From assembly GCA_003602515.1 (NCBI GenBank), contig QQSB01000005.1, forward strand, positions 88,247 through 152,246: a DNA stretch of 64,000 bases. The letters run 5' to 3'. This document shows, in pieces, positions 1-64,000 of the stretch. Numbering within the stretch: the stretch's first letter is position 1; each line of letters starts with the position of its first letter. Origin of the DNA: Candidatus Poseidoniales archaeon (lineage in GTDB: Archaea > Thermoplasmatota > Poseidoniia > Poseidoniales > Thalassarchaeaceae). The position numbers and the translations under genes were made by a program. The notes under the pieces were generated by a model. That model made no database searches. It was not told where the DNA came from and was given only the letters and a program-made list of their open reading frames with translations.

Positions 1-14
1 CTTGGTCAGGTGAA

Positions 15-1586
15 ATGACGCTATCGCAGAATGTCAGGGTGATAAATGGGGGGTCACTATCTTTCGCTAATTCACAAGTAGATATTAGCAATGGTGTAAA
101 AATCTATGTCGATTCAACATCCTTATTGACTCTAGAAAATTCTGGATTAAGTGCAATCGAGCCCCCATCTGGATTAGCGGGATTTGGATATTGTGACGAA
201 GATAACAGATCAGCAGTTTTGGCGTCTTCATCTTCCAGCCAGAATGTTAGGATGTACGTTCGGCCGATTCAAGGATTCACGCTGGACGGCGTAGTTGCGC
301 ATTTTGGAAACGATACCAAAGAGTTGAGCGGCGTTGAGGATTTCATTCCACTCGGAAACGGTCCGATTGATACTTGGGTTGGTTTGACCGGCCCGCTTTG
401 CCATCCGATTTCGCTTAGCGAGATCAGCGTGGAGAGGGCTGGCCAAGAGAGAGTCTGGACTGATGCGGCAGATTTCTCTAATCAAAATATGATGGTGAAC
501 GGAGTTCCCGGGTTCACGATTGAAATTGATGGCTCTATGAATTCAGATTCATCCTCCATCTTCGGTGGCCAGATTTCCTCATCGGGTGTCCTCAACATAA
601 ATGACTCAACCCTTAACAGGGTTGGACCGATCTTATTGACTAGCGACGATGCAGAAATCCATCTAGGAGGGAATACTGAATTAGCAAATAGCACTGATGA
701 TCACGATATCAGGGCAAATGCTCATTCATCGATAAACTGGGGTGCTGAAGTTGTGGGTTCTGGAGGTCTGACTGACAAGTGGGAGAGGCGTTTGGCCGGG
801 CAGAGACTAACATTCGATGCCATGTTCGTAACATACGAAATTACAGGAATGCACAGATTCCCGAGTTACTCAAACTTCAGCAACGAACTGGGAGTTTCAT
901 TCATCGATGGTGGGAGGGAGAGAGTGATCGAGATCGCCTGGTCCGAAGATAATACCTGGGAGGAAACTCCGATTTGGAGCGAGCAGGCAATTGTCACCAT
1001 TACTGATTTCAGAACTGCTTGGAATCCCGAGGAGTCAGGGATAGGAGACTATGGGGGCGGACAATTCGGGCTTTCCTGGGATTCGGAAGTAATCGTCGAA
1101 AACGGTACGCCGATGATGATGTGGAGTAGCTTGTCGGTGGCAGGAGAAAATGGGATTCTGAGTGAAGCCCCCCTCGGCGAATCGGTGAACGTTGATGCCG
1201 TAATTTACAATACCGGATCCGCCGCTGCATCATTGGCAATCAATTGCGAGGACGTCAGTACCAATACAACTGCACAAATCTCACCCTCATTCCCCAACTC
1301 CATCATCGGACCCGGGGAGCAAGTGACGATTTCGTTCAGTTGGAGGGTATCGGTCCTAGGTGAAGATTCCCTCTCCTGCAGAATTCTGACCCCTACACAA
1401 CTAGTGGATGAGTTTGCTTTCGGAGGAGGACAAATGTCCAGTCAGAATGTGAATTGGGTTGCAGCAGAAGATGATAGGGGAAACTCGCCCCTACCAGCCT
1501 TAATCGCATTAGCAATAGCGGCTTCTGTCGGAGGATTCTTTCTATTCTCGATATACAATGAAAGAGAAGAGGACCTAGAAGAATAG
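15..1586 (+). CDS. Membrane-anchored surface protein, probably 5'-truncated by the window edge (beta-helix-like N-part, CARDB/Ig-like C-part, C-terminal TM anchor)
   Basis: The frame is open from nt 3 to the first ATG at 15, so the gene likely starts left of the window. It has G/S/N-rich turn repeats (NGGSLSFANSQVDISNGVKIYVDSTSLLTLENSG). A CARDB-like stretch follows (VNVDAVIYNTGSAAASLAINCED...GPGEQVTISFSWRV). The C-terminal helix ALIALAIAASVGGFFLFSIY is followed by the acidic tail NEREEDLEE. Confidence 0.6.
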   Translation: MTLSQNVRVINGGSLSFANSQVDISNGVKIYVDSTSLLTLENSGLSAIEPPSGLAGFGYCDEDNRSAVLASSSSSQNVRMYVRPIQGFTLDGVVAHFGNDTKELSGVEDFIPLGNGPIDTWVGLTGPLCHPISLSEISVERAGQERVWTDAADFSNQNMMVNGVPGFTIEIDGSMNSDSSSIFGGQISSSGVLNINDSTLNRVGPILLTSDDAEIHLGGNTELANSTDDHDIRANAHSSINWGAEVVGSGGLTDKWERRLAGQRLTFDAMFVTYEITGMHRFPSYSNFSNELGVSFIDGGRERVIEIAWSEDNTWEETPIWSEQAIVTITDFRTAWNPEESGIGDYGGGQFGLSWDSEVIVENGTPMMMWSSLSVAGENGILSEAPLGESVNVDAVIYNTGSAAASLAINCEDVSTNTTAQISPSFPNSIIGPGEQVTISFSWRVSVLGEDSLSCRILTPTQLVDEFAFGGGQMSSQNVNWVAAEDDRGNSPLPALIALAIAASVGGFFLFSIYNEREEDLEE

Positions 1587-1588
1587 CA

Positions 1589-4439
<2,851 letters not shown>

Positions 4440-4440
4440 T

Positions 4441-4475
4441 ATTGTATTTCATTTGCATTTCAATTGCAATACAAT
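4441..4475. promoter_or_regulatory. 35-bp imperfect palindrome in the divergent HD / RHH promoter region; candidate operator
   Basis: ATTGTATT(4441-4448) pairs perfectly with AATACAAT(4468-4475). Six further inner positions also pair around centre 4458. TTGCA occurs twice (4453-57, 4464-68). An AT-rich TATA-like ACAATTATAT follows at 4471-4480. Confidence 0.45.
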
Positions 4476-4536
4476 TATATCCTGTACGCGTCTCTCGCAG
4501 ACTCAGGAGGAACAGAGGGTGCCCGGCAATAGTCCA

Positions 4537-4884
4537 ATGGTCTCGCTAAGGATACCAGAGGACCACCTGCTGGAACTAGACAGACTCGTGGGCTTCGATG
4601 GCATGAGGAACAGGTCCGATGTGATTAGGGAGGCAGTTAGGAGAATGCTATCGACGCCACTGCCCGGTAAGGGGGGTCGAGTTGAGGTGGACCTGGGTCC
4701 TGATTTAACTATCAAACTGAGGGACTACTGCAAGATTGTCGGTGAGCCGGCAGACGTCGTCCTAAGGCAATCAGCCAGGGAGATGATTCGCAAGGAGATG
4801 ATCGAGGGGGCCACGGTTGTGGAACTAATCAGAAAGCGCATGGATGAGTTGCGCTTCAGGCACGATGAGGATTCAAACGCTTAG
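4537..4884 (+). CDS. Ribbon-helix-helix (CopG/NikR-type) DNA-binding protein with two RHH-like units in one chain
   Basis: Unit 1 is VSLRIPEDHLLELDRLV...RNRSDVIREAVRRML. Unit 2 is VEVDLGPDLTIKLRDYCKIVGEPADVVLRQSAREMI. I set the start at ATG 4537. The upstream part of the 163-aa ORF lies in the AT-rich promoter region and is not protein-like. Confidence 0.7.
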   Translation: MVSLRIPEDHLLELDRLVGFDGMRNRSDVIREAVRRMLSTPLPGKGGRVEVDLGPDLTIKLRDYCKIVGEPADVVLRQSAREMIRKEMIEGATVVELIRKRMDELRFRHDEDSNA

Positions 4885-4895
4885 GAGAGAGAGAT

Positions 4896-5090
4896 ATGGG
4901 CGAAGCTGGGATGCACACAAAAAACTCGGGGGAGCGGCATGTCCGCTCCCCCAACCACCATTCAAGAGATGCCAGGAGATTCGGCAACGGACTGAGGAAC
5001 ATCAGAGACAGGGCAAAGAAGCTTAGTAACGCAGTTGGTTATGAGCCCAGTGAAGCCCCTCGAGTCCCCAGGGAAGCAGAACAGAGTTAG
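4896..5090 (+). CDS. Hypothetical very basic 64-aa protein (may instead be non-coding)
   Basis: An AGGAG sits at 4884-4888, 7 nt before the ATG. The product is R/K/H-rich and low-complexity, with no recognisable motif. The ORF contains the strong hairpin at 4928-4952. Confidence 0.3.
   Translation: MGEAGMHTKNSGERHVRSPNHHSRDARRFGNGLRNIRDRAKKLSNAVGYEPSEAPRVPREAEQS
4928..4952 (+). other. Perfect 10-bp GC-rich stem with a 5-nt loop
   Basis: GGGGGAGCGG(4928-4937) CATGT CCGCTCCCCC(4943-4952). All ten pairs are Watson-Crick. Confidence 0.85.
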
Positions 5091-5167
5091 AACTCAATAC
5101 ACACACCGTCCCGTACCACGCGTGCGGGGCAACCTGAATCTTCCCAGATGTAATCCCAATTTTCGGG

Positions 5168-7204
5168 ATGCAAACTTATGGACGGTCAATTTCCCGATTC
5201 ATCTCCGTGTCTAGTTCAGGGTTGGCAAATAGCAGTCTTTTCTTCGCTCATGAGGCTCCAAGGGAGTCACAAATAGGAATGATATCTGATGGAATTGACG
5301 CATTGAAGAATAGGGGTTTCCTACTCGCCGCGGCACCTACGGGTATTGGAAAGACTGCTGCTGCACTAGCATCCGCACTAAATGCTGCTAATCAAAGTGA
5401 GAATCCAGAGATTCCAAAAATTATGTTTCTAACTGGGAGGCAATCGCAACACAGAATCGTAGTTGACACAATACGTGAAATCAACAAGAGGCTGCCAAGT
5501 GGATTCAGCAGGGTGAAAGTGGTTGACATCATTGGACGAGAGAGTATGTGCAAATCTGTAGATCGGTCAACGGGAAAGTGCAATTGTGAAATTGGGGTAA
5601 CTGAATCGGAGAGGAGGTTCCTGAGAGCGGACTTAGAGGAGTTCATCCATTCTGAACCGAGGCATGTTGATCAGGTTCTGAAGCGAGTCAGGAAGACAGA
5701 AGTGTGTGCTTGGGCAACTGCAAGAGAAGCGGCAAAAAATACTAGGGTAATCGTCTGCGACTACAATCACGTTTTCGTGGAGGGCGTCAGAGATTCTTCA
5801 CTCCCAGTAATGGGAATAGATCTAGAAAACACGATTCTAATCGTCGATGAGGCACATAACCTCCCGGATCGTATTAGGAGCGGCCTGGAGAGAAGGATCA
5901 CTCAGAAAGTATTCCAAAGAGCATTGTCTGATGTAGAAGAATACAAGGAGAGTACGGAGAAAAGAGAAGAAGACTTGGAGATTCCTGAATCGAATCAACT
6001 TAGGGAAGCAAAATCTCTAGAGAGACAAATTCGAGCTCTGAGGGATAATGCAAGTCTAAGGAAATGGTTCGAAGAGAAGATGTCTGAGAACCAACAAACT
6101 AAGGGAGATGACGTCAGAGTAGCGACTCAGGAATTCATAGACATTGTTTCGAAGGCCATAGAGGGAGTGCTAGAAGAAGAACCTGAAGACGATATTTCTC
6201 GTCTAAGGGGGATGATTGCAAGATTGTTATCAGTCGTAATCGAAGAAGATGAGGATTTAGAGGAAGATGACCAGAATGAATGTACTAGGCTTGCTGAGAT
6301 CTTGGAGATTTGTATCAGATATAGGAAAAATCCAGCATTGGCATTGGTCTTCGATGAGCTTTTAGATGAGCCAAGGATAACTAGTCATCTGCTGGATCCT
6401 AGTGTTGTTGGGGAGCCTATCTTCGAACAATGCCTAGGTTCGATATTGATGTCTGGAACACTATTCCCTCCAGAAATGTATGCAGATATACTAGGAGTGC
6501 CGAGTATTCGTTCTTCATGCAACGAGTATTCGTCGGATTTCCCCTTGGGCAATAGACCCGTGCTAATTGCAAGTGATGTGACAAGCAAGTTCACTGAAAG
6601 AGAGGAGTGTTTTTCTTCAATAATTAGCCATGTAAAATCTGTAATTGAGAACACGAAAGGAAACGTTGCCATTTTTGCCCCCAGCTATTCTATGCTAGAT
6701 AGGATTCATGACGAGTTTGAGAATACTTGGAGTCCAAAGAAAATAATCAGAGAAGAGCAGCGAATGAGTAAATCGGGAGTAGAGAGTTTGATCTCCAAAC
6801 TCTATGAGCAGAAGCAAATGGGAGGTGCTGCACTTTTTGGAGTACTAAGTGGAAAGTTATCCGAAGGTGTCGACTATTCGGAAAATGTTCTGAATGCTCT
6901 TGTTTGTGTTGGCCTACCTTTGCCTCCTCCGAGTGCCAGACAAGATGCCTTGCTAGAGTATTATTCGAAGAAGTATGATAGGAACCGTGCATGGAAGTAT
7001 GCAAGTCTTCAACCGGCTGTTAACAGCATACTGCAAGCCCTTGGAAGACCAATCAGGAAGAAGGAGGATAGGGCGATTGTAGTCCTCCTAGAGAAGAGGC
7101 TCCTAGAAAGAAGAGTCAGCAGTTGTATGCCTGCAATGCAGAAGATGAGGACATCGAAACCAGAGAGGACGGCTGAACGGGTCAAGGCATTTTTTGAGAT
7201 CTGA
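5168..7204 (+). CDS. xpd: XPD/Rad3-family (DEAD_2) 5'-3' DNA helicase
   Basis: The Q-motif-like region is FFAHEAPRESQ. Walker A is AAPTGIGKTAA and motif II is IVDEAHNLPD. The cysteines MCK..KCNC..VCAW sit where the FeS domain lies. DYNHVF is present, as is the C-terminal helicase_C_2-like GKLSEGVDY...QALGRPIR. Confidence 0.85.
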   Translation: MQTYGRSISRFISVSSSGLANSSLFFAHEAPRESQIGMISDGIDALKNRGFLLAAAPTGIGKTAAALASALNAANQSENPEIPKIMFLTGRQSQHRIVVDTIREINKRLPSGFSRVKVVDIIGRESMCKSVDRSTGKCNCEIGVTESERRFLRADLEEFIHSEPRHVDQVLKRVRKTEVCAWATAREAAKNTRVIVCDYNHVFVEGVRDSSLPVMGIDLENTILIVDEAHNLPDRIRSGLERRITQKVFQRALSDVEEYKESTEKREEDLEIPESNQLREAKSLERQIRALRDNASLRKWFEEKMSENQQTKGDDVRVATQEFIDIVSKAIEGVLEEEPEDDISRLRGMIARLLSVVIEEDEDLEEDDQNECTRLAEILEICIRYRKNPALALVFDELLDEPRITSHLLDPSVVGEPIFEQCLGSILMSGTLFPPEMYADILGVPSIRSSCNEYSSDFPLGNRPVLIASDVTSKFTEREECFSSIISHVKSVIENTKGNVAIFAPSYSMLDRIHDEFENTWSPKKIIREEQRMSKSGVESLISKLYEQKQMGGAALFGVLSGKLSEGVDYSENVLNALVCVGLPLPPPSARQDALLEYYSKKYDRNRAWKYASLQPAVNSILQALGRPIRKKEDRAIVVLLEKRLLERRVSSCMPAMQKMRTSKPERTAERVKAFFEI

Positions 7205-7244
7205 CCAACAATGGGTTCATGCGAGTCGCACAACTGGGTATTGC

Positions 7245-7697
7245 ATGGAGTGGACTAGGGTCGATGTCCAATCTGATGCGGAGATGGGGGCAATTGGTGG
7301 TCTGGCGGATCTTAAAGTCGGCCTTGATACAGATGCAGAGTCTATGCATCGAGTCTTCCTAGATGAGTTGCCCCATCTATCAGAGGTAATGGAGATGCAC
7401 AACTCCGTAGTTTCTGAAGCAGAGTCTAGAGTCGTTAGCGAGTCCATTTCTACCTTGGGTGAGTTTGTCTCCGAGTTCGGGGGAGAGTGGTCGGGATCTG
7501 AAATAAGACTGCCCTTGCAAACAACAGAAAAGAGCGAGATTGCCATCGACACTATGATTGAAAATAACTCTCAGATTGTCCGAATGATCTCTCCGGAGAG
7601 GTTCGGCGGATTGGTGAGGAAATTCCGACTACCCGAGGGGAGGAGCGTTGCAGAGGCAATTTGGGAAGGGGAATTCATTTCAATCAAGTTAGATTGA
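7245..7697 (+). CDS. Hypothetical acidic protein; C-terminus weakly resembles an Hsp20/alpha-crystallin motif
   Basis: ATG 7245 is preferred over TTG 7194, which overlaps the helicase. The C-terminal RKFRLPEGRSVAEAIWEGEFISIKL resembles the R.F.LP..V....A....G.L.I consensus. This is motif-level only. Confidence 0.4.
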   Translation: MEWTRVDVQSDAEMGAIGGLADLKVGLDTDAESMHRVFLDELPHLSEVMEMHNSVVSEAESRVVSESISTLGEFVSEFGGEWSGSEIRLPLQTTEKSEIAIDTMIENNSQIVRMISPERFGGLVRKFRLPEGRSVAEAIWEGEFISIKLD

Positions 7698-7698
7698 G

Positions 7699-10600
7699 TC
7701 ATTCATCGATCTCGAAATGAAGATCCCTCTCTGGTATGTCTTGAATCGCCTCTATCTCCTGCATGACCGAAGAGAGCGCCAGTTGTGCGTTATCCCTATG
7801 AGTATCCCCGAGAACGTGGCTTGAGTACCTGGCCTCCTCGAAGATTCGATCCAAGGACACCAAGGAGGCCTCGCTGATTGGGAGGGCCGCCCGGATTGCG
7901 TGCTCGAACTCTCTCACAGTCTCGAAGCTCCTTCGTAGGAAGCCCCGGCGCATGAGGACCGAACACATATTGTCGTAGCACAGGAAGATTGCTCGTCGAT
8001 ATTCATCGCCAGATGCTAGCATCTCCACGGTCTGTCCCAGAACCTTGGCGAGTTCCCTAATTGTTGATTTTCTCTTAGTATTGAAAGCCATGGCTCCGAT
8101 GGCAATAGCGATGGCTGCTATCACCAGGGCACCGATTCCAACGGCTGCGCTGCCGAAGAAAGAGTCCCCCTCCTGTTTCTCATAAGTAATGGAAACGCCA
8201 GAGGATGGCAGTAAGGCGAGGCTACCTGGTTCGATGAACTCTGAGTCCGAACCAATCATCACGCCTAGAAGGCCCCATCCCTCTGGTGGCAGGGATTGTT
8301 CTGAAAAGGCAGGAAGGGGCGCCATTGACTTGAATTCATACTGGAAGACTCCGTCTTCTCCAGTTAGCTTGGAGACTGAGAAGTGAGTGGTACTGCCATT
8401 TACCAGACTGGCCGTTAGGGAAAGCCCCTCCAGAGGGGCCCCGGTATCCCTAGCCGTGGCGTTTACAGTTCCCTTGATTACCCTCTGACCGTTTGATAGA
8501 TCAAGTTCCGAGTATACGAAGTCAACCTCGATCATCACCAGAATCTCAATTTCCTTAGAAAGCCCGTTCAGGAATCTCGACTGGTCGGAGTCGACCACTA
8601 TGGCAATGACGTTCTCTCCGGGGTACATGAATTCCTGGGCCTTCGCTCTTATCTGGAAGTTCATCGTGCTCGGATTATCCCATGGCCCTGCAGTGATCGG
8701 AAGTTCAGACTCCCCCCAAGTTAGGCTCATGGAAAGGTTGGCGAAGATTGCTGATTCCCCTCCTACTTCTCTTACGAGTCCTTGAATCATTATTGAGCTA
8801 GAAGGAGAGGCATCGCCTCGAATGATAGTATTGGTAATTGGCTGTACCTCGACTACGATGTCAGACAGGGCAAAGACCTGCGAAACAGACTCTGCGGAGA
8901 GGTAGAGCAACTCGCCACCGAATTGGAATGAGACATTATGTGAACCTCTGCTCAATGCGTATTGCACTCTATGGCTGTAGGAGAAGAAGCCTCCTTCCTC
9001 CGTGACTACCAATTCGGCAGGAGTTCCATCCAAAAATATCGATATCTCCCTCCCCTCGAGGCCCTGCTCGAAACCGGTATCGGATTCGTAAAGCCGGCCG
9101 CTGAAGTTCCAATGGCCCCCCCTAGTAACATATGTCTGTTCGACCTGGTGTGAAATTGTGGTATGGTAAGAAACTGTGAAATTGGAATCTACCAATCCCT
9201 GCCTGTAGAATCCTTGTGCAGGCGAGATTGCAGAAATAGAATGGTTTCCTACATCCATAGACTCTGGGATTATCCACTCCAAGGACCAAATGCCATTTTC
9301 CTGGCTACTGGTGATTCCAACTAATACGCCATCTACGAATACCTCGATTGTTTGACTCCCTAGCCAACCATCCTCCAAGTTGTCCTCTGCAGTACCAGAA
9401 ATCAGCATGACGTCTCCGACGGCGATTGGCCCGATTGGATCCATTGTGAGGAAAACTGGGGAGAATACAGTGAATACCACGGATGATTCCGAAGGAAGAA
9501 GGAAATCCTCCCCAGCGAACTCTATCCCGATTACCATTGGTCCGAGTTCCATATCTGATGCAATGGGGACAAAACCTGTGAATGACCCATTTACGTCCAC
9601 AGATAGTGATGTAATCTCCTGCCCATTCACCGACATGGCAAGATCCCTATTTGGGATGGTCCGTCCTACGCCATCTGTTAGCACGCCTTCTACCACTGCC
9701 ACCTCTGTTCTGTCAATCTCGGCGGGCGGGGTAGAAATCACTACTTGAGTCGGTTGAGTGACATTGAACACCATTGAGTCGGAGGAGCCCAAATAGTATT
9801 CTGGATTTAGAGAGTCTCCTTGACCCATTGGATCTACCCAGGAAAATCCCCCTAGGAAGTCTACGCGAGCAGTATGGGGGCCGAAGTCCATATCTGAAGG
9901 GATCAGGTATGTTATCGACCACTGGCCCGTAGTAGCGTTGGAGAAAGTAGTGTAGGAGGGTCCGACGTCGATACCATCGACATACAGGTGAACAAGGCCG
10001 CCGCTAGAGTTGCCGTCATGTTGCAGGAGTTGCCCCCTTTCATCCAAAAGTGAGCCGACCAGAGTTACCGAACCACCCGATATGGATGGCGAGGATGCTT
10101 CCTTCAGGACCAGTTCTGTGGGAGCTAGAACGACTACTCGGGTCCATGCCTCATCACCCAGAAGGCCAATAGTCCCATTGATTCCCGAGAAGGTAGCTGT
10201 GACAACCATTGGACCTGGTTGTCTATCCGGCCTGACAAGTATTGATGCTGAGGCAGTGCCATTCGAATCGGACAGACCGCCCCATACGGTGAGATTGTCA
10301 ATTCTCACCACTATAGTCGCAGATGTTATTGGCCCGCCAGCATTATCGATTAGTGAAAGGGAGATATCGAAAGTTTCCCCTCTGACAGTCCTATTATCGG
10401 GGTCGAGGTCATCTGGGCTTTCTATGGTTAAGACCGAAAAACCTCTGCTATCGAATGTGGCAAACCCGGATGCAGAGGTAAAATATGTCACCTGCGGAGT
10501 GAAAGAAACATCCAATCCATGTACTCCTCGCGGGAATGATAGGTCGAGCCGTAGTTCCGCCAACCAAGATCCATCGGCGTTGAATGTTACTTGGGAAACC

Positions 10601-13600
10601 GTGAATGTACTGGAGTCACCGTCAATAGAGAATGTCAGTGTTGGATTCAAGGGGTTCCCAGAAATGTCGGCTAGTCCCGATCCGTTGCTTGATGTAAGAG
10701 ACCCGGTGACGTTGAAGAATTCTCCCGGTAGTGGGTTCGTGGTAATAGGATCTATTGCCATGGTGGCCGAAGATCTAACTGTAATTGTATTCAGAATCTG
10801 AACCGCTTGTTGGAGGTCAACGGACCCGTTGAATACGAAGGTGACATTCACAAGGCCAAGTGGGTGGTCATGGGGAACTTCGAATTCGAAGGCTACGCTG
10901 CCATCAGAAGCGGTGACTGCAGTTTCTAGCCAAGTATCATGGAAGCGGGCCAATACTTCGAAGCCGGAGAGAGGGTTCTCGTTATTGCTAAACTCGACTA
11001 GCCTAGTTGTGATGGTGATTGATTCGCCTCTGTCCACGATGGTGTTAACGAACGGATTAGAGTCGACGAATTGGGGAATTCCTATCACTAGTATTGATGC
11101 ATCTCCATTTCCTGTAAGATAGAATGGTGTCGAGCCATTGACTACGCTCACGACCACAGTCCTGTCACCTCTGAGGACACCGTTTCCTAGGGTATCAGTA
11201 GGGACAGTGAGATTGAATGCGCCCGACATATTAGTAGTCTGGTTTTCGATCAGAAGTTCGCCTGGTTCGTCTAGGAAGAAGACGTTGATTCCTACGGGCC
11301 CGTCTACCGTCCTATTTACATCTGCTGAGTCCATCACATTACCCACTAAGTTGAATGATTGTAGTGCAGTAACCTGAGAGGGGATTGAGTTGATCTCAAC
11401 CGAGCTAGCAACTTGCACTGTTAGGTTCACGAAACTTTCGTTCCCAAGCCATCTTCCTGCTTCGGTCGAAGTCAGCGTATCCGAAAGGTCATCTGGTGCG
11501 TGCACCCTGATGTCGTAGAATCCGGGTGGGGCAGTTGATGGTATGATTGGATCGAATGAGACCTGGCCTTGTGAGTTGGTGGTTCCGGATTGCAGGATAT
11601 CCTGCAAGGGCCCACCCCAGTCAAAGTATAGATCCAGAGCAACGCCAGAAAGTACTACATCTGGATCCTCAACATCTGTAACGGTTGATTGGAGCAGTAA
11701 TTCTTCTCCTGCAGTTACTATCGAGGCTTGGGGGTCGGTCTCGATGACGAACTCAGTCTGTACACCTAAATCTATTATGGTTGGATCTCCAGCATTGTAG
11801 TAGCTCCCTCCTACGGGAGGGTTTCCAGAGAAACTCAATGTGATATGAAGCTCGTACACACCAGAGGAGACGCCCTGTGGGATCTCGAATGAGATATTGT
11901 ATGTGCCCGTCGTTTCATCCACCCAACCGTTTGCGATATTGTAGGTGGGCCCGGCTGCTGGGAATCCACCGGGAGTTGGGGGGAGTTCAGAGGGTAAGAC
12001 AAGTTGCACCAATACAGAACTGTTGTTACCGGTGATCGGACTCTGCAAAACCATATCGTTTGCGGAACCAGAGACCCAATTTGTCGAGCCCCGTATAGAC
12101 CAATCACTAGAGAGGCTTGCAGAGGCATTACCCATTCCTCTGACCCTTAGAACTCCTGATGTAGAGTTGGGGCTGAGCCAAGTGGAGCCTCCATAGCTAA
12201 GATTCCAATCATAGTCCCCGGGAGTCATCGTGAATGAAGGAATGAAGGCAGGGGTAACCCGGCCAGCATCAGGATTTGATTCGTTCCAAACTAGATCGCC
12301 ATCAAAAATTAGTTCGTATTCGCCATCGAATGGGGCGAATGATGAGCCTGTGTGATCCTCCAGGAATACGTCAACTGCATACTCTCTGCCCCTAATCGCA
12401 AATGGTAGTTCATAGTCGAAAACAACGAAACTGCGTATACCATAGGTATCGATAAATTGCTCTTGGTCATTCGAATTTAAGTTGTCGGAGTCGAACTGTA
12501 GACGTACATCGACCGGTCCCGCCGGAAGAGGGACTTCAGAGGCGGAGAAGGACCAAATGATGGAGAATTCGCCGGAGTTGGAACCCCAAGAGGAATTATT
12601 CAGGTACCATGTAGTCAATTCTTGGAATGGTCCCGAGAGGTCGGCCCTACGCATCTCTAGAATCAATGTCCCGTTTAGCGGGGTAGGAGATGGCCCCCTG
12701 CTGAGAACCGTGCCATTGAGGTAGATACTGCTGCCGATTTCCAAAATCGAGTTATTCAGTCCCTGGGACTGGATATCTACTGTCAGGTTGGGAGAAAGCG
12801 TGATGTTGAACTTGAAAGGGAGGGATCCGGGTAGTGCGTGGTAAGAAGCAGGGGTGGCATTATTCAAATCGTCGAAATGCCAACCATCGAATGAAATCGC
12901 GGCATCCATCAATCCGAGTGGTTCTGTCTCATCGATTGGCACAATGAACTCGTAGTACCCTCCTCCAGATACTCCGGAAGCAATCGATACTTCGCCATCA
13001 ACGACTGATGAGTAGTTCAGAGTGACCTGTAGATCATCTACAATTGAAGGATCCAAGAAAGGTGAGTTCGCCCAAGAAAGTTGCCCGGTAATTGATGAGT
13101 TTACCCCGATTCCTAGCATTGGCTGTCCTACTGGATTTGGGCTCGTGATAGTCATAGATACGTTATCCGTGACATTTACCTGCCAAGGCATAGAAATCCC
13201 TTGCGTGCCCACATAACCCATCTCAGTGGTTAGTATTACCAAAGATCCGAATCCTGGTTGAATTATCTGTTGGGGGAGCCCGGTTAGGTTGAATGATCCG
13301 TTCTCATCCGTCGTCACATTAGCTACCAAGTGATCTAAGATGGCTGCACTCCCGGGCACCTGTTCGGATTGGTTTGGCTCGACGAGGTACATCGAGAGTG
13401 TGATATTTTCCACCAGAGTCTGGTTTTCTACAAACTCCAAGGTACCCTCGACCCAGATTTCCTCCGATGTAGTTGTGTTCCTCTGAACAGAAGTCGGACC
13501 CCAAGAATCCACATTAACCCTAACTTCAGACATCGGCGGGCAGGCTTCGAAGGGGATCCAACCGAGATCCAGCTCACCCTGGTTTTGATTGGTCTGCAAA

Positions 13601-16600
13601 TGAACCTCTGCCCATCTAGTGAAGTCTTTGCCGTACACATTGAATGCCTTGCCGTCCCACGTACCGCCGGAGAAGCCAGTGACCTTGCGTGCGGGGATTC
13701 CCGCGATCCTAAGCATAGTCACGAATACGGATGTGAACTCATCGCAGTCTCCTTCTCTGGATGAGTTTAGAATCCAATGAGTTACATCACTATCTATCCC
13801 AATACCGCTTTCCCTGCCAGAGCCGAAGTGATTCCTTAGAAAGGAGATTGTTTCATTACCGTTCACTATGAAATTCTGAATGGCGGTGACCTTGTCCCAT
13901 GCCGATATTGCTCCTGACTGATCCAGAACATCCTGGGTAAGGTTTGCAACAAAGCCAGAACTGTTCATGAATTCTTGTGGGAGGTCTTTGCCGTAATCAG
14001 AATCAGCGAAGGCTGTGGAATTATCTCTGATTGCAGCTGACAAAATCACCTCTGGTGCATTGACGTATAATGCCTCGATGACGGCACTGTCAACGATTAT
14101 GTCACGAGTGTAGTTAGAGAAATTGAGTCCGGCTGAAATATCCACCCAAGTTGTGAAATTCACAACATTGTAAGGCTGAATCAGTTCTTGACCGGGTCCA
14201 ATGTAACCTGCTTCATCGAAAATTATCTCCCATGATAGTGGACCCGAGTGGTTCCAGAAGGATTGGTCTGCAACCCCTTGTTCTGTGGAGAATTCCGGAG
14301 AAACCTGAGTATTCCCCAATAGGGTGCTATTGACGCCCCATGACACTCCGGTGTAGAAGTCATAGGTATGCCATCTCCAGTAGTGTTTGAGTGTTGGATC
14401 CAGTCCTTCTGAGCTATTTGTGGCGGTGAACATGAGTGCGTTCTCCTGTATATCGTCAATTGGATTGAAGGGGTCGCTCGGAGAACCGACGCAATCCAGA
14501 ACCCAGAAGTCCTCGGGGCATTCTTCACCATCGGGAATTCCACCGCCATCAGAATCGGGGTCGAGCCAGTCAGTTCCAAGCTCCTGCTCTATCAAATCGG
14601 GTATGCCATCGCCATCGGTATCAAGAGGGTTGATGTCGTCGTCCGGGTTATCTTGTGGGTTTGTCCCGTCTAGATATTCCTGGCCGTCATCGACCCCCCC
14701 ATTGTCAGAATCTGCTACGTTCCAAAGAGTGAACCAAACGTCAGACGTGAAATTTCCTCCGAAGCCGAAGCCACCGATGCCGAAAATCATTGAGCACCCA
14801 GTGGTATTCTCGAAATAGTTGTTGAGGCCGTCCTCATCGGAATCAAGCAGGTTGTGACAAGGCTCTCTCGGGTCTGTCAGATTGAGAGTCTCGGATAGGT
14901 CATTGACTCCGTCACCATCGGTATCGTAGAGGGTCGGATCGGAAAGGTACCCCCATGCTGCTGTCAATTCCTCCCAATCTGCAAGGCCATCGCCATCAGT
15001 GTCCTTGTAGTCATCATCACACCATGGATCGTTGGTAGCATTTGCAGAAGCATCCCAGCACCAGGAGCCATTGATGAATGAAATAGTTGATGCCCCGGCA
15101 GGGGGTTCCGTATCTATTCCCTTTAGGAATGATGGTTCCTCCAAGGAGTCATAGCTGAACGGCGTCCGTGAACCATTGGCTGAAACAAAGTAGGCCATTG
15201 GGGCATTTCCCCTCCAATCCACGGGGTTGGGGTTTATTCCTTCTGTAGAGTTGATGGTTAGAGTATCTGCATCTGAATCCCAGAATATGATTGTGAAGAC
15301 GAGTTCTAAAATTGATGTGCACGGGTCGGTCTGTCCGGGAAAGCCTTCGTCACCGTCACTTATCCCACCGCCGTCTGAATCGGAGACATTCCACAGCGTG
15401 CAGGAGTTATTCTCCTCCCAATTTTGTAGCCCGTCGCCATCAAAATCCCCCTCATCGTTTATCCTAGTTGGATCAGTCTCGCCGGGATCGATCACCCCGT
15501 TGCCATTCAGATCTTCGTCGCCATCGTCCAAATGGTCACCATCCGTATTGTTGCTCCGGGGGTCCGAACCCTGGGCGGGATCGCCGTACGAACCATTGTA
15601 CTCGATTCCGTCTAGAATCCCGTCCGAGTCAGTATCCGGGGATGTTGGGTCAGTCAGTAAGATAAGGCCCTCCAAGGAGTCATTCAGGCCATCACCATCG
15701 GTATCGTTGTTCTGAGGGTCAGTCTGGGTAATTCCATCGACCTCGGCGGTAAAAATTCCACATCCACCTGGACCTAGTGAAAGCACTGGATTGCAAGGCG
15801 ACTCAGTTATCGTCATGTTGATTGGCCCTGGCCTGAAGTACTGCGTAGGAGGGAATGTCGTTCCGTTCCTGGTGCCCCATGCAGGATTGACGTACTCGTA
15901 AATGTTTGATAGCCCGTCTAAGTCAGGGTCTCCGAAAGTCCCATCCTGATTTGAGTTTGATGTTGGATCGAGGCCGTTTGCTGCCTCCCATCCATCCGGC
16001 ATCCCATCCCCATCGGAATCCCAACCATTGGGGTCCTCATCTTCCAATCCGTCCCCATCATCATCATTGGAGCTACAATCGGCATCCCCATCGAAGTCCG
16101 GATCATTGGAATCAACCATCCCATCGTGATCGTTGTCGAAGGTATCGGTGCAGATGTTTCCTACTGGATCCTCGTCAGCGCCATCTGAACCTGAGCCCTG
16201 AATCACTTGCATGGCACTCTCCTCGTCCCAGTTCGAGACTGGAATTGTGCCATTCCACCAAACACCATTGTCCAGGACGTTAGTGGTGGAAGGCTCATCC
16301 CAACCCGATGGTATCCCGTAAAGATACTCGTTGAGATTCGTGAGGCCATCGGAGTCGGGGTCTCCAGTGGAGCCGTTTTCTCCGGTTGACGAAAGGGGGT
16401 CTAATCCATATTGCCATTCCCACCCATCGGGCAGGCCGTCGTTATCGGAGTCCCAATCCTGTGGCTGGGTATTGATCAGAAACTCAATCCCATATGGGAG
16501 TCCATCTGCATCCTGGTCGTTCGTGGTTGCGGAAACCTCGAAGACGGCAAGTTGCATAGAGGCCACCCCCATCATTAGGAGTAAGAAGGTGAGAAATATG

Positions 16601-16659
16601 GCTGATCTCTTCTTGCCCATTGGGCCAGATTCTTCGTAATTTGAAGTTAGCATCTGCAT
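7699..16659 (-). CDS. Giant (2,986 aa) type-I membrane-anchored mosaic surface protein with a transglutaminase-like core
   Basis: It is a single uninterrupted ORF. The N-terminal signal/anchor is KKRSAIFLTFLLLMMGVASMQLAVFEVSA. The domain blocks are listed as separate features below. The exoplasmic part has a very high density of N-x-S/T sequons. Confidence 0.85.
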   Translation of the reverse strand: MQMLTSNYEESGPMGKKRSAIFLTFLLLMMGVASMQLAVFEVSATTNDQDADGLPYGIEFLINTQPQDWDSDNDGLPDGWEWQYGLDPLSSTGENGSTGDPDSDGLTNLNEYLYGIPSGWDEPSTTNVLDNGVWWNGTIPVSNWDEESAMQVIQGSGSDGADEDPVGNICTDTFDNDHDGMVDSNDPDFDGDADCSSNDDDGDGLEDEDPNGWDSDGDGMPDGWEAANGLDPTSNSNQDGTFGDPDLDGLSNIYEYVNPAWGTRNGTTFPPTQYFRPGPINMTITESPCNPVLSLGPGGCGIFTAEVDGITQTDPQNNDTDGDGLNDSLEGLILLTDPTSPDTDSDGILDGIEYNGSYGDPAQGSDPRSNNTDGDHLDDGDEDLNGNGVIDPGETDPTRINDEGDFDGDGLQNWEENNSCTLWNVSDSDGGGISDGDEGFPGQTDPCTSILELVFTIIFWDSDADTLTINSTEGINPNPVDWRGNAPMAYFVSANGSRTPFSYDSLEEPSFLKGIDTEPPAGASTISFINGSWCWDASANATNDPWCDDDYKDTDGDGLADWEELTAAWGYLSDPTLYDTDGDGVNDLSETLNLTDPREPCHNLLDSDEDGLNNYFENTTGCSMIFGIGGFGFGGNFTSDVWFTLWNVADSDNGGVDDGQEYLDGTNPQDNPDDDINPLDTDGDGIPDLIEQELGTDWLDPDSDGGGIPDGEECPEDFWVLDCVGSPSDPFNPIDDIQENALMFTATNSSEGLDPTLKHYWRWHTYDFYTGVSWGVNSTLLGNTQVSPEFSTEQGVADQSFWNHSGPLSWEIIFDEAGYIGPGQELIQPYNVVNFTTWVDISAGLNFSNYTRDIIVDSAVIEALYVNAPEVILSAAIRDNSTAFADSDYGKDLPQEFMNSSGFVANLTQDVLDQSGAISAWDKVTAIQNFIVNGNETISFLRNHFGSGRESGIGIDSDVTHWILNSSREGDCDEFTSVFVTMLRIAGIPARKVTGFSGGTWDGKAFNVYGKDFTRWAEVHLQTNQNQGELDLGWIPFEACPPMSEVRVNVDSWGPTSVQRNTTTSEEIWVEGTLEFVENQTLVENITLSMYLVEPNQSEQVPGSAAILDHLVANVTTDENGSFNLTGLPQQIIQPGFGSLVILTTEMGYVGTQGISMPWQVNVTDNVSMTITSPNPVGQPMLGIGVNSSITGQLSWANSPFLDPSIVDDLQVTLNYSSVVDGEVSIASGVSGGGYYEFIVPIDETEPLGLMDAAISFDGWHFDDLNNATPASYHALPGSLPFKFNITLSPNLTVDIQSQGLNNSILEIGSSIYLNGTVLSRGPSPTPLNGTLILEMRRADLSGPFQELTTWYLNNSSWGSNSGEFSIIWSFSASEVPLPAGPVDVRLQFDSDNLNSNDQEQFIDTYGIRSFVVFDYELPFAIRGREYAVDVFLEDHTGSSFAPFDGEYELIFDGDLVWNESNPDAGRVTPAFIPSFTMTPGDYDWNLSYGGSTWLSPNSTSGVLRVRGMGNASASLSSDWSIRGSTNWVSGSANDMVLQSPITGNNSSVLVQLVLPSELPPTPGGFPAAGPTYNIANGWVDETTGTYNISFEIPQGVSSGVYELHITLSFSGNPPVGGSYYNAGDPTIIDLGVQTEFVIETDPQASIVTAGEELLLQSTVTDVEDPDVVLSGVALDLYFDWGGPLQDILQSGTTNSQGQVSFDPIIPSTAPPGFYDIRVHAPDDLSDTLTSTEAGRWLGNESFVNLTVQVASSVEINSIPSQVTALQSFNLVGNVMDSADVNRTVDGPVGINVFFLDEPGELLIENQTTNMSGAFNLTVPTDTLGNGVLRGDRTVVVSVVNGSTPFYLTGNGDASILVIGIPQFVDSNPFVNTIVDRGESITITTRLVEFSNNENPLSGFEVLARFHDTWLETAVTASDGSVAFEFEVPHDHPLGLVNVTFVFNGSVDLQQAVQILNTITVRSSATMAIDPITTNPLPGEFFNVTGSLTSSNGSGLADISGNPLNPTLTFSIDGDSSTFTVSQVTFNADGSWLAELRLDLSFPRGVHGLDVSFTPQVTYFTSASGFATFDSRGFSVLTIESPDDLDPDNRTVRGETFDISLSLIDNAGGPITSATIVVRIDNLTVWGGLSDSNGTASASILVRPDRQPGPMVVTATFSGINGTIGLLGDEAWTRVVVLAPTELVLKEASSPSISGGSVTLVGSLLDERGQLLQHDGNSSGGLVHLYVDGIDVGPSYTTFSNATTGQWSITYLIPSDMDFGPHTARVDFLGGFSWVDPMGQGDSLNPEYYLGSSDSMVFNVTQPTQVVISTPPAEIDRTEVAVVEGVLTDGVGRTIPNRDLAMSVNGQEITSLSVDVNGSFTGFVPIASDMELGPMVIGIEFAGEDFLLPSESSVVFTVFSPVFLTMDPIGPIAVGDVMLISGTAEDNLEDGWLGSQTIEVFVDGVLVGITSSQENGIWSLEWIIPESMDVGNHSISAISPAQGFYRQGLVDSNFTVSYHTTISHQVEQTYVTRGGHWNFSGRLYESDTGFEQGLEGREISIFLDGTPAELVVTEEGGFFSYSHRVQYALSRGSHNVSFQFGGELLYLSAESVSQVFALSDIVVEVQPITNTIIRGDASPSSSIMIQGLVREVGGESAIFANLSMSLTWGESELPITAGPWDNPSTMNFQIRAKAQEFMYPGENVIAIVVDSDQSRFLNGLSKEIEILVMIEVDFVYSELDLSNGQRVIKGTVNATARDTGAPLEGLSLTASLVNGSTTHFSVSKLTGEDGVFQYEFKSMAPLPAFSEQSLPPEGWGLLGVMIGSDSEFIEPGSLALLPSSGVSITYEKQEGDSFFGSAAVGIGALVIAAIAIAIGAMAFNTKRKSTIRELAKVLGQTVEMLASGDEYRRAIFLCYDNMCSVLMRRGFLRRSFETVREFEHAIRAALPISEASLVSLDRIFEEARYSSHVLGDTHRDNAQLALSSVMQEIEAIQDIPERDLHFEIDE
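7702..8151 (-). other. C-terminal TM helix (8083-8151) plus a 127-aa cytoplasmic DUF4129-like tail (7702-8082)
   Basis: The TM helix is SAAVGIGALVIAAIAIAIGAMAF, followed by the positive NTKRKSTIR. The tail reads FLRRSFETVREFEHAIRAAL...LDRIFEEARYSSHVL. This matches my recollection of the DUF4129 signature (ET.REF ... E.ARYS). Confidence 0.6.
8170..13512 (-). repeat. Series of beta-sandwich (prealbumin/CarboxypepD_reg-like or Ig-like) modules (aa ~1050-2830)
   Basis: The signature T/S-(D/N)-x-x-G-x-(F/W)-x-h-x-h-P recurs at least 10 times. Examples are TTDENGSFNLTGLP, TNSQGQVSFDPIIP, TTNMSGAFNLTVP, ASDGSVAFEFEVP, SVDVNGSFTGFVP, SQENGIWSLEWIIP, ATTGQWSITYLIP and TGEDGVFQYEF. Confidence 0.6.
13540..13917 (-). 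other. Transglutaminase-like (papain-fold) core domain of the giant protein (aa ~915-1040)
   Basis: REGDCDEFTSVFVTMLRIAGIPARKVTGF contains Cys972, encoded at 13744-13746. TRWAEVHL contains His1020. GWIPFEACP has Glu1038 where Asp is usual. The upstream HYWRWHTYDFYTGVSW resembles the TgpA-type pre-core segment. Confidence 0.75.
14524..16518 (-). repeat. Array of thrombospondin type-3-like Ca-binding repeats (aa ~48-712 of the giant protein)
   Basis: I count about 18 D-x-D-x-D-G-x-x-D-x-x-E units by eye. Examples are DSDNDGLPDGWE, DPDSDGLTNLNE, DSDGDGMPDGWE, DTDGDGLNDSLE, DTDSDGILDGIE, DFDGDGLQNWEE, DTDGDGLADWEE, DTDGDGVNDLSE, DSDEDGLNNYFE, DTDGDGIPDLIE and DPDSDGGGIPDGEE. Confidence 0.75.
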
Positions 16660-16734
16660 GGGCGTCAGTCTCGTATTGTTGGCCGCTAACTCCGGGTCTT
16701 AAGAAGAATGGAGCGTCGTTCGTACATTTGTGAC

Positions 16735-19689
16735 CTATAATAGTTCGACGTCGTCATCATCGTACCTTTCTGCCCCACTAGGTTCTTCCTCTACAGTTAC
16801 TGGTGCTGGAATCTCGGGAGTGGTTTCTTCGACCTGGACCACATCATCAGATAGTGACTCCAGCATCCTCATTTGTGAGGCCCACCTTCTCCTATTGAGT
16901 CTACTCTGAATACCGGCAAAAAGCAATAGGACACTGACCAAAACCAGAACAATGGTGATTGGGCGGGGATGAGCCATTTCGTTGACGATAATATCTGCGA
17001 ATGAACCAATCTCAACGATTGCCGTAAGTGTGAACTTGGCAGTAAGAGACTCGGAGAAGCTCTGCTCTGTATCTAGTGGGGTGGCGGTGACGGTGATTGG
17101 AATTGAGTCACCGTTGTTTGCTGAATCGGAAACAGAAACTTCGACAGTGAAGGTTGCCTCGTCAAACGCCTCGATTTCTATCAGGGGGGATCCGGAAAGT
17201 CCACCGATACTTACATCCCACCCACCCTCGTCCACATCAGCTTCCAGAAGAACGGTCATTGGACTATTGCCCTCATTCTTCACCTTCATCTGTATGGAAT
17301 AGTCATTGCCTGGAGCGAGTTTGGTATTTTGAGACACCTGGACTATCTCCAGCATCGGTTGATCTGCTTCGATCTCAAAGGTCATGGGGAGGTCGAAATA
17401 TCTTGGTTCGTCTTCTTCTATGTCCTCAACAATCCTCAGATATACTGTATGGTTCCCCACTTCTACCTCATTTGTCAGCGTTGCACTGATGAAGACCTCT
17501 GTGAAGTCTCCAGGTCCAAGAGAAACCCTGGGGACCGCTTCTCCATCAGAATTTGTAATTCTGAAATCCCATTGGCCATATGCGGGGTTTCTATCCGTAT
17601 TTTCCTTCAATGAGGCAGGATTTTGAAGCAGCCACCATGATGCTGCTTCCAAATCCGTCTCACTATTTGTCAATCGTGCTCTGAAATCCAATACGGGCCT
17701 ATCCTGACCAGGTGCACAGAGTGCTACCTTCATGTGTCCGAGGGGAGTACCATCACAATCCTGTGAAACCTCGCCCCTAATGCCATATGTTCTCTGGATG
17801 GTGAATGAAATGGTAGTAGTAGTAGAAGCATTTCCCCCGCTGATTACTTCTATTTCAATCTCTCCAATGTCATCATCCTCTCTATCTAGGCTAGGCTTCA
17901 CCCCGAGAATCAGAACCTTTGTGCTGTGCCTCTCCAAAAGGGGAGTGTGGAAAGTTCCGTCTCCCTCATCTTGGAGTATCCTCTGCCCGGTTAGGTTATC
18001 GTGCAATTGGAAGATTGATTTTGATCTCTTCAGAATATCTATTCTGAAGGTGTCGGCATCGAAACCGGTATTGAAAATCTCCAAAATAAATGGATTGAAT
18101 TCCCCATACTCAGCGAATCTGGGGATGGTCGAATCGAGGGCTTCTCCTCTTGAGGAGTTCGCTATTGGTATTTTATGATCCTCAGACCAGACTGAAACTA
18201 CCGGTGGCTGATAGACGTCAATCTTCTCCACATTCAGTACGAGGGTATCTTGGTGGACGACGGAAATAACCCCATCCACATCCGCTTCGGCTACTGCTCG
18301 GATCTCAATCTTCTTAGGCATCCCAGTAAGATCGTCGGGAGCCGTGAGTGTCACTGTAGGGTTAATCACAGTGCCGCCGGAACTCATCTCGTATCCTGCT
18401 GGTGAGTCGAACTCAACCAACCAAGAGCTGCCCATATTGGTCAGAACCTCAAGTTCTACGGTCATTGACTTCGTGGAATCCCCCCTGTGGACAAGAACCA
18501 TGGGGATAGGAGTTACCTTCCCCGGGGCGAAGTACTCTACTGAACGATCGAACCGATGCTTCACTGATACGCCAAACTGGTGCATCTCTATTGGTTCGTG
18601 TTCGATTTCTATTTCGTTACCACCGACATCCCGGACCCTGAGAAATACAGTATACTCTCCGGGTGAAAGTCCACTATCGTAGGTGAAAAGGAATTTTCCA
18701 AAGATCCCTGTGCTTGAATCCTCGATATCCTCCATATCGCCAGTGATTCTTTCATCGACCTCATAGTTCCCATCCGGTCCCCTCATGAGTATGTCAACTC
18801 TGGAGATGTCTGCCCTCCCAAAGGCACTGATCGCATCTAGTGAAAACTGCATCTCCCGATCCTCCACAATGTCATTCGGATACCAGTCTATAACAGAGCC
18901 CTCGGCAATATTCGCACCTTCCCTCTGAACTACAATGATGCTATTCATCAGTGCATTTCCATTTGCTTCCATCTTGGAAAATTTGTTCGGCTCGTTGTCA
19001 ATGTTGTTGAATGCGACATCTGCAGAGCAGCTAGACCCACCGAACGGGCTATCACTGCCGTCGCATCCAGACATACTAGCTCTGACCCTGATGATCAATC
19101 GCTCATTCTTCCCTACTTGGAAGGATTCGGAATTTCCTATCCCGACGTCTATGATCTCGTGATCGAAATCGCAACTGCTACCAAATGACGAGGTACATAC
19201 GGAGCCAGAGTAAGTTGTTGATCCAATGGTCCTCTCTGAAGTCATAATGGAAACTGTCCAATCAACATTTGAATTCTGAGATCCTTCTGACTTGAGGAAT
19301 AATTCAACTGGAATGTAGTATGAGTCGTTTGCATGGAATTTCCTGCCAAAGAATTCCATAGAAGACATCAATGAAATGGTCATAAATTGAACATCGTCAT
19401 CCAAAGCACTTGCGACTTCCTGGTCCTCATTCCCTTCAGGCGGCTGAGTGCTGATCAGTCCATCCATTCCAGCAGTTTGGTTCTGGCCGGGTTGTACGAA
19501 GTACAACTTGTATAAGTTGGCGTCTGGAGCACTTTCAGAGGCATGGAATGGCCTGAATTCGGGAAGTTCTGAAGATTCCAAATCGAAGCCCGTAGGAACA
19601 AGCATCAACAATGCCAACGACAGTGAGACCAGTGCAGTTTGACGCACACAGGAGTCGGGGTTGCTATTTCGCACGATTGTGCGCCGCAT
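16735..19689 (-). CDS. Large (984 aa) membrane-anchored surface protein with NEW3/CARDB-like beta-sandwich domains
   Basis: The N-terminal anchor is TALVSLSLALLMLVPTGF. CARDB/NEW3-like segments include PGNDYSIQMKVKNEGNSPMTVLLEADVDEGGWDVSIG and GEFNPFILEIFNTGFDADTFRIDI. The C-terminal TM ITIVLVLVSVLLLFAGIQ is followed by SRLNRRRW and an acidic tail ending DDDDVELL. Confidence 0.7.
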   Translation of the reverse strand: MRRTIVRNSNPDSCVRQTALVSLSLALLMLVPTGFDLESSELPEFRPFHASESAPDANLYKLYFVQPGQNQTAGMDGLISTQPPEGNEDQEVASALDDDVQFMTISLMSSMEFFGRKFHANDSYYIPVELFLKSEGSQNSNVDWTVSIMTSERTIGSTTYSGSVCTSSFGSSCDFDHEIIDVGIGNSESFQVGKNERLIIRVRASMSGCDGSDSPFGGSSCSADVAFNNIDNEPNKFSKMEANGNALMNSIIVVQREGANIAEGSVIDWYPNDIVEDREMQFSLDAISAFGRADISRVDILMRGPDGNYEVDERITGDMEDIEDSSTGIFGKFLFTYDSGLSPGEYTVFLRVRDVGGNEIEIEHEPIEMHQFGVSVKHRFDRSVEYFAPGKVTPIPMVLVHRGDSTKSMTVELEVLTNMGSSWLVEFDSPAGYEMSSGGTVINPTVTLTAPDDLTGMPKKIEIRAVAEADVDGVISVVHQDTLVLNVEKIDVYQPPVVSVWSEDHKIPIANSSRGEALDSTIPRFAEYGEFNPFILEIFNTGFDADTFRIDILKRSKSIFQLHDNLTGQRILQDEGDGTFHTPLLERHSTKVLILGVKPSLDREDDDIGEIEIEVISGGNASTTTTISFTIQRTYGIRGEVSQDCDGTPLGHMKVALCAPGQDRPVLDFRARLTNSETDLEAASWWLLQNPASLKENTDRNPAYGQWDFRITNSDGEAVPRVSLGPGDFTEVFISATLTNEVEVGNHTVYLRIVEDIEEDEPRYFDLPMTFEIEADQPMLEIVQVSQNTKLAPGNDYSIQMKVKNEGNSPMTVLLEADVDEGGWDVSIGGLSGSPLIEIEAFDEATFTVEVSVSDSANNGDSIPITVTATPLDTEQSFSESLTAKFTLTAIVEIGSFADIIVNEMAHPRPITIVLVLVSVLLLFAGIQSRLNRRRWASQMRMLESLSDDVVQVEETTPEIPAPVTVEEEPSGAERYDDDDVELL

Positions 19690-19790
19690 CCGGGATGTTA
19701 AAGAGTTCGGGAGTTTGGAGTAGTGGATGCATCGGTTATTGCACGTTATCGTCCGCTCGGTTGAAATCGAAAGTCGATGCTCGTTAGACT

Positions 19791-19876
19791 GCAGGGGTAC
19801 CCGAGTTGGTCAAAGGGGCCGGACTTAAGCTCCGGTGCTTAGTGCTTCATGGGTTCGAATCCCATCCCCTGCACCA
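19791..19876 (+). tRNA. tRNA-Leu (anticodon UAA) with a long variable arm and a genomically encoded CCA
   Basis: The acceptor stem is GCAGGGG/CCCCTGC. The anticodon stem CCGGA/TCCGG carries the loop CTTAAGC. The T-arm is ATGGG TTCGAAT CCCAT. The class II variable arm is TGCTTAGTGCTTC. The 3' end is A-CCA at 19873-19876. Confidence 0.93.
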
Positions 19877-20296
19877 TTAATTATCAAATCCCGTTTTTGC
19901 TCGTGCAAGTGTGCAGCCAAACTTGCCATCAAAACCCATAGGAGAGACCTTAGTCAGACATACCACTCCGGCTACAACTTTCTCCGGGAGTAGTATAGAT
20001 TCCAGTATTGAAGAGGCGATTGTCTCCATCAGGGCGTTCCTCTCAGAAGTTGCTTTTTCTATCGAACGATGTAGATATTCGTAGTCTAAAACGTCTCCAA
20101 TTTCGTCTTTGGAAGGTTTTTCGGCTCCTTCGAGTAAAACTTCGATGTCGAATCTCACTGGTTGCTTGACCCCCATCTCGTAATCGTGGGCACCTATGTC
20201 CAGTTCGACTATAACTTCCTCGAGACGCAGTGTTGTCCAACTGGAAGACTCGAGTTTTGCGATTGTGGAGCTAAGATGGGGGGTTGTTATGGTCAA
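19877..20296 (-). CDS. Dihydroneopterin aldolase (FolB)-like protein
   Basis: The FolB-like pattern is LEEVIVELDIGAHDYEMGVKQPVRFDIEVLL...DVLDYEYLHRSIE. It overlaps the upstream SDR gene by 4 nt. This is a motif-level call. Confidence 0.55.
   Translation of the reverse strand: MTITTPHLSSTIAKLESSSWTTLRLEEVIVELDIGAHDYEMGVKQPVRFDIEVLLEGAEKPSKDEIGDVLDYEYLHRSIEKATSERNALMETIASSILESILLPEKVVAGVVCLTKVSPMGFDGKFGCTLARAKTGFDN
19894..19898 (+). terminator. Oligo-T tract downstream of tRNA-Leu (possible archaeal terminator)
   Basis: A TTTTT run lies 18 nt after the tRNA 3' end. It sits inside the 3' end of the opposite-strand gene. Confidence 0.35.
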
Positions 20297-21051
20297 GATT
20301 TCCCTTCCTTGTCAAATGCCGGATCTTTTCTCATCTGTCTAAACCGCTCACCGGAGTCAACGAATATTGTTTGTCCTGTTATCGACGGGGAATTCGCCAA
20401 GAATACTACCGACTCAGAGACATCGTGTGCAGAGGGCCCGAACCCTAACGGGGATTGAGATTGAACTGCCTTAAGTGAATCCTCATCTAGGATATCACTC
20501 GTAAGAACGTGCCCTGGTGCTACTGAGTTAATTCTGATTCTTGGAGCCAGGTCAATCGCAAGTGCAGAGGTCAAACCGTGCATTGCGAATCTCGAACCCG
20601 TATATGACAGATAATCTGCATTTGGTGATTCGATCTTGAAATCCAAAATATTCACGACCCATGAAGTCCTCTTTGCAGACTTAGACAACTCACTAATCAA
20701 GACAAGTGGTGCCAATGCGTTTACTTTCATATGTTCTGTCCACAACTCTTCAGTGATGGTTTCAATCCTATCGAAAGAGAACATTGAGGCGTTGTTGACC
20801 ACGCCAACTACGGTCCCAAGTGATTCGGTTGCCCTGTGAATAAGCCCCTTCACTGAGTCTGGATCATTAAGATCGCATTGTAATCGGGTAGCCTTTCCCC
20901 CAACGGCCTCTATCTCCGTGACTAGTTGGTTTGCATCTTGTTCAGAGTTTCTGTAGTGAATCGCAATTGAGAATCCCTCTTCTGAAAGCCTCAGGCAAAT
21001 TTCTCGACCTATCCTTTTGGCCCCACCAGTCACCAATACCGTCCCGCGCAC
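20293..21051 (-). CDS. Short-chain dehydrogenase/reductase, pteridine reductase (PTR1/FolM)-like
   Basis: The Rossmann motif is VLVTGGAKRIGREI. NNAS and Y-x-x-S/K region motifs are present (YTGSRFAM). It is coupled to the FolB-like gene. Confidence 0.65.
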   Translation of the reverse strand: MRGTVLVTGGAKRIGREICLRLSEEGFSIAIHYRNSEQDANQLVTEIEAVGGKATRLQCDLNDPDSVKGLIHRATESLGTVVGVVNNASMFSFDRIETITEELWTEHMKVNALAPLVLISELSKSAKRTSWVVNILDFKIESPNADYLSYTGSRFAMHGLTSALAIDLAPRIRINSVAPGHVLTSDILDEDSLKAVQSQSPLGFGPSAHDVSESVVFLANSPSITGQTIFVDSGERFRQMRKDPAFDKEGKS

Positions 21052-21121
21052 GCATCCCGCAGGGGACCACAGGCTTTACCGATTGCTAACAAGAAGCGGG
21101 ACTTGACAATGATAACGGTTA

Positions 21122-22216
21122 ATGTCGTTCCTCTATCCGCTAATATCGATGGAGAGGCGGTTGCCAATCATCGATACCGGAGAAGATTCGTCCGGAGGTT
21201 GCGGGAGCACTGGTCCGGCAGGGCCTCTTGAAAAAAGGAAAAACATGAGGAAGAGGCTTCCTTCGTGGTTCAAGACAGCCCTTCCAACTGGCTTGGCTCA
21301 GTCGAGATATAACGACACAAAGAGCAATGTGACGACTCATGGATTGAATACAGTCTGCGAGGAAGCACGATGCCCGAACGTTCACGACTGCTGGGGCAGG
21401 GGGACAGCCACCTTCATGGTTGCAGGTGAAGTTTGCACAAGGGGTTGCAGATTCTGTGCAGTCGGAACAGTGAAGTCCCCCCCCGAACTAAATGCAGAAG
21501 AACCCGGTGAGTTGGCTGATGCAGTCTACAATATGGGGCTGAGCTATGCAGTAATTACTGTTGTAAACAGGGATGATCTTGAAGACGGCGGTGCAATGCA
21601 CTACCGAGAATGTATCTCAGAGGTTGCAAACAAGAATCCCGGTGTTGGATTGGAATTGCTTTGTTCGGACCTAGATGGGAATCTAGAGGCTCTTGAGCAA
21701 ATGCTGGATGGGTTGCCTCTGAGGGTTTTCGCGCATAATGTCGAGTGCGTGCCGCGTCTAGACGGAATAGTTCGCGACCCTAGGGCCTCCTTCGGGCAAT
21801 CTCTAGAAATTCTGAGGAAGGCTAAGGAGGTCCGACCTGATGTACTTACGAAGACTAGTCTAATGGTCGGACTGGGAGAATCGGATGGCGAGGTAGAAGA
21901 GGCGATGAGGATGGTTCGCGAGGCTGGGGTCGATATGATCACCCTGGGGCAGTATCTACAGCCCAGCTACAGGCACCTTCCTGTGGACAGATTTCCTGAA
22001 CCAAGCATTTTTGCAGACTGGGATCGCCTAGCCAGAGACCTAGGTTTCGGTGCAGTGGCCAGCGGACCTCTGGTTAGGTCGAGCTACAGGGCTGGCCTTC
22101 TTTGGGAGGAGGCAATGGGAGGCGAGCCTGTGGTTACTCGAGACTCAACTGGTTCAGCGGTTAGCCACGTCCAGTCACAGAAGAGATTAGTTGTTGTAGA
22201 GGTTGATAATTCATGA
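21122..22216 (+). CDS. lipA: Lipoyl synthase
   Basis: The motifs are TVCEEARCPNVHDCW and the radical-SAM CTRGCRFCAV. The true start may be an internal ATG at 21149 or 21245. Confidence 0.92.
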   Translation: MSFLYPLISMERRLPIIDTGEDSSGGCGSTGPAGPLEKRKNMRKRLPSWFKTALPTGLAQSRYNDTKSNVTTHGLNTVCEEARCPNVHDCWGRGTATFMVAGEVCTRGCRFCAVGTVKSPPELNAEEPGELADAVYNMGLSYAVITVVNRDDLEDGGAMHYRECISEVANKNPGVGLELLCSDLDGNLEALEQMLDGLPLRVFAHNVECVPRLDGIVRDPRASFGQSLEILRKAKEVRPDVLTKTSLMVGLGESDGEVEEAMRMVREAGVDMITLGQYLQPSYRHLPVDRFPEPSIFADWDRLARDLGFGAVASGPLVRSSYRAGLLWEEAMGGEPVVTRDSTGSAVSHVQSQKRLVVVEVDNS

Positions 22217-22234
22217 TAAGCGGAGGGATGGGTC

Positions 22235-23470
22235 ATGGCACCTAGGGACACTGACGGGAAAATTCACGTTCCTGACGCCCCATTCAGGCCGGGTGAGGAA
22301 GCAAGTTTCGAGAACTGGCCATGGAAACCCGGGGATTTACCAATGCCTGATCCCAAAAATTGTCATTTTCAAGATACAGTTGATCTAGCTAATGGGCTAG
22401 TTAGGGTGCTTGATGACGATGGCAATGCCTCCGGGGAATGGGACCCGGGGCTCACTTCGGAACAACTCCTATCAGGCCTGGAGCATATGGTTAGGTTGAG
22501 GATCTTCGATGATAGGATGATGAAAATGCAGAGGACTGGCCTACTTTCATTCTACATGCGTTCACTAGGCGAGGAGGCAATTGCTATTGCTCAAACTATG
22601 GCATTGGAAGAGCAAGATTGGATTTTTCCATCTTACAGGCAGCCGGGTGCGCAATTCGTGAGAGGCAGGGATATGGTGAGCATGATTTGCCACTGCATAG
22701 GAAACGAAGAAGACAATATCAAGGGCAGACAGATGCCAGTGCACTATTCGTATAGAGAGGGGCGTTTCATATCGATTTCCAGCCCTGTTGGGACTCAGTT
22801 CAGCCAGGCCGTAGGAGTCTCCCTTGCATCGAGTTACAAGGGACTTGATGAAGTGACGATTACCTGGATTGGCGATGGGGCGAGTGCTGAAGGGGATTAC
22901 CACTATGCGCTGAACTTCGCTAGTGTGTTCAACGCCCCAGTAATACTGAACCTGGTGAACAACCAATGGGCAATATCCACTCATGCTAACTTCGCTACCG
23001 GAACGGGGAGTTTCGCATCTAGAGGGATACCCTTCGGACTTGCTTCCATCAGAGTGGATGGAAATGATTTCCTTGCACTATATTCTGTTACCAAGTGGGC
23101 TCGAGAGAGGGCTGCGGCAGGCTCTGGAGCGACACACATAGAGGTCCTTACCTACAGAACTGGAGCGCACAGCAGCAGCGACGACCCCAGTAGATATAGG
23201 CCCAAGAACGAGCATACCAAGTGGCCCGGCGGCGACCCTGTAGATCGGTTGAAAGAGCACCTGATTAAATTGGGAGAGTGGAGCTTGGATCAGCACAAAG
23301 AACTGGAGGAGAGGATTGACGGAGAGGTGATTGATGCGTACAAAGAGGCCGTGAAATTCGGAGATCTAGCCAATGGCCCATATCCCTCTGCGGATACCAT
23401 TTTCACAGAGGTTTACGAAGAAATGCCTTGGCACCTTAGGGAGCAGCATGACGAGATGATGGGGGGATGA
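22235..23470 (+). CDS. 2-oxoacid dehydrogenase E1 component alpha subunit (BCKDH/PDH type)
   Basis: The TPP motif is GDGASAEGDYHYALNFASVFNAPVILNLVNNQWAIS. Typical YR.GAHS.SDDP is present. Confidence 0.9.
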   Translation: MAPRDTDGKIHVPDAPFRPGEEASFENWPWKPGDLPMPDPKNCHFQDTVDLANGLVRVLDDDGNASGEWDPGLTSEQLLSGLEHMVRLRIFDDRMMKMQRTGLLSFYMRSLGEEAIAIAQTMALEEQDWIFPSYRQPGAQFVRGRDMVSMICHCIGNEEDNIKGRQMPVHYSYREGRFISISSPVGTQFSQAVGVSLASSYKGLDEVTITWIGDGASAEGDYHYALNFASVFNAPVILNLVNNQWAISTHANFATGTGSFASRGIPFGLASIRVDGNDFLALYSVTKWARERAAAGSGATHIEVLTYRTGAHSSSDDPSRYRPKNEHTKWPGGDPVDRLKEHLIKLGEWSLDQHKELEERIDGEVIDAYKEAVKFGDLANGPYPSADTIFTEVYEEMPWHLREQHDEMMGG

Positions 23471-24483
23471 AAATGGCAAATATGAATATGATTCAATCTT
23501 TGAACAGCGCTCTCGACAATATGTTAGATGGCGATCCAGATGTAATCATATTCGGAGAAGACGTTGGTTACTTTGGGGGGGTATTCAGAACAACTGATGG
23601 GTTACAAGAAAAGCATGGAAATCATCGTGTTTTCGACACGCCTCTTTCGGAAGGTGGCATCGCTGCAACCGCTTTTGGAATGGGATTAAATGGACTCAGG
23701 CCGGTGGTGGAAATCCAGTTTGCTGACTACATCTTCCCCGCTTATGATCAGATTGTGAACGAGATGGCAAAGGTGAGGCACAGGTCTGGAGGCGAGTTCT
23801 GGTCCCCTGTTACGCTAAGAACTCCGGCAGGAGGTGGGATTAGAGGCGGGCATCACCATTCACAATCCCCAGAGTCCCAATTCACACATACTCCAGGGCT
23901 CAAGATAGTTTACTGCTCAACACCATACAATGCCAAGGGTCTGCTAATTAGCGCTATTGAGAGCAATGACCCCGTAGTTTTCTTTGAGCCAAAGAGGTGT
24001 TATCGAGGACCTTTCTATGGAGACCCTCACAGCGTACCAACATGGGCCGAACATCCAGAGGCAGAAGTTCCCGAGAGCCACTACAGAATCCCCCTTGGTG
24101 AGGCGAGATTAGTACAACAAGGAAGCGATTGCACGGTAATCTCCTGGGGTGCTATGGTTCATGTTTGTGAGCAAGCAATTAGCGACAGTGGAGTATCATG
24201 CGATCTAATTGACCTGCAGACTCTTATTCCCTGGGACAAGGAGGTAGTAGTGGATTCGATCGAGAAGACAGGGAGATGTGTGATTGTCCATGAGGCCCCT
24301 AAAACTAGTGGATTCGGTGCAGAAATGGCAGCTTCTATACAGGAGAGGTGCTTCTACCATCTTGAGACGCCTATTGAGAGGGTGACGGGGTGGGATACAC
24401 CATTCCCCCATACTACTGAATGGGATTACATGCCCGGGCCATCTAGAATCGCAGCGGCGATAGTGAAAACACAGGAGGACTGA
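23467..24483 (+). CDS. 2-oxoacid dehydrogenase E1 component beta subunit
   Basis: FGEDVGYFGGVFRTTDGL and DTPLSEGGI are present. An ATGA overlap couples it to E1 alpha. Confidence 0.9.
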   Translation: MKMANMNMIQSLNSALDNMLDGDPDVIIFGEDVGYFGGVFRTTDGLQEKHGNHRVFDTPLSEGGIAATAFGMGLNGLRPVVEIQFADYIFPAYDQIVNEMAKVRHRSGGEFWSPVTLRTPAGGGIRGGHHHSQSPESQFTHTPGLKIVYCSTPYNAKGLLISAIESNDPVVFFEPKRCYRGPFYGDPHSVPTWAEHPEAEVPESHYRIPLGEARLVQQGSDCTVISWGAMVHVCEQAISDSGVSCDLIDLQTLIPWDKEVVVDSIEKTGRCVIVHEAPKTSGFGAEMAASIQERCFYHLETPIERVTGWDTPFPHTTEWDYMPGPSRIAAAIVKTQED

Positions 24484-24484
24484 G

Positions 24485-25783
24485 ATGGGAAATTTCGTGT
24501 TTAAGTTGCCTGATATCGGAGAAGGGGTGGTTGAAGGAGAAGTTGTCCAATGGCACGTCTCAGTTGGCGATTCGGTCTCCGAGGACGATCCACTTGTCGA
24601 TGTGATGACTGATAAGGCAACGGTGACAATTCCATCCCCTGAAAGCGGGGTAATCAGTTCTCTAAGTGGCGGAGTAGGAGATATGATTGCTGTTGGAACA
24701 ACTCTTCTCGAGATCGACACTGGGGGGGAAGTATCGGCGAGTGAGGGAGGAGGATCGGATGACGTTGACAAGCCAGCAGAAACGACTCCTGCCCCTGTCC
24801 CTGCCCCCGTCCCAATCGCTGCCGCGGACCCTGTCCCAACCCCTGTCCCGGACCCTGTCCCAACCGCTGCCGCTGCCCCGGCCCCAAAGGCGCCATCTCA
24901 ACCAGCAACTGGTCGGGTCCTTGCTAGTCCTGCGGTTAGAAAGCGGGCTAGAGAGAATGATGTTGATCTGTCAGCCGTTAGGGGATCGGGTCCGGCTGGT
25001 AGAATCAGGCATGCTGATTTGGATGCATTCATTGCCGCTGGAGGAGCAATTTCAGGTGCACCTCCTATTGCATACTCGGTTAAGAGAACCGAAGTTACTC
25101 CGGTGAAGGTAGTCGGACTCAGGCGCAAGATCTCAGAGCAAATGAGCCTAGCAAAGAGTAGGATTCCGCACTTCTCATACTTCGAAGAGGTAGACATTAC
25201 TGAGCTAGAGTCTTTGAGGCAGATACTCAACTCGACAAAAGACGAGACCCAACCGAAGCTGACATATCTCCCATTCATTATGCTCGCTCTAGGGAAGATA
25301 ATGCCTGAACATCCGGAATGCAATGCACATTTCGATGACGAGGGAGGAGTTGTTCTTAGGCAGGGAGCAGTAAACCTAGGTATTGCTACCCAGACTGAGC
25401 GAGGTTTGTATGTGCCCGTGGTTAAGCACGTTGAGGCTATGGATATCTGGAACGCTGCATCAGAAATGCAGAGAGTATCCGGTTCTGCGAGAGATGGCAC
25501 TGCTAGTCTAGACGAGCTTACAGGTTCCACCTTCACGATCACAAGCCTGGGGCGAGAGGGCGGCCTTGGAGCAACCCCAATTATTAATCATCCAGAGGTT
25601 TCCATACTTGGAGTGCACAAGGCAAGAGAGATGCCTGTTGTCAAGGATGGCAAGATAGTCATTAGGAGGGTTATGAATCTTTCAAGCGCCTTTGACCACA
25701 GGGTAGTCGATGGGGCTGATGGGGCTTCCTTGATTCAGCACCTCAAGAGAATGCTGGAAACCCCGGCACTCATTTTCATGTGA
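24485..25783 (+). CDS. Dihydrolipoamide acyltransferase E2 component
   Basis: The lipoyl domain carries DVMTDKATV. A P/A-rich linker follows, then the E3-binding segment LASPAVRKRAREN. The catalytic motif is DHRVVDGA. Confidence 0.92.
   Translation: MGNFVFKLPDIGEGVVEGEVVQWHVSVGDSVSEDDPLVDVMTDKATVTIPSPESGVISSLSGGVGDMIAVGTTLLEIDTGGEVSASEGGGSDDVDKPAETTPAPVPAPVPIAAADPVPTPVPDPVPTAAAAPAPKAPSQPATGRVLASPAVRKRARENDVDLSAVRGSGPAGRIRHADLDAFIAAGGAISGAPPIAYSVKRTEVTPVKVVGLRRKISEQMSLAKSRIPHFSYFEEVDITELESLRQILNSTKDETQPKLTYLPFIMLALGKIMPEHPECNAHFDDEGGVVLRQGAVNLGIATQTERGLYVPVVKHVEAMDIWNAASEMQRVSGSARDGTASLDELTGSTFTITSLGREGGLGATPIINHPEVSILGVHKAREMPVVKDGKIVIRRVMNLSSAFDHRVVDGADGASLIQHLKRMLETPALIFM
24773..24904 (+). 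repeat. Pro/Ala-rich low-complexity linker of E2 with a short tandem nucleotide repeat
   Basis: It encodes PAETTPAPVPAPVPIAAADPVPTPVPDPVPTAAAAPAPKAPSQP. The 14-nt GACCCTGTCCCAAC recurs at 24827 and 24851. Confidence 0.8.
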
Positions 25784-27228
25784 GGACTAAAATGGTAGAA
25801 TCACGCAAATGCCAGGTCTTGGTAATTGGTGCGGGGCCGGGAGGTTACGTGGCGGGAATACGTTCAGCGCAACTAGGTCTTGATACGATTGTTGTAGAGG
25901 GCGACAAGGCAGGAGGTACTTGCCTAATCAGGGGGTGCATCCCTAGCAAGGCAATTATCCATGCCGCAGAGAGGTTTGAGTCTCTACGCCAGCATTCTGC
26001 CGATGGGGGCCACATGGGACTTTCTGTCAAAGGTGAGGCCGAAGTTGACATGGTGGGATTGGTATCCTGGAAAGATTCCATTGTTGATAGGTTGAACAAG
26101 GGCGTCGAGGGGTTGCTGAAAGCGGCTGGTGCAGACCTAATCAAGGGATGGGCAAGATTCGAGGGGCCCAAGAGTTGCATCATAGATTCTGGTGCCGGGA
26201 GTGTGAAGATTGAGGCGGAGAATGTCATCATTGCTACCGGATCGAGCCATATTGATTTACCATTCATGCCATGTGATGAGGAGTTTGTCATTTCCTCTAC
26301 TGGTGCATTAGATCTAGAGGCACTTCCTAAGAGTGTTGCAATTGTCGGAGGAGGCTATATCGGCCTCGAATTGGGATGCGCCCTCGCTAAGCTTGGTTCC
26401 AAAATTACTGTCGTCGAGGGCATGAGCAGCGTTTTGGCAATAATGGACAAGGAAATTCGGAGACCACTGGAAATATGGTTGAAGAAACACAAGGTCACAG
26501 TCCATACCGATTCACTGGCCAGGGGTGTCGAAATCAAGGGAAGGGGTGCATCCAAAAAGGCTGAGTTGACATTTGAGAAAGATGGAACCGAACACAAGGT
26601 GAAGGTAGACAAGGTCCTTGTCACAGTGGGAAGGAAGCCCAATACCAAAGGATGGGGGCTAGAAAACACCGGAGTTAGGATGGATGGTTCCGGGCGCTTC
26701 ATCAGAACGGACAGGCAATGCAGAACATCAGTTCCGGGAGTATATGCAATTGGTGACGTATCTGGTGAGCCAATGCTAGCCCACAAGGCTAGTGCAGAAG
26801 GGGAGATGGTAGCCGAGATTATTGCTGGGCATAAAAGAGAATTCGACAAGATAGCTATCCCTGCAATAGTCTTTACCGAGCCCGAGATAGTATCTGTCGG
26901 CCTTACTCCCGATGAAGCCAAAGAAAGGGGCGAAGAGGTCATTGTAGGCAAGTTCCCACTTGCTGCAAATGGCAGAGCATTGAGTCTTGAGGCTGAGAAG
27001 ACCGGAGGTTTCATCCGAGTTACAGCCAGAGAGTCGGATCACGTTATCCTAGGCGTTCAGGCTGTGGGGAGTCACGTTGCAGAGTTGCACTCCGAATTCG
27101 TGTTAGCTCTAGAAATGGGGGCTTTGCTTGAAGACGTGGCCGGTACTGTGCACGCACACCCCACCATGTCCGAGGCGTTTCACGAGAGCGTTCTCAAGAC
27201 CCTGGGGCACGCCATTCACATCCAATGA
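25780..27228 (+). CDS. lpdA: Dihydrolipoyl dehydrogenase E3 component
   Basis: The FAD fold is VIGAGPGGY. The redox disulfide is GGTCLIRGCIPSK. The C-terminal motif is HAHPTMSE. Confidence 0.93.
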   Translation: MRTKMVESRKCQVLVIGAGPGGYVAGIRSAQLGLDTIVVEGDKAGGTCLIRGCIPSKAIIHAAERFESLRQHSADGGHMGLSVKGEAEVDMVGLVSWKDSIVDRLNKGVEGLLKAAGADLIKGWARFEGPKSCIIDSGAGSVKIEAENVIIATGSSHIDLPFMPCDEEFVISSTGALDLEALPKSVAIVGGGYIGLELGCALAKLGSKITVVEGMSSVLAIMDKEIRRPLEIWLKKHKVTVHTDSLARGVEIKGRGASKKAELTFEKDGTEHKVKVDKVLVTVGRKPNTKGWGLENTGVRMDGSGRFIRTDRQCRTSVPGVYAIGDVSGEPMLAHKASAEGEMVAEIIAGHKREFDKIAIPAIVFTEPEIVSVGLTPDEAKERGEEVIVGKFPLAANGRALSLEAEKTGGFIRVTARESDHVILGVQAVGSHVAELHSEFVLALEMGALLEDVAGTVHAHPTMSEAFHESVLKTLGHAIHIQ

Positions 27229-27911
27229 GGTTTCGGATGGGCGGAATCGACGTACTTAGGTGCGGGATAGTGAATTATCAAGTAATGGCTGAGTCGATGA
27301 AGGATCTTCAAAAAAAGAGGATTGCAGGAGAGATTAGTGATACCTTGATCTTCGTCCAGCATCCAGAGGTGGTGACAATTGGACCCAAGGCAGTCCGTGA
27401 TAATGTCGTTGTTGATGGATACCCGACTTGCCTGACCGACAGAGGCGGGGGAATTACCTGGCACGGGCCTGGACAACTTGTCGTATATCCAATTGTAAAA
27501 TGGGAGATTGGTGAACAGAGTGTCAGAGGGGTAATTGGGAGATTAGAAGACTGGGCGATAGCCGCTCTTGCTGAATGCGGCATTTCTGCTTACAAGAATG
27601 AGAAGATGCAAGGAGCTTGGGTGGATGGATTCAAGATTTGCTCAATCGGATTGTCATTCCTCCACTGGGTTAGCCGTCATGGGATGTCAATCAATATAGA
27701 AACCCCGGGGAAAAGGGTTCAGAATCTAGAATGCTGTGGCATTCCCGCGGGGACTCACACCAGCCTTTCGCACCTAGGGTATGAAAAAGACAAGCAGGGG
27801 CTCAAAATAGACTACAAGAGGATTGAGAAGAGCCTGAGGTTGACTTGTGAGGAGCACCTTGGTCGGGTTCCGAAGGATCCTGTAGATTGGAGTCCGGAGG
27901 CGATAGTTTGA
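27225..27911 (+). CDS. lipB: Octanoyl/lipoyl transferase
   Basis: RGGGITWHGPGQLVVYPI and FKICSIG are present. An ATGA overlap couples it to lpdA. Confidence 0.88.
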   Translation: MRFRMGGIDVLRCGIVNYQVMAESMKDLQKKRIAGEISDTLIFVQHPEVVTIGPKAVRDNVVVDGYPTCLTDRGGGITWHGPGQLVVYPIVKWEIGEQSVRGVIGRLEDWAIAALAECGISAYKNEKMQGAWVDGFKICSIGLSFLHWVSRHGMSINIETPGKRVQNLECCGIPAGTHTSLSHLGYEKDKQGLKIDYKRIEKSLRLTCEEHLGRVPKDPVDWSPEAIV

Positions 27912-29098
27912 ACAGACCTATCAGAAGTAATTTGGCTCAGCACTGGATGCTCTCCCGAGAAACCTGTTTTCTGAATCATGGCTCCTTCGGGGCAACGCCA
28001 ATTGCAGTTCTTGAAGAGCAAAGTAGACTCAGGGGCATGATCGAGAATGACCCAGTTAGGTTCTTCGAAAGAGATTACACCCCATTGATTAGTCACTCGA
28101 TAAAAATACTCTCAGAATTCATGAATGCTGATCCACAGGGGATGGCATTCGTGAAGAATACAACGGAAGGAGTGAACACGGTACTCAGAAGCCTCCCCCT
28201 ACAGCCGGGTGACGAGATTCTAGTTACGGACCACAGCTACCAGGCATGTTGGAATGCAGTAGACTTCGTTACCCAGAGGTCGGGTGCGAAGACGGTAGTT
28301 GTAGAAGTTCCATTCAGAGTCGGCAGCGAGGATGAAATCGTAGACTTGGTGATGGATTCTGTTACTGATCGAACAGTCCTAGCCATGATAGATACCGTCA
28401 CTAGCGCCACAGGCCTCAGGATGCCATTTGAAAGACTCGTCGGAGAGTTGCAAGAAACGGGAGTAGATGTCCTTCTAGATGCGGCGCATGGCCCGGGGAT
28501 TGTACCTCTCGATCTAAGCAATTTAGATGCGGCATACTGTACTGGGAATTGCCATAAATGGCTCTGTACTCCTAAGGGGTCGGCCTTTCTCCACATCAGA
28601 TCTGATCTCAAGAAGATGATTAGGCCTCTTAGTATCAGCCACGGCGCCAGTTTCGAAGGCACTGATCAGGAAAAGTTCGAGTTTGAGTTTGGATGGCCTG
28701 GGACCCAAGATCCAACCCCTTGGCTATGTATTCCGCTAGCAATTGATTTCCTGGGTGGACTAGTAGAGGGCGGATGGCCAGAGATTATGGAAAGAAACCG
28801 GATATTGGCACTCGAGGGGAGGAAGATTATCTGCAAGGCAGTTGGGACCATAGAGCCGGTTCCCGATTCGTTGGTTTCATCGATAGCTTCCGTGGAAATG
28901 CCCGGGGAAGGAGAAGTAGGACCGATGACTATGGAAGGAGACCCCTATCACAACTACCTACTGGATGAGTTTGGAATACAAGTTCCTGTTTTTCCATGGA
29001 GGCACCATGGAAAGAGGTACATTAGAATATCAGCGCAACTTTACAACAGTATCGAAGAGTATGAGTTTCTGGCAGAGTGCCTAGAAAAGTCAATGTGA
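27887..29098 (+). CDS. Class V PLP-dependent aminotransferase (isopenicillin-N epimerase / cysteine desulfurase-like)
   Basis: FLNHGSFGATP is present, and the PLP-lysine context is GNCHKWLCTPKGSAF. The TTG start at 27887 overlaps lipB. ATG 27947 is the alternative start. Confidence 0.75.
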   Translation: MESGGDSLNRPIRSNLAQHWMLSRETCFLNHGSFGATPIAVLEEQSRLRGMIENDPVRFFERDYTPLISHSIKILSEFMNADPQGMAFVKNTTEGVNTVLRSLPLQPGDEILVTDHSYQACWNAVDFVTQRSGAKTVVVEVPFRVGSEDEIVDLVMDSVTDRTVLAMIDTVTSATGLRMPFERLVGELQETGVDVLLDAAHGPGIVPLDLSNLDAAYCTGNCHKWLCTPKGSAFLHIRSDLKKMIRPLSISHGASFEGTDQEKFEFEFGWPGTQDPTPWLCIPLAIDFLGGLVEGGWPEIMERNRILALEGRKIICKAVGTIEPVPDSLVSSIASVEMPGEGEVGPMTMEGDPYHNYLLDEFGIQVPVFPWRHHGKRYIRISAQLYNSIEEYEFLAECLEKSM

Positions 29099-29140
29099 GG
29101 TTGGGAAACCATTGAATGGAGTGGGGTATGCCGTGATGAC

Positions 29141-29722
29141 ATGCCCGAGGCAGTTGTCGCACTTACTGGAGCATCAGGAGCGAAGTACTGCGTCAGACTA
29201 ATTGAAGCTCTGGTTGAGCACAATTGGTCGGTGAACCTGATAGTAACTAGCACTGGGGCCATAAATCTGGATCTTGAATGCGGGATATCGCCTAGCGAAT
29301 TGGCTGCCAAAGAAGGAGTGACTCTCGAAAATAATTCGAACCTTGCTGCCAAAGCGGCCTCTGGATCTGCTAGATTCGATGCTTACGTCGTATGTCCGGC
29401 CAGTGGAACAACGATTGGAAAAATCGCTGCCGGAATTAGTGACAATCTTGCAACTAGGAGTGCCTTGGTGGCGATGAAAGAGAGGAGGAAACTGATTATC
29501 GTTCCAAGGGAGGCCCCTTACTCCACCCCTCATCTAAAAGCCATGTTCAATCTATCAGAGTGGGGGGCAGTAATCCTCCCAGCGAGTCCTGGATTCTACC
29601 AATCTCCCAGAAATATTGAGGATCTAATTGACTTTGTAGTGGCAAGAATACTGGATCAGCTAGACGTTGATCACACCTTAGGAAAAAGATGGACCGGAGA
29701 AGAAGTCCCATCTGAAGATTGA
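29141..29722 (+). CDS. ubiX: Flavin prenyltransferase UbiX/Pad1 family
   Basis: LTGASGAKYCVRLIEAL, VVCPASGTTIGKIA and LIIVPREAPYS are present. No UbiD partner is in the window. Confidence 0.85.
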   Translation: MPEAVVALTGASGAKYCVRLIEALVEHNWSVNLIVTSTGAINLDLECGISPSELAAKEGVTLENNSNLAAKAASGSARFDAYVVCPASGTTIGKIAAGISDNLATRSALVAMKERRKLIIVPREAPYSTPHLKAMFNLSEWGAVILPASPGFYQSPRNIEDLIDFVVARILDQLDVDHTLGKRWTGEEVPSED

Positions 29723-29785
29723 TGCCCTTCATGACCGGTTCTGGAATGGGTTCAATAGTGGTGGAAAGAGCTCAGTTGCCATAAC

Positions 29786-31342
29786 ATGTCTGAATGGTCG
29801 CGGAGTTTTGGGAAGCCAACTTCCACAATTTTCGTAGTGGGGATGATTGTCATGGGAGCAGCGGGAGGTGGGTTTCTGTTCAGAGACGATCTAGCGAAAT
29901 GGGTCACAGGAGAGCAGGAATACGAGTTAATTGACTTCGACTCAAACCAGACTAGAGCATATGCCCAAGGGCTAGTGGACTTAGGAGACCCAGACTGGGG
30001 GGGTAGGCTCTCAGGAACTGTAGAAGAGGAGAATGCTGCACAATCGATCAAGACCAATTTCTCGAACAGTGGATTGCCCTCCACTCTCGAAGAGTTTGAG
30101 GTTCCACTCTACTACATGGGCAACACATTCGAAATGATGATCTGTATTCCTGGAAATGTTGGAGGTATCTTCGGAGGACCAGCACCTTGCTCTGTTGCAG
30201 ATTTGGACAGGGACGAGGTACAATTCGAACACAGGTCTGATTTCGTAGTACAGGGATACAGCGGGAGTGTTAACATTCCAGCGAGCAGTGATGTACAAGT
30301 GATTGACTTGGCCATGGGTAATGAAACTCAGGATTGGAGTGCGGCCAGTAATGGCATTGGTTTGGTATGGCTATTAGATGGCGATAATGGGCAGCCGGGA
30401 ACCGAGAGCAACACCATCCTGATGAAGCGAGCCCAGGAGAACGGACTGAGGGGTTTGATAGTAGTAAATTCCAGACAAAATTGCGATGAGTTGGTCTCTG
30501 ATGATTGCGTTCCTTATTCCAAATCTCTTGATATTACAGAGTTTGAAGAAAGGCCCTACGACATCGGTTTTGTCATGGTATCAAGGAGCTTAGGCGAGTC
30601 AATCCGCGACGAAGTAGTCAACTCAGAGGGGATGCTAGAATTCCGAATAGAAGTGGATAATCAGAACAATGGTAACGTCCACGTACCTTGCGGGATTATA
30701 GAGGGTGAGACCGAGCAGTTGGTTGTAGTCGGCGCACATCATGATACCGTATACAATGGCCAGGGTGCGGTGGACAATACGGCAGGGACAGCCACTGTTA
30801 TGGAAATGGCTAGACAATTCGGTTTGTTGCAAGAAGAACTGGGAGATCCAGGGTTGACGATCTACTTCTGCACATGGGGCGGGGAAGAGGAAGGCCTCTG
30901 GGGATCCTCGGAGTGGGTCATCAAGCATAGGGAAATGCTAGAGGATAACCTCAGACTCTACATCAACCTGGATATGAATCACGTAGATGCAGAGAGGAAC
31001 TCCGGGGTGACTCTGCAGGGAAACAGTGCGACGGATGTGAAACACATCGAGGGTTTGGTTGTCGAGTTTGCTAATTCGTATCCCGAACTGTACGAGAAAT
31101 ACAGTATTATCGTCAGGGAGCTTGACTCGGATCAGATGCCGGACAACTCTGATCATGCGCCATTCGTCTTTGGAATTCACCAGGAAGAAGCAGATGAGTT
31201 TGGCTTGGCGATGATTTGCTACGGCTCCGGTTCGTCAGAATACCACACTTACTTGGATAACATGGACAGATTCAACGAAGAGAGCCTATCTGTTTCGGGG
31301 ATCATCTATGGCTCCCTAATTCGTCACCTAGCATGGGGCTAA
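29786..31342 (+). CDS. Membrane-anchored M28-family aminopeptidase with a PA domain
   Basis: The N-terminal TM is [18 protein letters not shown]. The metal and active-site motifs are [27 protein letters not shown] and [11 protein letters not shown]. Confidence 0.8.
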
Positions 31343-31803
31343 GTAGCACAGAAAGAGGTTATTTCGTCATAGTCTGGCTCGATACCAGGATTTTCTGCGA
31401 CCCAGCGATACTGGACCGTCCCCTCGATTCCAATTATGACGACGACGCGGTTAGCGCTGACATAACCATCTAGGCCACCGAGTCCGACAAATTTAGCATC
31501 GTATAATTCGACTACATCTCTGTCGAGATCTGAAAGTAATTCGAATTCTAAGTTGTATCTTCTGGCGAACTCTGCATTTGCCCATGGGGAGTCGACGCTT
31601 ATCCCGAATACAGTCGCATTGCAATCATTTAGATTGGCGAGTTTTTCTTGAAAAGAGCACATCTCTTTGTCACAGACGCCAGTAAATGCCCCTGGATAGA
31701 ATGCTAAAATCACAGTCTTTCCCTGGTAGTCCGATAGTGTTACTGCTTCTTTTATGGTGTTCTTCAATGTAAAATCAGGGGCCTTGTCGCCTACTTTAAC
31801 CAT
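31339..31803 (-). CDS. Peroxiredoxin (AhpC/TSA, Bcp/PrxQ-like)
   Basis: The active-site context is [15 protein letters not shown]. Confidence 0.8.
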
Positions 31804-31821
31804 GGTTACTGCGAAGGGTTA

Positions 31822-31836
31822 CATATTTTGAATATG
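31822..31836 (-). promoter_or_regulatory. Perfect inverted repeat overlapping an A/T-rich TATA-like element upstream of the peroxiredoxin gene
   Basis: CATATT TTG AATATG lies 19-33 nt upstream of the ATG at 31803. Confidence 0.35.
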
Positions 31837-31843
31837 CCTAGAT

Positions 31844-33583
31844 TCACATTCTCTCTGGGACATCGATCCCCATGATGCCCAATCCAAGTTGGAGCTCTCT
31901 AGCAGTAAGATCACACAATGCAAGACGTCTTGTGGACAGCATGGCATTCTCCTCCTTCAAGATACTACAGTTTTCGTAAAAGGATGCAAATGATGATGCT
32001 ACCGAATGAAGGTGTTTGCAAAGTTTATGCGGACTAAAGGTGGTGATGGATTCATCCACAATAGTTGGGAACTCTACGAGTCTACGGGAAAGAGTCAATT
32101 CTTCGTTGCTTAGGATGCTGAGTTCGTCTTTCAGTAAAGACTCAAAATTATCCCTAAGCGAGTCCCTTTCCCCGCCCCACTTTCTGAATATGCTACATAT
32201 CCTAGCATATGCGTATTGGAGGTATGGGGCCGTATTGCCCTCGAAGGATAGCATCCTCTCCCAATCGAATACGTAATCCTTCGTCCTTTCAGTAGAAAGG
32301 TCTGCATACTTGACTGCACCAATGCCCACAGTTCTAGCGACCTTCTTTCTCTCTTCGCCGACTAGATCGGGGTTCTTCTGATTAATCGCATCCTCTGCCC
32401 TCCTTATGGCCTCTTCAAGTAAATCATGCAACTTGATTACCTCGCCTTCTCGGCTCTTGAGAACCTTCCCATCAGTATCCAGAACCGAGCCGAAGTTGAC
32501 ATGAGTGACTTGGTGATCTTCATCCATGAACCCGGCTTGGATAGCTACCTGGAAGACCATCTCGAAATGCTGCTTCTGAGGAGTCCCTACAACATACAGA
32601 AATCCATCGCAACCCATCCTTTCTACCCTGTCTATAATGCATGCCAGATCTGAAGTGCTGTAGTTGTAGCCACCATCAGCCTTCCTGATAATCATCGGAA
32701 GCGGGTCTCCTTCGCGATTGACCCATCCGCCCGGAAATACAACGTCTGCACCCTCACTCTGCTCCAGAATTCCGACCTCATTGAGGCGTTCAACGACCTT
32801 TGGAAGCAAGTCCCGATAGCTAGACTCACCCCTGATGTCTTCATCGGTAAGTAGGACTCCGAGCATTGAGTAAACCTCGTTGAAGTATCTCATTGACTCA
32901 TCGACTAGTACTCTCCAGAGCCGTAGTGTCTCCGAATCTCCCCCTTGGAGAAGAACGACCCTTCTTCTCGAGCGGTCGGCAAATTCATCATCAGATACGA
33001 ATTTCGCTCTAGCCTGTTTGTAGAAAGAATCCAGATCCCCCACTCCCAACTCATTTGCCGCCTGATCCTCACCGAGATCTAGAAGATGCTCGATTAACAT
33101 CCCAAATGGAGTGCCCCAGTCTCCTACGTGATTCTCTCGAATCGCCCGATGCCCCTTGAATTCGAGCATTCTGACAATTGAATCTCCTATCACCGTTGAT
33201 CTTAGGTGACCAACGTGCATCTCCTTGGCTACATTTGGAGCGGAATAGTCGACGGCAAATGTAAGTGGCTTTTCGGACTCGATGCCTAATCTTGGATCAG
33301 AAAGGAGTAGCGAAAGTGATTTTGAAAGCCATTCTGGTTTTGCACTAATGTTGACGAAACCACTAATTGATGATACAGTTGCTATCGGGGCTAAATCTTC
33401 TTCGACTAGTAAACAAATCTGCTCTGCTATATCCTGAGGGGATTTTCTCAACCTACTAGCAAGAGAATGACAGGGGAGGGCGACGTCGCCATGATCCTGG
33501 ACGGTTGCTTTTCCGATTAGTGGAAGCCAAACTGAATCATCCACCTCCAGCGATTTCATGGCTTTGGAGAAGGTTGGGGCCAT
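31844..33583 (-). CDS. argS: Arginyl-tRNA synthetase
   Basis: YSAPNVAKEMHVGHLRSTVIGD is the HIGH variant. The C-terminal DALR anticodon-binding features are present. Confidence 0.92.
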   Translation of the reverse strand: MAPTFSKAMKSLEVDDSVWLPLIGKATVQDHGDVALPCHSLASRLRKSPQDIAEQICLLVEEDLAPIATVSSISGFVNISAKPEWLSKSLSLLLSDPRLGIESEKPLTFAVDYSAPNVAKEMHVGHLRSTVIGDSIVRMLEFKGHRAIRENHVGDWGTPFGMLIEHLLDLGEDQAANELGVGDLDSFYKQARAKFVSDDEFADRSRRRVVLLQGGDSETLRLWRVLVDESMRYFNEVYSMLGVLLTDEDIRGESSYRDLLPKVVERLNEVGILEQSEGADVVFPGGWVNREGDPLPMIIRKADGGYNYSTSDLACIIDRVERMGCDGFLYVVGTPQKQHFEMVFQVAIQAGFMDEDHQVTHVNFGSVLDTDGKVLKSREGEVIKLHDLLEEAIRRAEDAINQKNPDLVGEERKKVARTVGIGAVKYADLSTERTKDYVFDWERMLSFEGNTAPYLQYAYARICSIFRKWGGERDSLRDNFESLLKDELSILSNEELTLSRRLVEFPTIVDESITTFSPHKLCKHLHSVASSFASFYENCSILKEENAMLSTRRLALCDLTARELQLGLGIMGIDVPERM

Positions 33584-33614
33584 CTCATTAATCAGATCTC
33601 TAATTCAAATCACC

Positions 33615-34862
33615 TCACGAAATAGGGTACCTCAATAGTGCGGCGATTCCGCCGAAGGCCGTATTGAGAGTCGAGCCCTCCTCGGTATCCAGTGAGATTA
33701 GTCGAACCTTTGCGGAAGTGTGTCCAGCCAATATTGTTAGTTCGTCAATGAGATCCATTGAATTATCCTCATCCTCGACGACCTTATCTGATTTGCACTC
33801 AGGGCAAGATGGGTGGGCATTGGACTTTTCATGAGTCCTTACCCACTCGCTCTTGCAAGCCTTACAGAACCATGTGACTCTCCTCTTTGTTAATTCCTCT
33901 GAGAGTAGGAGGGTCGAAACGGCACCTTGGTCCAATGCGGAACGAATCATCATCTCCCCATAAGTTGCCTTTGGGTTTGACTTCATCACCTCCTGCAAGA
34001 ATTCATCGACGATTCTTCGTTCGACATCCAACTCTATCTGGTCCATTGTAGATCCAGCACGTTGAATCAACTCCCTTAGGCCACTTTCGTTGGAATAGCC
34101 AACATCAAAGAAAGGTTCTGCGATGAGTTTCTTTATTTCGTGATGGAAGTAGTCATTCTTCACGACGAAGTCCTTTGTCGCCCCTGGTCCACCAATGATC
34201 ACCCCCTTCAAATCCTGAACCATGGGGAGCCAGTAGTTTGAGGCTCTTTCTGCAGCTTTCTTGAAGAAATTATGAGCCGCCTCCTCAATCAACCTCTCGA
34301 ATCTTTGTGCTGATTGCCCGCCCCTGCCATGCTTAGAAGGAACAAGAGAAGTGATGTGCTCCTGGCAATGGAGTCTTTTTCCTGAAGCCAATCCATAAGC
34401 TGCCTCGGACCTATCGATAACAAAAAGGGCATACGAAGTTCGATCAATTAGCATCTCTTCCAACTGGCTGATTTCGAAGGTTGAGTCACACCTGTATCTG
34501 AATGACGGGAATGGCTCTGGGGGGTCGTCAATTACTGTCGACATCAGTCTAGTCTTGTTATTTCCAACTATGACGTGACCTACGAAAATCGCGATTCCAC
34601 CCACTCCGGGAGTCTTGTAACGATTTATTGTAGAAATTGCTGATTCTATGGCGTCAGTAACATGCTTCTTCGTAGATTTGGACTTGATGTTGGCTGCCTG
34701 TCCAGCCTCATTTCCAAGGTGTTGCCTAACATCGCTAATCATCCTGTCAGGTGGGATAATGACAGTAACCAACTCAGTCCCCATACCCTTCATTCCGGAG
34801 AGTTCTGCCAGTGACTTCTTGAGTCGGAGCCTACGCTGCTGCTGGGCTATCTCGTCAGACAT
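33615..34862 (-). CDS. prf1: Peptide chain release factor aRF1
   Basis: The NIKS motif (AANIKSKS) and the GGQ motif (HGRGGQSAQRF) are present. A C-terminal zinc-ribbon-like insert reads CKAC...CPEC. Confidence 0.93.
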   Translation of the reverse strand: MSDEIAQQQRRLRLKKSLAELSGMKGMGTELVTVIIPPDRMISDVRQHLGNEAGQAANIKSKSTKKHVTDAIESAISTINRYKTPGVGGIAIFVGHVIVGNNKTRLMSTVIDDPPEPFPSFRYRCDSTFEISQLEEMLIDRTSYALFVIDRSEAAYGLASGKRLHCQEHITSLVPSKHGRGGQSAQRFERLIEEAAHNFFKKAAERASNYWLPMVQDLKGVIIGGPGATKDFVVKNDYFHHEIKKLIAEPFFDVGYSNESGLRELIQRAGSTMDQIELDVERRIVDEFLQEVMKSNPKATYGEMMIRSALDQGAVSTLLLSEELTKRRVTWFCKACKSEWVRTHEKSNAHPSCPECKSDKVVEDEDNSMDLIDELTILAGHTSAKVRLISLDTEEGSTLNTAFGGIAALLRYPIS

Positions 34863-34958
34863 GCTACTCCTCCGTGAATTGCCATGATAGGCGGCATTTC
34901 AACCCTTCAGCGCCAGTAGAGCATACGTATTGAAAGGCAAGGGGCCAACCTATGGTCG

Positions 34959-35660
34959 ATGGCGACGGTTGTTGTTGCGCTCGGCGGGAGCTTACTTAGG
35001 CCAGAAGTCGATGAGAGGCATAACTGGTTACAGAGCTTGGTAGAAGTAATTGTGGCAAGTGTAGAATCTGGGTCAAAGATTGCCTTGGTTGTTGGAGGTG
35101 GTGCTCCTGCGAGAGAGGGCATAGAATTAGCCAAGCCATTTATTCAAGATGTGGCTCACTTGGACCGGATAGGAATTGCTGCTACTAGACTAAACGCAAC
35201 CATTGTCAGAGAGGCTCTCGCAGAAGGTGGTTTGGCCGTATCAAGGAAAATTCCAGAAAGCATAGCAGGAGCGAGTCTAGAATTAGAAAATTATGATGTC
35301 GTAGTAATGGGGGGAACTGAGCCGGGGCACACTACCGATGCGGTGGCGATTAGATTGGCGATTCAAAGCGGGGCTGAGAAGTGCGTCATTGCGACTAATG
35401 TCTCTCGTGTCTATTCTCAAGATCCCAGAACTAATCCTGAAGCAGAAGCATTCGACGGTCTTACACTAGGTGAATTGCAAGAGATAGTGGGGCCGCCGGA
35501 ACATGCGGAGGCTGGGACATCCCAGGTCGTTGACCCGATTGGCGTAGGAGAGGCATTTGACCATGGCATGCCTTTGGATGTGCTTGACGGCAGAGACACT
35601 CGAATAATCAAGAAATCACTGGATGGAGAAGATTTCGAAGGGACGAGGGTGAGGGTCTAA
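34959..35660 (+). CDS. pyrH: Uridylate (UMP) kinase, archaeal type
   Basis: VVALGGSLL, VVGGGAPAR and GHTTDAVA are present. Its length of about 230 aa fits the archaeal type. Confidence 0.85.
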   Translation: MATVVVALGGSLLRPEVDERHNWLQSLVEVIVASVESGSKIALVVGGGAPAREGIELAKPFIQDVAHLDRIGIAATRLNATIVREALAEGGLAVSRKIPESIAGASLELENYDVVVMGGTEPGHTTDAVAIRLAIQSGAEKCVIATNVSRVYSQDPRTNPEAEAFDGLTLGELQEIVGPPEHAEAGTSQVVDPIGVGEAFDHGMPLDVLDGRDTRIIKKSLDGEDFEGTRVRV

Positions 35661-35968
35661 TGACTAGTAGGAAAGATACCATCCTTAAGGCGGCAAAGAG
35701 GACTGCGAAGCAGGCCCACGCAGCAGCATCGAAGAGGGGCAGCAAGTCACGATCGAGAGTTGGAGTGGAGCCGCACAGACATTGTTCCGTTTGCTGGAAG
35801 CCCATCTCATTGGAAAGCGAGCCTTCGATTTGTGGTGACGAGAATTGCCAGGAAATGTTTGAACGCCGTGAGAAATCAAGAAAGAGATTCAGCTTCTTGA
35901 TGTACTTCGGAATTGCAATCTTCGTTGGATTACTTGCATTACAAATCTTCATGGGAGCGTCAGGTTAA
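35660..35968 (+). CDS. DUF2116-like zinc-ribbon protein with a C-terminal TM helix
   Basis: The zinc-ribbon cysteines are HCSVCWKPI...ICGDENCQ. The C-terminal helix is FLMYFGIAIFVGLLALQIF. The start overlaps the pyrH stop (TAATG). Confidence 0.6.
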   Translation: MTSRKDTILKAAKRTAKQAHAAASKRGSKSRSRVGVEPHRHCSVCWKPISLESEPSICGDENCQEMFERREKSRKRFSFLMYFGIAIFVGLLALQIFMGASG

Positions 35969-35995
35969 ATCACTTCGAACCGAGAGGAATGTTAA

Positions 35996-36580
35996 ATGAT
36001 GGTCAGGATCCTTTCCGTTCTTCCGATGTTGATTGGATTGCTTTGTGCATTTATTCTCGTTCTGAGCCTGATCGGATACCAAACACCAGCAACAGGAAAC
36101 CAGGTTCCGATTGTCCCCTGTTCTGCTGATGATTCGGGCTGCAACGTAGGGATGACAGTTGAGGATATGAACGTACCAAGGGCATTCGGTCTATTGGAAA
36201 TAACTCTGGATGTTGAGTGGAAGGAGCCGGAAAGGGGGTGGTTGGGAGTAGTGGATTCATCTGCGGCGAAAGAGTGCCCCCCGGATAGTTCGACTGGCCT
36301 CACTATGTGCACAGAGGATGATATTGAAGAGTTCCTAGTTGCAGGCGGACCAGATAATGATGGTTCCATGAGTTTCAGCGTCAAGCCTGGTTCCTATCGC
36401 TTCGTTACTGCTGGTTATGAGGGGGCTGGTCTTGATTCCCAGTTGGTGGAGATGTCCTCGAGCATACACTTGGACAATTTTGTTGAGATAATCCTCGCTG
36501 GTACTTCTGGACTACTAATAATCGGGGCCGGAGAGATGGCCTTTCCAATTCGTAACCTTCTGAAGCGAATCCGCGGATAG
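35996..36580 (+). CDS. Hypothetical membrane protein (N- and C-terminal TM helices, exoplasmic middle)
   Basis: The hydrophobic segments are VLPMLIGLLCAFILVLSLIG and IILAGTSGLLIIGAG. I recognise no motif. Confidence 0.5.
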   Translation: MMVRILSVLPMLIGLLCAFILVLSLIGYQTPATGNQVPIVPCSADDSGCNVGMTVEDMNVPRAFGLLEITLDVEWKEPERGWLGVVDSSAAKECPPDSSTGLTMCTEDDIEEFLVAGGPDNDGSMSFSVKPGSYRFVTAGYEGAGLDSQLVEMSSSIHLDNFVEIILAGTSGLLIIGAGEMAFPIRNLLKRIRG

Positions 36581-36631
36581 AGGTGAGTTTTCCTCAGTAT
36601 CGTTGAATAACCAATCCGTATTGGACATGGC

Positions 36632-36748
36632 ATGCGCGTGACAAAATGCCCTAACTGCGGCTCTGAGATTGATGTCTCGGGACTTTCTGAGTCGTATGGC
36701 GGTCACAAATTCTTCTGTGTAGTATGCGGCCATTCATGGCACGTATGA
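36632..36748 (+). CDS. Unlisted 38-aa zinc-ribbon small protein
   Basis: My own translation is MRVTKCPNCGSEIDVSGLSESYGGHKFFCVVCGHSWHV*. Two CxxC pairs are 19 residues apart. It lies below the 60-aa cut-off of the ORF track and fills an otherwise empty gap. Confidence 0.45.
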   Translation: MRVTKCPNCGSEIDVSGLSESYGGHKFFCVVCGHSWHV

Positions 36749-36761
36749 TCATAGGGCGTAT

Positions 36762-37871
36762 CTAGTTCTCATCCTGACGAGGCCAATGATCGGGGAGCGT
36801 CAGCGGATCCTCCACCCTGTCGGCGTCAATTATTTCGATTAGGTCTGCCCTTAGCCCCTCTAATCCTTCTCCCGTAATTGAGCTGATTCTGTGATCATCC
36901 TGAGAATCATTTTCCTCGATGAGGTCAGACTTTGTCGAGACGAGGAGGACTCTTCTATCGGGCAGCAACCCCTTCACCTCTCCTAGAAGATGCTCTTGCT
37001 CAGAAACCGGAGTTGTCGAATCATCGGTCCGATCGATCAGGAACAATAGTACGTCCCCCAGATGCTCCAGAGCGGCAATCGCCTGCATCTCGATCTGATT
37101 TCTCTCAGTCATTGGCCTATCTAGAAGACCGGGGGTATCCACCATCTGGTACACCCTTCGTCGATGCGTGAAGTGGCCAAGATGTATTTGCTTGGTTGTA
37201 AATGGGTAAGATGCGACTTGGGGCTCCCCACTCGAAAGCGCACCAATTAATGCGGATTTTCCGACATTGGGCGAACCTGCCACGACAATGCAGGGTTCGA
37301 ACGGGTCAGTGGAGGGAAGTTTTCGAAGAACATCACGAGCATCTCCCAACCACAATATCTGAGGTGAAATCTGATCAATAATTGAGGATAATCGCCCATA
37401 TGCATGCCTCCTAGCCTTATGGAATCCGTCAATATCCCTAAGCCTGAGGATCTTTGACTGCGCCTCTCCGGAAATCCTCTGTGACCTCTCTGCGGCCCAT
37501 TGCAATGCTGCTAGGTTCTTTTTGTAATCATCACACCCAACTGCCGCGTCCACTAGCGCCTGGTCGAACTCAGATAACGCGTTTAGGCTAGGCCATCTGC
37601 CAACATACGAGTTTAGGGTCTTTGTAGCGACGTCGCAAGCAGCTTGCACCATCCGACTCATCTGCTTCCTGACTCGATGATACTTGTCCGGATCCTCAAC
37701 TAAATCCGCCTGACTGCTCGCCCTTCCGAAAGCCTTGTCAAGAATCTCCTGAGGATAAAGTACGGTCGGAATCGACCGCCATTCAACCGATGCCAAGCAA
37801 CTACCTCCGTCGACTCCGCCACGGTATTGCACTTCAATCATTAGTAATATATGGTGCAAATTTAGAGTCAA
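36762..37871 (-). CDS. Nog1-like GTP-binding protein (COG1084)
   Basis: The N-terminal Nog1 motif is IPTVLYPQEILDKAF. G1 is GSPNVGKSAL, G3 is DTPGLLDRP and G4 is TKSD. The start may be ATG 37841. Confidence 0.8.
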   Translation of the reverse strand: MTLNLHHILLMIEVQYRGGVDGGSCLASVEWRSIPTVLYPQEILDKAFGRASSQADLVEDPDKYHRVRKQMSRMVQAACDVATKTLNSYVGRWPSLNALSEFDQALVDAAVGCDDYKKNLAALQWAAERSQRISGEAQSKILRLRDIDGFHKARRHAYGRLSSIIDQISPQILWLGDARDVLRKLPSTDPFEPCIVVAGSPNVGKSALIGALSSGEPQVASYPFTTKQIHLGHFTHRRRVYQMVDTPGLLDRPMTERNQIEMQAIAALEHLGDVLLFLIDRTDDSTTPVSEQEHLLGEVKGLLPDRRVLLVSTKSDLIEENDSQDDHRISSITGEGLEGLRADLIEIIDADRVEDPLTLPDHWPRQDEN

Positions 37872-37914
37872 TGGCGACCCGCTGGTTTTTCTATGACTGC
37901 CGGAACGAAGGCAT

Positions 37915-38367
37915 ATGTCCGACGCAGCTGGAGGCGGGGAAGGGTCCGAGTTGCCCCCATGGGCTGCTAGTCTCTTCGAGGATTATGGGTCTCCGAGACT
38001 AGATGATCTGGGGGATGTCTTCCACGGCCCACTTCTGGATAGGAAATACGGGCTGAGGAAGGATGACTTGATCGAGATGCTGCTGGACAGAAGGATGCTG
38101 CCTGATGACAGAGACCCATGGGTTCGTGGAATGATGGTTGGAGGCAGGAGTTCTTCGATAGACGTGCTAGATGAGAATGGAGAATTCAGGTCCATTTCTC
38201 GTGACGCGATTGTGGAAGTGAGGCTTGTCACGCATCTGAGGAAAACATACATCGAGGACGAAGAACTGCTAAAATTTGAGAAGGATGACATGAAGAGGAG
38301 ATCTGAAGTCCACGAGATGGCCGAGAAGACCAGTGAGGGGCATGGGAACAACCTTTCTTGGGGGTGA
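37915..38367 (+). CDS. Hypothetical protein
   Basis: It has coding-like composition and diverges from the Nog1 gene. I recognise no motif. Confidence 0.45.
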   Translation: MSDAAGGGEGSELPPWAASLFEDYGSPRLDDLGDVFHGPLLDRKYGLRKDDLIEMLLDRRMLPDDRDPWVRGMMVGGRSSSIDVLDENGEFRSISRDAIVEVRLVTHLRKTYIEDEELLKFEKDDMKRRSEVHEMAEKTSEGHGNNLSWG

Positions 38368-38389
38368 AAAATTGGATAGGCTGTCAGCT

Positions 38390-38704
38390 ATGGACTGTGT
38401 TCCTTGCGAGGGAGGAGTCCCTCCACTCAGTGAAGAAGAATCTACGTCATTCCTAGCCCAGATACATGAAGATTGGGAGTTAGTGGAAAATCACCACATT
38501 ACACGTACATGGGACTTCCCAGACTTTGCATCGGCACTCGAATTTACCAACTCGCTTGGAGCGATATGCGAGGAACAATCGCACCATGCCGACTTCAACC
38601 TCGGATGGGGTAAATTGGTAGCGATAATTTTCACGCACAAAATTGATGCGTTGACCGAATCAGACTTCGTGCTAGCTTCCAAGTTCGATGAAATCGAACG
38701 GTGA
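38390..38704 (+). CDS. phhB: Pterin-4a-carbinolamine dehydratase (PCD/DCoH)
   Basis: The DCoH pattern is W.LVENHHITRTWDFPDFASALEFTNSLGAICEEQSHHADF...IIFTHKIDALTESDF. I set the start at ATG 38390. Confidence 0.8.
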   Translation: MDCVPCEGGVPPLSEEESTSFLAQIHEDWELVENHHITRTWDFPDFASALEFTNSLGAICEEQSHHADFNLGWGKLVAIIFTHKIDALTESDFVLASKFDEIER

Positions 38705-39279
38705 GGGAAATGCCCAAATTCCAGGATTTACTTACCTCAAGGCGCACCATCTACAGATTTCGTGACAAGAGAGTTGCCACGGAAACTCTGGAGTTGGCCT
38801 TTGATGCTGCCAGGAATGCTCCTTGCCATAAGAATACTCATCCTTGGAAATTCTACGTCATGGGCAAGGAAGCACGACAGGAAATAATCCCCGAGGTCAA
38901 AAGACTGGCGAAGAACAAAGTCTCCGATGGGGGGGACGTAGAATTTGGCATTTCCAAGGCAGTGGACAAGATTCTGTCACCCCCAGTTCTAATTTGCGTT
39001 ACTAGCGCTCTGAGTCCACATGATCCCTTTAGGGAAGAGGAGGACTATGCTGCAACGGTATGTGCGACGCACAACCTGGTCCTTTCCTTGTGGGGGAATG
39101 GCATCGGATCCCAGTGGAGCACTGGTGCTATTACTCGTTCGGAGACGTCCTATCGAGCAATCGGTGCTTCTCCTGATGAAGAGCGGATAATTGGTTTCAT
39201 TAAGATTGGCTACCCTTCAGGAGGGATTCCATCTAAGAACAAGAAGGGTCTAGAAGAGATTAGAGAATACATCCAATGA
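38701..39279 (+). CDS. Nitroreductase-family protein
   Basis: SRRTIYRFRDK and NAPCHKNTHPWKF are present. The GTG start overlaps the PCD stop (GTGA). ATG 38710 is the alternative start. Confidence 0.75.
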   Translation: MREMPKFQDLLTSRRTIYRFRDKRVATETLELAFDAARNAPCHKNTHPWKFYVMGKEARQEIIPEVKRLAKNKVSDGGDVEFGISKAVDKILSPPVLICVTSALSPHDPFREEEDYAATVCATHNLVLSLWGNGIGSQWSTGAITRSETSYRAIGASPDEERIIGFIKIGYPSGGIPSKNKKGLEEIREYIQ

Positions 39280-39312
39280 TGATTTGGTTGAAGGTTTAGT
39301 AGGGGCATTTGA

Positions 39313-40335
39313 ATGAGGAAGATTGTCTATCCAAGGGCCGGTGGTGTCGAGACAATTGAGATTGTGGAGGATAGTGACCCTGTTCCGAGAAGCGACCAGG
39401 TATGCGTTAGGATCCATAGAGCGGGTATAAACTTCGCAGAGTTGATGATGAGGCAGGGGCTATACGGCTCTAGTCCTGACTTCCCGTTCACCCCCGGATA
39501 CGAGGCATCGGGAGTAGTAATTGGTGTCGGGGACCAAGTGGAAACTCTAGAGGAAGGGGACCGTGTGCTTGCGATGACTGGGTTCGGAGGATATTCAGAA
39601 AAGGTCTGTCTGGATGCTAAAAGAGTCATCCGCATTCCAGACTCAGTCTCTTTCGACCAAGCTGCCGCGATTCCAGTCACCTATGGCACTGCATTCCACA
39701 TGCTAGTTCACCTAGGTAGGATCAGCAAGGGAGATTCGGTCCTCATCCATCACGCTGCAGGTGGGGTAGGGACTGCAGTGGCTCAGATCTGCGAGGCATT
39801 TGGCGCATCATTGGTTGTCGGGACCGCCTCCACCTCAAAGAGAGATTTTGTCGAGTCTATTGGGATGAGATTCGTAGATAGGGAAAAGGAGGATTTCGAA
39901 GAAGTCTGCAAGGATTTGACCGATGGGAGGGGAGTTCACCATGCCATCGATCCGGTGGGCGGTAGTCACCTGCTACGTTCATACAAGTCCCTTAGGAAGG
40001 GAGGGAAATTGTACTACTTCGGAGCGTCTGCTGCAGTTAAAGGGGAGAGAAGATCCAGATTGTCAGAACTAAGAATGTGGTGGGGGATGCCCAGATTCGA
40101 CCCCCTAAGACTCATGACCTCGAATAAGGCGATTTTCGGAGTACATATGGGGCTCCTTGAGGATGAAACGGTATTCAAGGGGCATCTTGCGTCTTTGTCC
40201 GAGATGCTGAAGAAGGGAGAGATAGATCCGATAATCGACTCCGTATGGAGATTCGAAAATGTGGCGGACGCGCAAATGCACATACATAATAGGAAAAATA
40301 GAGGGAAGGTTCTGTTGGACTTCTCGCCGGAGTGA
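39313..40335 (+). CDS. Medium-chain dehydrogenase/quinone oxidoreductase (VAT-1-like)
   Basis: GINFAELMMRQGLYGSSPDFPFTPGYEASGVVIGVG is present. The nucleotide fold is HAAGGGVGTA. Confidence 0.8.
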   Translation: MRKIVYPRAGGVETIEIVEDSDPVPRSDQVCVRIHRAGINFAELMMRQGLYGSSPDFPFTPGYEASGVVIGVGDQVETLEEGDRVLAMTGFGGYSEKVCLDAKRVIRIPDSVSFDQAAAIPVTYGTAFHMLVHLGRISKGDSVLIHHAAGGVGTAVAQICEAFGASLVVGTASTSKRDFVESIGMRFVDREKEDFEEVCKDLTDGRGVHHAIDPVGGSHLLRSYKSLRKGGKLYYFGASAAVKGERRSRLSELRMWWGMPRFDPLRLMTSNKAIFGVHMGLLEDETVFKGHLASLSEMLKKGEIDPIIDSVWRFENVADAQMHIHNRKNRGKVLLDFSPE

Positions 40336-40746
40336 CTACAGGCGTACTGGCCTTGTAGCGCCACATGCCTGACATTTCAGTAGAGTAGTCCTATCTTCAC
40401 GTACGAACCTCGTATCGGGTGCCTTGCACTCGCCACATAGGATGAAGGTCTTCACATAGGAGACGATTTTCTCCTTGATTCTCTTGGGGGGGACCTTGCC
40501 CTTCAGCATGATTCTTACTTGCTCTCTGCTCCCTGAGGTTCCAAGTTCATTCAGTAGATACTGGAAAACATGATTCGCATCCCTATCCATCGCATCTACA
40601 ATCTCCGAGAAGTTCCTGAGAATCGTCTGACTTCCTTCGATCATGATATCTGGTTGTGGCATTGTCCACCTAGAACGCTCGCTGATGTCTTTGGGTATCC
40701 TCTCCCTAGCACGATCCAAGAGATCCTCGTATCCGCGGTTCGACAT
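40336..40746 (-). CDS. eif2b: Translation initiation factor aIF-2 beta subunit
   Basis: The C-terminal C4 zinc motif is CGECKAPDT...CQACGA. The length and N-terminal pattern are typical. Confidence 0.88.
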   Translation of the reverse strand: MSNRGYEDLLDRARERIPKDISERSRWTMPQPDIMIEGSQTILRNFSEIVDAMDRDANHVFQYLLNELGTSGSREQVRIMLKGKVPPKRIKEKIVSYVKTFILCGECKAPDTRFVREDRTTLLKCQACGATRPVRL

Positions 40747-40826
40747 GGCCCTGGGAGAATAGGGTGGCTTTTCACCCCACCGGGAGTCTTGGGAACGGTC
40801 AAGGACCGGTTCTATCTCGGGAACAC

Positions 40827-41276
40827 ATGGACATGGAGCCGGTTGTCAAGGTGGTCAAGACTGACTCTGATGCCAAGATGCCTACCAAGGGTAGTGAGCA
40901 TGCGGCTGGATGGGACCTGTACTGCTTGGAGGACACGATTGTTAGTTTCAGATCTAGCGTGAGGATCAGGACTGGCCTGAGAGTGGCGATACCAGTGGGT
41001 TTCGAAGGACAAGTCAGGGCTAGATCATCACTAGGATCGAAGGGGCTAATCCTACCTCATAGCATAGGGACAATTGATGCCGATTACAGGGGCGAGTTGT
41101 TCGTGCTAATGACGTGGATCGGAGAAGGTGATTCCTACAAGGTGAAAGCCGGAGAGAGGATAGCCCAACTAGTAATAGCACCGATACCCGATGTCCAATT
41201 CGCAGAAGTCGAGATTGAGGGCCTAGGAGATACGGAAAGAGGCACGGGTGGCTTCGGAAGTACCGGCAGATTCTGA
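40827..41276 (+). CDS. dut: dUTP diphosphatase (trimeric dUTPase)
   Basis: AAGWDLY, GTIDADYRGE and the C-terminal RGTGGFGSTG are present. I set the start at ATG 40827. Confidence 0.88.
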   Translation: MDMEPVVKVVKTDSDAKMPTKGSEHAAGWDLYCLEDTIVSFRSSVRIRTGLRVAIPVGFEGQVRARSSLGSKGLILPHSIGTIDADYRGELFVLMTWIGEGDSYKVKAGERIAQLVIAPIPDVQFAEVEIEGLGDTERGTGGFGSTGRF

Positions 41277-41348
41277 ATATAGGAAATACAACACCCACCA
41301 TAGAATACTCCCGGTGGATTCATAGCACTCTAACGCTGGCATCGACTG

Positions 41349-41930
41349 ATGCACCTAAGTGTAGATGAGTTAAGGGCCAAGGTCGAAGAGTTCAGATTGA
41401 GTGGACTCAACACCCAGCAAATTGCAGATGAGCTTTCTCTGTCTCAGACCACCGTACAGTGGCTCTCTGCAAGTGACTTCGAGGTAGATGACAAACCGCT
41501 TGACGTTAAGGTCGGATGGAGGTCAATCGCTGTTAAAGGGGATAGAATAGAGGCTGTTTCATACATTTTCTGTGATATCATCGATGAGATGGTTGGGGAC
41601 GAAATCGATACTATTGTCGGAGTGAGCATCAATGGGATCGCTTTCGCCCAGGCGATTTCTTCCACGATGGATCTGGAAATGGCTGTTGTAAGAAGCATCA
41701 ATGAGGAAGTTGGCGGCCATCTCTCAGAAGTCTATGCGGGAATAGATGGAAAAAGGGTAATCATCATTGATGACGTATACTCTTCTGGTACAACCATGAA
41801 AAAGACGGCAGCTGACCTCAAGGCCTCGGGCGCCGATGTCAAAATGTGTATGGTCCTTGTAAACAAATCCTGGGACGATGACGTCGATGGGGTGCCATTG
41901 AGGGCGCTGATTCGAGCAGCGACGGTCTGA
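41349..41930 (+). CDS. Orotate phosphoribosyltransferase-like protein with an N-terminal HTH (GfcR/COG0856 type regulator)
   Basis: The HTH-like segment is NTQQIADELSLSQTTVQW. The PRPP-binding motif is VIIIDDVYSSGTTM. Confidence 0.7.
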   Translation: MHLSVDELRAKVEEFRLSGLNTQQIADELSLSQTTVQWLSASDFEVDDKPLDVKVGWRSIAVKGDRIEAVSYIFCDIIDEMVGDEIDTIVGVSINGIAFAQAISSTMDLEMAVVRSINEEVGGHLSEVYAGIDGKRVIIIDDVYSSGTTMKKTAADLKASGADVKMCMVLVNKSWDDDVDGVPLRALIRAATV

Positions 41931-41938
41931 GGTGGCAC

Positions 41939-43513
41939 ATGCACTGGGCGGATTATACCGCGCAAAGGCTCATCGAGCGTGGAGGGAGGCAGGTATCCGC
42001 ATCCGGAATTACTCCCTCTGGAGATTTCCATATAGGTCACCTGAGAGAGATTCTCTCAGCTGAGATGATACATAGGGCATGCATTGATGCGGGTATTGAA
42101 TCGAAGTATATCTTCATCGTCGACTCGATGGACCCACTCAGGAGAGTGTATGATTTCCTATCACCGGAATACAAGAGATACATCGGCCACCCACTAGCAT
42201 ACATACCAGCCCCTGATCCCGATGGGAAACCTGGAGAAGGGGGCAATACCTATGCTGAGCACTTCCTTGATCCGTTCCTGAAGGCTCTAGGGGAAATTGG
42301 GGTGAACCCAGAGGTGGTGATGAATCACGAGACTTACGAATCGGGAGGTTTCGCCGAGTTCATCGACTCAGCGATTACAAGGAAGGAAGAGATTGGTGGA
42401 ATTATTCAGGACATTGCGGGAAGGGATCTGGGTGAAGACTGGTTCCCTTACAACCCAATTGGGTCTGATGGGAGCATGGATGGAGTTATTGTGACGGGTT
42501 ATGAGAGGCCATTTGTTCACTGGACAGACTCACATGGCATTGACGGGAAGTCAGACATCAGGAAGGCAGAGGGGAAAATGCCATGGAGGATCGACTGGGC
42601 TGCCAGGTGGGCGATTCATGGGATTACTTGCGAGCCAGCAGGTAAGGATCATGGCGCTGCTGGAGGCAGTTACGACACTGGGATCCCTATTTGCAGGCTC
42701 CTCGGGGGGAATCCGCCTGACAAAATAGTCTACGAATGGATACAATTGAAGGGAATGGGGCCTATGTCCAGTTCGTCAGGACTCACCATTGGACCGATGG
42801 AGGCACTCTCACTGGTCCCTCCGGAGATTCTCCGCTATGTAATCGCAAGAAGCAAGATCAACAGGCATATCGAATTTGATACTGGTGGAGCGCTATTCCG
42901 CACCGCGGATGAGTACGAAAGACTAGTTTCCAACCCCACTCTGGTAGATGAGGGGATGACGAAGAGGCAGTTAGTTGCGGCTCAGACCCAAGTGGGTGCA
43001 ATCAGGCTGAGTCAGGTTGAGCCGGGTTCTGATCCCCGTAAATCGATAGGCGGGGTATCATTCAGTCACCTCTCAATGCTCGCACAAATAAAATCCTCCG
43101 ATGAAGACGTTTGGGGATCCCTGAATAGGTCTGGACATATCCAAGGGGAGCCGAGTAATTCGCTGGTTGTCCGACTCGCGAGAATGAGAAATTGGATTGG
43201 CGGGGCGCACTTCCCAATAGACGCAAAGATTGAGATCAAGAAGAGGATTAGCGATGAGGCCAGGGTGAACATAGATATGGACGGGAGGAAATTCCTTTCT
43301 TCGCTTTCCTCCCTACTTTCTGAATGTGAATGGTCGGATGAGGGAATCAATGCGGCAATTGTGAATGCCTGCGAGTCTGCAGGGATACCAATAGGGAGTG
43401 GATATTCCTCATTGTATTGGGTACTTATTGGCAGAAGTTACGGGCCTAAGGCTTCCTCCCTAATATCGGAGATGGATAGAGAGGGTGTTCTTTCCCTCCT
43501 GGGAAGCGCATAG
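41939..43513 (+). CDS. lysK: Lysyl-tRNA synthetase, class I
   Basis: SGITPSGDFHIGHLREI is the HIGH motif. GPMSSSSG is the KMSKS-like element. The length is about 520 aa. Confidence 0.9.
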   Translation: MHWADYTAQRLIERGGRQVSASGITPSGDFHIGHLREILSAEMIHRACIDAGIESKYIFIVDSMDPLRRVYDFLSPEYKRYIGHPLAYIPAPDPDGKPGEGGNTYAEHFLDPFLKALGEIGVNPEVVMNHETYESGGFAEFIDSAITRKEEIGGIIQDIAGRDLGEDWFPYNPIGSDGSMDGVIVTGYERPFVHWTDSHGIDGKSDIRKAEGKMPWRIDWAARWAIHGITCEPAGKDHGAAGGSYDTGIPICRLLGGNPPDKIVYEWIQLKGMGPMSSSSGLTIGPMEALSLVPPEILRYVIARSKINRHIEFDTGGALFRTADEYERLVSNPTLVDEGMTKRQLVAAQTQVGAIRLSQVEPGSDPRKSIGGVSFSHLSMLAQIKSSDEDVWGSLNRSGHIQGEPSNSLVVRLARMRNWIGGAHFPIDAKIEIKKRISDEARVNIDMDGRKFLSSLSSLLSECEWSDEGINAAIVNACESAGIPIGSGYSSLYWVLIGRSYGPKASSLISEMDREGVLSLLGSA

Positions 43514-43587
43514 ATTGGAAGATGCGCTTATAGCCCTCTTAATCTCTATAGAAAACTATCAAATTCACAATACCTGACAGCCTGCCT

Positions 43588-43917
43588 ATGGGAGTTTACG
43601 AACTACTGATGAAGGCAATAGAAGAGAGGGACGCGCGGCACTATATTGAGGCACTACACGATGACTACGAATTTATCCGTCATCAAACTGGGTCGGCAAT
43701 GGGAAAATCGAAGATGAGCGAGATGATGACAAGTATGATGGCCAATGGAGATGTGGTCATCAGAGAGCCAAGATGTATCTTCGAGAACGATGAGATCCTA
43801 GTCGAGCACTCGGTTATGGACTTCCCAGATGGGACAACAGAGGCCGTAATGGCTGTTCACACAAAGAAGGATGGGAAGATAATCAGGACTGAAACTGGCG
43901 CTACACTAATTCAGTAA
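43588..43917 (+). CDS. Small hypothetical protein, possibly NTF2/SnoaL-like fold
   Basis: It is 109 aa. The helix-then-beta pattern runs IEERDARHYIEALHDDYEF ... VMAVHTKKDGKIIRTE. The fold call is weak. Confidence 0.4.
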   Translation: MGVYELLMKAIEERDARHYIEALHDDYEFIRHQTGSAMGKSKMSEMMTSMMANGDVVIREPRCIFENDEILVEHSVMDFPDGTTEAVMAVHTKKDGKIIRTETGATLIQ

Positions 43918-43929
43918 GAAAGCCTCAGT

Positions 43930-46900
43930 CTATTTGAGAGACTTGATGTCGAGTAAACGTGGTTCTGGGATTCCCAAGAGGGCTTCTTGGACCGCCTCGA
44001 CCTCCATTCTTGCACCTGCCATAGTGGTGACGAACGGAATGTTAAGTTCCACGGCAAGTCTCCTCATCATGTTGCCATCTAGAACTGCTCCGCCGGTCGA
44101 CCTCGGAGTATTGATCACGAGTTGTATCTTTCCTTGGCGCATCAGATCAAGGGCATCGGGCGAGCGTCCCTCTGCAATCCTGTAGCATGTCTCTACCTCC
44201 ATTTCCCCCACTCCACGAAGAACTCTAGAAGTCCCCCTGGTAGCGAAAATAGTGAATCCCATTTCCTTCAGCCTCTCTGCTAGCGGAATCATTGCATACT
44301 TGTCTTCATCCTTGACGGTTATGTACACGCCTCCTTCAGTCGGGACTGGAATTTCGGTCGCAAGTCTTGCCTTTAGATAAGCGGCCGAGGCCCTTACGTG
44401 AGAACCCATGACTTCTCCGGTTGATTTCATCTCGGGACCCGGTGCGGGGTCCAGGCCACGAAGTTTGATGAATGGGAAAACCGGTGCCTTGACGCATACC
44501 GCATCAGTCTGGGGCTCGGGTATCTCAAGATCGCACAACCTCTCTCCCAAGGCAACTCTTGCAGCAATCCTAGCTAATGGGATTCCTGTAGACTTGGCTA
44601 CGAAGGGGAACGTCCGAGATCCCCTAGGGTTTACTTCGAGGACATAAAGTAGGCCATCGTGAATTGCAAACTGGATGTTATAGCAGCCGCGAATACCTAG
44701 CTCAAGGCCAATTACTCTCGTCCATTCATGCACTTGCTCTAGGATTTCATCTGGTACATTCTGTGGCGGGATGAAGCAAGTTGAGTCGCCTGAGTGGATT
44801 CCTGCTTCCTCTAGATGCTCCATTACTGCACCTACTAGCACGTCCTCCCCATCGCAGACGGCATCGACGTCTAGCTCCATTGCGTTTCCGAGGTACTTGT
44901 CTATCAGTAGAGGCCTATCAGAGGAAAGGTATGCGTCCCTCATGTATGACTCCAACTGCTTGTAGTTGGCAAGAATCTCCATCCCCCTCCCTCCGAGGAC
45001 ATATGAAGGTCTGACGAGGACTGGGTATCCGATCTCGTTGGCTGCGTGTCTTACTCCCTCCGGAGTAGTGGCTGTTGCTCCATCGGGCATCCTAAGGTCG
45101 CACCTTAGTGCGAACTCCTCGAATCTTTCACGATCGCTTGCCTCGTCTACTGATTCTGGAGAGGTTCCTTCCATAACTAGTTCTAGTCCCATGGAGGAAA
45201 GGTGCGGGAGTTCATTTGACAAGGGAAGGGCAAGGTTGATCGCAGTCTGTCCTCCAAACTGGAGCAGGATGCCATTTGCATCCTCTCTGAGAAGAATCTC
45301 CGATACAGATTCCAAAGTAAGTGGATCGAAGTAAAGTCTGTCGCTTGTATCGAAGTCCGTGGATACCGTCTCGGGGTTATTGTTGATTATTATCGCCTCA
45401 TGACCTAGATCCTGAATCGCCCCCGCAGCGTGTACGCACCCATAGTCAAACTCGATTCCCTGTCCTATTCTGATGGGTCCTGAGCCGATCACTGCTATCC
45501 TCTGCTTGATCGAAGTTGCTAGCCCTGGAACGTAATCCACCCCTGAATCAGCCGAACCACCCTCGTACGTCGAGTAGTAGTACGGGGTAACTGCTGCGAA
45601 CTCTGCCGCGCATGAGTCGACCATGCGAAATCTTGGGTGGATGCCGAGTTCATGTCTCCTCATCCTTACAGCGGTTTCATCTTGCCCTGTTGGGAGGTTC
45701 TTGAAACCGCTCTCGGGAAAACCGCAAAGAGCGTCTGCAATATGCAAATCTGTGAAGCCGACACCCTTCCAGGAACGCATCTCGGATTGGGGTATTTCTG
45801 CTGGCTGCATCCCAATCTCTCCTGCCGCTCTGATCTCAGTCTCTATTGCCGCGATACTCTCGAACCTTCTGAGGAACCATCTGGTAATCCCTCCAGTTAA
45901 ATCTCTCACGTCCTCTATCGAGTATCCCCTTCGGAATGCCTCGATGACCGCTCCCAGCCTCCTATCAGTAGGTATTCTTAGCCAGTCCTCATGAAGTGCG
46001 GTTGGTAGCTCCTCAGAGGCCCTTTCATCCATGGTCTCTCCATCGGAAGCATCTGACATCGTTAATGGCCTAGGATGGGGTTTGTCATACTCCAAGCTAG
46101 CCCATGCCTTGAGGCATGCTTCCTCAAAGGAGCGTCCAATGGCCATTACTTCCCCTGTGGATTTCATAGAAGTTCCCAGACTCCTGTCTGCGGTCCTGAA
46201 CTTGTCGAAAGGCCACCTAGGAATCTTGACCACGCAATAGTCCAATGTCGGTTCGAACGCTGCCGTCGTCCCCTCGCCGGTTATTGGGTTGGGTAGTTCA
46301 TCAAGAGTGTAACCAACGGCAATCAAGGCCGCCATTCTTGCGATTGGGTAACCTGTTGCCTTCGATGCCAATGCAGAGGAGCGTGAGACACGGGGATTTA
46401 CCTCAATTACCCTATAGTCACCAGTAGACTGTTCTACTGCGAACTGGACATTACACCCTCCCTTTATGTTTAGTCTCCTGATTAGTTTCAAGGCTGAGTC
46501 TCGGAGCCCTTGATGATCGCGATCGGAAAGTGTCTGCTGTGGGGCCACTACAATTGACTCTCCCGTGTGAACGCCCATCGGGTCGATATTCTCCATCGTG
46601 CAAACGATGATTGCATTGTCTGAACTATCCCTCATCACCTCATACTCATGCTCTTGCCAACCCAGAATACTCTCCTCAATGAGTACCTGGCCTATCGCCG
46701 AATGCAATATTCCTTGACTCGCAATCTCAACCAACTCGCCCATGTTGAATGCAGTACCGCCACCAAGACCTCCGAGTGTGAAAGCAGGCCTGATCAGCAA
46801 TGGGAAAGAGCCTAGTTCCTCTGCCGCCGCAATGACCTCCTCGATTGATTCGCAAGCCATGGCCTTGCAGACTGGGAGATCGATCTCCTCACAGACTCTC

Positions 46901-47298
46901 TTGAAGAGGTCCCGGTCCTCAGCTTCATCTATCGCAGCAAGATTACAACCAATCAGCTCGACTCCTAACTCATCTAGGGTGCCGTCCTTGGCAAGTGCTG
47001 ATGCTATGTTCAGAGCAGTCTGTCCGCCCATTCCAGCTAGCAGTGCGTCTGGCTTCTCGGACTCCATGATTCTCTTAACGACCTCTGGAAGCAGGGGTTC
47101 GATGTATATCCGATCTGCCATTTCAGGATCATTTTGAATAGTTGCGGGATTCGAGTTGACTAGTATTACCTCATAACCGTCTGAGCGAAGTGCTCGACAG
47201 GCCTGTGATCCAGAGAAATCAAACTCTGCTGCCTGTCCAATTCGGATAGGACCGCTTCCAAGTATGAGGATTCTCTGCAAGTCATCACGACGAGGCAT
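43930..47298 (-). CDS. carB: Carbamoyl-phosphate synthase large subunit
   Basis: It has duplicated ATP-grasp halves (ILILGSGPIRIGQAAEFDFSG and IAVIGSGPIRIGQGIEFDYG). A C-terminal MGS-like domain is present. Confidence 0.95.
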   Translation of the reverse strand: MPRRDDLQRILILGSGPIRIGQAAEFDFSGSQACRALRSDGYEVILVNSNPATIQNDPEMADRIYIEPLLPEVVKRIMESEKPDALLAGMGGQTALNIASALAKDGTLDELGVELIGCNLAAIDEAEDRDLFKRVCEEIDLPVCKAMACESIEEVIAAAEELGSFPLLIRPAFTLGGLGGGTAFNMGELVEIASQGILHSAIGQVLIEESILGWQEHEYEVMRDSSDNAIIVCTMENIDPMGVHTGESIVVAPQQTLSDRDHQGLRDSALKLIRRLNIKGGCNVQFAVEQSTGDYRVIEVNPRVSRSSALASKATGYPIARMAALIAVGYTLDELPNPITGEGTTAAFEPTLDYCVVKIPRWPFDKFRTADRSLGTSMKSTGEVMAIGRSFEEACLKAWASLEYDKPHPRPLTMSDASDGETMDERASEELPTALHEDWLRIPTDRRLGAVIEAFRRGYSIEDVRDLTGGITRWFLRRFESIAAIETEIRAAGEIGMQPAEIPQSEMRSWKGVGFTDLHIADALCGFPESGFKNLPTGQDETAVRMRRHELGIHPRFRMVDSCAAEFAAVTPYYYSTYEGGSADSGVDYVPGLATSIKQRIAVIGSGPIRIGQGIEFDYGCVHAAGAIQDLGHEAIIINNNPETVSTDFDTSDRLYFDPLTLESVSEILLREDANGILLQFGGQTAINLALPLSNELPHLSSMGLELVMEGTSPESVDEASDRERFEEFALRCDLRMPDGATATTPEGVRHAANEIGYPVLVRPSYVLGGRGMEILANYKQLESYMRDAYLSSDRPLLIDKYLGNAMELDVDAVCDGEDVLVGAVMEHLEEAGIHSGDSTCFIPPQNVPDEILEQVHEWTRVIGLELGIRGCYNIQFAIHDGLLYVLEVNPRGSRTFPFVAKSTGIPLARIAARVALGERLCDLEIPEPQTDAVCVKAPVFPFIKLRGLDPAPGPEMKSTGEVMGSHVRASAAYLKARLATEIPVPTEGGVYITVKDEDKYAMIPLAERLKEMGFTIFATRGTSRVLRGVGEMEVETCYRIAEGRSPDALDLMRQGKIQLVINTPRSTGGAVLDGNMMRRLAVELNIPFVTTMAGARMEVEAVQEALLGIPEPRLLDIKSLK

Positions 47299-48638
47299 CA
47301 GGAACCGCCTTCCTTTCTTACTAGTTCGGCCTCTGCACGCCCGAGATGTTCTGCAACTATTTTCTGGAACCTGTCGAACAGTGGAGAAGCGTCATGGGGG
47401 CCCGGACAGGCCTCGGGGTGGAATTGTATTGTGAATGCAGGTTTGTCCAACAGGTCAAGTCCCTCCACAGTGCCATCATTGGAGTTGACGTGTCGGACTC
47501 TGAATTCAGCGCCCAGTACATTATCGCTAGTTCCTGAGCGGACCCCACTTGGATGAGGGGCGAGCATGCCCTGTACTGGGTCCTCTACAGCGAATCCATG
47601 ATTCTGGCTGGTAATGTGTACCCTTCCTGTCTCCAAGTCCATGACTGGTTGGTTTGATCCTCTGTGACCGTATCGCAACTTGTACGTCCTTAGTCCGGCT
47701 GCTAGGCCCATCAACTGATGACCCAGGCATATTCCCATTACAGGCATCCCCTGGCGAACAGCCGCTGCCAAAGTCCCCCTAGCATCAGTTGCAGCTCCCG
47801 GGTGTGCTGGGTCCCCAGGGCCATTGGATGCAAAGAGGGCATCAGGAGACCAGTCTCTGGTTATTTCCTCCAGAGGCATGTCAGCGGGGCACCAGACAAC
47901 CTCGAACCTAGTGCATAGTTCCCTCAGGATGTTGTGCTTGACGCCACAATCGATTGCAGCGAGGCGAGGCAGGGGTTGGCCTTCGCCGTCCTCAGCCCCG
48001 GGATTGAGTAGAGTTGGCTCATCACAGGTTACTTCGGCGACTAAGTCGTCCGCATCGGGAGGTGTAATTTCCCTAAGAATTAATTCCATTTCCTCGACCC
48101 TCTCAGCGGGCCCGAATACGCAGAGAAGTGTACCATGTTCCCTGACTCTCCTAGTTAGTGAACGGGTATCTATCCCCTCTATCCCAGGGATATTGTGAGC
48201 GACCAATAGGTCATGCACGCTTCCTACGGAGTCTCGATGATCGGGAGATGCCATGTGTTGTCTGCATACGACCCCTCGAGGATGAACAGAAGACGACTCC
48301 GAAATTCCCGGGTGAATTCCGTAGTTACCCAGAAGCGGATATGTGAAAGTTAACACCTGTCCGGCGAACGAGGGATCGGTCAGGCTTTCCTGATATCCGC
48401 ACATCCCCGTGGTGAATACCAACTCCCCCTCTGCTATTTCCTCGGAACCGAATAGTCTACCCTCGAACCTCGTGCCATCGGCAAGAAGTAGGATTCCCCG
48501 GGATCCACTAGGATGCTCTGGGCTCCCATAATCGAGGAGTAAATCGGCTGCATCCGGGAATGATGGGGGAGAGTCGACGCCACGAATATTAGCTCCGGGG
48601 CAGAAGCCCCCGTCTGCTAGACTCTCCGACATCAGCAA
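47298..48638 (-). CDS. carA: Carbamoyl-phosphate synthase small (glutaminase) subunit with an N-terminal extension of about 45 aa
   Basis: LLLADGTRFEGRLFG is present. The GATase triad context is GICLGHQL and HPE. It shares 1 nt with the carB start. Confidence 0.9.
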   Translation of the reverse strand: MLMSESLADGGFCPGANIRGVDSPPSFPDAADLLLDYGSPEHPSGSRGILLLADGTRFEGRLFGSEEIAEGELVFTTGMCGYQESLTDPSFAGQVLTFTYPLLGNYGIHPGISESSSVHPRGVVCRQHMASPDHRDSVGSVHDLLVAHNIPGIEGIDTRSLTRRVREHGTLLCVFGPAERVEEMELILREITPPDADDLVAEVTCDEPTLLNPGAEDGEGQPLPRLAAIDCGVKHNILRELCTRFEVVWCPADMPLEEITRDWSPDALFASNGPGDPAHPGAATDARGTLAAAVRQGMPVMGICLGHQLMGLAAGLRTYKLRYGHRGSNQPVMDLETGRVHITSQNHGFAVEDPVQGMLAPHPSGVRSGTSDNVLGAEFRVRHVNSNDGTVEGLDLLDKPAFTIQFHPEACPGPHDASPLFDRFQKIVAEHLGRAEAELVRKEGGS

Positions 48639-48698
48639 CGCTGCTCAAGTACGATTCTTAATGGTTGACAGAGAAAATGAATTTCCACAATTGCAAAA

Positions 48699-49253
48699 TC
48701 ACTCTTCATCGTCGTTGATTACGACCTTTCCATTAGCCGAGGGTATCACCTTCATCTTAGCCCCTTGGAACCTTGAGACACTGTCTACAGGACCTAGCCA
48801 AGAGTTCAGAAATACCGCAAGCGCGGCTACTTCAGAGTGAGGTTGGTTACCCACTGATATGTTGTGATCAGACAAGTGATATACTTCTGCTGGGACCTTG
48901 GTCCCCCCTACCACTACCAAGGCTGGCTTATCTCTCGTGATACTTGGAATGGATTCCTCCCACGGGCTGCCGTACATCGTGAGATGGACAATTGTTACCT
49001 CTCCGGACTTAGACTGCTTCCTTAGAAAAGACATGGGGCTCTCTTCGAACCTACTCGAGAATGACCCCCCAAAACGTTCTGTCACTGAATCCCAAGTCTC
49101 CAGTGCAGAAGGATCTCTGTCACCAGCGAGGATTACCTCGTCGGCCCCGAATGCTCTAGCAGTAAGTCCAAGATGAGATGTTATCCTCTTGTCTCTGTCA
49201 CGCCTGTGCCCAAGACGAAGCACGGAGATGCTAGTTGGCACCTTGTCGCTCAT
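48699..49253 (-). CDS. trm56: tRNA (cytidine56-2'-O)-methyltransferase aTrm56 (SPOUT)
   Basis: The COG1303 pattern is VLRLGHRRDRDKRITSHLGLTARAFGADEV. I set the start at ATG 49253 (MSDKVP). Confidence 0.75.
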   Translation of the reverse strand: MSDKVPTSISVLRLGHRRDRDKRITSHLGLTARAFGADEVILAGDRDPSALETWDSVTERFGGSFSSRFEESPMSFLRKQSKSGEVTIVHLTMYGSPWEESIPSITRDKPALVVVGGTKVPAEVYHLSDHNISVGNQPHSEVAALAVFLNSWLGPVDSVSRFQGAKMKVIPSANGKVVINDDEE

Positions 49254-49257
49254 ACTC

Positions 49258-49905
49258 TCATGCGAAAGGAGGGGACTCATCAGCATGACCCTCTATGGCA
49301 TCTGTTCCAGAGGAGGGGAATACGTCGACCCCCATGTTCAGCATGCTGGCCCTGACCCATTGAAGAAGGAGAGCATCGAACATCATGTGAGAAGCGAATC
49401 CCACCATAACTGCAAGGACTAGGACCCTGGCAGTTGCGAATAGAGCATCCCCCTCTAGTTGCTCCCAGTTCATCATCGCTGGCTCGATGATGTAGAACAT
49501 AGCAAGGACACCAAGGCCACCGCCAATCTGTGACATTGTGGCATTCCCCCTCTCCCTTCCGATTCCTGTGAAAAGAATCGCGGCGATTACGAGAACAGGA
49601 ATTATCATGCTTACCGTTTCGAAATCTAACGAGCCTAGAGTCGAAGGAGGTATTAGAGAATCATCAACTTGCTCTGAACCTTTGCTAATCGTAATCCACC
49701 ACCACAGTGCGCTCGAAAGGAATAAGGCTCCAGAAGTTCTACCCCTCTCCGTAATCATGTCCCTGACATGGTGTGCATCACGAGGCTTGAGCCTCTGCAC
49801 AATTGAGTCCAGTATGAACAGAGTCTCCGGATCGTGAGAGTCGCCTTGGTCTTGAGCAGTTTTCTGCTCTGAGGCCTCTGGAGAAGCATCCTCTCCCAGA
49901 ACCAT
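49258..49905 (-). CDS. Hypothetical multi-pass membrane protein
   Basis: It has an acidic N-terminus followed by about four hydrophobic helices, for example MIIPVLVIAAILFTGIG and VLVLAVMVGFASHMMF. Confidence 0.5.
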   Translation of the reverse strand: MVLGEDASPEASEQKTAQDQGDSHDPETLFILDSIVQRLKPRDAHHVRDMITERGRTSGALFLSSALWWWITISKGSEQVDDSLIPPSTLGSLDFETVSMIIPVLVIAAILFTGIGRERGNATMSQIGGGLGVLAMFYIIEPAMMNWEQLEGDALFATARVLVLAVMVGFASHMMFDALLLQWVRASMLNMGVDVFPSSGTDAIEGHADESPPFA

Positions 49906-49959
49906 CGCCCGATTGCCCCTCCGTCACATCATAAAGCAATCGTCGTTTGCGGGACCCAT

Positions 49960-50793
49960 ATGGCCGACTGGCGACCTATGCTAAATCGCCGAGAGGATGG
50001 TTTTCCAAGGATAATGGGGGTTGTCAACGTCACACCGGACTCGTTTCACACAGATTCTAGGTATGTGGATACGGAACAGGCAGTTTTCGCCGCAATCAGA
50101 ATGATTGAAGATGGAGCCGATTGGGTTGACGTTGGGGGCGAGTCTACTAGGCCGGGTGCTAAGTCAGTAACATTGGAAGACGAGTTGAGCCGGGTTATCC
50201 CCGTCATAGAGGGAATACGGAAAGAGAACTCAGATATCTGCATCTCCGTTGACACCAGAAGAGCAGAAGTTGCCCGTCAGGCTCTAGAATTAGGAGCTGA
50301 CATGGTGAATGACGTCTCGGCTCTGAGCGATCCGGGAATGTTGGACGTAGTTGTTGGATTCGAGTGTCCGATATGTATCATGCACATGCAAGGACTGCCA
50401 GAGAACATGCAGGATGACCCCAAGTATGGCGACGTAGTGGATGAAGTTAGGTCCTACATGTCCGAGACTACAAGCAGACTGGTCGAAGCAGGAGTTGATC
50501 CATCGCTAATAGTCGTTGATCCCGGAGTGGGATTCGGAAAAACCCTGGATCATAATCTGGCCCTACTCTCCTCCGGGAGGGGAATTGTGCCTAACAAGCA
50601 AATCGGACTGATGTGGGGAGTCAGCAGGAAGAGTATGTTCCATGACCTACTGGGGCGCGAGACAAGTGGAGATAGGCTCGCTGGAACGTTAGGAATAGCT
50701 GCGGTTTCCGTGCACAAAGAGGTCGACATAATCAGAGTCCATGACGTAACCGAGCATTCGGATACTTTCGCGGCGATGAAGGCGGTGAGATGA
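49960..50793 (+). CDS. folP: Dihydropteroate synthase
   Basis: MGVVNVTPDSFHTDS, DVGGESTRPGA and DPGVGFGK are present. Confidence 0.9.
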   Translation: MADWRPMLNRREDGFPRIMGVVNVTPDSFHTDSRYVDTEQAVFAAIRMIEDGADWVDVGGESTRPGAKSVTLEDELSRVIPVIEGIRKENSDICISVDTRRAEVARQALELGADMVNDVSALSDPGMLDVVVGFECPICIMHMQGLPENMQDDPKYGDVVDEVRSYMSETTSRLVEAGVDPSLIVVDPGVGFGKTLDHNLALLSSGRGIVPNKQIGLMWGVSRKSMFHDLLGRETSGDRLAGTLGIAAVSVHKEVDIIRVHDVTEHSDTFAAMKAVR

Positions 50794-50797
50794 GAAG

Positions 50798-51964
50798 ATG
50801 CCCGAGGGAAGTAACAATATCATCGACATCGATGATGGGTTGAGGATATTGGGAACGGCTCACGTAAGTAGTGAATCGGTTGAACTAGTACGAAGTCAGA
50901 TTGAGGATTGGGGGCCAGACTTGGTTGCAGTAGAGCTTTGTCCATCGAGACTGACTGCATTGACAAAACCGGACTCATTAGAATCTGAAGACCTATTGAA
51001 GATAATCAAAGAGGGGAGGTCGGCGATGATACTCCTGCAATCGGCACTTGCAGCACAACAGAGGAGGATGGGAGTCACATCCGGAGAAAAACCAGGGGCA
51101 GAGCTCCTGGCAGCCGTTAACGCAGCCGAGGACTCAGGAGTTCCAGTGGAAATGATCGATAGAGACGTGGTTGTAACCCTAAGGAGGGCATGGAGAAAGA
51201 TGGGCATCATAGAGAAATGGAGGATTTTGAACGCCCTTCTGTGGGAAGAAGACGATGATGAGGTTTCCATAGACGATGTACTCGGGGACTCAGACCTCCT
51301 CAGCAGTATGATGGAGGAAGCAAGGGAGATTGCTCCCGGTGCAGGTGAGGTCCTGATCGACGAACGCGACACATTCCTAGCAGGAAGGATTCAGCAGATC
51401 CGAGGAAAGGGAAAGATTCTGGCAGTAATCGGTGCTGGGCACCTAAGTGGTGTTGCGCACAACCTTGGTGAGCCTGCCATCGAAACTACATCGAAGTTGG
51501 CTGAGCTAGGCAAGGAACCTCCCAAGTCCATCTGGCCCAGGATGCTGATGGCTGCAATTCCAATCTTCCTCTTTGGAGCAGTTGCTTGGATGGTTGCAAA
51601 TGGGGAGATGGATGCTCTGAAGCAGACTGCTCAGACATGGTTGATCCTCAATGCAGCGCTGGCCGGAGCAGGGGTGCTGATCGCGAGGGGGCATCCGCTC
51701 TCTATTCTGGTAGGAGCCATTGCATCCCCAATCACATCGCTAAATCCGACTCTGGCAGCTGGATGGTTCGCGGGCTACACGCAGTTGAAGGTAGCATCCC
51801 CCACAGGCAAGGATGCCCAGGACTTCCTGGTCCTCGACGAGGTGTCCCTATTCTGGAAGAATCGTGTGGGAAGGGTCCTGATGGTCACCGCAATGGGAAA
51901 TCTCGGTTCAATGGCGGGTGCTTGGCTTGCGGGTGGGGCCATTCTTGGAATGCTCCTCGGTTGA
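50798..51964 (+). CDS. TraB/PrgY/GumN-family protein with a C-terminal membrane domain
   Basis: ILGTAHVSSESVELV, ELC.SR and GAGHLSGV are present. C-terminal hydrophobic helices follow. Confidence 0.75.
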   Translation: MPEGSNNIIDIDDGLRILGTAHVSSESVELVRSQIEDWGPDLVAVELCPSRLTALTKPDSLESEDLLKIIKEGRSAMILLQSALAAQQRRMGVTSGEKPGAELLAAVNAAEDSGVPVEMIDRDVVVTLRRAWRKMGIIEKWRILNALLWEEDDDEVSIDDVLGDSDLLSSMMEEAREIAPGAGEVLIDERDTFLAGRIQQIRGKGKILAVIGAGHLSGVAHNLGEPAIETTSKLAELGKEPPKSIWPRMLMAAIPIFLFGAVAWMVANGEMDALKQTAQTWLILNAALAGAGVLIARGHPLSILVGAIASPITSLNPTLAAGWFAGYTQLKVASPTGKDAQDFLVLDEVSLFWKNRVGRVLMVTAMGNLGSMAGAWLAGGAILGMLLG

Positions 51965-52002
51965 CGCCAACCATTTTGCGTCGACTCCTCATCGCAGAGA
52001 TT

Positions 52003-53415
52003 GTGACGAACTACGGATTCGTGATAAACAACAAGACTTGCATCGGGTGCCATGCTTGCACCGTAGCCTGCAAGTCGGAGCATGATATCCCGATCGGAGT
52101 AAATAGGACACATGTCAAGTACATCGAAAAGGGTTCTTATCCCGATTCGACCAGAGAGTTCAGCGTCCATAGATGCAATCATTGCGAGGACTCGCCATGT
52201 ACGACTATCTGTCCGACCACGGCTCTTTTCACAAGATCCGATGGGATTGTCGATTTCGATGATGAGAGGTGCATAGGGTGCAAGTCGTGCATGCAAGCTT
52301 GCCCCTATGATGCGCTTTACATCGACCCCAACAAGGGTACTGCAGCCAAATGTAATTACTGCGCGCACAGAATCGAGCATTCATACGAACCGGCATGTGT
52401 AATCGTCTGCCCGACTGAGTCCATCGTCTCGGGGGACTTGGACGACCCCAACTCCGCGATTTCCAATCTTGTCGCCTCGCATGAGACGACCGTTAGGAAG
52501 CCCCATTCGGGAGCTACTCCCAACCTGTACTATATTGACGCAAGCGAGGAGATGCTCGATCCATACGCAACGGAGGTAACTGGATCAGGCATGTGGACTG
52601 AACAGGCTTTCGGGGTAGGGCACTTCGCAAAGTACGCAGATAGCAGATTGGATAGTGCAGACACGACTTCAATGATAGTGCAACTGGCCCTGGAAAAGAA
52701 GGCAAAGCAGTCATCCCCTCGAGATCAGGCGATCATCAGAGATGTGATGGAAAGACTGTCGGAAGAGACGGGTGGTGCAAAGCGAAGTTATGACCAGCCA
52801 AGCAAGGGAATCCTATGGGGTTGGGAGGTTTCTGCTTACATCTGGACTAAGGGAATTGCAGCGGGAACCTACGTGGTAGCGGCACTAGCAATGCTTTCTG
52901 GGTTTGCCGAGATGAGCGATGGCCTATGGACGATGACGCTCGGAGTCAGTATCGTTTTCCTGGCAATCACTGGAATCCTACTCGTAATGGACCTGGACAG
53001 GCCCGAGAGATTCCTCTACGTCATGCTTAGGCCTAATTGGGATTCTTGGCTGGTCAAAGGCGCATACATCCTCTCCGGTTTTGGTGGAATTCTAGCCCTT
53101 AGTGCTGGAGTCATTATCCTGGACTTGGACAGGTCTTTGCTCACATATCTGGCGATTGCAGGCGTCCCCCTGGCGTTGCTAACAGGGGTTTACACAGCTT
53201 GGCTGCTGATGCAAGCCAAGGGTAGATCCTGGTCAGAAGATTCTCTTCTACCTGCAAAATTTCTAGTTGAAACCGTAGCTATCGGGGCAGCAGTTTTCTT
53301 CCCCCTCTCTTTGATGGAGCCACTCTCCTTCGCTATCGGAGGGGCAGTCCTGCTTGGGATTCTAGCTCATGACAATAAATTGGTGATGAAGCCGCAGATG
53401 GAACCGTTGTTGTGA
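52003..53415 (+). CDS. 4Fe-4S (PsrB/DmsB/TtrB-like) subunit fused to a shortened NrfD/PsrC-like membrane anchor
   Basis: There are four Cys clusters: CIGCHACTVAC, CNHCEDSPCTTIC, CIGCKSCMQAC and CNYC...CVIVC. About 5-6 TM helices follow, with the NrfD-like WGWEVSAYIWTKGIAAG and DLDRPERFLYVMLRPNWDSWLVKG. The start is uncertain: GTG 52003 or TTG 51961. The ORF-track extension to 51586 overlaps the TraB gene. Confidence 0.8.
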   Translation: MTNYGFVINNKTCIGCHACTVACKSEHDIPIGVNRTHVKYIEKGSYPDSTREFSVHRCNHCEDSPCTTICPTTALFTRSDGIVDFDDERCIGCKSCMQACPYDALYIDPNKGTAAKCNYCAHRIEHSYEPACVIVCPTESIVSGDLDDPNSAISNLVASHETTVRKPHSGATPNLYYIDASEEMLDPYATEVTGSGMWTEQAFGVGHFAKYADSRLDSADTTSMIVQLALEKKAKQSSPRDQAIIRDVMERLSEETGGAKRSYDQPSKGILWGWEVSAYIWTKGIAAGTYVVAALAMLSGFAEMSDGLWTMTLGVSIVFLAITGILLVMDLDRPERFLYVMLRPNWDSWLVKGAYILSGFGGILALSAGVIILDLDRSLLTYLAIAGVPLALLTGVYTAWLLMQAKGRSWSEDSLLPAKFLVETVAIGAAVFFPLSLMEPLSFAIGGAVLLGILAHDNKLVMKPQMEPLL

Positions 53416-53424
53416 GGTGCTAGA

Positions 53425-56151
53425 TTGGGCAGGACATTCATAGAAAAAGTAGCGCAGAGGCTGCGAATTATTCCTAATTTGGACAGGCCGGATGCTGTGG
53501 GCGCTAGTGGTCCACTGAGGAACTTCCCCGAACCGGAAGGATGGCACGACCACGTGGAGCTTGATGCTAACCAGTGGCCGAAGATGATCGAGAAGCGTTA
53601 CTCCTTGGTTCCGACGACATGCTTCAACTGCGAGTCTGCCTGTGGCCTACTGGCATATGTGGACAAGGACTCGGGGCAGGTATCGAAGTTCGAGGGCAAT
53701 CCTCACCATCCCGGAAGCAGAGGAAGGAACTGTGCGAAGGGACCTGCTACGATCAACCAGATCAATGACACAGAGAGAATCCTACACCCAATGAAGAGGG
53801 TTGGCCCAAGGGGAGAGGGAGGCTGGGAGAGAGTTACCTGGGACGAGGCGTTGGATGAGATATCCGCCAAGATCAGGGGCTCCCTGAAGACGGGAGCCAA
53901 GGATAGAGTCGTTTATCACGTCGGGCGTCCGGGTCACGAGGGCTATACAAATCGGATTCTGAAGGCCTGGGGGGTCGATGGGCACAACAGCCACACCAAT
54001 ATCTGCTCCGCCGGTGCGAGGACCGGTTATGCGCTCTGGCACCGTCACGACAGGCCATCGCCCGATCATGCCAATGCCAAAGTTATCCTCCTGACATCCT
54101 CGCATTTGGAGACCGGGCACTACTTCAACCCGCATGCTCAAAGGATTCTGGAGGGGATGATGGATGGAGCTAAGCTCATCGTGCTGGACCCTAGGCTCTC
54201 CAACACTGCTGCGATGGCGGACCATTGGCTTCCGACTTGGCCCGGATCAGAATCGGCCCTCTTCCTAACTTGGGCAAACATGATTCTAGAGAAGGGTCTG
54301 TTCGACAAGGACTTCGTAGAGAAATGGGTGAACTGGGAGGAGTGGTTGGAGGCCGATTACCCAGAAGAGCCTAGGGAGTTTGATCGTTTCATCGAGCTTC
54401 TGATGGACCAGTATTCTCCCTACACCCCAGAGTTCGCCGCTAAGGAGTGCAGGATTCCAGTTGAGCAGGTAATTGAAGTTGGGGAGATTGTGGCGAATGC
54501 TGGAAGCAGGCTGGCCACTCACGTGTGGAGGGCTGCTGCCATAGGAAATCTCGGTGGGTGGCAGGTCAGCAGAACCCTGCATCTACTCAATGTCCTTACT
54601 GGTAGCGTGGGCACGGAAGGGGGCACTTCACCCAACTCTTGGTCTAAGTACAAGCCCGATCTCTTCGACGTCCCCCCCGATCCGGATGGTTGGAACGAGT
54701 TGCACTTCCCGCCCGAGTACACGATGTCCCACTACGAAATGAGTCACATCCTGCCTCACCTAGTGAAAGAAGGCAGGGGCGAGATGGATGTTTACTTCAC
54801 CAGAGTATTCAACCCTGTTTGGACCTATCCGGACGGTTTCTCGTGGATCGAGATGCTGCAGAACAGGGATGCAGTGGGATGCCACGTCGCACTGACCCCG
54901 ACTTGGAACGAGACTGCATTCTTTGCGGACTACGTACTGCCAATGGGGCACGCTTCAGAGAGGCACGACGTCAACTCATACGCAACCAGTTCGGGTAAGT
55001 GGGTAGCCTTCAGGCAACCTGTTCTGAGAGAATTTGCGCGCAGAGAGGGAAAGGAAGTCGAATTCACTCACGAGGTCAATCCCGGCGAGGTTTGGGAGGA
55101 GGACGAATTCTGGAACGAGCTTTCATGGAGGATAGACGATGGAACGATGGGAATCAGGGAGCACTTCATGAGCCCGTACCGAGAAGGAGAGAGGATAACT
55201 ATCGACGAATACTACCAGTACATGTTCGAGAGGATTCCGGGACTCCCCGAAGCCGCGGAGGCCGAAGGTACCGATCCTCTAGGCTACATGAGGAAACACG
55301 GTGCTTTCCTGATCGAGGAGGCTACCTACAACAAGCACGAAGAGGATGGGTGGCCCACTCCGAGCGGAAAGCAGGAGATATACTCGAACAGCATGGTCGA
55401 GTTCGGATATCCTGAGCACTCCATACCCCACTACAGAGTAATGAGCCACGTCCATCCTGATAATCTGCAGGGCGAGGATGAGTACTGCCTACTTCCGAAC
55501 TTCCGCCTACCCCAGCACATCCACTCTCGCTCTGCTAATGCTAAATGGCTTGCAGAGATAGCCCATCGAAACCCCCTATGGGTGCACCCTAATGATGCTG
55601 ACAAGTTAGGGGTGAGCGAGGGAGGCCTGCTTAAGGTGGAGACGGAGATAGGCTGGTTCATTGACAAGGTCTGGGTTACTGAAGGCATCAAGCCAGGCAT
55701 CATCGGATGCTCACACCACATTGGTAGATGGAGGAGGAAGCAGGACTCAGGGAACAGGTACATGACCAACGAGGTCGAGATAGAGGACCTGGGCGAGGGA
55801 AGGATGAGGATGAGGACGGTCACAGGAGTCAGACCGTGGGAGTCTGACGACCCGGATACAAACAGAGTTTGGTGGAGGGATGGAGGAGTACATCAGAACA
55901 TCACCCATGCCGTTCAGCCAGACCCCATCAGTGGTGCGCACTGCTGGCTACAGAAGGTTAGGATATCGAGACCGTCCCATGGAGAGAAGTACGGGGACGT
56001 CGAGGTCGATACGAACAGATCGTTTGAGTACTACAAGAAGTGGAACGAAATGGCCAAGGAAAGAGAGGTTCACCCTCGTGGGGAAAGAAGGCCCTTGTGG
56101 ATGAACCGGCCACTGCCACCGAGGAAGGAACACTGGTTCATCAGAGAATAG
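53425..56151 (+). CDS. Molybdopterin (bis-MGD) oxidoreductase catalytic subunit, substrate unknown
   Basis: The N-terminal FeS motif is CFNCESACG-x27-C (NCAKG). Its size and collinearity fit the MopB superfamily. There is no twin-arginine motif. The start is TTG 53425 or ATG 53584. Confidence 0.85.
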   Translation: MGRTFIEKVAQRLRIIPNLDRPDAVGASGPLRNFPEPEGWHDHVELDANQWPKMIEKRYSLVPTTCFNCESACGLLAYVDKDSGQVSKFEGNPHHPGSRGRNCAKGPATINQINDTERILHPMKRVGPRGEGGWERVTWDEALDEISAKIRGSLKTGAKDRVVYHVGRPGHEGYTNRILKAWGVDGHNSHTNICSAGARTGYALWHRHDRPSPDHANAKVILLTSSHLETGHYFNPHAQRILEGMMDGAKLIVLDPRLSNTAAMADHWLPTWPGSESALFLTWANMILEKGLFDKDFVEKWVNWEEWLEADYPEEPREFDRFIELLMDQYSPYTPEFAAKECRIPVEQVIEVGEIVANAGSRLATHVWRAAAIGNLGGWQVSRTLHLLNVLTGSVGTEGGTSPNSWSKYKPDLFDVPPDPDGWNELHFPPEYTMSHYEMSHILPHLVKEGRGEMDVYFTRVFNPVWTYPDGFSWIEMLQNRDAVGCHVALTPTWNETAFFADYVLPMGHASERHDVNSYATSSGKWVAFRQPVLREFARREGKEVEFTHEVNPGEVWEEDEFWNELSWRIDDGTMGIREHFMSPYREGERITIDEYYQYMFERIPGLPEAAEAEGTDPLGYMRKHGAFLIEEATYNKHEEDGWPTPSGKQEIYSNSMVEFGYPEHSIPHYRVMSHVHPDNLQGEDEYCLLPNFRLPQHIHSRSANAKWLAEIAHRNPLWVHPNDADKLGVSEGGLLKVETEIGWFIDKVWVTEGIKPGIIGCSHHIGRWRRKQDSGNRYMTNEVEIEDLGEGRMRMRTVTGVRPWESDDPDTNRVWWRDGGVHQNITHAVQPDPISGAHCWLQKVRISRPSHGEKYGDVEVDTNRSFEYYKKWNEMAKEREVHPRGERRPLWMNRPLPPRKEHWFIRE

Positions 56152-56152
56152 A

Positions 56153-56377
56153 TCAGACCGAGGGTTCTGCTACTCCCCACTCCACGGCTTCCCATGCCCT
56201 TTCATGGACGTAGTAGAATCCCATCTTCAATGGGAACTCTATGACGATGAACCATCCTGCTGTCTCTATCTCACCGGTAAGCATCCCGGCCACTGCAGCC
56301 CCTGTCAAAGTCGCAATTATTCTCCAAGCAAATGTCTTTGCAAGGACGCGTTCCCTAGTGTACATTCCCATCGCCAT
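56153..56377 (-). CDS. DUF2061-family small membrane protein
   Basis: FAWRIIATLTG...FYYVHERAWEAVEWG is present. Confidence 0.65.
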   Translation of the reverse strand: MAMGMYTRERVLAKTFAWRIIATLTGAAVAGMLTGEIETAGWFIVIEFPLKMGFYYVHERAWEAVEWGVAEPSV

Positions 56378-56445
56378 ATCAACGCGCGGGCCTAGCGTGG
56401 AGCAATTAACCTAAGCGGTTCCTCGTGATGAATACACAAGATTTC

Positions 56446-56718
56446 CTAGGAAGGGGGAATAGCCGGAGTTGAACTCGGGTCTGTGGGATCGATATCTTCT
56501 AGGCCCCAGTCGCTCCAACTCCATCCCCTCTCATGGAAGTAGTACAGGATCATCTTCGTGAAGAGTTCGGTGGTTCCTACTGCTGCTCCCGCTGCCCAAC
56601 TGCCTGTCACTATCCTAGTGATGATTATAGTATCAAGCGTCCCTATAGTTCGCCATGAAATAGTCTTAGCGAGGCTTCTCTTTGCGGATGCGTGTCCGGT
56701 CCCTGGTATATGTGCCAT
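56446..56718 (-). CDS. DUF2061-family small membrane protein (paralogue)
   Basis: ISWRTIGTLDT...LYYFHERGWSWSDWG is present. Confidence 0.65.
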   Translation of the reverse strand: MAHIPGTGHASAKRSLAKTISWRTIGTLDTIIITRIVTGSWAAGAAVGTTELFTKMILYYFHERGWSWSDWGLEDIDPTDPSSTPAIPPS

Positions 56719-56773
56719 ATGTTACGACACGTTCGATAAGGGATAACTCCTCCGATGCAGGGTTCTAAGAATC

Positions 56774-58036
56774 TCATATCGATTCTATCACAACAGCGAT
56801 TCCTTGACCGCCGCCGATGCAGGCCGTGGCTACACCGAAACGCCCGCCAGTCCTCTTCAACTGGTGCGAGAGAGTCAGGACCAGCCTAGTTCCGGTTGCT
56901 GCTAGAGGGTGCCCTAGTCCGACGGCACCACCATTCACATTGACTCGGTCATAGTCTATCCCGAGATCCTTGATGCAGGCCACTGCCTGACCTGCGAATG
57001 CCTCGTTAATCTCCCACAGGTCTATTTCAGAGACCGTGAGGCCTGCATTCTGGATCGCCTTCTGGCTGGAGGGAACTGGACCGTAAGCCATGATGCTGGG
57101 CTCAAGACCGACTATCCCCCATGAGACAATTCTTGCGAGAGGTTCATCGCCGTCTGCCTCTGCTCTGGATGCAGACTTCACCACAACAGCTGCAGCGCCA
57201 TCGACGACTCCGGAGGCATTTCCCGCCGTCACCAGTGAATCAGGTCCGAAGTGAGTCCTCAGTCCGGAGAGAGTGTCGATGGTCGTTCCGAGGACTACGT
57301 GATCCTCGTGGGAGTGGTCGATTACGCCATCTGGGGTCTCTACTGAAATTACCTCATCCTGCCAAATACCAGATGAGACGCTTGATTCCGTCCTCTGGTG
57401 ACTCATGGCGGCGTACTCGTCTGCCTCCTCACGGACTACGCCCTTCCTACGGCATAATTCGTCACTAGTCTGGGCCATGAACATGCCACTGACCCCATCG
57501 ACCAGATTGGTGAATAGATAGTCCTCCATATCTTGTGGGATTTCTTCCCCGGCAGAAGGCGGCCTACCGAGCTTGTAAGACCCCCTCATGCCCCTGAGGA
57601 CATGTGGAGCCTGGCTGAGGTTCTCCATGCCTCCTGCGACAACCACCTCTGCCTCTCCCAGCATTATCATCTGAGTTGCACTGATTATCGACTGTGCTCC
57701 ACTTCCGCAAAGTCGGTTTAGTGTTAGCATCGGGACTTCCTGTGGTATTCCTGCTCTGAGCCCGGCGTGCCTGGCTCCAAAGATTGCTTGTCCAGAGGTC
57801 TGCAATGCGTGCCCCATGACTACGTGTTCAACGGAATTTGGGTTTGTACCGGAATTATCCATGGCACCCTTGATTGCTATGGTTCCCAGTTCCTCTGCGG
57901 ACACGGATGATAGTCTCCCTCCGGGACCGCCATCCCCTCTCTTGCCACCTAGCCATTCGCAGAAAGGGGTCCTTGCCCCCCCTACGACAACCGCGCTCTC
58001 GGTCATGCCATTACTTCCACTAGGATCAAGATTCAT
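56774..58036 (-). CDS. Acetyl-CoA C-acetyltransferase (thiolase II type)
   Basis: The active-site contexts are NRLCGSGAQSI, NVNGGAVGLGHPLAATG and ACIGGGQGIA. Confidence 0.9.
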   Translation of the reverse strand: MNLDPSGSNGMTESAVVVGGARTPFCEWLGGKRGDGGPGGRLSSVSAEELGTIAIKGAMDNSGTNPNSVEHVVMGHALQTSGQAIFGARHAGLRAGIPQEVPMLTLNRLCGSGAQSIISATQMIMLGEAEVVVAGGMENLSQAPHVLRGMRGSYKLGRPPSAGEEIPQDMEDYLFTNLVDGVSGMFMAQTSDELCRRKGVVREEADEYAAMSHQRTESSVSSGIWQDEVISVETPDGVIDHSHEDHVVLGTTIDTLSGLRTHFGPDSLVTAGNASGVVDGAAAVVVKSASRAEADGDEPLARIVSWGIVGLEPSIMAYGPVPSSQKAIQNAGLTVSEIDLWEINEAFAGQAVACIKDLGIDYDRVNVNGGAVGLGHPLAATGTRLVLTLSHQLKRTGGRFGVATACIGGGQGIAVVIESI

Positions 58037-59444
58037 TTTTCTCGTCTGTCATCGAACCCAAGTAGTCTGGGAGCTCGACGCCGGACATCTTGGCTACGTC
58101 ATGGATTGGCGGCAGGCTCTGGACCAGGCTGCTGACGAAGTTGCTAGTAGCCGAGTTTCCATCGGCGTTGTTGCCGCTGTCCCAGACGGTGATCTTGTCG
58201 ATCTTCAGATTCCGGATTGCCTCAGTCTGTGCATTGACCATGGCCTCTATCTTCTCGACCATCAGTAGGGTTGCGGCTGCCTTGGGGTCGCCGGAAGCGC
58301 TGGACACTAGGCTGCTGTAACCCTTAGCCTTGGACTCCAGGACATTCTGGATACCCTCGGCCTCTGCGTTGTACTTGGCGAGAATAGCATCTGCCTCACC
58401 ACGAGCGATTCTCCTCTGCCTCTCGGCCTCGGCTTCCGCTGCGATCTCGACCTGTTGTTTGGCAACGGTCTCTCTGGCGATCTCACTGGCTCTGAGCTTC
58501 TGCTCTTCCTCATCGTAGGTCGCCATAGCAATCGCGGCCTCTGACTGAGCTGTTGCTACGTCGGCCCTCTGCTTGGCAGATGCCTCGGCCTCGGCTAGGT
58601 CAGCGTTTGCCCTGGCTATCTCCGCCTGAGCTGCATTCTCACCGCCCACAGCCAGTGCCTCTTGCTGCTCGACGTACACACGCTGGTCCGCCTCTGCCTC
58701 CTTTCTCCCCTTCTCGGCCTCTGCTGTGTTCTTAGCGACCTGGATATCCTTTGTTCGGTCTGCCTCTGCCTTACCGATTGCGCCGTCCCTCTCAGCGTTC
58801 GCGACATCTACCCTGGCCTGCTCGACTGCAGTGGATGCTGCCTTCTTACCGATGCTCTCGATGTAGTCTGCATTGTCCGTAATGTCAGCGATGTTGACGT
58901 TGATCAGGTATAGGCCGACCTTCCTCATCTCCTGTCCGACGTTCTTCTGTATCAGCTCTAGGAATGAGTCGCGGTCCTGATTGATCTGCTCGATTGTCAG
59001 GGTCGCGACTGTTAGTCGAAGTTGCCCGAAGATTATCTCCTTAGCCATCTCCTCAATGTCTTCCACCTTGAATCCTAGAAGACGCTCGGCTGCATTGGCC
59101 ATGATGGTTGGCTCAGTGGAAACACCTATTGTGAAGGTGCTCGGAACGTTGATCCTGATGTTCTGTAGGGATAGAGCCCCCCTTAGATCGATGTTGATGG
59201 TCATCGGTTTCAGCGATATGTATGCGTAATCCTGAATCAGTGGCCATACTAGGGCGGCACCACCATGCAGGGTCTTGGAAGGTTTCGGACGTCCGTCCGC
59301 TGTCCTCTCGGTACGACCATAAATCACCATTATCTGATCAGGTGGACATCTCTTGTATCGCTGTGCGAAAAACATCACAGCAGCAACAAGAATCAGTACA
59401 ACTGCAAAAATCATTATTGTTAGTATTCCCTCTGCTTCTACCAT
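58026..59444 (-). CDS. Flotillin-like SPFH/band-7 protein (YqiK type)
   Basis: An N-terminal TM and an SPFH domain are followed by a long Ala/Glu-rich coiled-coil (AEAEKGRKEAEADQ..., AEAEASAKQRAD...). It overlaps the thiolase start by 11 nt. Confidence 0.85.
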   Translation of the reverse strand: MVEAEGILTIMIFAVVLILVAAVMFFAQRYKRCPPDQIMVIYGRTERTADGRPKPSKTLHGGAALVWPLIQDYAYISLKPMTINIDLRGALSLQNIRINVPSTFTIGVSTEPTIMANAAERLLGFKVEDIEEMAKEIIFGQLRLTVATLTIEQINQDRDSFLELIQKNVGQEMRKVGLYLINVNIADITDNADYIESIGKKAASTAVEQARVDVANAERDGAIGKAEADRTKDIQVAKNTAEAEKGRKEAEADQRVYVEQQEALAVGGENAAQAEIARANADLAEAEASAKQRADVATAQSEAAIAMATYDEEEQKLRASEIARETVAKQQVEIAAEAEAERQRRIARGEADAILAKYNAEAEGIQNVLESKAKGYSSLVSSASGDPKAAATLLMVEKIEAMVNAQTEAIRNLKIDKITVWDSGNNADGNSATSNFVSSLVQSLPPIHDVAKMSGVELPDYLGSMTDEKNES

Positions 59445-59533
59445 TGGCTCAACTCATTAAAGAAGAGGGGTTGCTTACCTATGAATCCTTACCCGCCACG
59501 CTCTTTAGAGCGAACGAGGAAATCTTCCGGGCC

Positions 59534-60184
59534 CTAGATTCTCTTGACTACTAGGACCTCGCCGATTACATCTACGACTTCGATGAATTCGCCCGTCCCA
59601 ATCTCTGCGTCGTCCTCTGACTTCGCATTGTAGGTCCTCTGGGCCCCGTTGACGTCCACGGTGACCTGGCCGACTCCGTTATTTCCTATCCTGAGGTATG
59701 TTTGGCCCTTGGATCCGATTGCCTCTGAGAGATCGGTTGTGCCGTCCTGCTGCAGAGTGACGAAGAGTTCGAATAGCTTCCCAGTGGAGTACATGGATAA
59801 ACCCCCGGCAATAGCACCGGCCAACACTGACATACTAGCTCCCCCGTCTGACTTCAAGACGTACAAGCCAGCCAGCCCGAAGAACATCATGAATGCCATG
59901 ATTCCTTGGAACGTGAGTGCCTTGAACGATGCATCTGCTCCCATATCGACGTCTATGCCGAATAATCCATCGAATACATCGGTGGCAATTCCTCCAATGA
60001 TTAGTAAGAAGAAGTACAGAACAAACAGGATTCCCCCCACAAGTGCGCTAGCTGCGAAAAGCAGCTCCACCCCAGTTGCATCACCAAGCCCGACTAGTTC
60101 GAACAAATTCAGTTCAACCATTGATATCGCGTATGGCTTGTACGATTTGACTTGTTCGGCGGAAATGATGAGGAAATGCTTCAC
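59534..60184 (-). CDS. NfeD-like membrane protein (YqiJ type) with a C-terminal OB-fold
   Basis: Several TM helices are followed by GQVTVDVNGAQRTYNAKSEDDAEIGTGEFIEVVDVIGEVLVVKRI. It sits immediately upstream of flotillin. Confidence 0.75.
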   Translation of the reverse strand: MKHFLIISAEQVKSYKPYAISMVELNLFELVGLGDATGVELLFAASALVGGILFVLYFFLLIIGGIATDVFDGLFGIDVDMGADASFKALTFQGIMAFMMFFGLAGLYVLKSDGGASMSVLAGAIAGGLSMYSTGKLFELFVTLQQDGTTDLSEAIGSKGQTYLRIGNNGVGQVTVDVNGAQRTYNAKSEDDAEIGTGEFIEVVDVIGEVLVVKRI

Positions 60185-60444
60185 TTTCTGGAAAGTATGA
60201 CTCCGACGTACCTTTCAAGACTCAGTATGGGACCCAATGAAAGGCCGACCAAGACGAATGCTATAGTTAGGGCAGTGTCGGAAGAGAAGTAGGGGTCAAC
60301 TAGCGTGTAAGTCAGTAGCCCTATGATGAATAGGGTGACAGGTATCGCGGCTCTTCTGAAGAAGATGTGGTATCCGAACATCTGGTCGAATGCGGGATTC
60401 CCAATCGCCTTGTCGACTATTGTTTCCTCTTCTTTAGCAGACAT
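60181..60444 (-). CDS. Hypothetical 87-aa two-TM membrane protein
   Basis: The hydrophobic helices are AAIPVTLFIIGLLTYTLV and ALTIAFVLVGLSLGPILSL. It overlaps the NfeD start by 4 nt. Confidence 0.5.
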   Translation of the reverse strand: MSAKEEETIVDKAIGNPAFDQMFGYHIFFRRAAIPVTLFIIGLLTYTLVDPYFSSDTALTIAFVLVGLSLGPILSLERYVGVILSRK

Positions 60445-60453
60445 CGGCCATCC

Positions 60454-60798
60454 TCAGCCAATAAGCCAGGCCATTGCACCTATGAATGTCATCGTCATGG
60501 GAATTGCGTACCAGGCTGCCTTTACTGCCTTCGGGGAGTCATCCACTAGCTCCTTCCTGCCAGTTGCTGGGTCTACTTGCAGTATGGTCTTCTCAGCCTT
60601 GCTGTATAATTCGGTGAACTCTGACTCGTTTCGAGCGACAAACAGTAGGAAATATATCCCCAGAGCTAGAGTTCCCCCTCCGGACCACTGAATTAGTTGG
60701 CCAATTAGTTCGGAAGTGCCGGCAGAGATTATCGCATCTCCTATCAGTATCTGTGCTATCCCCATCATGAACCAAGTCAGTGAGTCTCTTCTTGCCAT
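60454..60798 (-). CDS. Hypothetical 114-aa three-TM membrane protein
   Basis: The helices are WFMMGIAQILIGDAIISAG, LALGIYFLLFVA and AWYAIPMTMTFIGAMAWLIG. A 9-nt gap separates it from the next gene. Confidence 0.5.
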   Translation of the reverse strand: MARRDSLTWFMMGIAQILIGDAIISAGTSELIGQLIQWSGGGTLALGIYFLLFVARNESEFTELYSKAEKTILQVDPATGRKELVDDSPKAVKAAWYAIPMTMTFIGAMAWLIG

Positions 60799-60850
60799 GG
60801 TGTCAAGAGGATAATACCCCTCTTCAATATGACGCCTGCATGGGTCTGAA

Positions 60851-61270
60851 TCAGCCTCCTCTGCTCTTTGGCCGAGTCTCCCAGATAGCCCATGTCCCCT
60901 TTGCGGTGGCCACCAGCTTTCCCTCTCCTGTGGTCAGCTTTCCCTCCACATGAGCGAGGTTCCTGCCCCTTCGAACGACCTGGGCCGTTGCTACAATGTG
61001 CTCTCCCTCGTTGACAGAGTTCAGGTAAGAGATGTCCAACTGAGCGGTTGCACACCACTCCTCCTTGGATATGATCGAGACTAGTGTGCCCCCCATTGCC
61101 GTGTCAAGGAGGGTTGCATGGATCCCGCCATGGGCAACTCCACCCATGTTCAGGTGCTTGCCTCTAACAGTTAGTTCGACTACGCATGATCCCTCGGTGA
61201 ATTCGGTGATCTCCATTCCAAGGGTCTCGGCCAATTCGGTAAGCCTCGGCGCGTCCCCCTCACGACTCAT
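60851..61270 (-). CDS. PaaI/hotdog-fold acyl-CoA thioesterase
   Basis: [19 protein letters not shown] is present. The length is about 140 aa. Confidence 0.8.
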
Positions 61271-63036
61271 TCGGATGCCTCACCTGTCTGAACTGACCAT
61301 AACCTCGCATACAGGCCTTCCTGGGATACTAGATCGTCGTGACTCCCCATCTCGGTAATCTGCCCCTTCTCCATCACAGCGATTGTGTCTGCGTTCCTGA
61401 TTGTGGATAGCCTGTGAGCGATGATCAGGGTGGTTCGATCCCTGGATATCCTATCTATCGAGCGCTGCAGTGCCGCTTCAGTCTCGTTGTCCACGTTGCT
61501 GGTTGCCTCGTCTAGAACCAGTACTGGGGCGTCCTTCAGGACCGCCCGGGCAATTGCTATCCTCTGTCTCTGACCCCCGGATAGTCGGTGTCCATCCTCT
61601 CCAATATTGGTTTCCCAGCCCTCAGGCAGCTCATCGATGAATCCGATGGCCTCTGCGATGCGTGCTGCCTCGACAACTTCCTCCTCAGAGGCCTCGGGCC
61701 TGCCATAGAGCACGTTATCCCTCACGGTGCCCGGAAATAGGGTCGTGGTCTGGCTTACGAGAGATATCGCACCCCTCAGTGAGCCGAGCCTGAGTTCCCT
61801 GACATCATGACCGTCCATGGTGACTCTTCCCTCAAGGGGGTCGTGGAACCTGAGCAGTAGGCGAACTAGGGTTGTCTTTCCGGATCCGGTCGCTCCCACC
61901 AGCCCGACCGTCTTGCCAGAAGGTAGGTCGAGGTTGATCTCCCTGAGCACGTCCTCCCTCCCAGGGTATGTGAACTGGATTCCATCGAACCTGATGTCCC
62001 CCTCGGCCTCCTCGAGGCTTGTTTCGCCCTCGACCACTCCCACCTCGGTGTCGAGAAGGTCTAGGACCCTGCTCGTCGATGCGAGTGCCCTCTGGTATAG
62101 GTCGAATGTCTCCCCCAGCCTGGTAAGAGGCCATAGTAGACGTTGGGTGATGAATACGATTACCGAGTACTCCCCAAGGCCTATTTTTCCCTCGAGTGCA
62201 TACTTCCCGCCCACGAGCAGGTTTGCCGTGAAAGCGAACAGGATTGCCATCCTGATCAGGGGGACGAAAGATGCTGAGAGTCGGATGGCAGACCTGTTGG
62301 CGTCCCTGTACGACTTGGAAGCCTCGCTCACTCTCTGGGCTTCTCTCTCCTCGGCGGTGAATGACTTGATTGTAGTGATCCCCTGGAGGTTATTGTTCAG
62401 TATGGCGTTAAGCTCGGCTACCTCCTTGCGCACCTCGGTGTAGCGTACCCCGATCCTCCTCTGGTAGAGGAAGGACCCGGCGACTATTATCGGGACGGGG
62501 AGGATGGCGAGAATGGCTACCTCCGGTGCGAGCGAGAACATGATGCCGCTGACCACTATCACCGTGGTCCCCACCTGAAGGAGATCGTTTGCTCCGTGGT
62601 CCAGGAATCTCTCTAGTTGGTTTACGTCGTCATTCATGATCGCCATGAGGCCCCCTGTGCTCTGCTCGGAGAACCACTGCATCTCGAGATCCTGGATGTG
62701 CCTGTATGCATCCATTCTGAGCTCATGCTGGGCTGTCTGGGCTAGGTTCCTCCACAGCACCCCGTAGAAGTACTGGAATAGTGACTCTAGTACCCATATG
62801 GCCACTGTAATTCCAGCGAGGACCTGAAGCTGAACCCAGGGGTCGGTGTAACCGTAGTCAGCGAGGAATGACTCCTCCTGCTGGTGGACGACGTCTATGG
62901 CCATCCCAATCAGGACTGGAGGGGCAAGGTCCCATATCTTGTTCAAGACCGAGCATATCGATGCTAGGATGATAGTTCCCCTCTGATCCCTCATCTGAGT
63001 CATGAGTCGCGCCAGTGGGTGACGTGCTTCGGACAT
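61267..63036 (-). CDS. ABC exporter, fused permease and ATPase (MsbA/MDR-like half transporter)
   Basis: A six-helix TMD is followed by Walker [10 protein letters not shown], the signature [14 protein letters not shown] and Walker [10 protein letters not shown]. Confidence 0.9.
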
Positions 63037-63122
63037 GCTCTCCGCTCGAACTGAATGTCTTCAACCCTACCGATACAAGAAGGACCAATGGCACTATGGG
63101 GTGATTATTCCCTGAGGGGGTC

Positions 63123-63701
63123 GTGGAGCCACTAGCAGCCTTCCTGATGGTGGCAGACTTCACACTGGCAGTTGTTTTCGTCGCCCTCTTCCATTGGTTG
63201 TATCGCACCGACAAGATTCCTCTGTCCTATCTTTATGCCTTCTGGATCGGAACTCTGATCGGATCGACTTGGGAGTTCACATTCCTATTCCTCGGTCCCG
63301 AGTTCCTCCATGGGGCGGTTGAATGGCCATGGGGTTTGGATGGGTGGCCGAGAAAGGTCTCCCACTCCATCTGGGACGGTGCAATATTCATGTTCGGAGT
63401 CTACCTTTGCCATCGCTGGCTGGACGGGGATCTTTTCCAGGGCTTCGATCGTAAAGAGCTCGGCATCATGTCCGGCTGGGGAATCTTTCAGGAACTGCTC
63501 GTGGAGTACCTTTTCAATGGCAGGGTCTGGATCTACGAACCGTTGTCTTGGAACCCTGTAATCATTCCAACCGTACCTGGCTCTGCCCCATTGTCCCCGG
63601 GATACACATTGATACCTCAAGCCGTATGGGTAATCGCCCCAGTGGTATTCTATACCTGCTTTCTATGGCTCGTGAAGAGATTTCCAGATAGTGAGAAATA
63701 G
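63123..63701 (+). CDS. Hypothetical Trp-rich multi-pass membrane protein
   Basis: It has a GTG start and about 5 hydrophobic segments. I recognise no motif. Confidence 0.45.
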   Translation: MEPLAAFLMVADFTLAVVFVALFHWLYRTDKIPLSYLYAFWIGTLIGSTWEFTFLFLGPEFLHGAVEWPWGLDGWPRKVSHSIWDGAIFMFGVYLCHRWLDGDLFQGFDRKELGIMSGWGIFQELLVEYLFNGRVWIYEPLSWNPVIIPTVPGSAPLSPGYTLIPQAVWVIAPVVFYTCFLWLVKRFPDSEK

Positions 63702-63728
63702 GCGGCACCCGATAGTGGCTTGGTGAAA

Positions 63729-63738
63729 TTTTAATATA
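63729..63738 (+). promoter_or_regulatory. TATA-box-like element (TTTTAATATA) about 20-25 nt upstream of the next ORF start
   Basis: The spacing is archaeal TATA-like and would fit a leaderless transcript starting near 63755. Confidence 0.45.
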
Positions 63739-63754
63739 GAACCGTTCTGACTTC

Positions 63755-63943
63755 GTGTCAGGTGAAAAAGTGAAAGGACAGATAGCAAATTTAGGATTAG
63801 CGGCTAGTGCAGTATCGATTGTAGCATCCGTGTACATATATTTCATGCACGACGGTGGAAACCATGACTTGGGTATCTTTGTGGGATTGTGGGCACCAAC
63901 TCTAATTCTATTTTCCCAAGAAATTGACAAAATGATGAAGTGA
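63755..63943 (+). CDS. Hypothetical 62-aa two-TM membrane protein
   Basis: It has a GTG start. The helices are LGLAASAVSIVASVYIYF and LGIFVGLWAPTLILF. It is preceded by the TATA-like element. Confidence 0.45.
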   Translation: MSGEKVKGQIANLGLAASAVSIVASVYIYFMHDGGNHDLGIFVGLWAPTLILFSQEIDKMMK

Positions 63944-64000
63944 AACGGGCAACTGTGCTTCTCATTGGCGTATTAAGTGCCAGTGAGTTATGAGCGGCAA

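Follow-up and report, generated by a model that had tools for sequence, protein, structure and literature searches.

What could a marine planktonic archaeon do with a 2,986-residue surface protein that carries a transglutaminase-like domain outside the cell and a DUF4129 domain within it? In the plankton of the surface ocean, Marine Group II (Poseidoniales) has been described as the most abundant group of archaea, and none of its members has been cultured (PMC6461757). The gene lies in a 64,000-nucleotide stretch of a Candidatus Poseidoniales contig (QQSB01000005.1, Thalassarchaeaceae), hereafter the window. A sequence-only reading of this window had described a mosaic, adhesin-like chain with a possible surface enzyme, in an architecture that it did not recognise. 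We examined the integrity and conservation of the gene, the fold and active site of its transglutaminase-like domain, its relatives and its neighbourhood.

Gene integrity and conservation

The gene is a single unbroken ORF on the minus strand (7699..16659, 8.96 kb), as the sequence-only reading had claimed, and encodes 2,986 aa from an ATG start (~321 kDa, computed pI ~4.05). A chain of this kind could be an artefact, either an assembly chimera or a read-through across several genes, yet apart from the unusual size nothing speaks for it. A 98%-identical 2,986-aa protein is present on a 165.7-kb contig, more than 100 cluster representatives are independent full-length orthologues, 78 species-level MAG and SAG loci are colinear along the entire protein, and the DNA is free of tandem or long direct repeats able to mislead assembly. 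With these full-length orthologues, the conserved synteny and the absence of misleading repeats, an artefact is virtually ruled out: the 2,986-residue gene is real and not a chimera.

The best 120 of 1,887 homology matches were essentially all full-length, 119 of them at 2,982 ± 12 aa with 40–98% identity, and full-length orthologues overall shared 37–98% identity with the protein. The 78 loci span both Thalassarchaeaceae and Poseidoniaceae, and every recovered locus held one syntenic copy. This constancy of length and position in both families marks the giant protein as a likely core component of the cell surface. Conservation was uneven along the chain: identity to distant orthologues reached 58% in the TSP3 region and 57% in the DUF4129 tail, compared with 34–37% in the TgpA domain and the beta-sandwich modules, and residues 1–44 were poorly conserved (27% all-pairs identity).

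Architecture of the chain

From the N- to the C-terminus the protein comprises a signal or anchor, a TSP3-like region, a TgpA-type transglutaminase-like domain, 16 beta-sandwich modules, a transmembrane helix and a DUF4129 tail. The Pfam scan and hydropathy thus agree with the domain order and topology proposed earlier; only two hydrophobic segments were detected by the hydropathy scan (aa ~20–44 and ~2832–2862). The first of these peaks within a putative signal peptide or signal anchor (aa 1–44, 16528..16659, minus strand), in which a KKR motif precedes the hydrophobic stretch.

The TSP3-like region (aa 45–734, 14458..16527, minus strand) contains 16 strict DxDxDG motifs, all within aa 48–705, compared with 0.22 expected in whole-protein shuffles and 0.45 in region shuffles, as well as six conserved Cys pairs. 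Relaxed patterns gave 21–24 matches, and the earlier count of about 18 repeats is a fair one. The Pfam model TSP3_bac scored 22.4 bits in five stretches against a cut-off of 25, which several orthologues passed. Partial matches to the NCBIfam models CglD (E = 3.8e-27, 94.5 bits against an equivalog cut-off of 400) and MtsD (E = 8.5e-9, far below its equivalog cut-off) also fell on this region. Recurring DxDxDGxxD motifs of the Ca-binding type, with conserved Cys pairs between them, are also seen in TSP3 proteins such as thrombospondin/COMP and the Myxococcus proteins CglD and MtsD. The likeness to CglD and MtsD is, however, limited to the repeat region, and neither a VWA domain nor other parts specific to these proteins were detected in the 2,986-aa chain. 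The Cys pair C714/C723 was absent jointly in those orthologues that had lost it, and ectodomain Cys counts in orthologues were mostly even. From the motif statistics we infer that the TSP3-like region binds Ca.

Downstream of the TgpA-type domain, a domain-level iterative HMM resolved 16 contiguous, mutually homologous modules of ~105 aa (Big_3_5 / CarboxypepD_reg / MG-like), where the sequence-only reading had counted at least 10. The array spans aa 1044–2825 (8185..13530, minus strand), with the HMM modules running from aa 1044 to ~2810; 15 were strong and the last was weak (iE = 4e-4). Across the order, the length of any given module varies by no more than a few residues, and no DNA-level repeats underlie the array. 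Pfam matches to MG2, bMG3 and MG4 were found on these modules in orthologues and relatives. In contrast to alpha-2-macroglobulin, the MG2 match in the 2,986-aa protein is sub-threshold (23.5 bits against a cut-off of 32.8), the CxEQ (C[GLAS]EQ) thioester motif is absent, and thioester and receptor-binding domains were not detected. With no such motif and with sub-threshold MG matches, an alpha-2-macroglobulin-like thioester protein was ruled out.

The ectodomain holds 80 N-x-S/T sequons, 2.7-fold more than the 29.4 ± 4.7 found in shuffles (z = 10.8), and the tail holds none, in line with the sequon richness noted before. Across 31 orthologues the number ranged from 69 to 105 (z = 5.8–13), with 25 sequon positions present in at least 80% of them. 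Judged from these counts, the ectodomain is probably heavily N-glycosylated, which would fit an archaeal surface glycoprotein of the S-layer type. Lysine is extremely scarce in it, at 16 of 2,786 residues.

The chain would leave the outside through a single transmembrane helix (~2833–2858) followed by an R/K-rich stop-transfer stretch (aa 2826–2865 in all, 8065..8184, minus strand). The DUF4129 tail behind it (aa 2866–2986 plus stop, 7699..8064, minus strand) is predicted to be cytoplasmic and to form a five-helix bundle (AF2, pLDDT 79.8), and carries the motifs FETVREFE and EEARYSxH. Pfam DUF4129 matched aa 2894–2959 above its cut-off of 24.8 (29 bits in the full protein, 34.4 bits on the isolated tail), which bears out the DUF4129-like signature seen earlier in a 127-aa tail; we place the tail at ~121–127 aa. 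Its relatives in the sequence library numbered 2,846, and the tail was C-terminal in all of those listed. Neither a PDB sequence match at E ≤ 0.1 nor a fold match at E ≤ 0.001 was found for it. The best fold match was the HEPN protein 2HSB (E = 0.022, TM 0.52), a weak one that we did not accept as homology; the others were generic helical bundles. Pfam HEPN gave no match at E ≤ 10, and the conserved R-Y-S-x-H corresponds to Rx3H and not to the Rx4-6H motif of HEPN proteins, and a HEPN assignment was rejected. The 'DUF4129 motif' of the AopN paper is a weak KEGG motif, and that paper is silent on function.

The TgpA-type domain, its relatives and its neighbours

The TgpA-type domain (aa 735–1043, 13531..14457, minus strand) consists of a beta N-subdomain and a transglutaminase-like core. 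The proposal of a TgpA-like core was upheld at the level of both profile and fold: Pfam Transglut_core matched aa 922–1039 (E = 1.2e-12, 48.5 bits against a gathering cut-off of 23), a profile search against the PDB returned the TgpA structure 6G49 (E = 3.7e-9), and 6G49 was also the top Foldseek match of the AF2 model (pLDDT 88.4; E = 4e-14, 313 aligned columns, TM 0.53/0.62). On this model, the whole extracytoplasmic TgpA-type domain is predicted to adopt the fold of the TgpA periplasmic domain.

The active site is a different matter. Cys972 (codon 13744..13746, minus strand), correctly picked out by the sequence-only reading, aligns to TgpA Cys404 at the canonical nucleophile position, is invariant in 31/31 orthologues and sits at the N-terminal end of a helix in the AF2 model. 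His1020, named along with it, did not hold up as the catalytic histidine. Two independent alignments to 6G49 place Thr1014 (codon 13618..13620, minus strand) at the position of TgpA His448, six residues upstream of His1020 on the same strand; the Thr1014 column reads T/S/A/Q/D/G/N with His in none of the 31 orthologues, and position 1020 itself is R or Q in six of them. Other nearby candidates failed as well, as His occurs at positions 1012, 1013 and 1015 in just 7, 1 and 1 of the 31. The canonical Asp position is occupied by Glu1038, in a column that varies among the orthologues (E16/D9/Q3/K/N/H). Of the Cys-His-Asp triad of TgpA, only the cysteine is conserved. Two residues past Glu1038 lies a second invariant cysteine, Cys1040 (codon 13540..13542, minus strand), equivalent to TG2 Thr360; the latter, two residues beyond the catalytic Asp, lines the active-site tunnel (PMC13073648). 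Cys972 and Cys1040 probably pair as a disulfide. Because the catalytic His and a conserved Asp are missing and Cys972 probably pairs with Cys1040, the domain is most likely a structural or binding pseudo-enzyme module and not a cross-linking enzyme or protease. The invariant cysteine at the nucleophile position could alternatively mean that a non-canonical catalysis has been retained.

The giant protein is an enlarged relative of bacterial TgpA, the Poseidoniales version of a TgpA-family membrane protein. With TgpA (PA2873, P. aeruginosa) and its homologues it shares the extracytoplasmic two-subdomain TgpA domain, and with a Ralstonia homologue the order of a TGase outside, a TM helix and DUF4129 inside. 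The Ralstonia protein, encoded in a MoxR-DUF58-TGase operon (found by plasmid tblastn), has TgpA_N, Transglut_core and DUF4129 in one chain, which undercuts the earlier premise that transglutaminase and DUF4129 are normally found apart, each in a small protein of its own. The differences are nonetheless considerable. PA2873 has five helices in its N-terminal DUF3488/TgpA_N region (PMC3507681), whereas the giant protein has one N-terminal hydrophobic segment in place of that polytopic membrane domain; Pfam TgpA_N gave a weak partial match to the soluble part only (aa 736–781, E = 0.17). Relative to TgpA, the giant protein has two insertions, TSP3 repeats (~690 aa) ahead of the TgpA domain and the 16 modules (~1,780 aa) behind it; it has also lost the catalytic His and varies at the Asp position. 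It is archaeal and sequon-rich, unlike bacterial TgpA. TgpA genes usually belong to MoxR-DUF58-TgpA operons, whereas AAA_3/MoxR, DUF58 and DUF4350 were absent from the 40 other window ORFs scanned.

Closer relatives are the uncharacterized archaeal DUF4129 domain-containing proteins (e.g. UCH89093.1, Thermoplasmata archaeon, 1,240 aa), which are true sister architectures. Their tails match the Marine Group II (MGII) tail profile at E = 1e-23 to 1e-15, the ~105-aa beta-sandwich module recurs in 2–16 copies, and some also have TgpA-like domain(s) and TSP3 repeats. By comparison with the giant protein they are mostly shorter and widely variable in module number, a TGase domain was detectable in just ~6/38 sampled, and their genes lie directly upstream of DUF4350, DUF58 and ~560-aa genes, a linkage absent at the giant gene. 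Their TGase domains are canonical (C-H-D or C-H-E) or Cys->Thr, in contrast to the Cys-Thr-Glu plus Cys1040 of the MGII family. Since intact (C-H-D) as well as dead (Cys->Thr) versions of the TgpA-like domain occur among related giants, loss of catalysis appears to recur in this archaeal class. Two of the non-MGII relatives, P0142 (1,897 aa) and P0192 (2,612 aa), have all four kinds of part in one chain: one or more TgpA-like domains, arrays of beta-sandwiches, TSP3 repeats and the DUF4129 tail. The earlier suggestion of an undescribed architecture therefore stands insofar as there is no dedicated Pfam or NCBIfam family for it and we found no literature on any member, but not for the combination of part types, which P0142 and P0192 already show. 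Searches of the literature for transglutaminase or DUF4129 in MGII/Poseidoniales or archaea returned nothing relevant.

Directly upstream, separated by a 76-bp gap, lies a gene for a 984-aa protein (16735..19689, minus strand; 956 aa by most gene callers). In both families it occupies this position, in the same orientation, at every locus with enough upstream sequence, and its product is Poseidoniales-only and annotated 'hypothetical protein' throughout. Hydrophobic segments are seen at its N- and C-termini, and its ectodomain gave weak Ig/NEW3-like Pfam matches (FixG_C / Ig_VWA7 / NPCBM_assoc). Searches found no PDB sequence match and no clear match to the beta-sandwich module HMM, and phmmer found none that would make it a diverged DUF4350, DUF58 or ~560-aa operon partner. 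The 984-aa membrane protein probably works with the giant protein; adjacency alone is no proof of functional coupling, because the synteny of the entire neighbourhood is conserved across the order.

A proposed surface scaffold with a cytoplasmic end

We favour, with a probability of roughly 55%, an explanation in which the giant protein is a scaffold or adhesin of the envelope that is non-catalytic or non-canonical, glycosylated and stabilized by Ca, and whose conserved tail serves for coupling in the cytoplasm. The N-terminal signal or anchor would direct the chain to the outside, and the single C-terminal helix would anchor it in the membrane, leaving the ~120-aa DUF4129 helical bundle in the cytoplasm. 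The 16 beta-sandwich modules would form a stalk of fixed length that keeps two parts off the membrane: the TgpA-like domain, as a pseudo-enzyme with a structural or binding role, and a TSP3 'wire' of ~690 aa, loaded with Ca2+ and stapled by disulfides. Many N-glycans would decorate the ectodomain. Conservation is highest in two parts, the cytoplasmic tail and the distal TSP3 region, which suggests that the protein couples an interaction outside, be it adhesion or the assembly of envelope or glycocalyx, to a conserved intracellular partner.

Could the stalk instead carry a working enzyme, a transglutaminase or cysteine protease that acts on proteins of the envelope, of prey or of particles by cross-linking or cleavage? 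The significant Transglut_core match, the TgpA fold and the invariance of Cys972 fit this idea, the periplasmic domain of P. aeruginosa TgpA has transglutaminase activity in vitro (PMC3507681), and a Lys-poor ectodomain could guard against self-cross-linking. We nevertheless consider an active enzyme unlikely: the canonical His is replaced by Thr, Ser, Ala or other residues in 31/31 orthologues, the off-register His1020 is not invariant, the Asp position even admits Lys and Gln, a second invariant Cys occupies the tunnel position, the domain is one of the more weakly conserved segments (37%), and sister giants contain Cys->Thr dead domains. An adhesin proper, whose TSP3 and TgpA-like head would serve mainly to fix MGII cells to particles, to phytoplankton or to one another, with the beta-sandwich array extending its reach, overlaps with the favoured scaffold reading instead of excluding it, and taken by itself appears doubtful. 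In its favour, TSP3 repeats and arrays of Ig-like domains are features typically seen in adhesins, the TSP3-like region resembles the adhesion/cohesion proteins CglD and MtsD, and Rinke et al. cited the wide occurrence of 'thrombospondin' genes in Poseidoniales as evidence that these archaea adhere (PMC6461757). Adhesins, however, are usually variable in presence and repeat number, whereas this gene is a single syntenic, length-invariant copy at every recovered locus in both families, including lineages described as free-living, and adhesion alone leaves the strongly conserved tail unexplained.

That tail, conserved as strongly as the most conserved outside region, might point to a transmembrane sensor or effector. 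In that case an event outside (a ligand, a virus or a mechanical load on the stalk) would be passed along the single helix to the DUF4129 bundle, and the bundle would either work as an effector domain, signalling or HEPN-like, or recruit a MoxR/DUF58-type machine. Non-MGII DUF4129-tailed giants do sit directly before DUF4350 and DUF58 genes, the Ralstonia TgpA comes after MoxR-DUF58, and the best, weak fold match of the tail is a HEPN protein. Set against this are the absence of acceptable fold or PDB sequence matches at the thresholds given above, the deviant R-Y-S-x-H spacing and the lack of MoxR, DUF58 and DUF4350 genes among the scanned ORFs, and we regard such a device as very improbable. 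A more specific proposal, which we consider improbable as it stands, extends the scaffold reading: the giant glycoprotein and its 984-aa partner would be the principal MGII envelope or glycocalyx scaffold, the active site having become a Cys972–Cys1040 disulfide in a redox-locked pseudo-enzyme head, and the DUF4129 bundle would be the conserved cytoplasmic end, for docking or signalling, of an outside-in coupling device found throughout the family, here uncoupled from its usual partners DUF4350/DUF58/MoxR. We know of no cell-wall protein described from Marine Group II archaea.

For these archaea, the giant surface protein gives work with antibodies, cell sorting, cryo-ET and metaproteomics a concrete target, and it is a candidate virus receptor or adhesion device. 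It also represents a natural case of a transglutaminase fold that lacks the catalytic histidine and keeps the cysteine. By tying the poorly understood DUF4129 tail of TgpA and of MoxR/DUF58/DUF4350 systems to a large class of archaeal surface proteins, it could help to reveal the role of DUF4129.

Architecture of the giant protein

The minus strand of the window carries one ATG-started ORF of 2,986 codons (7699–16659), whose product contains only two hydrophobic segments by hydropathy, at aa ~20–44 (preceded by KKR) and aa ~2832–2862 (followed by NTKRKS), as expected if the chain is exported, is anchored in the membrane near its C-terminus and keeps its tail in the cytoplasm. Pfam searches identified Transglut_core (aa 922–1039, E = 1.2e-12, 48.5 bits, cut-off 23) and DUF4129 (aa 2894–2959, 29 bits, cut-off 24.8; 34.4 bits with the isolated tail), as the sequence-only reading had predicted. 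All 16 D-x-D-x-D-G motifs fell inside aa 48–705, against 0.22 (whole protein) or 0.45 (region alone) expected by shuffling; relaxed TSP3-like patterns gave 21–24 motifs, in line with the earlier estimate of about 18 repeats. This region scored slightly below the Pfam TSP3_bac cut-off (22.4 vs 25 bits) and partially matched NCBIfam CglD (E = 3.8e-27). A domain-level iterative HMM search, seeded with a single module of the 31-orthologue alignment and run to convergence, resolved 16 contiguous beta-sandwich modules of ~105 aa each from aa 1044 to ~2810 (the final one weak, iE = 4e-4), exceeding the "at least 10" first counted. ORF calling, hydropathy, Pfam and motif counts together bore out the uninterrupted giant ORF and its proposed parts.

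A profile of aa 735–1075 retrieved the periplasmic domain of Pseudomonas aeruginosa TgpA from the PDB (6G49, E = 3.7e-9), which was also the top structural match of the AlphaFold2 model of these residues (pLDDT 88.4; E = 4e-14, 313 columns); therefore, the whole two-subdomain TgpA ectodomain is present. The cytoplasmic tail was modelled as a five-helix bundle (pLDDT 79.8) with no convincingly related solved structure: the best fold match was a HEPN protein (E = 0.022), and a PDB sequence search returned none at E ≤ 0.1.

The exoplasmic part, described as saturated with N-x-S/T sequons, indeed contained 80 (29.4 ± 4.7 in shuffles, z = 10.8); the cytoplasmic tail had none. Sequon richness recurred in 31/31 orthologues (69–105 each, z = 5.8–13), with 25 positions conserved in at least 80% of them. 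Lysine depletion was extreme in the ectodomain (aa 45–2830), with 16 Lys in 2,786 residues (0.57%) vs 2.4–6.5% in neighbouring proteins; D+E made up ~15%, and the computed pI was ~4.05.

Conservation and genomic context in Poseidoniales

A search of 5.8 billion proteins returned 1,887 matches, of which the best 120 were essentially all full-length (coverage 99–100%, identity 98% down to 40%) and 119 measured 2,982 ± 12 aa. Where names were given, these 120 were "transglutaminase domain-containing protein" or "hypothetical protein" from Ca. Thalassarchaeaceae, Poseidoniales or MGII/III euryarchaeotes. Contigs from one genome per species yielded 78 giant-gene loci spanning both Thalassarchaeaceae (MGIIb) and Poseidoniaceae/Poseidonia (MGIIa), with best-segment identities mostly 37–94%. 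Gene order was constant across recovered loci of both families; synteny, like length, sequons and cysteines, is conserved order-wide. Full-length orthologues, the 78 loci and this synteny rule out an assembly chimera, which the sequence-only reading had named as a possible refutation; no tandem or long direct DNA repeats occurred inside the gene, and we consider an artefact of any sort almost inconceivable. Identity to distant orthologues was 58% in the TSP3 region, 57% in the tail, 37% in the TgpA-like domain and 34% in the modules, although each module differed in length by just a few residues across Poseidoniales. One contig (L050, CAXQWT010000077.1) is assigned to a bacterial MAG, "Salipiger bermudensis", and has the archaeal giant gene in full within the gene order usual for MGII (GDH, XPD and the 984-aa gene); it is for that reason most likely a mis-binned Poseidoniales contig.

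Upstream, the order runs from E1-alpha and LipA (opposite strand) through SDR and FolB (same strand) to the 984-aa gene and the giant gene; downstream lie orf167 and XPD, both convergent, with GDH farther away. The sole tRNA of the window, tRNA-Leu (anticodon TAA, 19791–19876, plus strand), lies between FolB and the 984-aa gene, which are on the other strand; the 984-aa and giant genes therefore make up a unit of two genes, 76 bp apart. The 984-aa gene (16735–19689, minus strand; 956 aa by most gene callers) encodes a Poseidoniales-only "hypothetical protein" and immediately preceded the giant gene in both families wherever the upstream flank sufficed. Its product has hydrophobic segments at both termini, weak Ig/NEW3 (NPCBM_assoc)/CARDB-like matches and only 6 sequons. 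The 167-aa orf167 (7194–7697, plus strand, TTG start) overlaps the end of XPD, lacks a Pfam match and recurred in the same position (25–85% identity) in most Thalassarchaeaceae-type loci. The remainder of the window encodes ordinary archaeal housekeeping functions (eRF1, aTrm56, NOG1, CarAB, tRNA synthetases). The window also holds a flotillin/Band_7 (SPFH) gene (58026–59444, minus strand); flotillin is among the MGII genes discussed as influencing cell-surface properties (PMC6461757).

TgpA kinship and the altered active site

The earlier view that transglutaminase and DUF4129 normally occur as separate small proteins is wrong for the TgpA family. A tblastn search of plasmids with a TgpA fragment recovered, on a megaplasmid of Ralstonia, the gene series MoxR–DUF58–"transglutaminase", in which the last gene encodes a 717-aa protein joining TgpA_N (E = 6e-64), Transglut_core (E = 7e-25) and DUF4129 (E = 4e-11) in a single chain. 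In P. aeruginosa TgpA (PA2873), the first 180 aa contain five TM helices, and the protein also has a periplasmic domain and one further, sixth helix (PMC3507681). The MGII protein shares with TgpA the core of outer transglutaminase, TM helix and inner DUF4129, but has a single signal/anchor instead of the polytopic TgpA_N, with ~690 aa of TSP3 repeats added ahead of the TgpA domain and ~1,780 aa of beta-sandwich modules behind it.

Of the proposed catalytic pair Cys972/His1020, only the cysteine held. Cys972 is invariant in the 31 orthologues and, in the model, sits at a helix N-terminus as in active enzymes. Single-sequence and profile alignments agreed in pairing the catalytic His448 of TgpA (DAHAWVE) with Thr1014 (DFTRWAEV), a position occupied by T (15), S (6), A (5), N (2), Q, D or G (one each) and by His in 0/31. 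His1020 occurs six residues further along the same strand, and 6/31 orthologues carry R or Q there. The canonical Asp position is Glu1038 (E16/D9/Q3/K/N/H). Two residues past it, Cys1040 is invariant in all 31; its equivalent in TG2, Thr360, lines the active-site tunnel (PMC13073648). Of the 14 ectodomain cysteines of the window protein, all but Cys972 and Cys1040 fall into six local pairs within the TSP3 region; orthologues mostly have even numbers, and where C714 is lost, C723 is lost with it. Cys972 is probably disulfide-bonded to Cys1040, or at least outside any classical triad.

A tail profile retrieved 2,846 proteins at E ≤ 0.001 from 1.84 billion cluster representatives, with the tail C-terminal in all proteins among the matches listed. 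Outside the MGII family, tail-bearing proteins formed a tier of 1,100–1,400 aa and 1,700–3,000 aa. Domains in 38 sampled were DUF4129 (37), Big_3_5 (15), CarboxypepD_reg (13), MG4 (9), MG2 (8), TSP3_bac (6), Transglut_core (6) and TgpA_N (3); the MGII module HMM found 2–16 modules, and named relatives were "DUF4129 domain-containing protein [Thermoplasmata archaeon]". Active-site states in these non-MGII giants were mixed (C-H-D in P0142 domain 2, C-H-E in P0192, Thr for Cys in P0142 domain 1, P0246 and P0243), and therefore catalytic decay recurs in this protein class. At the two loci examined, those of the relatives P0146 and P0192, the giant gene precedes a conserved trio (L080 11733–15945; L082 15433–19632) of DUF4350, DUF58 and a ~560-aa protein without Pfam match. 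The latter, related across the two loci (E = 2e-18), has a Pro/Tyr/Asp-rich N-terminus and several long hydrophobic stretches; no gene of these three types was found among the 40 other window ORFs scanned. P0241, a 3,012-aa JGI metagenome protein (L081 8001–17039), has 16 modules by the MGII HMM, a more distant tail (E = 7.5e-16), a faint Transglut_core signal and a neighbourhood unlike that of the giant gene, without the 984-aa gene, DUF58 or DUF4350; it may belong to a sister lineage whose length plan is similar.

A putative envelope scaffold

We propose that the giant chain would be exported and held by its C-terminal helix, with the modules forming a glycosylated stalk of fixed length. The distal TSP3 region would bind many Ca2+ ions and be disulfide-stapled, the TgpA-like domain may form a head that has a structural or binding role instead of a catalytic one and in which Cys972 is bonded to Cys1040, and the DUF4129 bundle would bind a conserved cytoplasmic partner. 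Because the outer tip and inner tail are conserved and the spacer is fixed in length yet relaxed in sequence, we favour, at a probability of about 55%, an envelope scaffold or outside-in coupling device rather than an enzyme on a stick. An active non-canonical enzyme could draw on the invariant Cys972, but is doubtful given the missing canonical His and the recurrent decay among relatives. Comparably tentative is a dedicated adhesin, which overlaps the scaffold reading; Rinke et al. took the wide occurrence of "thrombospondin" genes in Poseidoniales to indicate adhesion (PMC6461757), and the giant gene may be among these. A sensor or effector working via the tail seems very improbable.

No family in Pfam or NCBIfam spans the whole architecture, as the sequence-only reading had supposed, and we found no paper on it; that reading's observations stand, its interpretation only in part. 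The giant protein belongs to the TgpA/DUF4129 family as a new, lineage-wide variant and does not constitute a system of a new kind. It is of interest mainly for its degenerate active site and because an archaeal order that is abundant but uncultured carries it as a core surface component of very large size.

What the first reader, a model, noticed from the sequence alone, without database searches (positions are those of the whole stretch)
51961..56151. Atypical molybdopterin oxidoreductase: FeS subunit fused to a shortened NrfD-like anchor, catalytic subunit last, no Tat signals
The first gene fuses a four-cluster PsrB/TtrB-like ferredoxin domain to about 5-6 TM helices bearing NrfD signatures. 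Free-standing PsrC/NrfD anchors have about 8 TM helices. The 908-aa bis-MGD catalytic subunit follows after 9 nt.

The B-C-A order recalls ttrBCA, but neither the catalytic nor the FeS protein has a twin-arginine motif. The N-terminus MGRTFIEKVAQRLRIIP contains no RR. The active site would therefore face the cytoplasm, unlike known polysulfide, thiosulfate, tetrathionate and DMSO reductases.

Both genes appear to use non-ATG starts. The substrate cannot be inferred from the sequence.
Basis: partly seen in the sequence, partly recalled or inferred. Interest (0 to 1): 0.65.

Follow-up and report, generated by a model that had tools for sequence, protein, structure and literature searches.

The report
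Cytoplasm-facing sulfite-oxidase-like molybdoenzyme of marine archaea
This is the Marine Group II archaeal copy of a widespread but biochemically untested two-gene membrane molybdoenzyme, known in green sulfur bacteria as PSRLC3, which most likely oxidises sulfite to sulfate inside the cell; what is unusual here is a membrane anchor cut from eight to six helices.

Summary
The anatomy is real. Gene 1 (GTG 52003–53415, 470 aa, not TTG 51961) fuses a 16-Cys PsrB-type ferredoxin to an NrfD/PsrC anchor with six TM helices. Gene 2 (TTG 53425–56151, 908 aa) is a Cys-ligated bis-MGD subunit with an FS0 cluster motif, no Tat signal and no possible upstream start.

It is not a new architecture. The same Tat-less pair, fused B-C gene directly upstream of A, occurs in 64 of 70 informative related loci. 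These span Bacteroidota, Marinimicrobia, Chloroflexota, Acidobacteriota, Planctomycetota, Actinomycetota, haloarchaea and Chlorobiaceae. In Chlorobium it lies beside TauE and the dsr genes, which matches the two-gene "PSRLC3" that the literature infers to be a cytoplasmic sulfite oxidase.

Neighbours recur: persulfide dioxygenase-rhodanese, TusA, DsrE, TauE, ArsR/CsoR-type regulators and an sHdr-type lipoate set. One Poseidoniales relative carries ArsR–TusA–DsrE–PDO–BC–A–TauE.

Best reading is a sulfite:quinone oxidoreductase that works like SoeABC. The function is inferred and not assayed anywhere in this family.

Specific to MGII is a deletion removing TM7–8 of the anchor. Metatranscriptome contigs cover both genes and their junction. 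I could not obtain a reference SoeA sequence, so orthology to SoeA is untested.

The parts
52003..53415 (+). Gene 1: fused iron-sulfur / membrane-anchor subunit ('BC'), 470 aa, GTG start, TGA stop
   Evidence: Pfam Fer4_11 and NrfD in one ORF. The fusion is conserved in more than 100 MGII clusters and in 67 of 70 informative related loci. The start is fixed by in-frame stops upstream in close relatives.
52003..52548 (+). PsrB-type ferredoxin domain, 16 Cys for four [4Fe-4S] clusters
   Evidence: Aligned with PsrB 2vpw_B at E 8e-48. Cys positions. NCBIfam TtrB, NrfC and DsrO matches all fall below their cut-offs.
52549..52803 (+). Linker between the ferredoxin and membrane domains. Partly helical; length varies among relatives.
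   Evidence: Alignment A1. Low-confidence helices in the model.
52804..53412 (+). NrfD/PsrC-type anchor reduced to six TM helices (aa 268-299, 306-330, 349-372, 378-404, 416-437, 440-469). Predicted N-in, C-in.
   Evidence: Pfam NrfD matches profile positions 7-196 of 313. Hydropathy. AlphaFold pLDDT about 90. Foldseek hit to PsrC at E 7e-4. Positive-inside count 19 against 1. TM7-8 deleted relative to 8-TM relatives.
53413..53419 (+). TGAGGTG: the stop codon of gene 1 overlaps a Shine-Dalgarno-like GAGGTG ahead of gene 2
   Evidence: Present in 11 of the 12 MGII relatives compared (L025 has TGAGGGA), while the spacer and the relative reading frames vary. Translational coupling is inferred.
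53425..56151 (+). Gene 2: bis-MGD catalytic subunit ('A'), 908 aa, TTG start, no signal peptide
   Evidence: Three Pfam domains. An in-frame stop lies 9 nt upstream. No hydrophobic segment. 55-96% identical relatives.
53620..53733 (+). FS0 [4Fe-4S] motif: C66-x2-C69-x3-C73 ... C103
   Evidence: Pfam Molybdop_Fe4S4. Positions. C66, C69, C73 and C103 are invariant in alignment A3.
54004..54006 (+). Cys194, the predicted Mo ligand, followed by Ser
   Evidence: Aligns with the Cys of PsrA (S-L-C-T-A-P) and of acetylene hydratase (M-C-I-G). Invariant in A3. That those cysteines are the metal ligands is from my memory of the structure papers.
50798..51964 (+). Upstream TraB/PrgY-family membrane protein. 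A conserved neighbour in MGII. Any functional link is unknown.
   Evidence: Pfam. Found upstream of BC in 5 of the 11 MGII loci of the scan and elsewhere in 2 more. An RNA-Seq contig spans the TraB 3' end into BC. Noted together with these genes in PMC6741140.

Best explanation
The two genes encode a membrane-bound molybdoenzyme that faces the cytoplasm. It belongs to the complex iron-sulfur molybdoenzyme (CISM) class and is the Marine Group II member of the two-gene PSRLC3-type family.

**Proposed mechanism**
1. Sulfite made in the cytoplasm is oxidised to sulfate at the Cys194-ligated Mo-bisMGD centre of the 908-aa subunit. Possible sources are persulfide dioxygenase, sHdr/rDsr-type systems, or desulfonation of organosulfur compounds.
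2. The two electrons pass through FS0 and then the four [4Fe-4S] clusters of the N-terminal domain of the fused subunit.
3. [quoted passage not shown]
4. Substrate site and quinone site lie on the same side of the membrane, so this step is not electrogenic. Energy is conserved when the quinol is re-oxidised.

In MGII the anchor has lost TM7-8. This suggests the second helix bundle is dispensable for this reaction.

**Shown:** the domains, the cofactor motifs, the fusion, the lack of export signals, the predicted topology, the family membership, the gene neighbourhoods and transcription.

**Inferred:** the substrate, the direction of the reaction, the quinone site and the lack of ion translocation.
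For: **Architecture and topology:**

**Family:**
- 594 relatives were confirmed in species-representative genomes. The best 80 are 55-96% identical.
- The fused BC gene lies directly upstream in 64 of 70 informative loci.

**Sulfur neighbourhoods of relatives:**
- Poseidoniales L014: ArsR-TusA-DsrE-rhodanese/MBL (PDO)-BC-A-TauE.
- Marine bacterium L010: the same set plus a Na/sulfate-symporter family gene.
- L013: a lipoate-binding protein / LplA / radical-SAM set with TusA, typical of sHdr sulfur oxidation.
- Rhodococcus jostii pRHL3: MBL-fold proteins, DsrE, TusA, ArsR.
- Natrinema: rhodanese, TauE/SafE, MobA.
- Thermomicrobium: a CsoR-like regulator.
- Myxococcota: PDO and Sulf_transp.
- Chlorobium sp. 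N1: BC-A-TauE followed by DsrE, rhodanese, a CobB/CobQ-type amidase (DsrN-like), DsrC and a sulfite-reductase-family (DsrA-like) gene.
- A PDO-like gene lies within 7 kb in at least 24 of 80 loci.

**Literature:**
- PSRLC3 is a two-gene system of green sulfur bacteria inferred to oxidise sulfite (PMC5473276, PMC6338057, PMC9324843).
- Poseidoniales encode all four steps of Moco synthesis (PMC6461757).

**Expression:** metatranscriptome contigs cover both genes and their junction.
Against: - No member of this fused family has been assayed. PSRLC3's sulfite-oxidase role is itself an inference.
- The 64-kb window holds no PDO, TusA, DsrE or TauE gene and no Moco genes. The sulfite source in this lineage is therefore not visible here.
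- I could not obtain a reference SoeA sequence, so homology to the characterised SoeABC is untested.
- A published survey found SoeC only in Proteobacteria, Clostridia and Aquificae. That hints this family is a separate clade.
- TusA, DsrE and rhodanese neighbours would also fit a substrate carrying sulfane sulfur, such as persulfide, polysulfide or thiosulfate.
- The AlphaFold model of the ferredoxin domain failed (pLDDT about 25). How the domains dock is therefore not modelled.
Confidence: 0.6

Rival explanations
1. A cytoplasmic sulfur, polysulfide, thiosulfate or tetrathionate oxidoreductase. It would act on sulfane sulfur handed over by TusA, DsrE or rhodanese, rather than on sulfite.
For: - The best curated-model matches are PhsA for subunit A and TtrB for the FeS domain.
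- The closest solved anchor and FeS subunit are those of polysulfide reductase.
- Sulfur-transferase genes are frequent neighbours.
- The Aquifex enzyme now called SoeABC was first described as a sulfur reductase, as noted in PMC10100899.
Against: - All curated matches are far below their cut-offs: PhsA scores 194 against 694, TtrB 168 against 416.
- The carriers include aerobic heterotrophs.
- The most regular neighbours are a sulfite-producing dioxygenase and a TauE/SafE-family exporter.
- In Chlorobium the pair sits by the dsr genes, whose product is sulfite.
Confidence: 0.2
2. A DMSO/TMAO-type reductase used for anaerobic respiration, as suggested for MGII in earlier metagenome papers.
For: PMC6741140 reads the molybdopterin oxidoreductase, ferredoxin and TraB trio as a possible sign of DMSO respiration. 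There is a weak match to the DmsA/YnfE model.
Against: - The DmsA/YnfE score is 187 against a cut-off of 778.
- A Cys sits at the ligand position, whereas DmsA uses Ser (from my own knowledge).
- There is no Tat signal.
- The neighbourhoods of relatives are sulfur-oxidation genes, and no torD/dmsD-type chaperone was seen in the inspected neighbourhoods of the close family.
Confidence: 0.04
3. A formate dehydrogenase or another cytoplasmic dehydrogenase acting on a non-sulfur substrate. Public records name some homologues 'formate dehydrogenase' or 'anaerobic selenocysteine-containing dehydrogenase'.
For: Source names. Weak FDH-alpha model match. The closest solved catalytic subunit by sequence is acetylene hydratase, a cytoplasmic enzyme.
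Against: - The FDH models score 136 against 666 and 100 against 814.
- There is no selenocysteine.
- The ligand Cys194 is followed by Ser, not the His of formate dehydrogenases (from my own knowledge).
- Acetylene hydratase has no FeS or anchor partner.
- The gene neighbourhoods are sulfur genes.
Confidence: 0.05
4. An artefact: a sequencing frameshift fused two genes, or the truncated anchor marks a decaying pseudogene.
For: None found. The in-frame TGA between genes 1 and 2 looked odd at first sight.
Against: - The fusion and the 470-485-aa length are conserved across both MGII families at 70-99% identity.
- No indels appear in independent assemblies, and the region is transcribed.
- The relative frames of the two genes differ among relatives, so the in-frame stop is coincidence.
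Confidence: 0.01

Closest known systems
PSRLC3 (polysulfide-reductase-like complex 3) of green sulfur bacteria
   Same: - A two-gene system: a fused PsrB-PsrC-like protein and a Tat-less PsrA-like subunit.
- Chlorobium and Chlorobiaceae members are 55% identical to the window's catalytic subunit. They have the fused gene directly upstream, with TauE and dsr genes alongside.
- Papers describe PSRLC3 as two genes and as an inferred sulfite-oxidising system.
   Different: - The Chlorobiaceae anchors are 516-522 aa and are counted at 7-8 TM helices (8 in Chlorobium sp. N1). The MGII one has 6 and is 470 aa.
- The window has no adjacent sulfur genes.
- That the Chlorobium loci are exactly what was named PSRLC3 rests on the 'two genes' description and on my memory of Frigaard & Bryant 2008. 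I could not read the original paper.
SoeABC sulfite:quinone oxidoreductase (Allochromatium vinosum, Aquifex aeolicus, Ruegeria pomeroyi)
   Same: - A Mo-bisPGD subunit with FS0, a four-cluster ferredoxin and a haem-free NrfD-type anchor.
- The peripheral subunits are placed on the cytoplasmic (N) side and the anchor is inverted relative to Psr.
- A Cys ligand.
- It acts on sulfite produced in the cytoplasm.
   Different: - SoeABC has three separate genes, listed as soeA, soeB, soeC, and an 8-TM SoeC. Here B and C are fused, the order is BC-A, and the anchor has 6 TM.
- SoeC was found only in Proteobacteria, Clostridia and Aquificae. None of these appears among the best 80 relatives here.
- Sequence orthology was not tested, because no reference sequence was obtainable.
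Polysulfide reductase PsrABC of Thermus thermophilus (PDB 2VPW)
   Same: It is the closest solved structure for the ferredoxin domain (8e-48) and the anchor (Foldseek E 7e-4). It is one of the two closest for the catalytic subunit (9e-36).
   Different: Psr is exported by Tat and faces the periplasm. It has three separate subunits and an 8-TM anchor, and it works as a quinol-oxidising reductase.
Acetylene hydratase (PDB 2E7Z)
   Same: It is the best sequence match among solved catalytic subunits (2.6e-36). It is cytoplasmic, has a Cys ligand and has an FS0 cluster.
   Different: It is a soluble single-subunit, non-redox tungsten enzyme of 727 aa with no FeS or membrane partner. The match covers mainly the N-terminal third.

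Membership tests
Complex iron-sulfur molybdoenzyme (DMSO reductase / MopB superfamily) | Catalytic subunit with Molybdopterin and Molydop_binding domains and an N-terminal Cys4 FS0 motif | tested here: met
   Pfam E-values of 8e-21, 1e-13 and 4e-12. C66, C69, C73 and C103.
Complex iron-sulfur molybdoenzyme (DMSO reductase / MopB superfamily) | Four-cluster ferredoxin partner and haem-free NrfD-type anchor | tested here: met
   16 Cys, with a PsrB match at 8e-48. Pfam NrfD and a Foldseek hit to PsrC.
PSRLC3-type two-gene complex | Ferredoxin and anchor fused in one polypeptide, encoded next to the catalytic subunit | tested here: met
   fused in 67 of 70 loci and directly upstream in 64.
PSRLC3-type two-gene complex | Catalytic subunit without a Tat signal | tested here: met
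   No RR motif or hydrophobic region in the window protein or in the Rhodococcus, Thermomicrobium, Natrinema and marine bacterial members.
PSRLC3-type two-gene complex | Close homology to the green-sulfur-bacterial member | tested here: met
   55% identity over the full length to Chlorobium sp. N1 and two Chlorobiaceae MAGs. The same domain set is present.
PSRLC3-type two-gene complex | Association with genes that make or handle cytoplasmic sulfite or sulfane sulfur | tested here: inconclusive
   Met in relatives, including a Poseidoniales MAG. Not met in this window.
SoeABC | Three separate subunits SoeA, SoeB and SoeC, with an 8-TM SoeC | tested here: not met
   B and C are fused and the anchor has 6 TM helices. 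SoeC is described as having 8 TMH.
SoeABC | Peripheral subunits on the cytoplasmic (N) side | tested here: met
   By prediction only: no export signals, and a positive-inside count of 19 against 1.
SoeABC | Orthology of the catalytic subunit to A. vinosum, Aquifex or Ruegeria SoeA | not testable with these tools
   No reference SoeA sequence could be retrieved.
SoeABC | Sulfite:quinone oxidoreductase activity | not testable with these tools
   Needs an enzyme assay.
PsrABC / PhsABC / TtrABC reductases | Tat-exported catalytic subunit, and a score above the curated model cut-off | tested here: not met
   No Tat signal. PhsA scores 194 against 694, TtrA 97 against 1750, TtrB 168 against 416.
DmsABC / YnfEFGH | Score above the DmsA/YnfE cut-off, and a Tat signal | tested here: not met
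   A score of 187 against 778. No Tat signal.
Formate dehydrogenases | Score above the FDH model cut-offs | tested here: not met
   136 against 666 and 100 against 814. The sequence has Cys194-Ser195 at the ligand position.

The most novel reading that the evidence does not exclude
Marine Group II archaea, together with Marinimicrobia, Saprospiraceae, Flavobacteriaceae and others, oxidise cytoplasmic sulfite to sulfate with a fused two-gene enzyme. Marker-gene surveys of soeABC do not report it for these groups, so a large share of the ocean's sulfite-oxidising capacity is unrecorded.

In addition, the MGII enzyme works with a 'minimal' six-helix NrfD anchor. That would show that the second four-helix bundle, proposed to carry an ion pathway in this protein family, is dispensable for quinone reduction.
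Probability: 0.4. Interest if true: 0.55.

Novelty: new member of a known kind. Interest (0 to 1): 0.36.

Why it matters
If the inferred function is right, the most abundant planktonic archaea of the surface ocean can detoxify sulfite and gain electrons from it. The same would hold for several abundant bacterial groups.

Surveys that look for soeABC report it mainly in Alphaproteobacteria, Rhodobacterales and Oceanospirillales. They do not report it for MGII. Sulfur-cycle budgets drawn from such markers may therefore be incomplete.

The six-helix anchor is a natural truncation of the NrfD fold, which is otherwise described as having 8-10 helices. It is a handy test case for whether the second helix bundle is needed.

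The family also occurs in cultured strains: Rhodococcus jostii RHA1, Thermomicrobium roseum, Natrinema, Lutibacter and Flavilitoribacter. The function is therefore directly testable.

Tried and rejected
**1. Getting a bona fide SoeA sequence (failed)**
- The Dahl 2013 and Boughanemi 2020 papers are not held.
- tblastn against plasmids found only family members, Tat-bearing relatives or unrelated Mo enzymes.
- The cluster look-up of representatives gave no useful names.
- The single genome scan returned only the best 80 relatives, none from Alpha-, Beta- or Gammaproteobacteria or Aquificae.

**2. Phenylacetyl-CoA:acceptor oxidoreductase (PadBCD)**
I considered it from memory as another cytoplasm-facing membrane molybdoenzyme. 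No evidence was gathered for it and the neighbourhoods are sulfur genes, so I dropped it.

**3. Read-through or selenocysteine at the in-frame TGA between the genes**
Rejected. The relative frames differ among relatives.

**4. A Tat motif from the upstream TTG at 51961 ('ILRRLLIAEI')**
Rejected. That stretch carries stop codons in close relatives and has no hydrophobic region.

**5. 'FqoABC' of the NrfD review (template C. tepidum CT0494)**
Its conserved residues are numbered from about 16, so it is an unfused anchor and probably a different complex. Not pursued.

**6. AlphaFold model of the fused protein**
Only the membrane part is usable. The ferredoxin domain has pLDDT about 25 with the shallow alignment that was allowed. 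No conclusion was drawn on domain docking.

**7. Representative search**
- At 50% clustering the family collapses into one main cluster plus a few outliers.
- All ten of the 32-36%-identity full-length relatives that I read carry Tat signals.
- Two closer or similar relatives also carry Tat signals: P0247 (44%) and P0267 (32%).

Full report
**What is in the window**

The first ORF carries a four-cluster ferredoxin domain: Fer4_11 at 1.3e-22, 16 cysteines, and 8e-48 to T. thermophilus PsrB. An NrfD domain (2.7e-16) follows in the same ORF.

The second ORF is a 908-aa bis-MGD subunit with Molybdop_Fe4S4, Molybdopterin and Molydop_binding domains. Its FS0 cysteines are C66, C69, C73 and C103. Cys194 aligns with the cysteine of PsrA (SLCTAP) and of acetylene hydratase. 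It is invariant across the family.

No curated NCBIfam model is passed. PhsA scores 194 against 694, DmsA/YnfE 187 against 778, FDH-alpha 136 against 666, and TtrB 168 against 416.

The window comes from a Poseidoniales (Marine Group II) archaeon. This is shown by the names attached to near-identical proteins and loci and by archaeal housekeeping genes nearby, such as eRF1, aTrm56 and class I LysRS.

**Gene boundaries**

Gene 1 starts at GTG 52003, not TTG 51961.
- Most homologues are 470 aa.
- PsrB aligns from residue 17 of the longer reading.
- The close relatives L019, L021 and L022 have in-frame stop codons in the 51961-52002 stretch.

The 'RR' in that stretch is therefore not part of the protein.

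Gene 2 can only start at TTG 53425.
- An in-frame TGA lies 9 nt upstream.
- The conserved N-terminal motif (FIEK...IP) begins three residues after the start.
- Most MGII relatives have ATG at the same position.

In 11 of the 12 MGII relatives compared, the stop of gene 1 is embedded in TGAGGTG, a Shine-Dalgarno-like sequence (L025 has TGAGGGA). This suggests translational coupling. The two genes share a frame in the window but not in several relatives, so read-through has no support.

**Topology**

Neither protein has a Tat or Sec signal, and the catalytic subunit has no hydrophobic segment at all.

The anchor has six TM helices by hydropathy and in the AlphaFold model, whose membrane part has pLDDT about 90. 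That part's only significant Foldseek hit (E 7e-4) is PsrC.

With the ferredoxin domain inside, the predicted cytoplasmic loops hold 19 Lys/Arg and the outer loops hold 1. The family-invariant residues of the anchor lie in those cytoplasmic loops: DLxRPxRF...SWLxxGxY and YTxxLxxQxxGR. This fits a quinone site and FeS interface on the cytoplasmic face. That is the inverted orientation already proposed for SoeC.

**The fusion is real and the truncation is MGII-specific**

The fused protein occurs in more than 100 Poseidoniales clusters. A scan of species-representative genomes confirmed 594 relatives.

Among the best 80, 70 loci have enough upstream DNA to judge. Of these, 67 have the fused gene, and in 64 it lies directly upstream.

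Bacterial versions in that scan are 503-564 aa, and those in the other bacterial and haloarchaeal loci inspected are 490-591 aa; nearly all have 8 TM helices. All MGII versions, from both Poseidoniaceae and Thalassarchaeaceae, are 470-485 aa with about 6. The alignment shows an internal deletion of about 76 columns that removes TM7-8 but keeps the conserved C-terminal PQxxPL tail.

Contigs from metatranscriptome libraries cover the TraB-BC junction, the BC-A junction and the A gene. They show no indels.

**What the family is**

Relatives at 55-68% identity occur in Marinimicrobia, Saprospiraceae and Lewinellaceae, Flavobacteriaceae, Cyclobacteriaceae, Planctomycetota, Acidobacteriota, Chloroflexota, Calditrichota, 'Deltaproteobacteria' and Chlorobiaceae. 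Cultured examples in this set are Lutibacter aestuarii, Gaetbulibacter and Flavilitoribacter nigricans. Plasmids of Rhodococcus jostii RHA1, Thermomicrobium roseum and several haloarchaea also carry it.

The neighbourhoods are consistent:

| Source | Neighbourhood |
|---|---|
| Poseidoniales MAG (L014) | ArsR-TusA-DsrE-rhodanese/MBL dioxygenase-BC-A-TauE |
| Marine bacterium (L010) | Same set plus a Na/sulfate-symporter-family gene |
| L013 | Lipoate-binding protein / LplA / radical-SAM set of sHdr-type sulfur oxidation, with TusA |
| R. jostii pRHL3 | MBL-fold proteins, DsrE, TusA, ArsR, Mrp/NBP35 |
| Natrinema | Rhodanese, TauE/SafE, Mrp/NBP35, MobA |
| T. roseum | CsoR-like regulator |
| Myxococcota | PDO and Sulf_transp |
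| Chlorobium sp. N1 | BC-A-TauE, then DsrE, rhodanese, a CobB/CobQ-type amidase (DsrN-like), DsrC and a sulfite-reductase-family (DsrA-like) gene |

All of these partners make, carry or export cytoplasmic sulfane sulfur or sulfite.

Published genome papers describe 'two genes encoding PSRLC3' in green sulfur bacteria. They call PSRLC3 an alternative, inferred sulfite-oxidising system. The Chlorobium loci match that description. I therefore file the window's pair as the MGII member of the PSRLC3-type family.

**How it most likely works**

It most likely works like SoeABC, the characterised cytoplasm-facing sulfite:quinone oxidoreductase.
1. Sulfite is oxidised at the Cys-ligated Mo centre.
2. 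Electrons run through FS0 and four [4Fe-4S] clusters.
3. They reduce a quinone at the cytoplasmic face of the anchor.

The substrate and the direction are inferred from context. The cofactor motifs, the topology prediction and the family membership are shown.

I could not test whether the family is orthologous to SoeA, because no reference sequence was obtainable.

Indirect hints suggest a separate clade. SoeC was reported only from Proteobacteria, Clostridia and Aquificae. None of these is among the best 80 relatives. Several SoeABC-defining features are also not met here: separate subunits and an 8-TM anchor.

**Rivals**

- **A cytoplasmic enzyme acting on sulfane sulfur** (polysulfide, thiosulfate, tetrathionate) is the serious alternative, given the sulfur-transferase neighbours and the Psr/Phs/Ttr-like best matches.
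- **The DMSO-respiration reading** of earlier MGII papers is poorly supported. The enzyme is not in the DmsA family by score, has a Cys ligand, lacks a Tat signal and sits in sulfur neighbourhoods.
- **Formate dehydrogenase**, a name given by some sources, is not supported by scores or by the Cys-Ser ligand context.
- **Artefact or pseudogene** is excluded.

**Limits in this window**

The 64 kb hold no PDO, TusA, DsrE, TauE or Moco genes. In this MGII sublineage the pair sits between a TraB/PrgY-like gene and DUF2061 genes. This arrangement is shared by its closest relatives, one of which (L022) keeps TauE after A. Poseidoniales as a group encode all four steps of Moco synthesis according to PMC6461757.

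**Verdict**

The architecture is a known, widespread, experimentally untested kind, not a new one.

The new points are modest. They are the assignment of the MGII genes to the PSRLC3-type, Soe-like sulfite-oxidising family rather than to DMSO reduction, and the MGII-wide six-helix anchor.

Noticed in passing
window 56165-56368 (-) and 56446-56718 (-): Two tandem small DUF2061 membrane-protein genes lie just downstream of the catalytic subunit, on the opposite strand. The second, 56165-56368, is below the ORF list cut-off and is 35% identical to the first. DUF2061 is found near the catalytic gene in 6 of the 11 MGII loci of the scan, just downstream of it in five.
   Followed up: partly
window 50798-51964 (+): A TraB/PrgY-family protein with a C-terminal membrane region is a conserved upstream neighbour in MGII, and an RNA-Seq contig runs from it into the ferredoxin gene. 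No such neighbour was seen in the bacterial loci. Its role is unknown.
   Followed up: partly
window 53413-53427: The stop codon of gene 1 is in the same frame as gene 2 and is embedded in TGAGGTG, a Shine-Dalgarno-like motif present in 11 of the 12 MGII relatives compared. In relative L019 the codon at the start position of gene 2 is ATA.
   Followed up: partly
L007 5224-6999 (Natrinema caseinilyticum plasmid): The haloarchaeal fused subunit carries a long acidic linker insertion with a Cys/Gly-rich stretch (GGGGCGCGGNCSCGGECSCGS) between the ferredoxin and membrane domains.
   Followed up: no
P0244 / L018 (Myxococcota MAG): This relative is 42% identical and has the same fused partner and a PDO neighbour. 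By eye, it has Asp rather than Cys at the position of Cys194, with a Cys six residues later. That may mean a different metal ligand.
   Followed up: no
L001/L031, L040, L084: Three of 70 informative loci have the catalytic gene without a fused ferredoxin-anchor gene upstream. L001 has a secreted 350-aa protein there instead. Where the partner is encoded is unknown.
   Followed up: no
P0247, P0267, L008 (Azoarcus sp. KH32C), L017: The nearest relatives outside the family (30-44% identity) carry Tat signals. Where the locus was read (L008 and L017, which encodes P0267), the B, C and A genes are separate and in the same B-C-A order; L008 and the Sulfurovum locus L009 also carry a TorD-like chaperone gene. 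The cytoplasmic fused form therefore has periplasmic cousins.
   Followed up: partly
window 7699-16659 (-) and 16735-19689 (-): Two very large ORFs of 2986 aa and 984 aa. The 984-aa one has no Pfam match. The 2986-aa one was not analysed.
   Followed up: no
window 21122-27911 (+): A tidy cluster of lipoyl synthase, 2-oxoacid dehydrogenase E1 alpha, E1 beta, E2 and E3, and a lipoate-protein ligase. It is housekeeping and is not linked to the finding.
   Followed up: no
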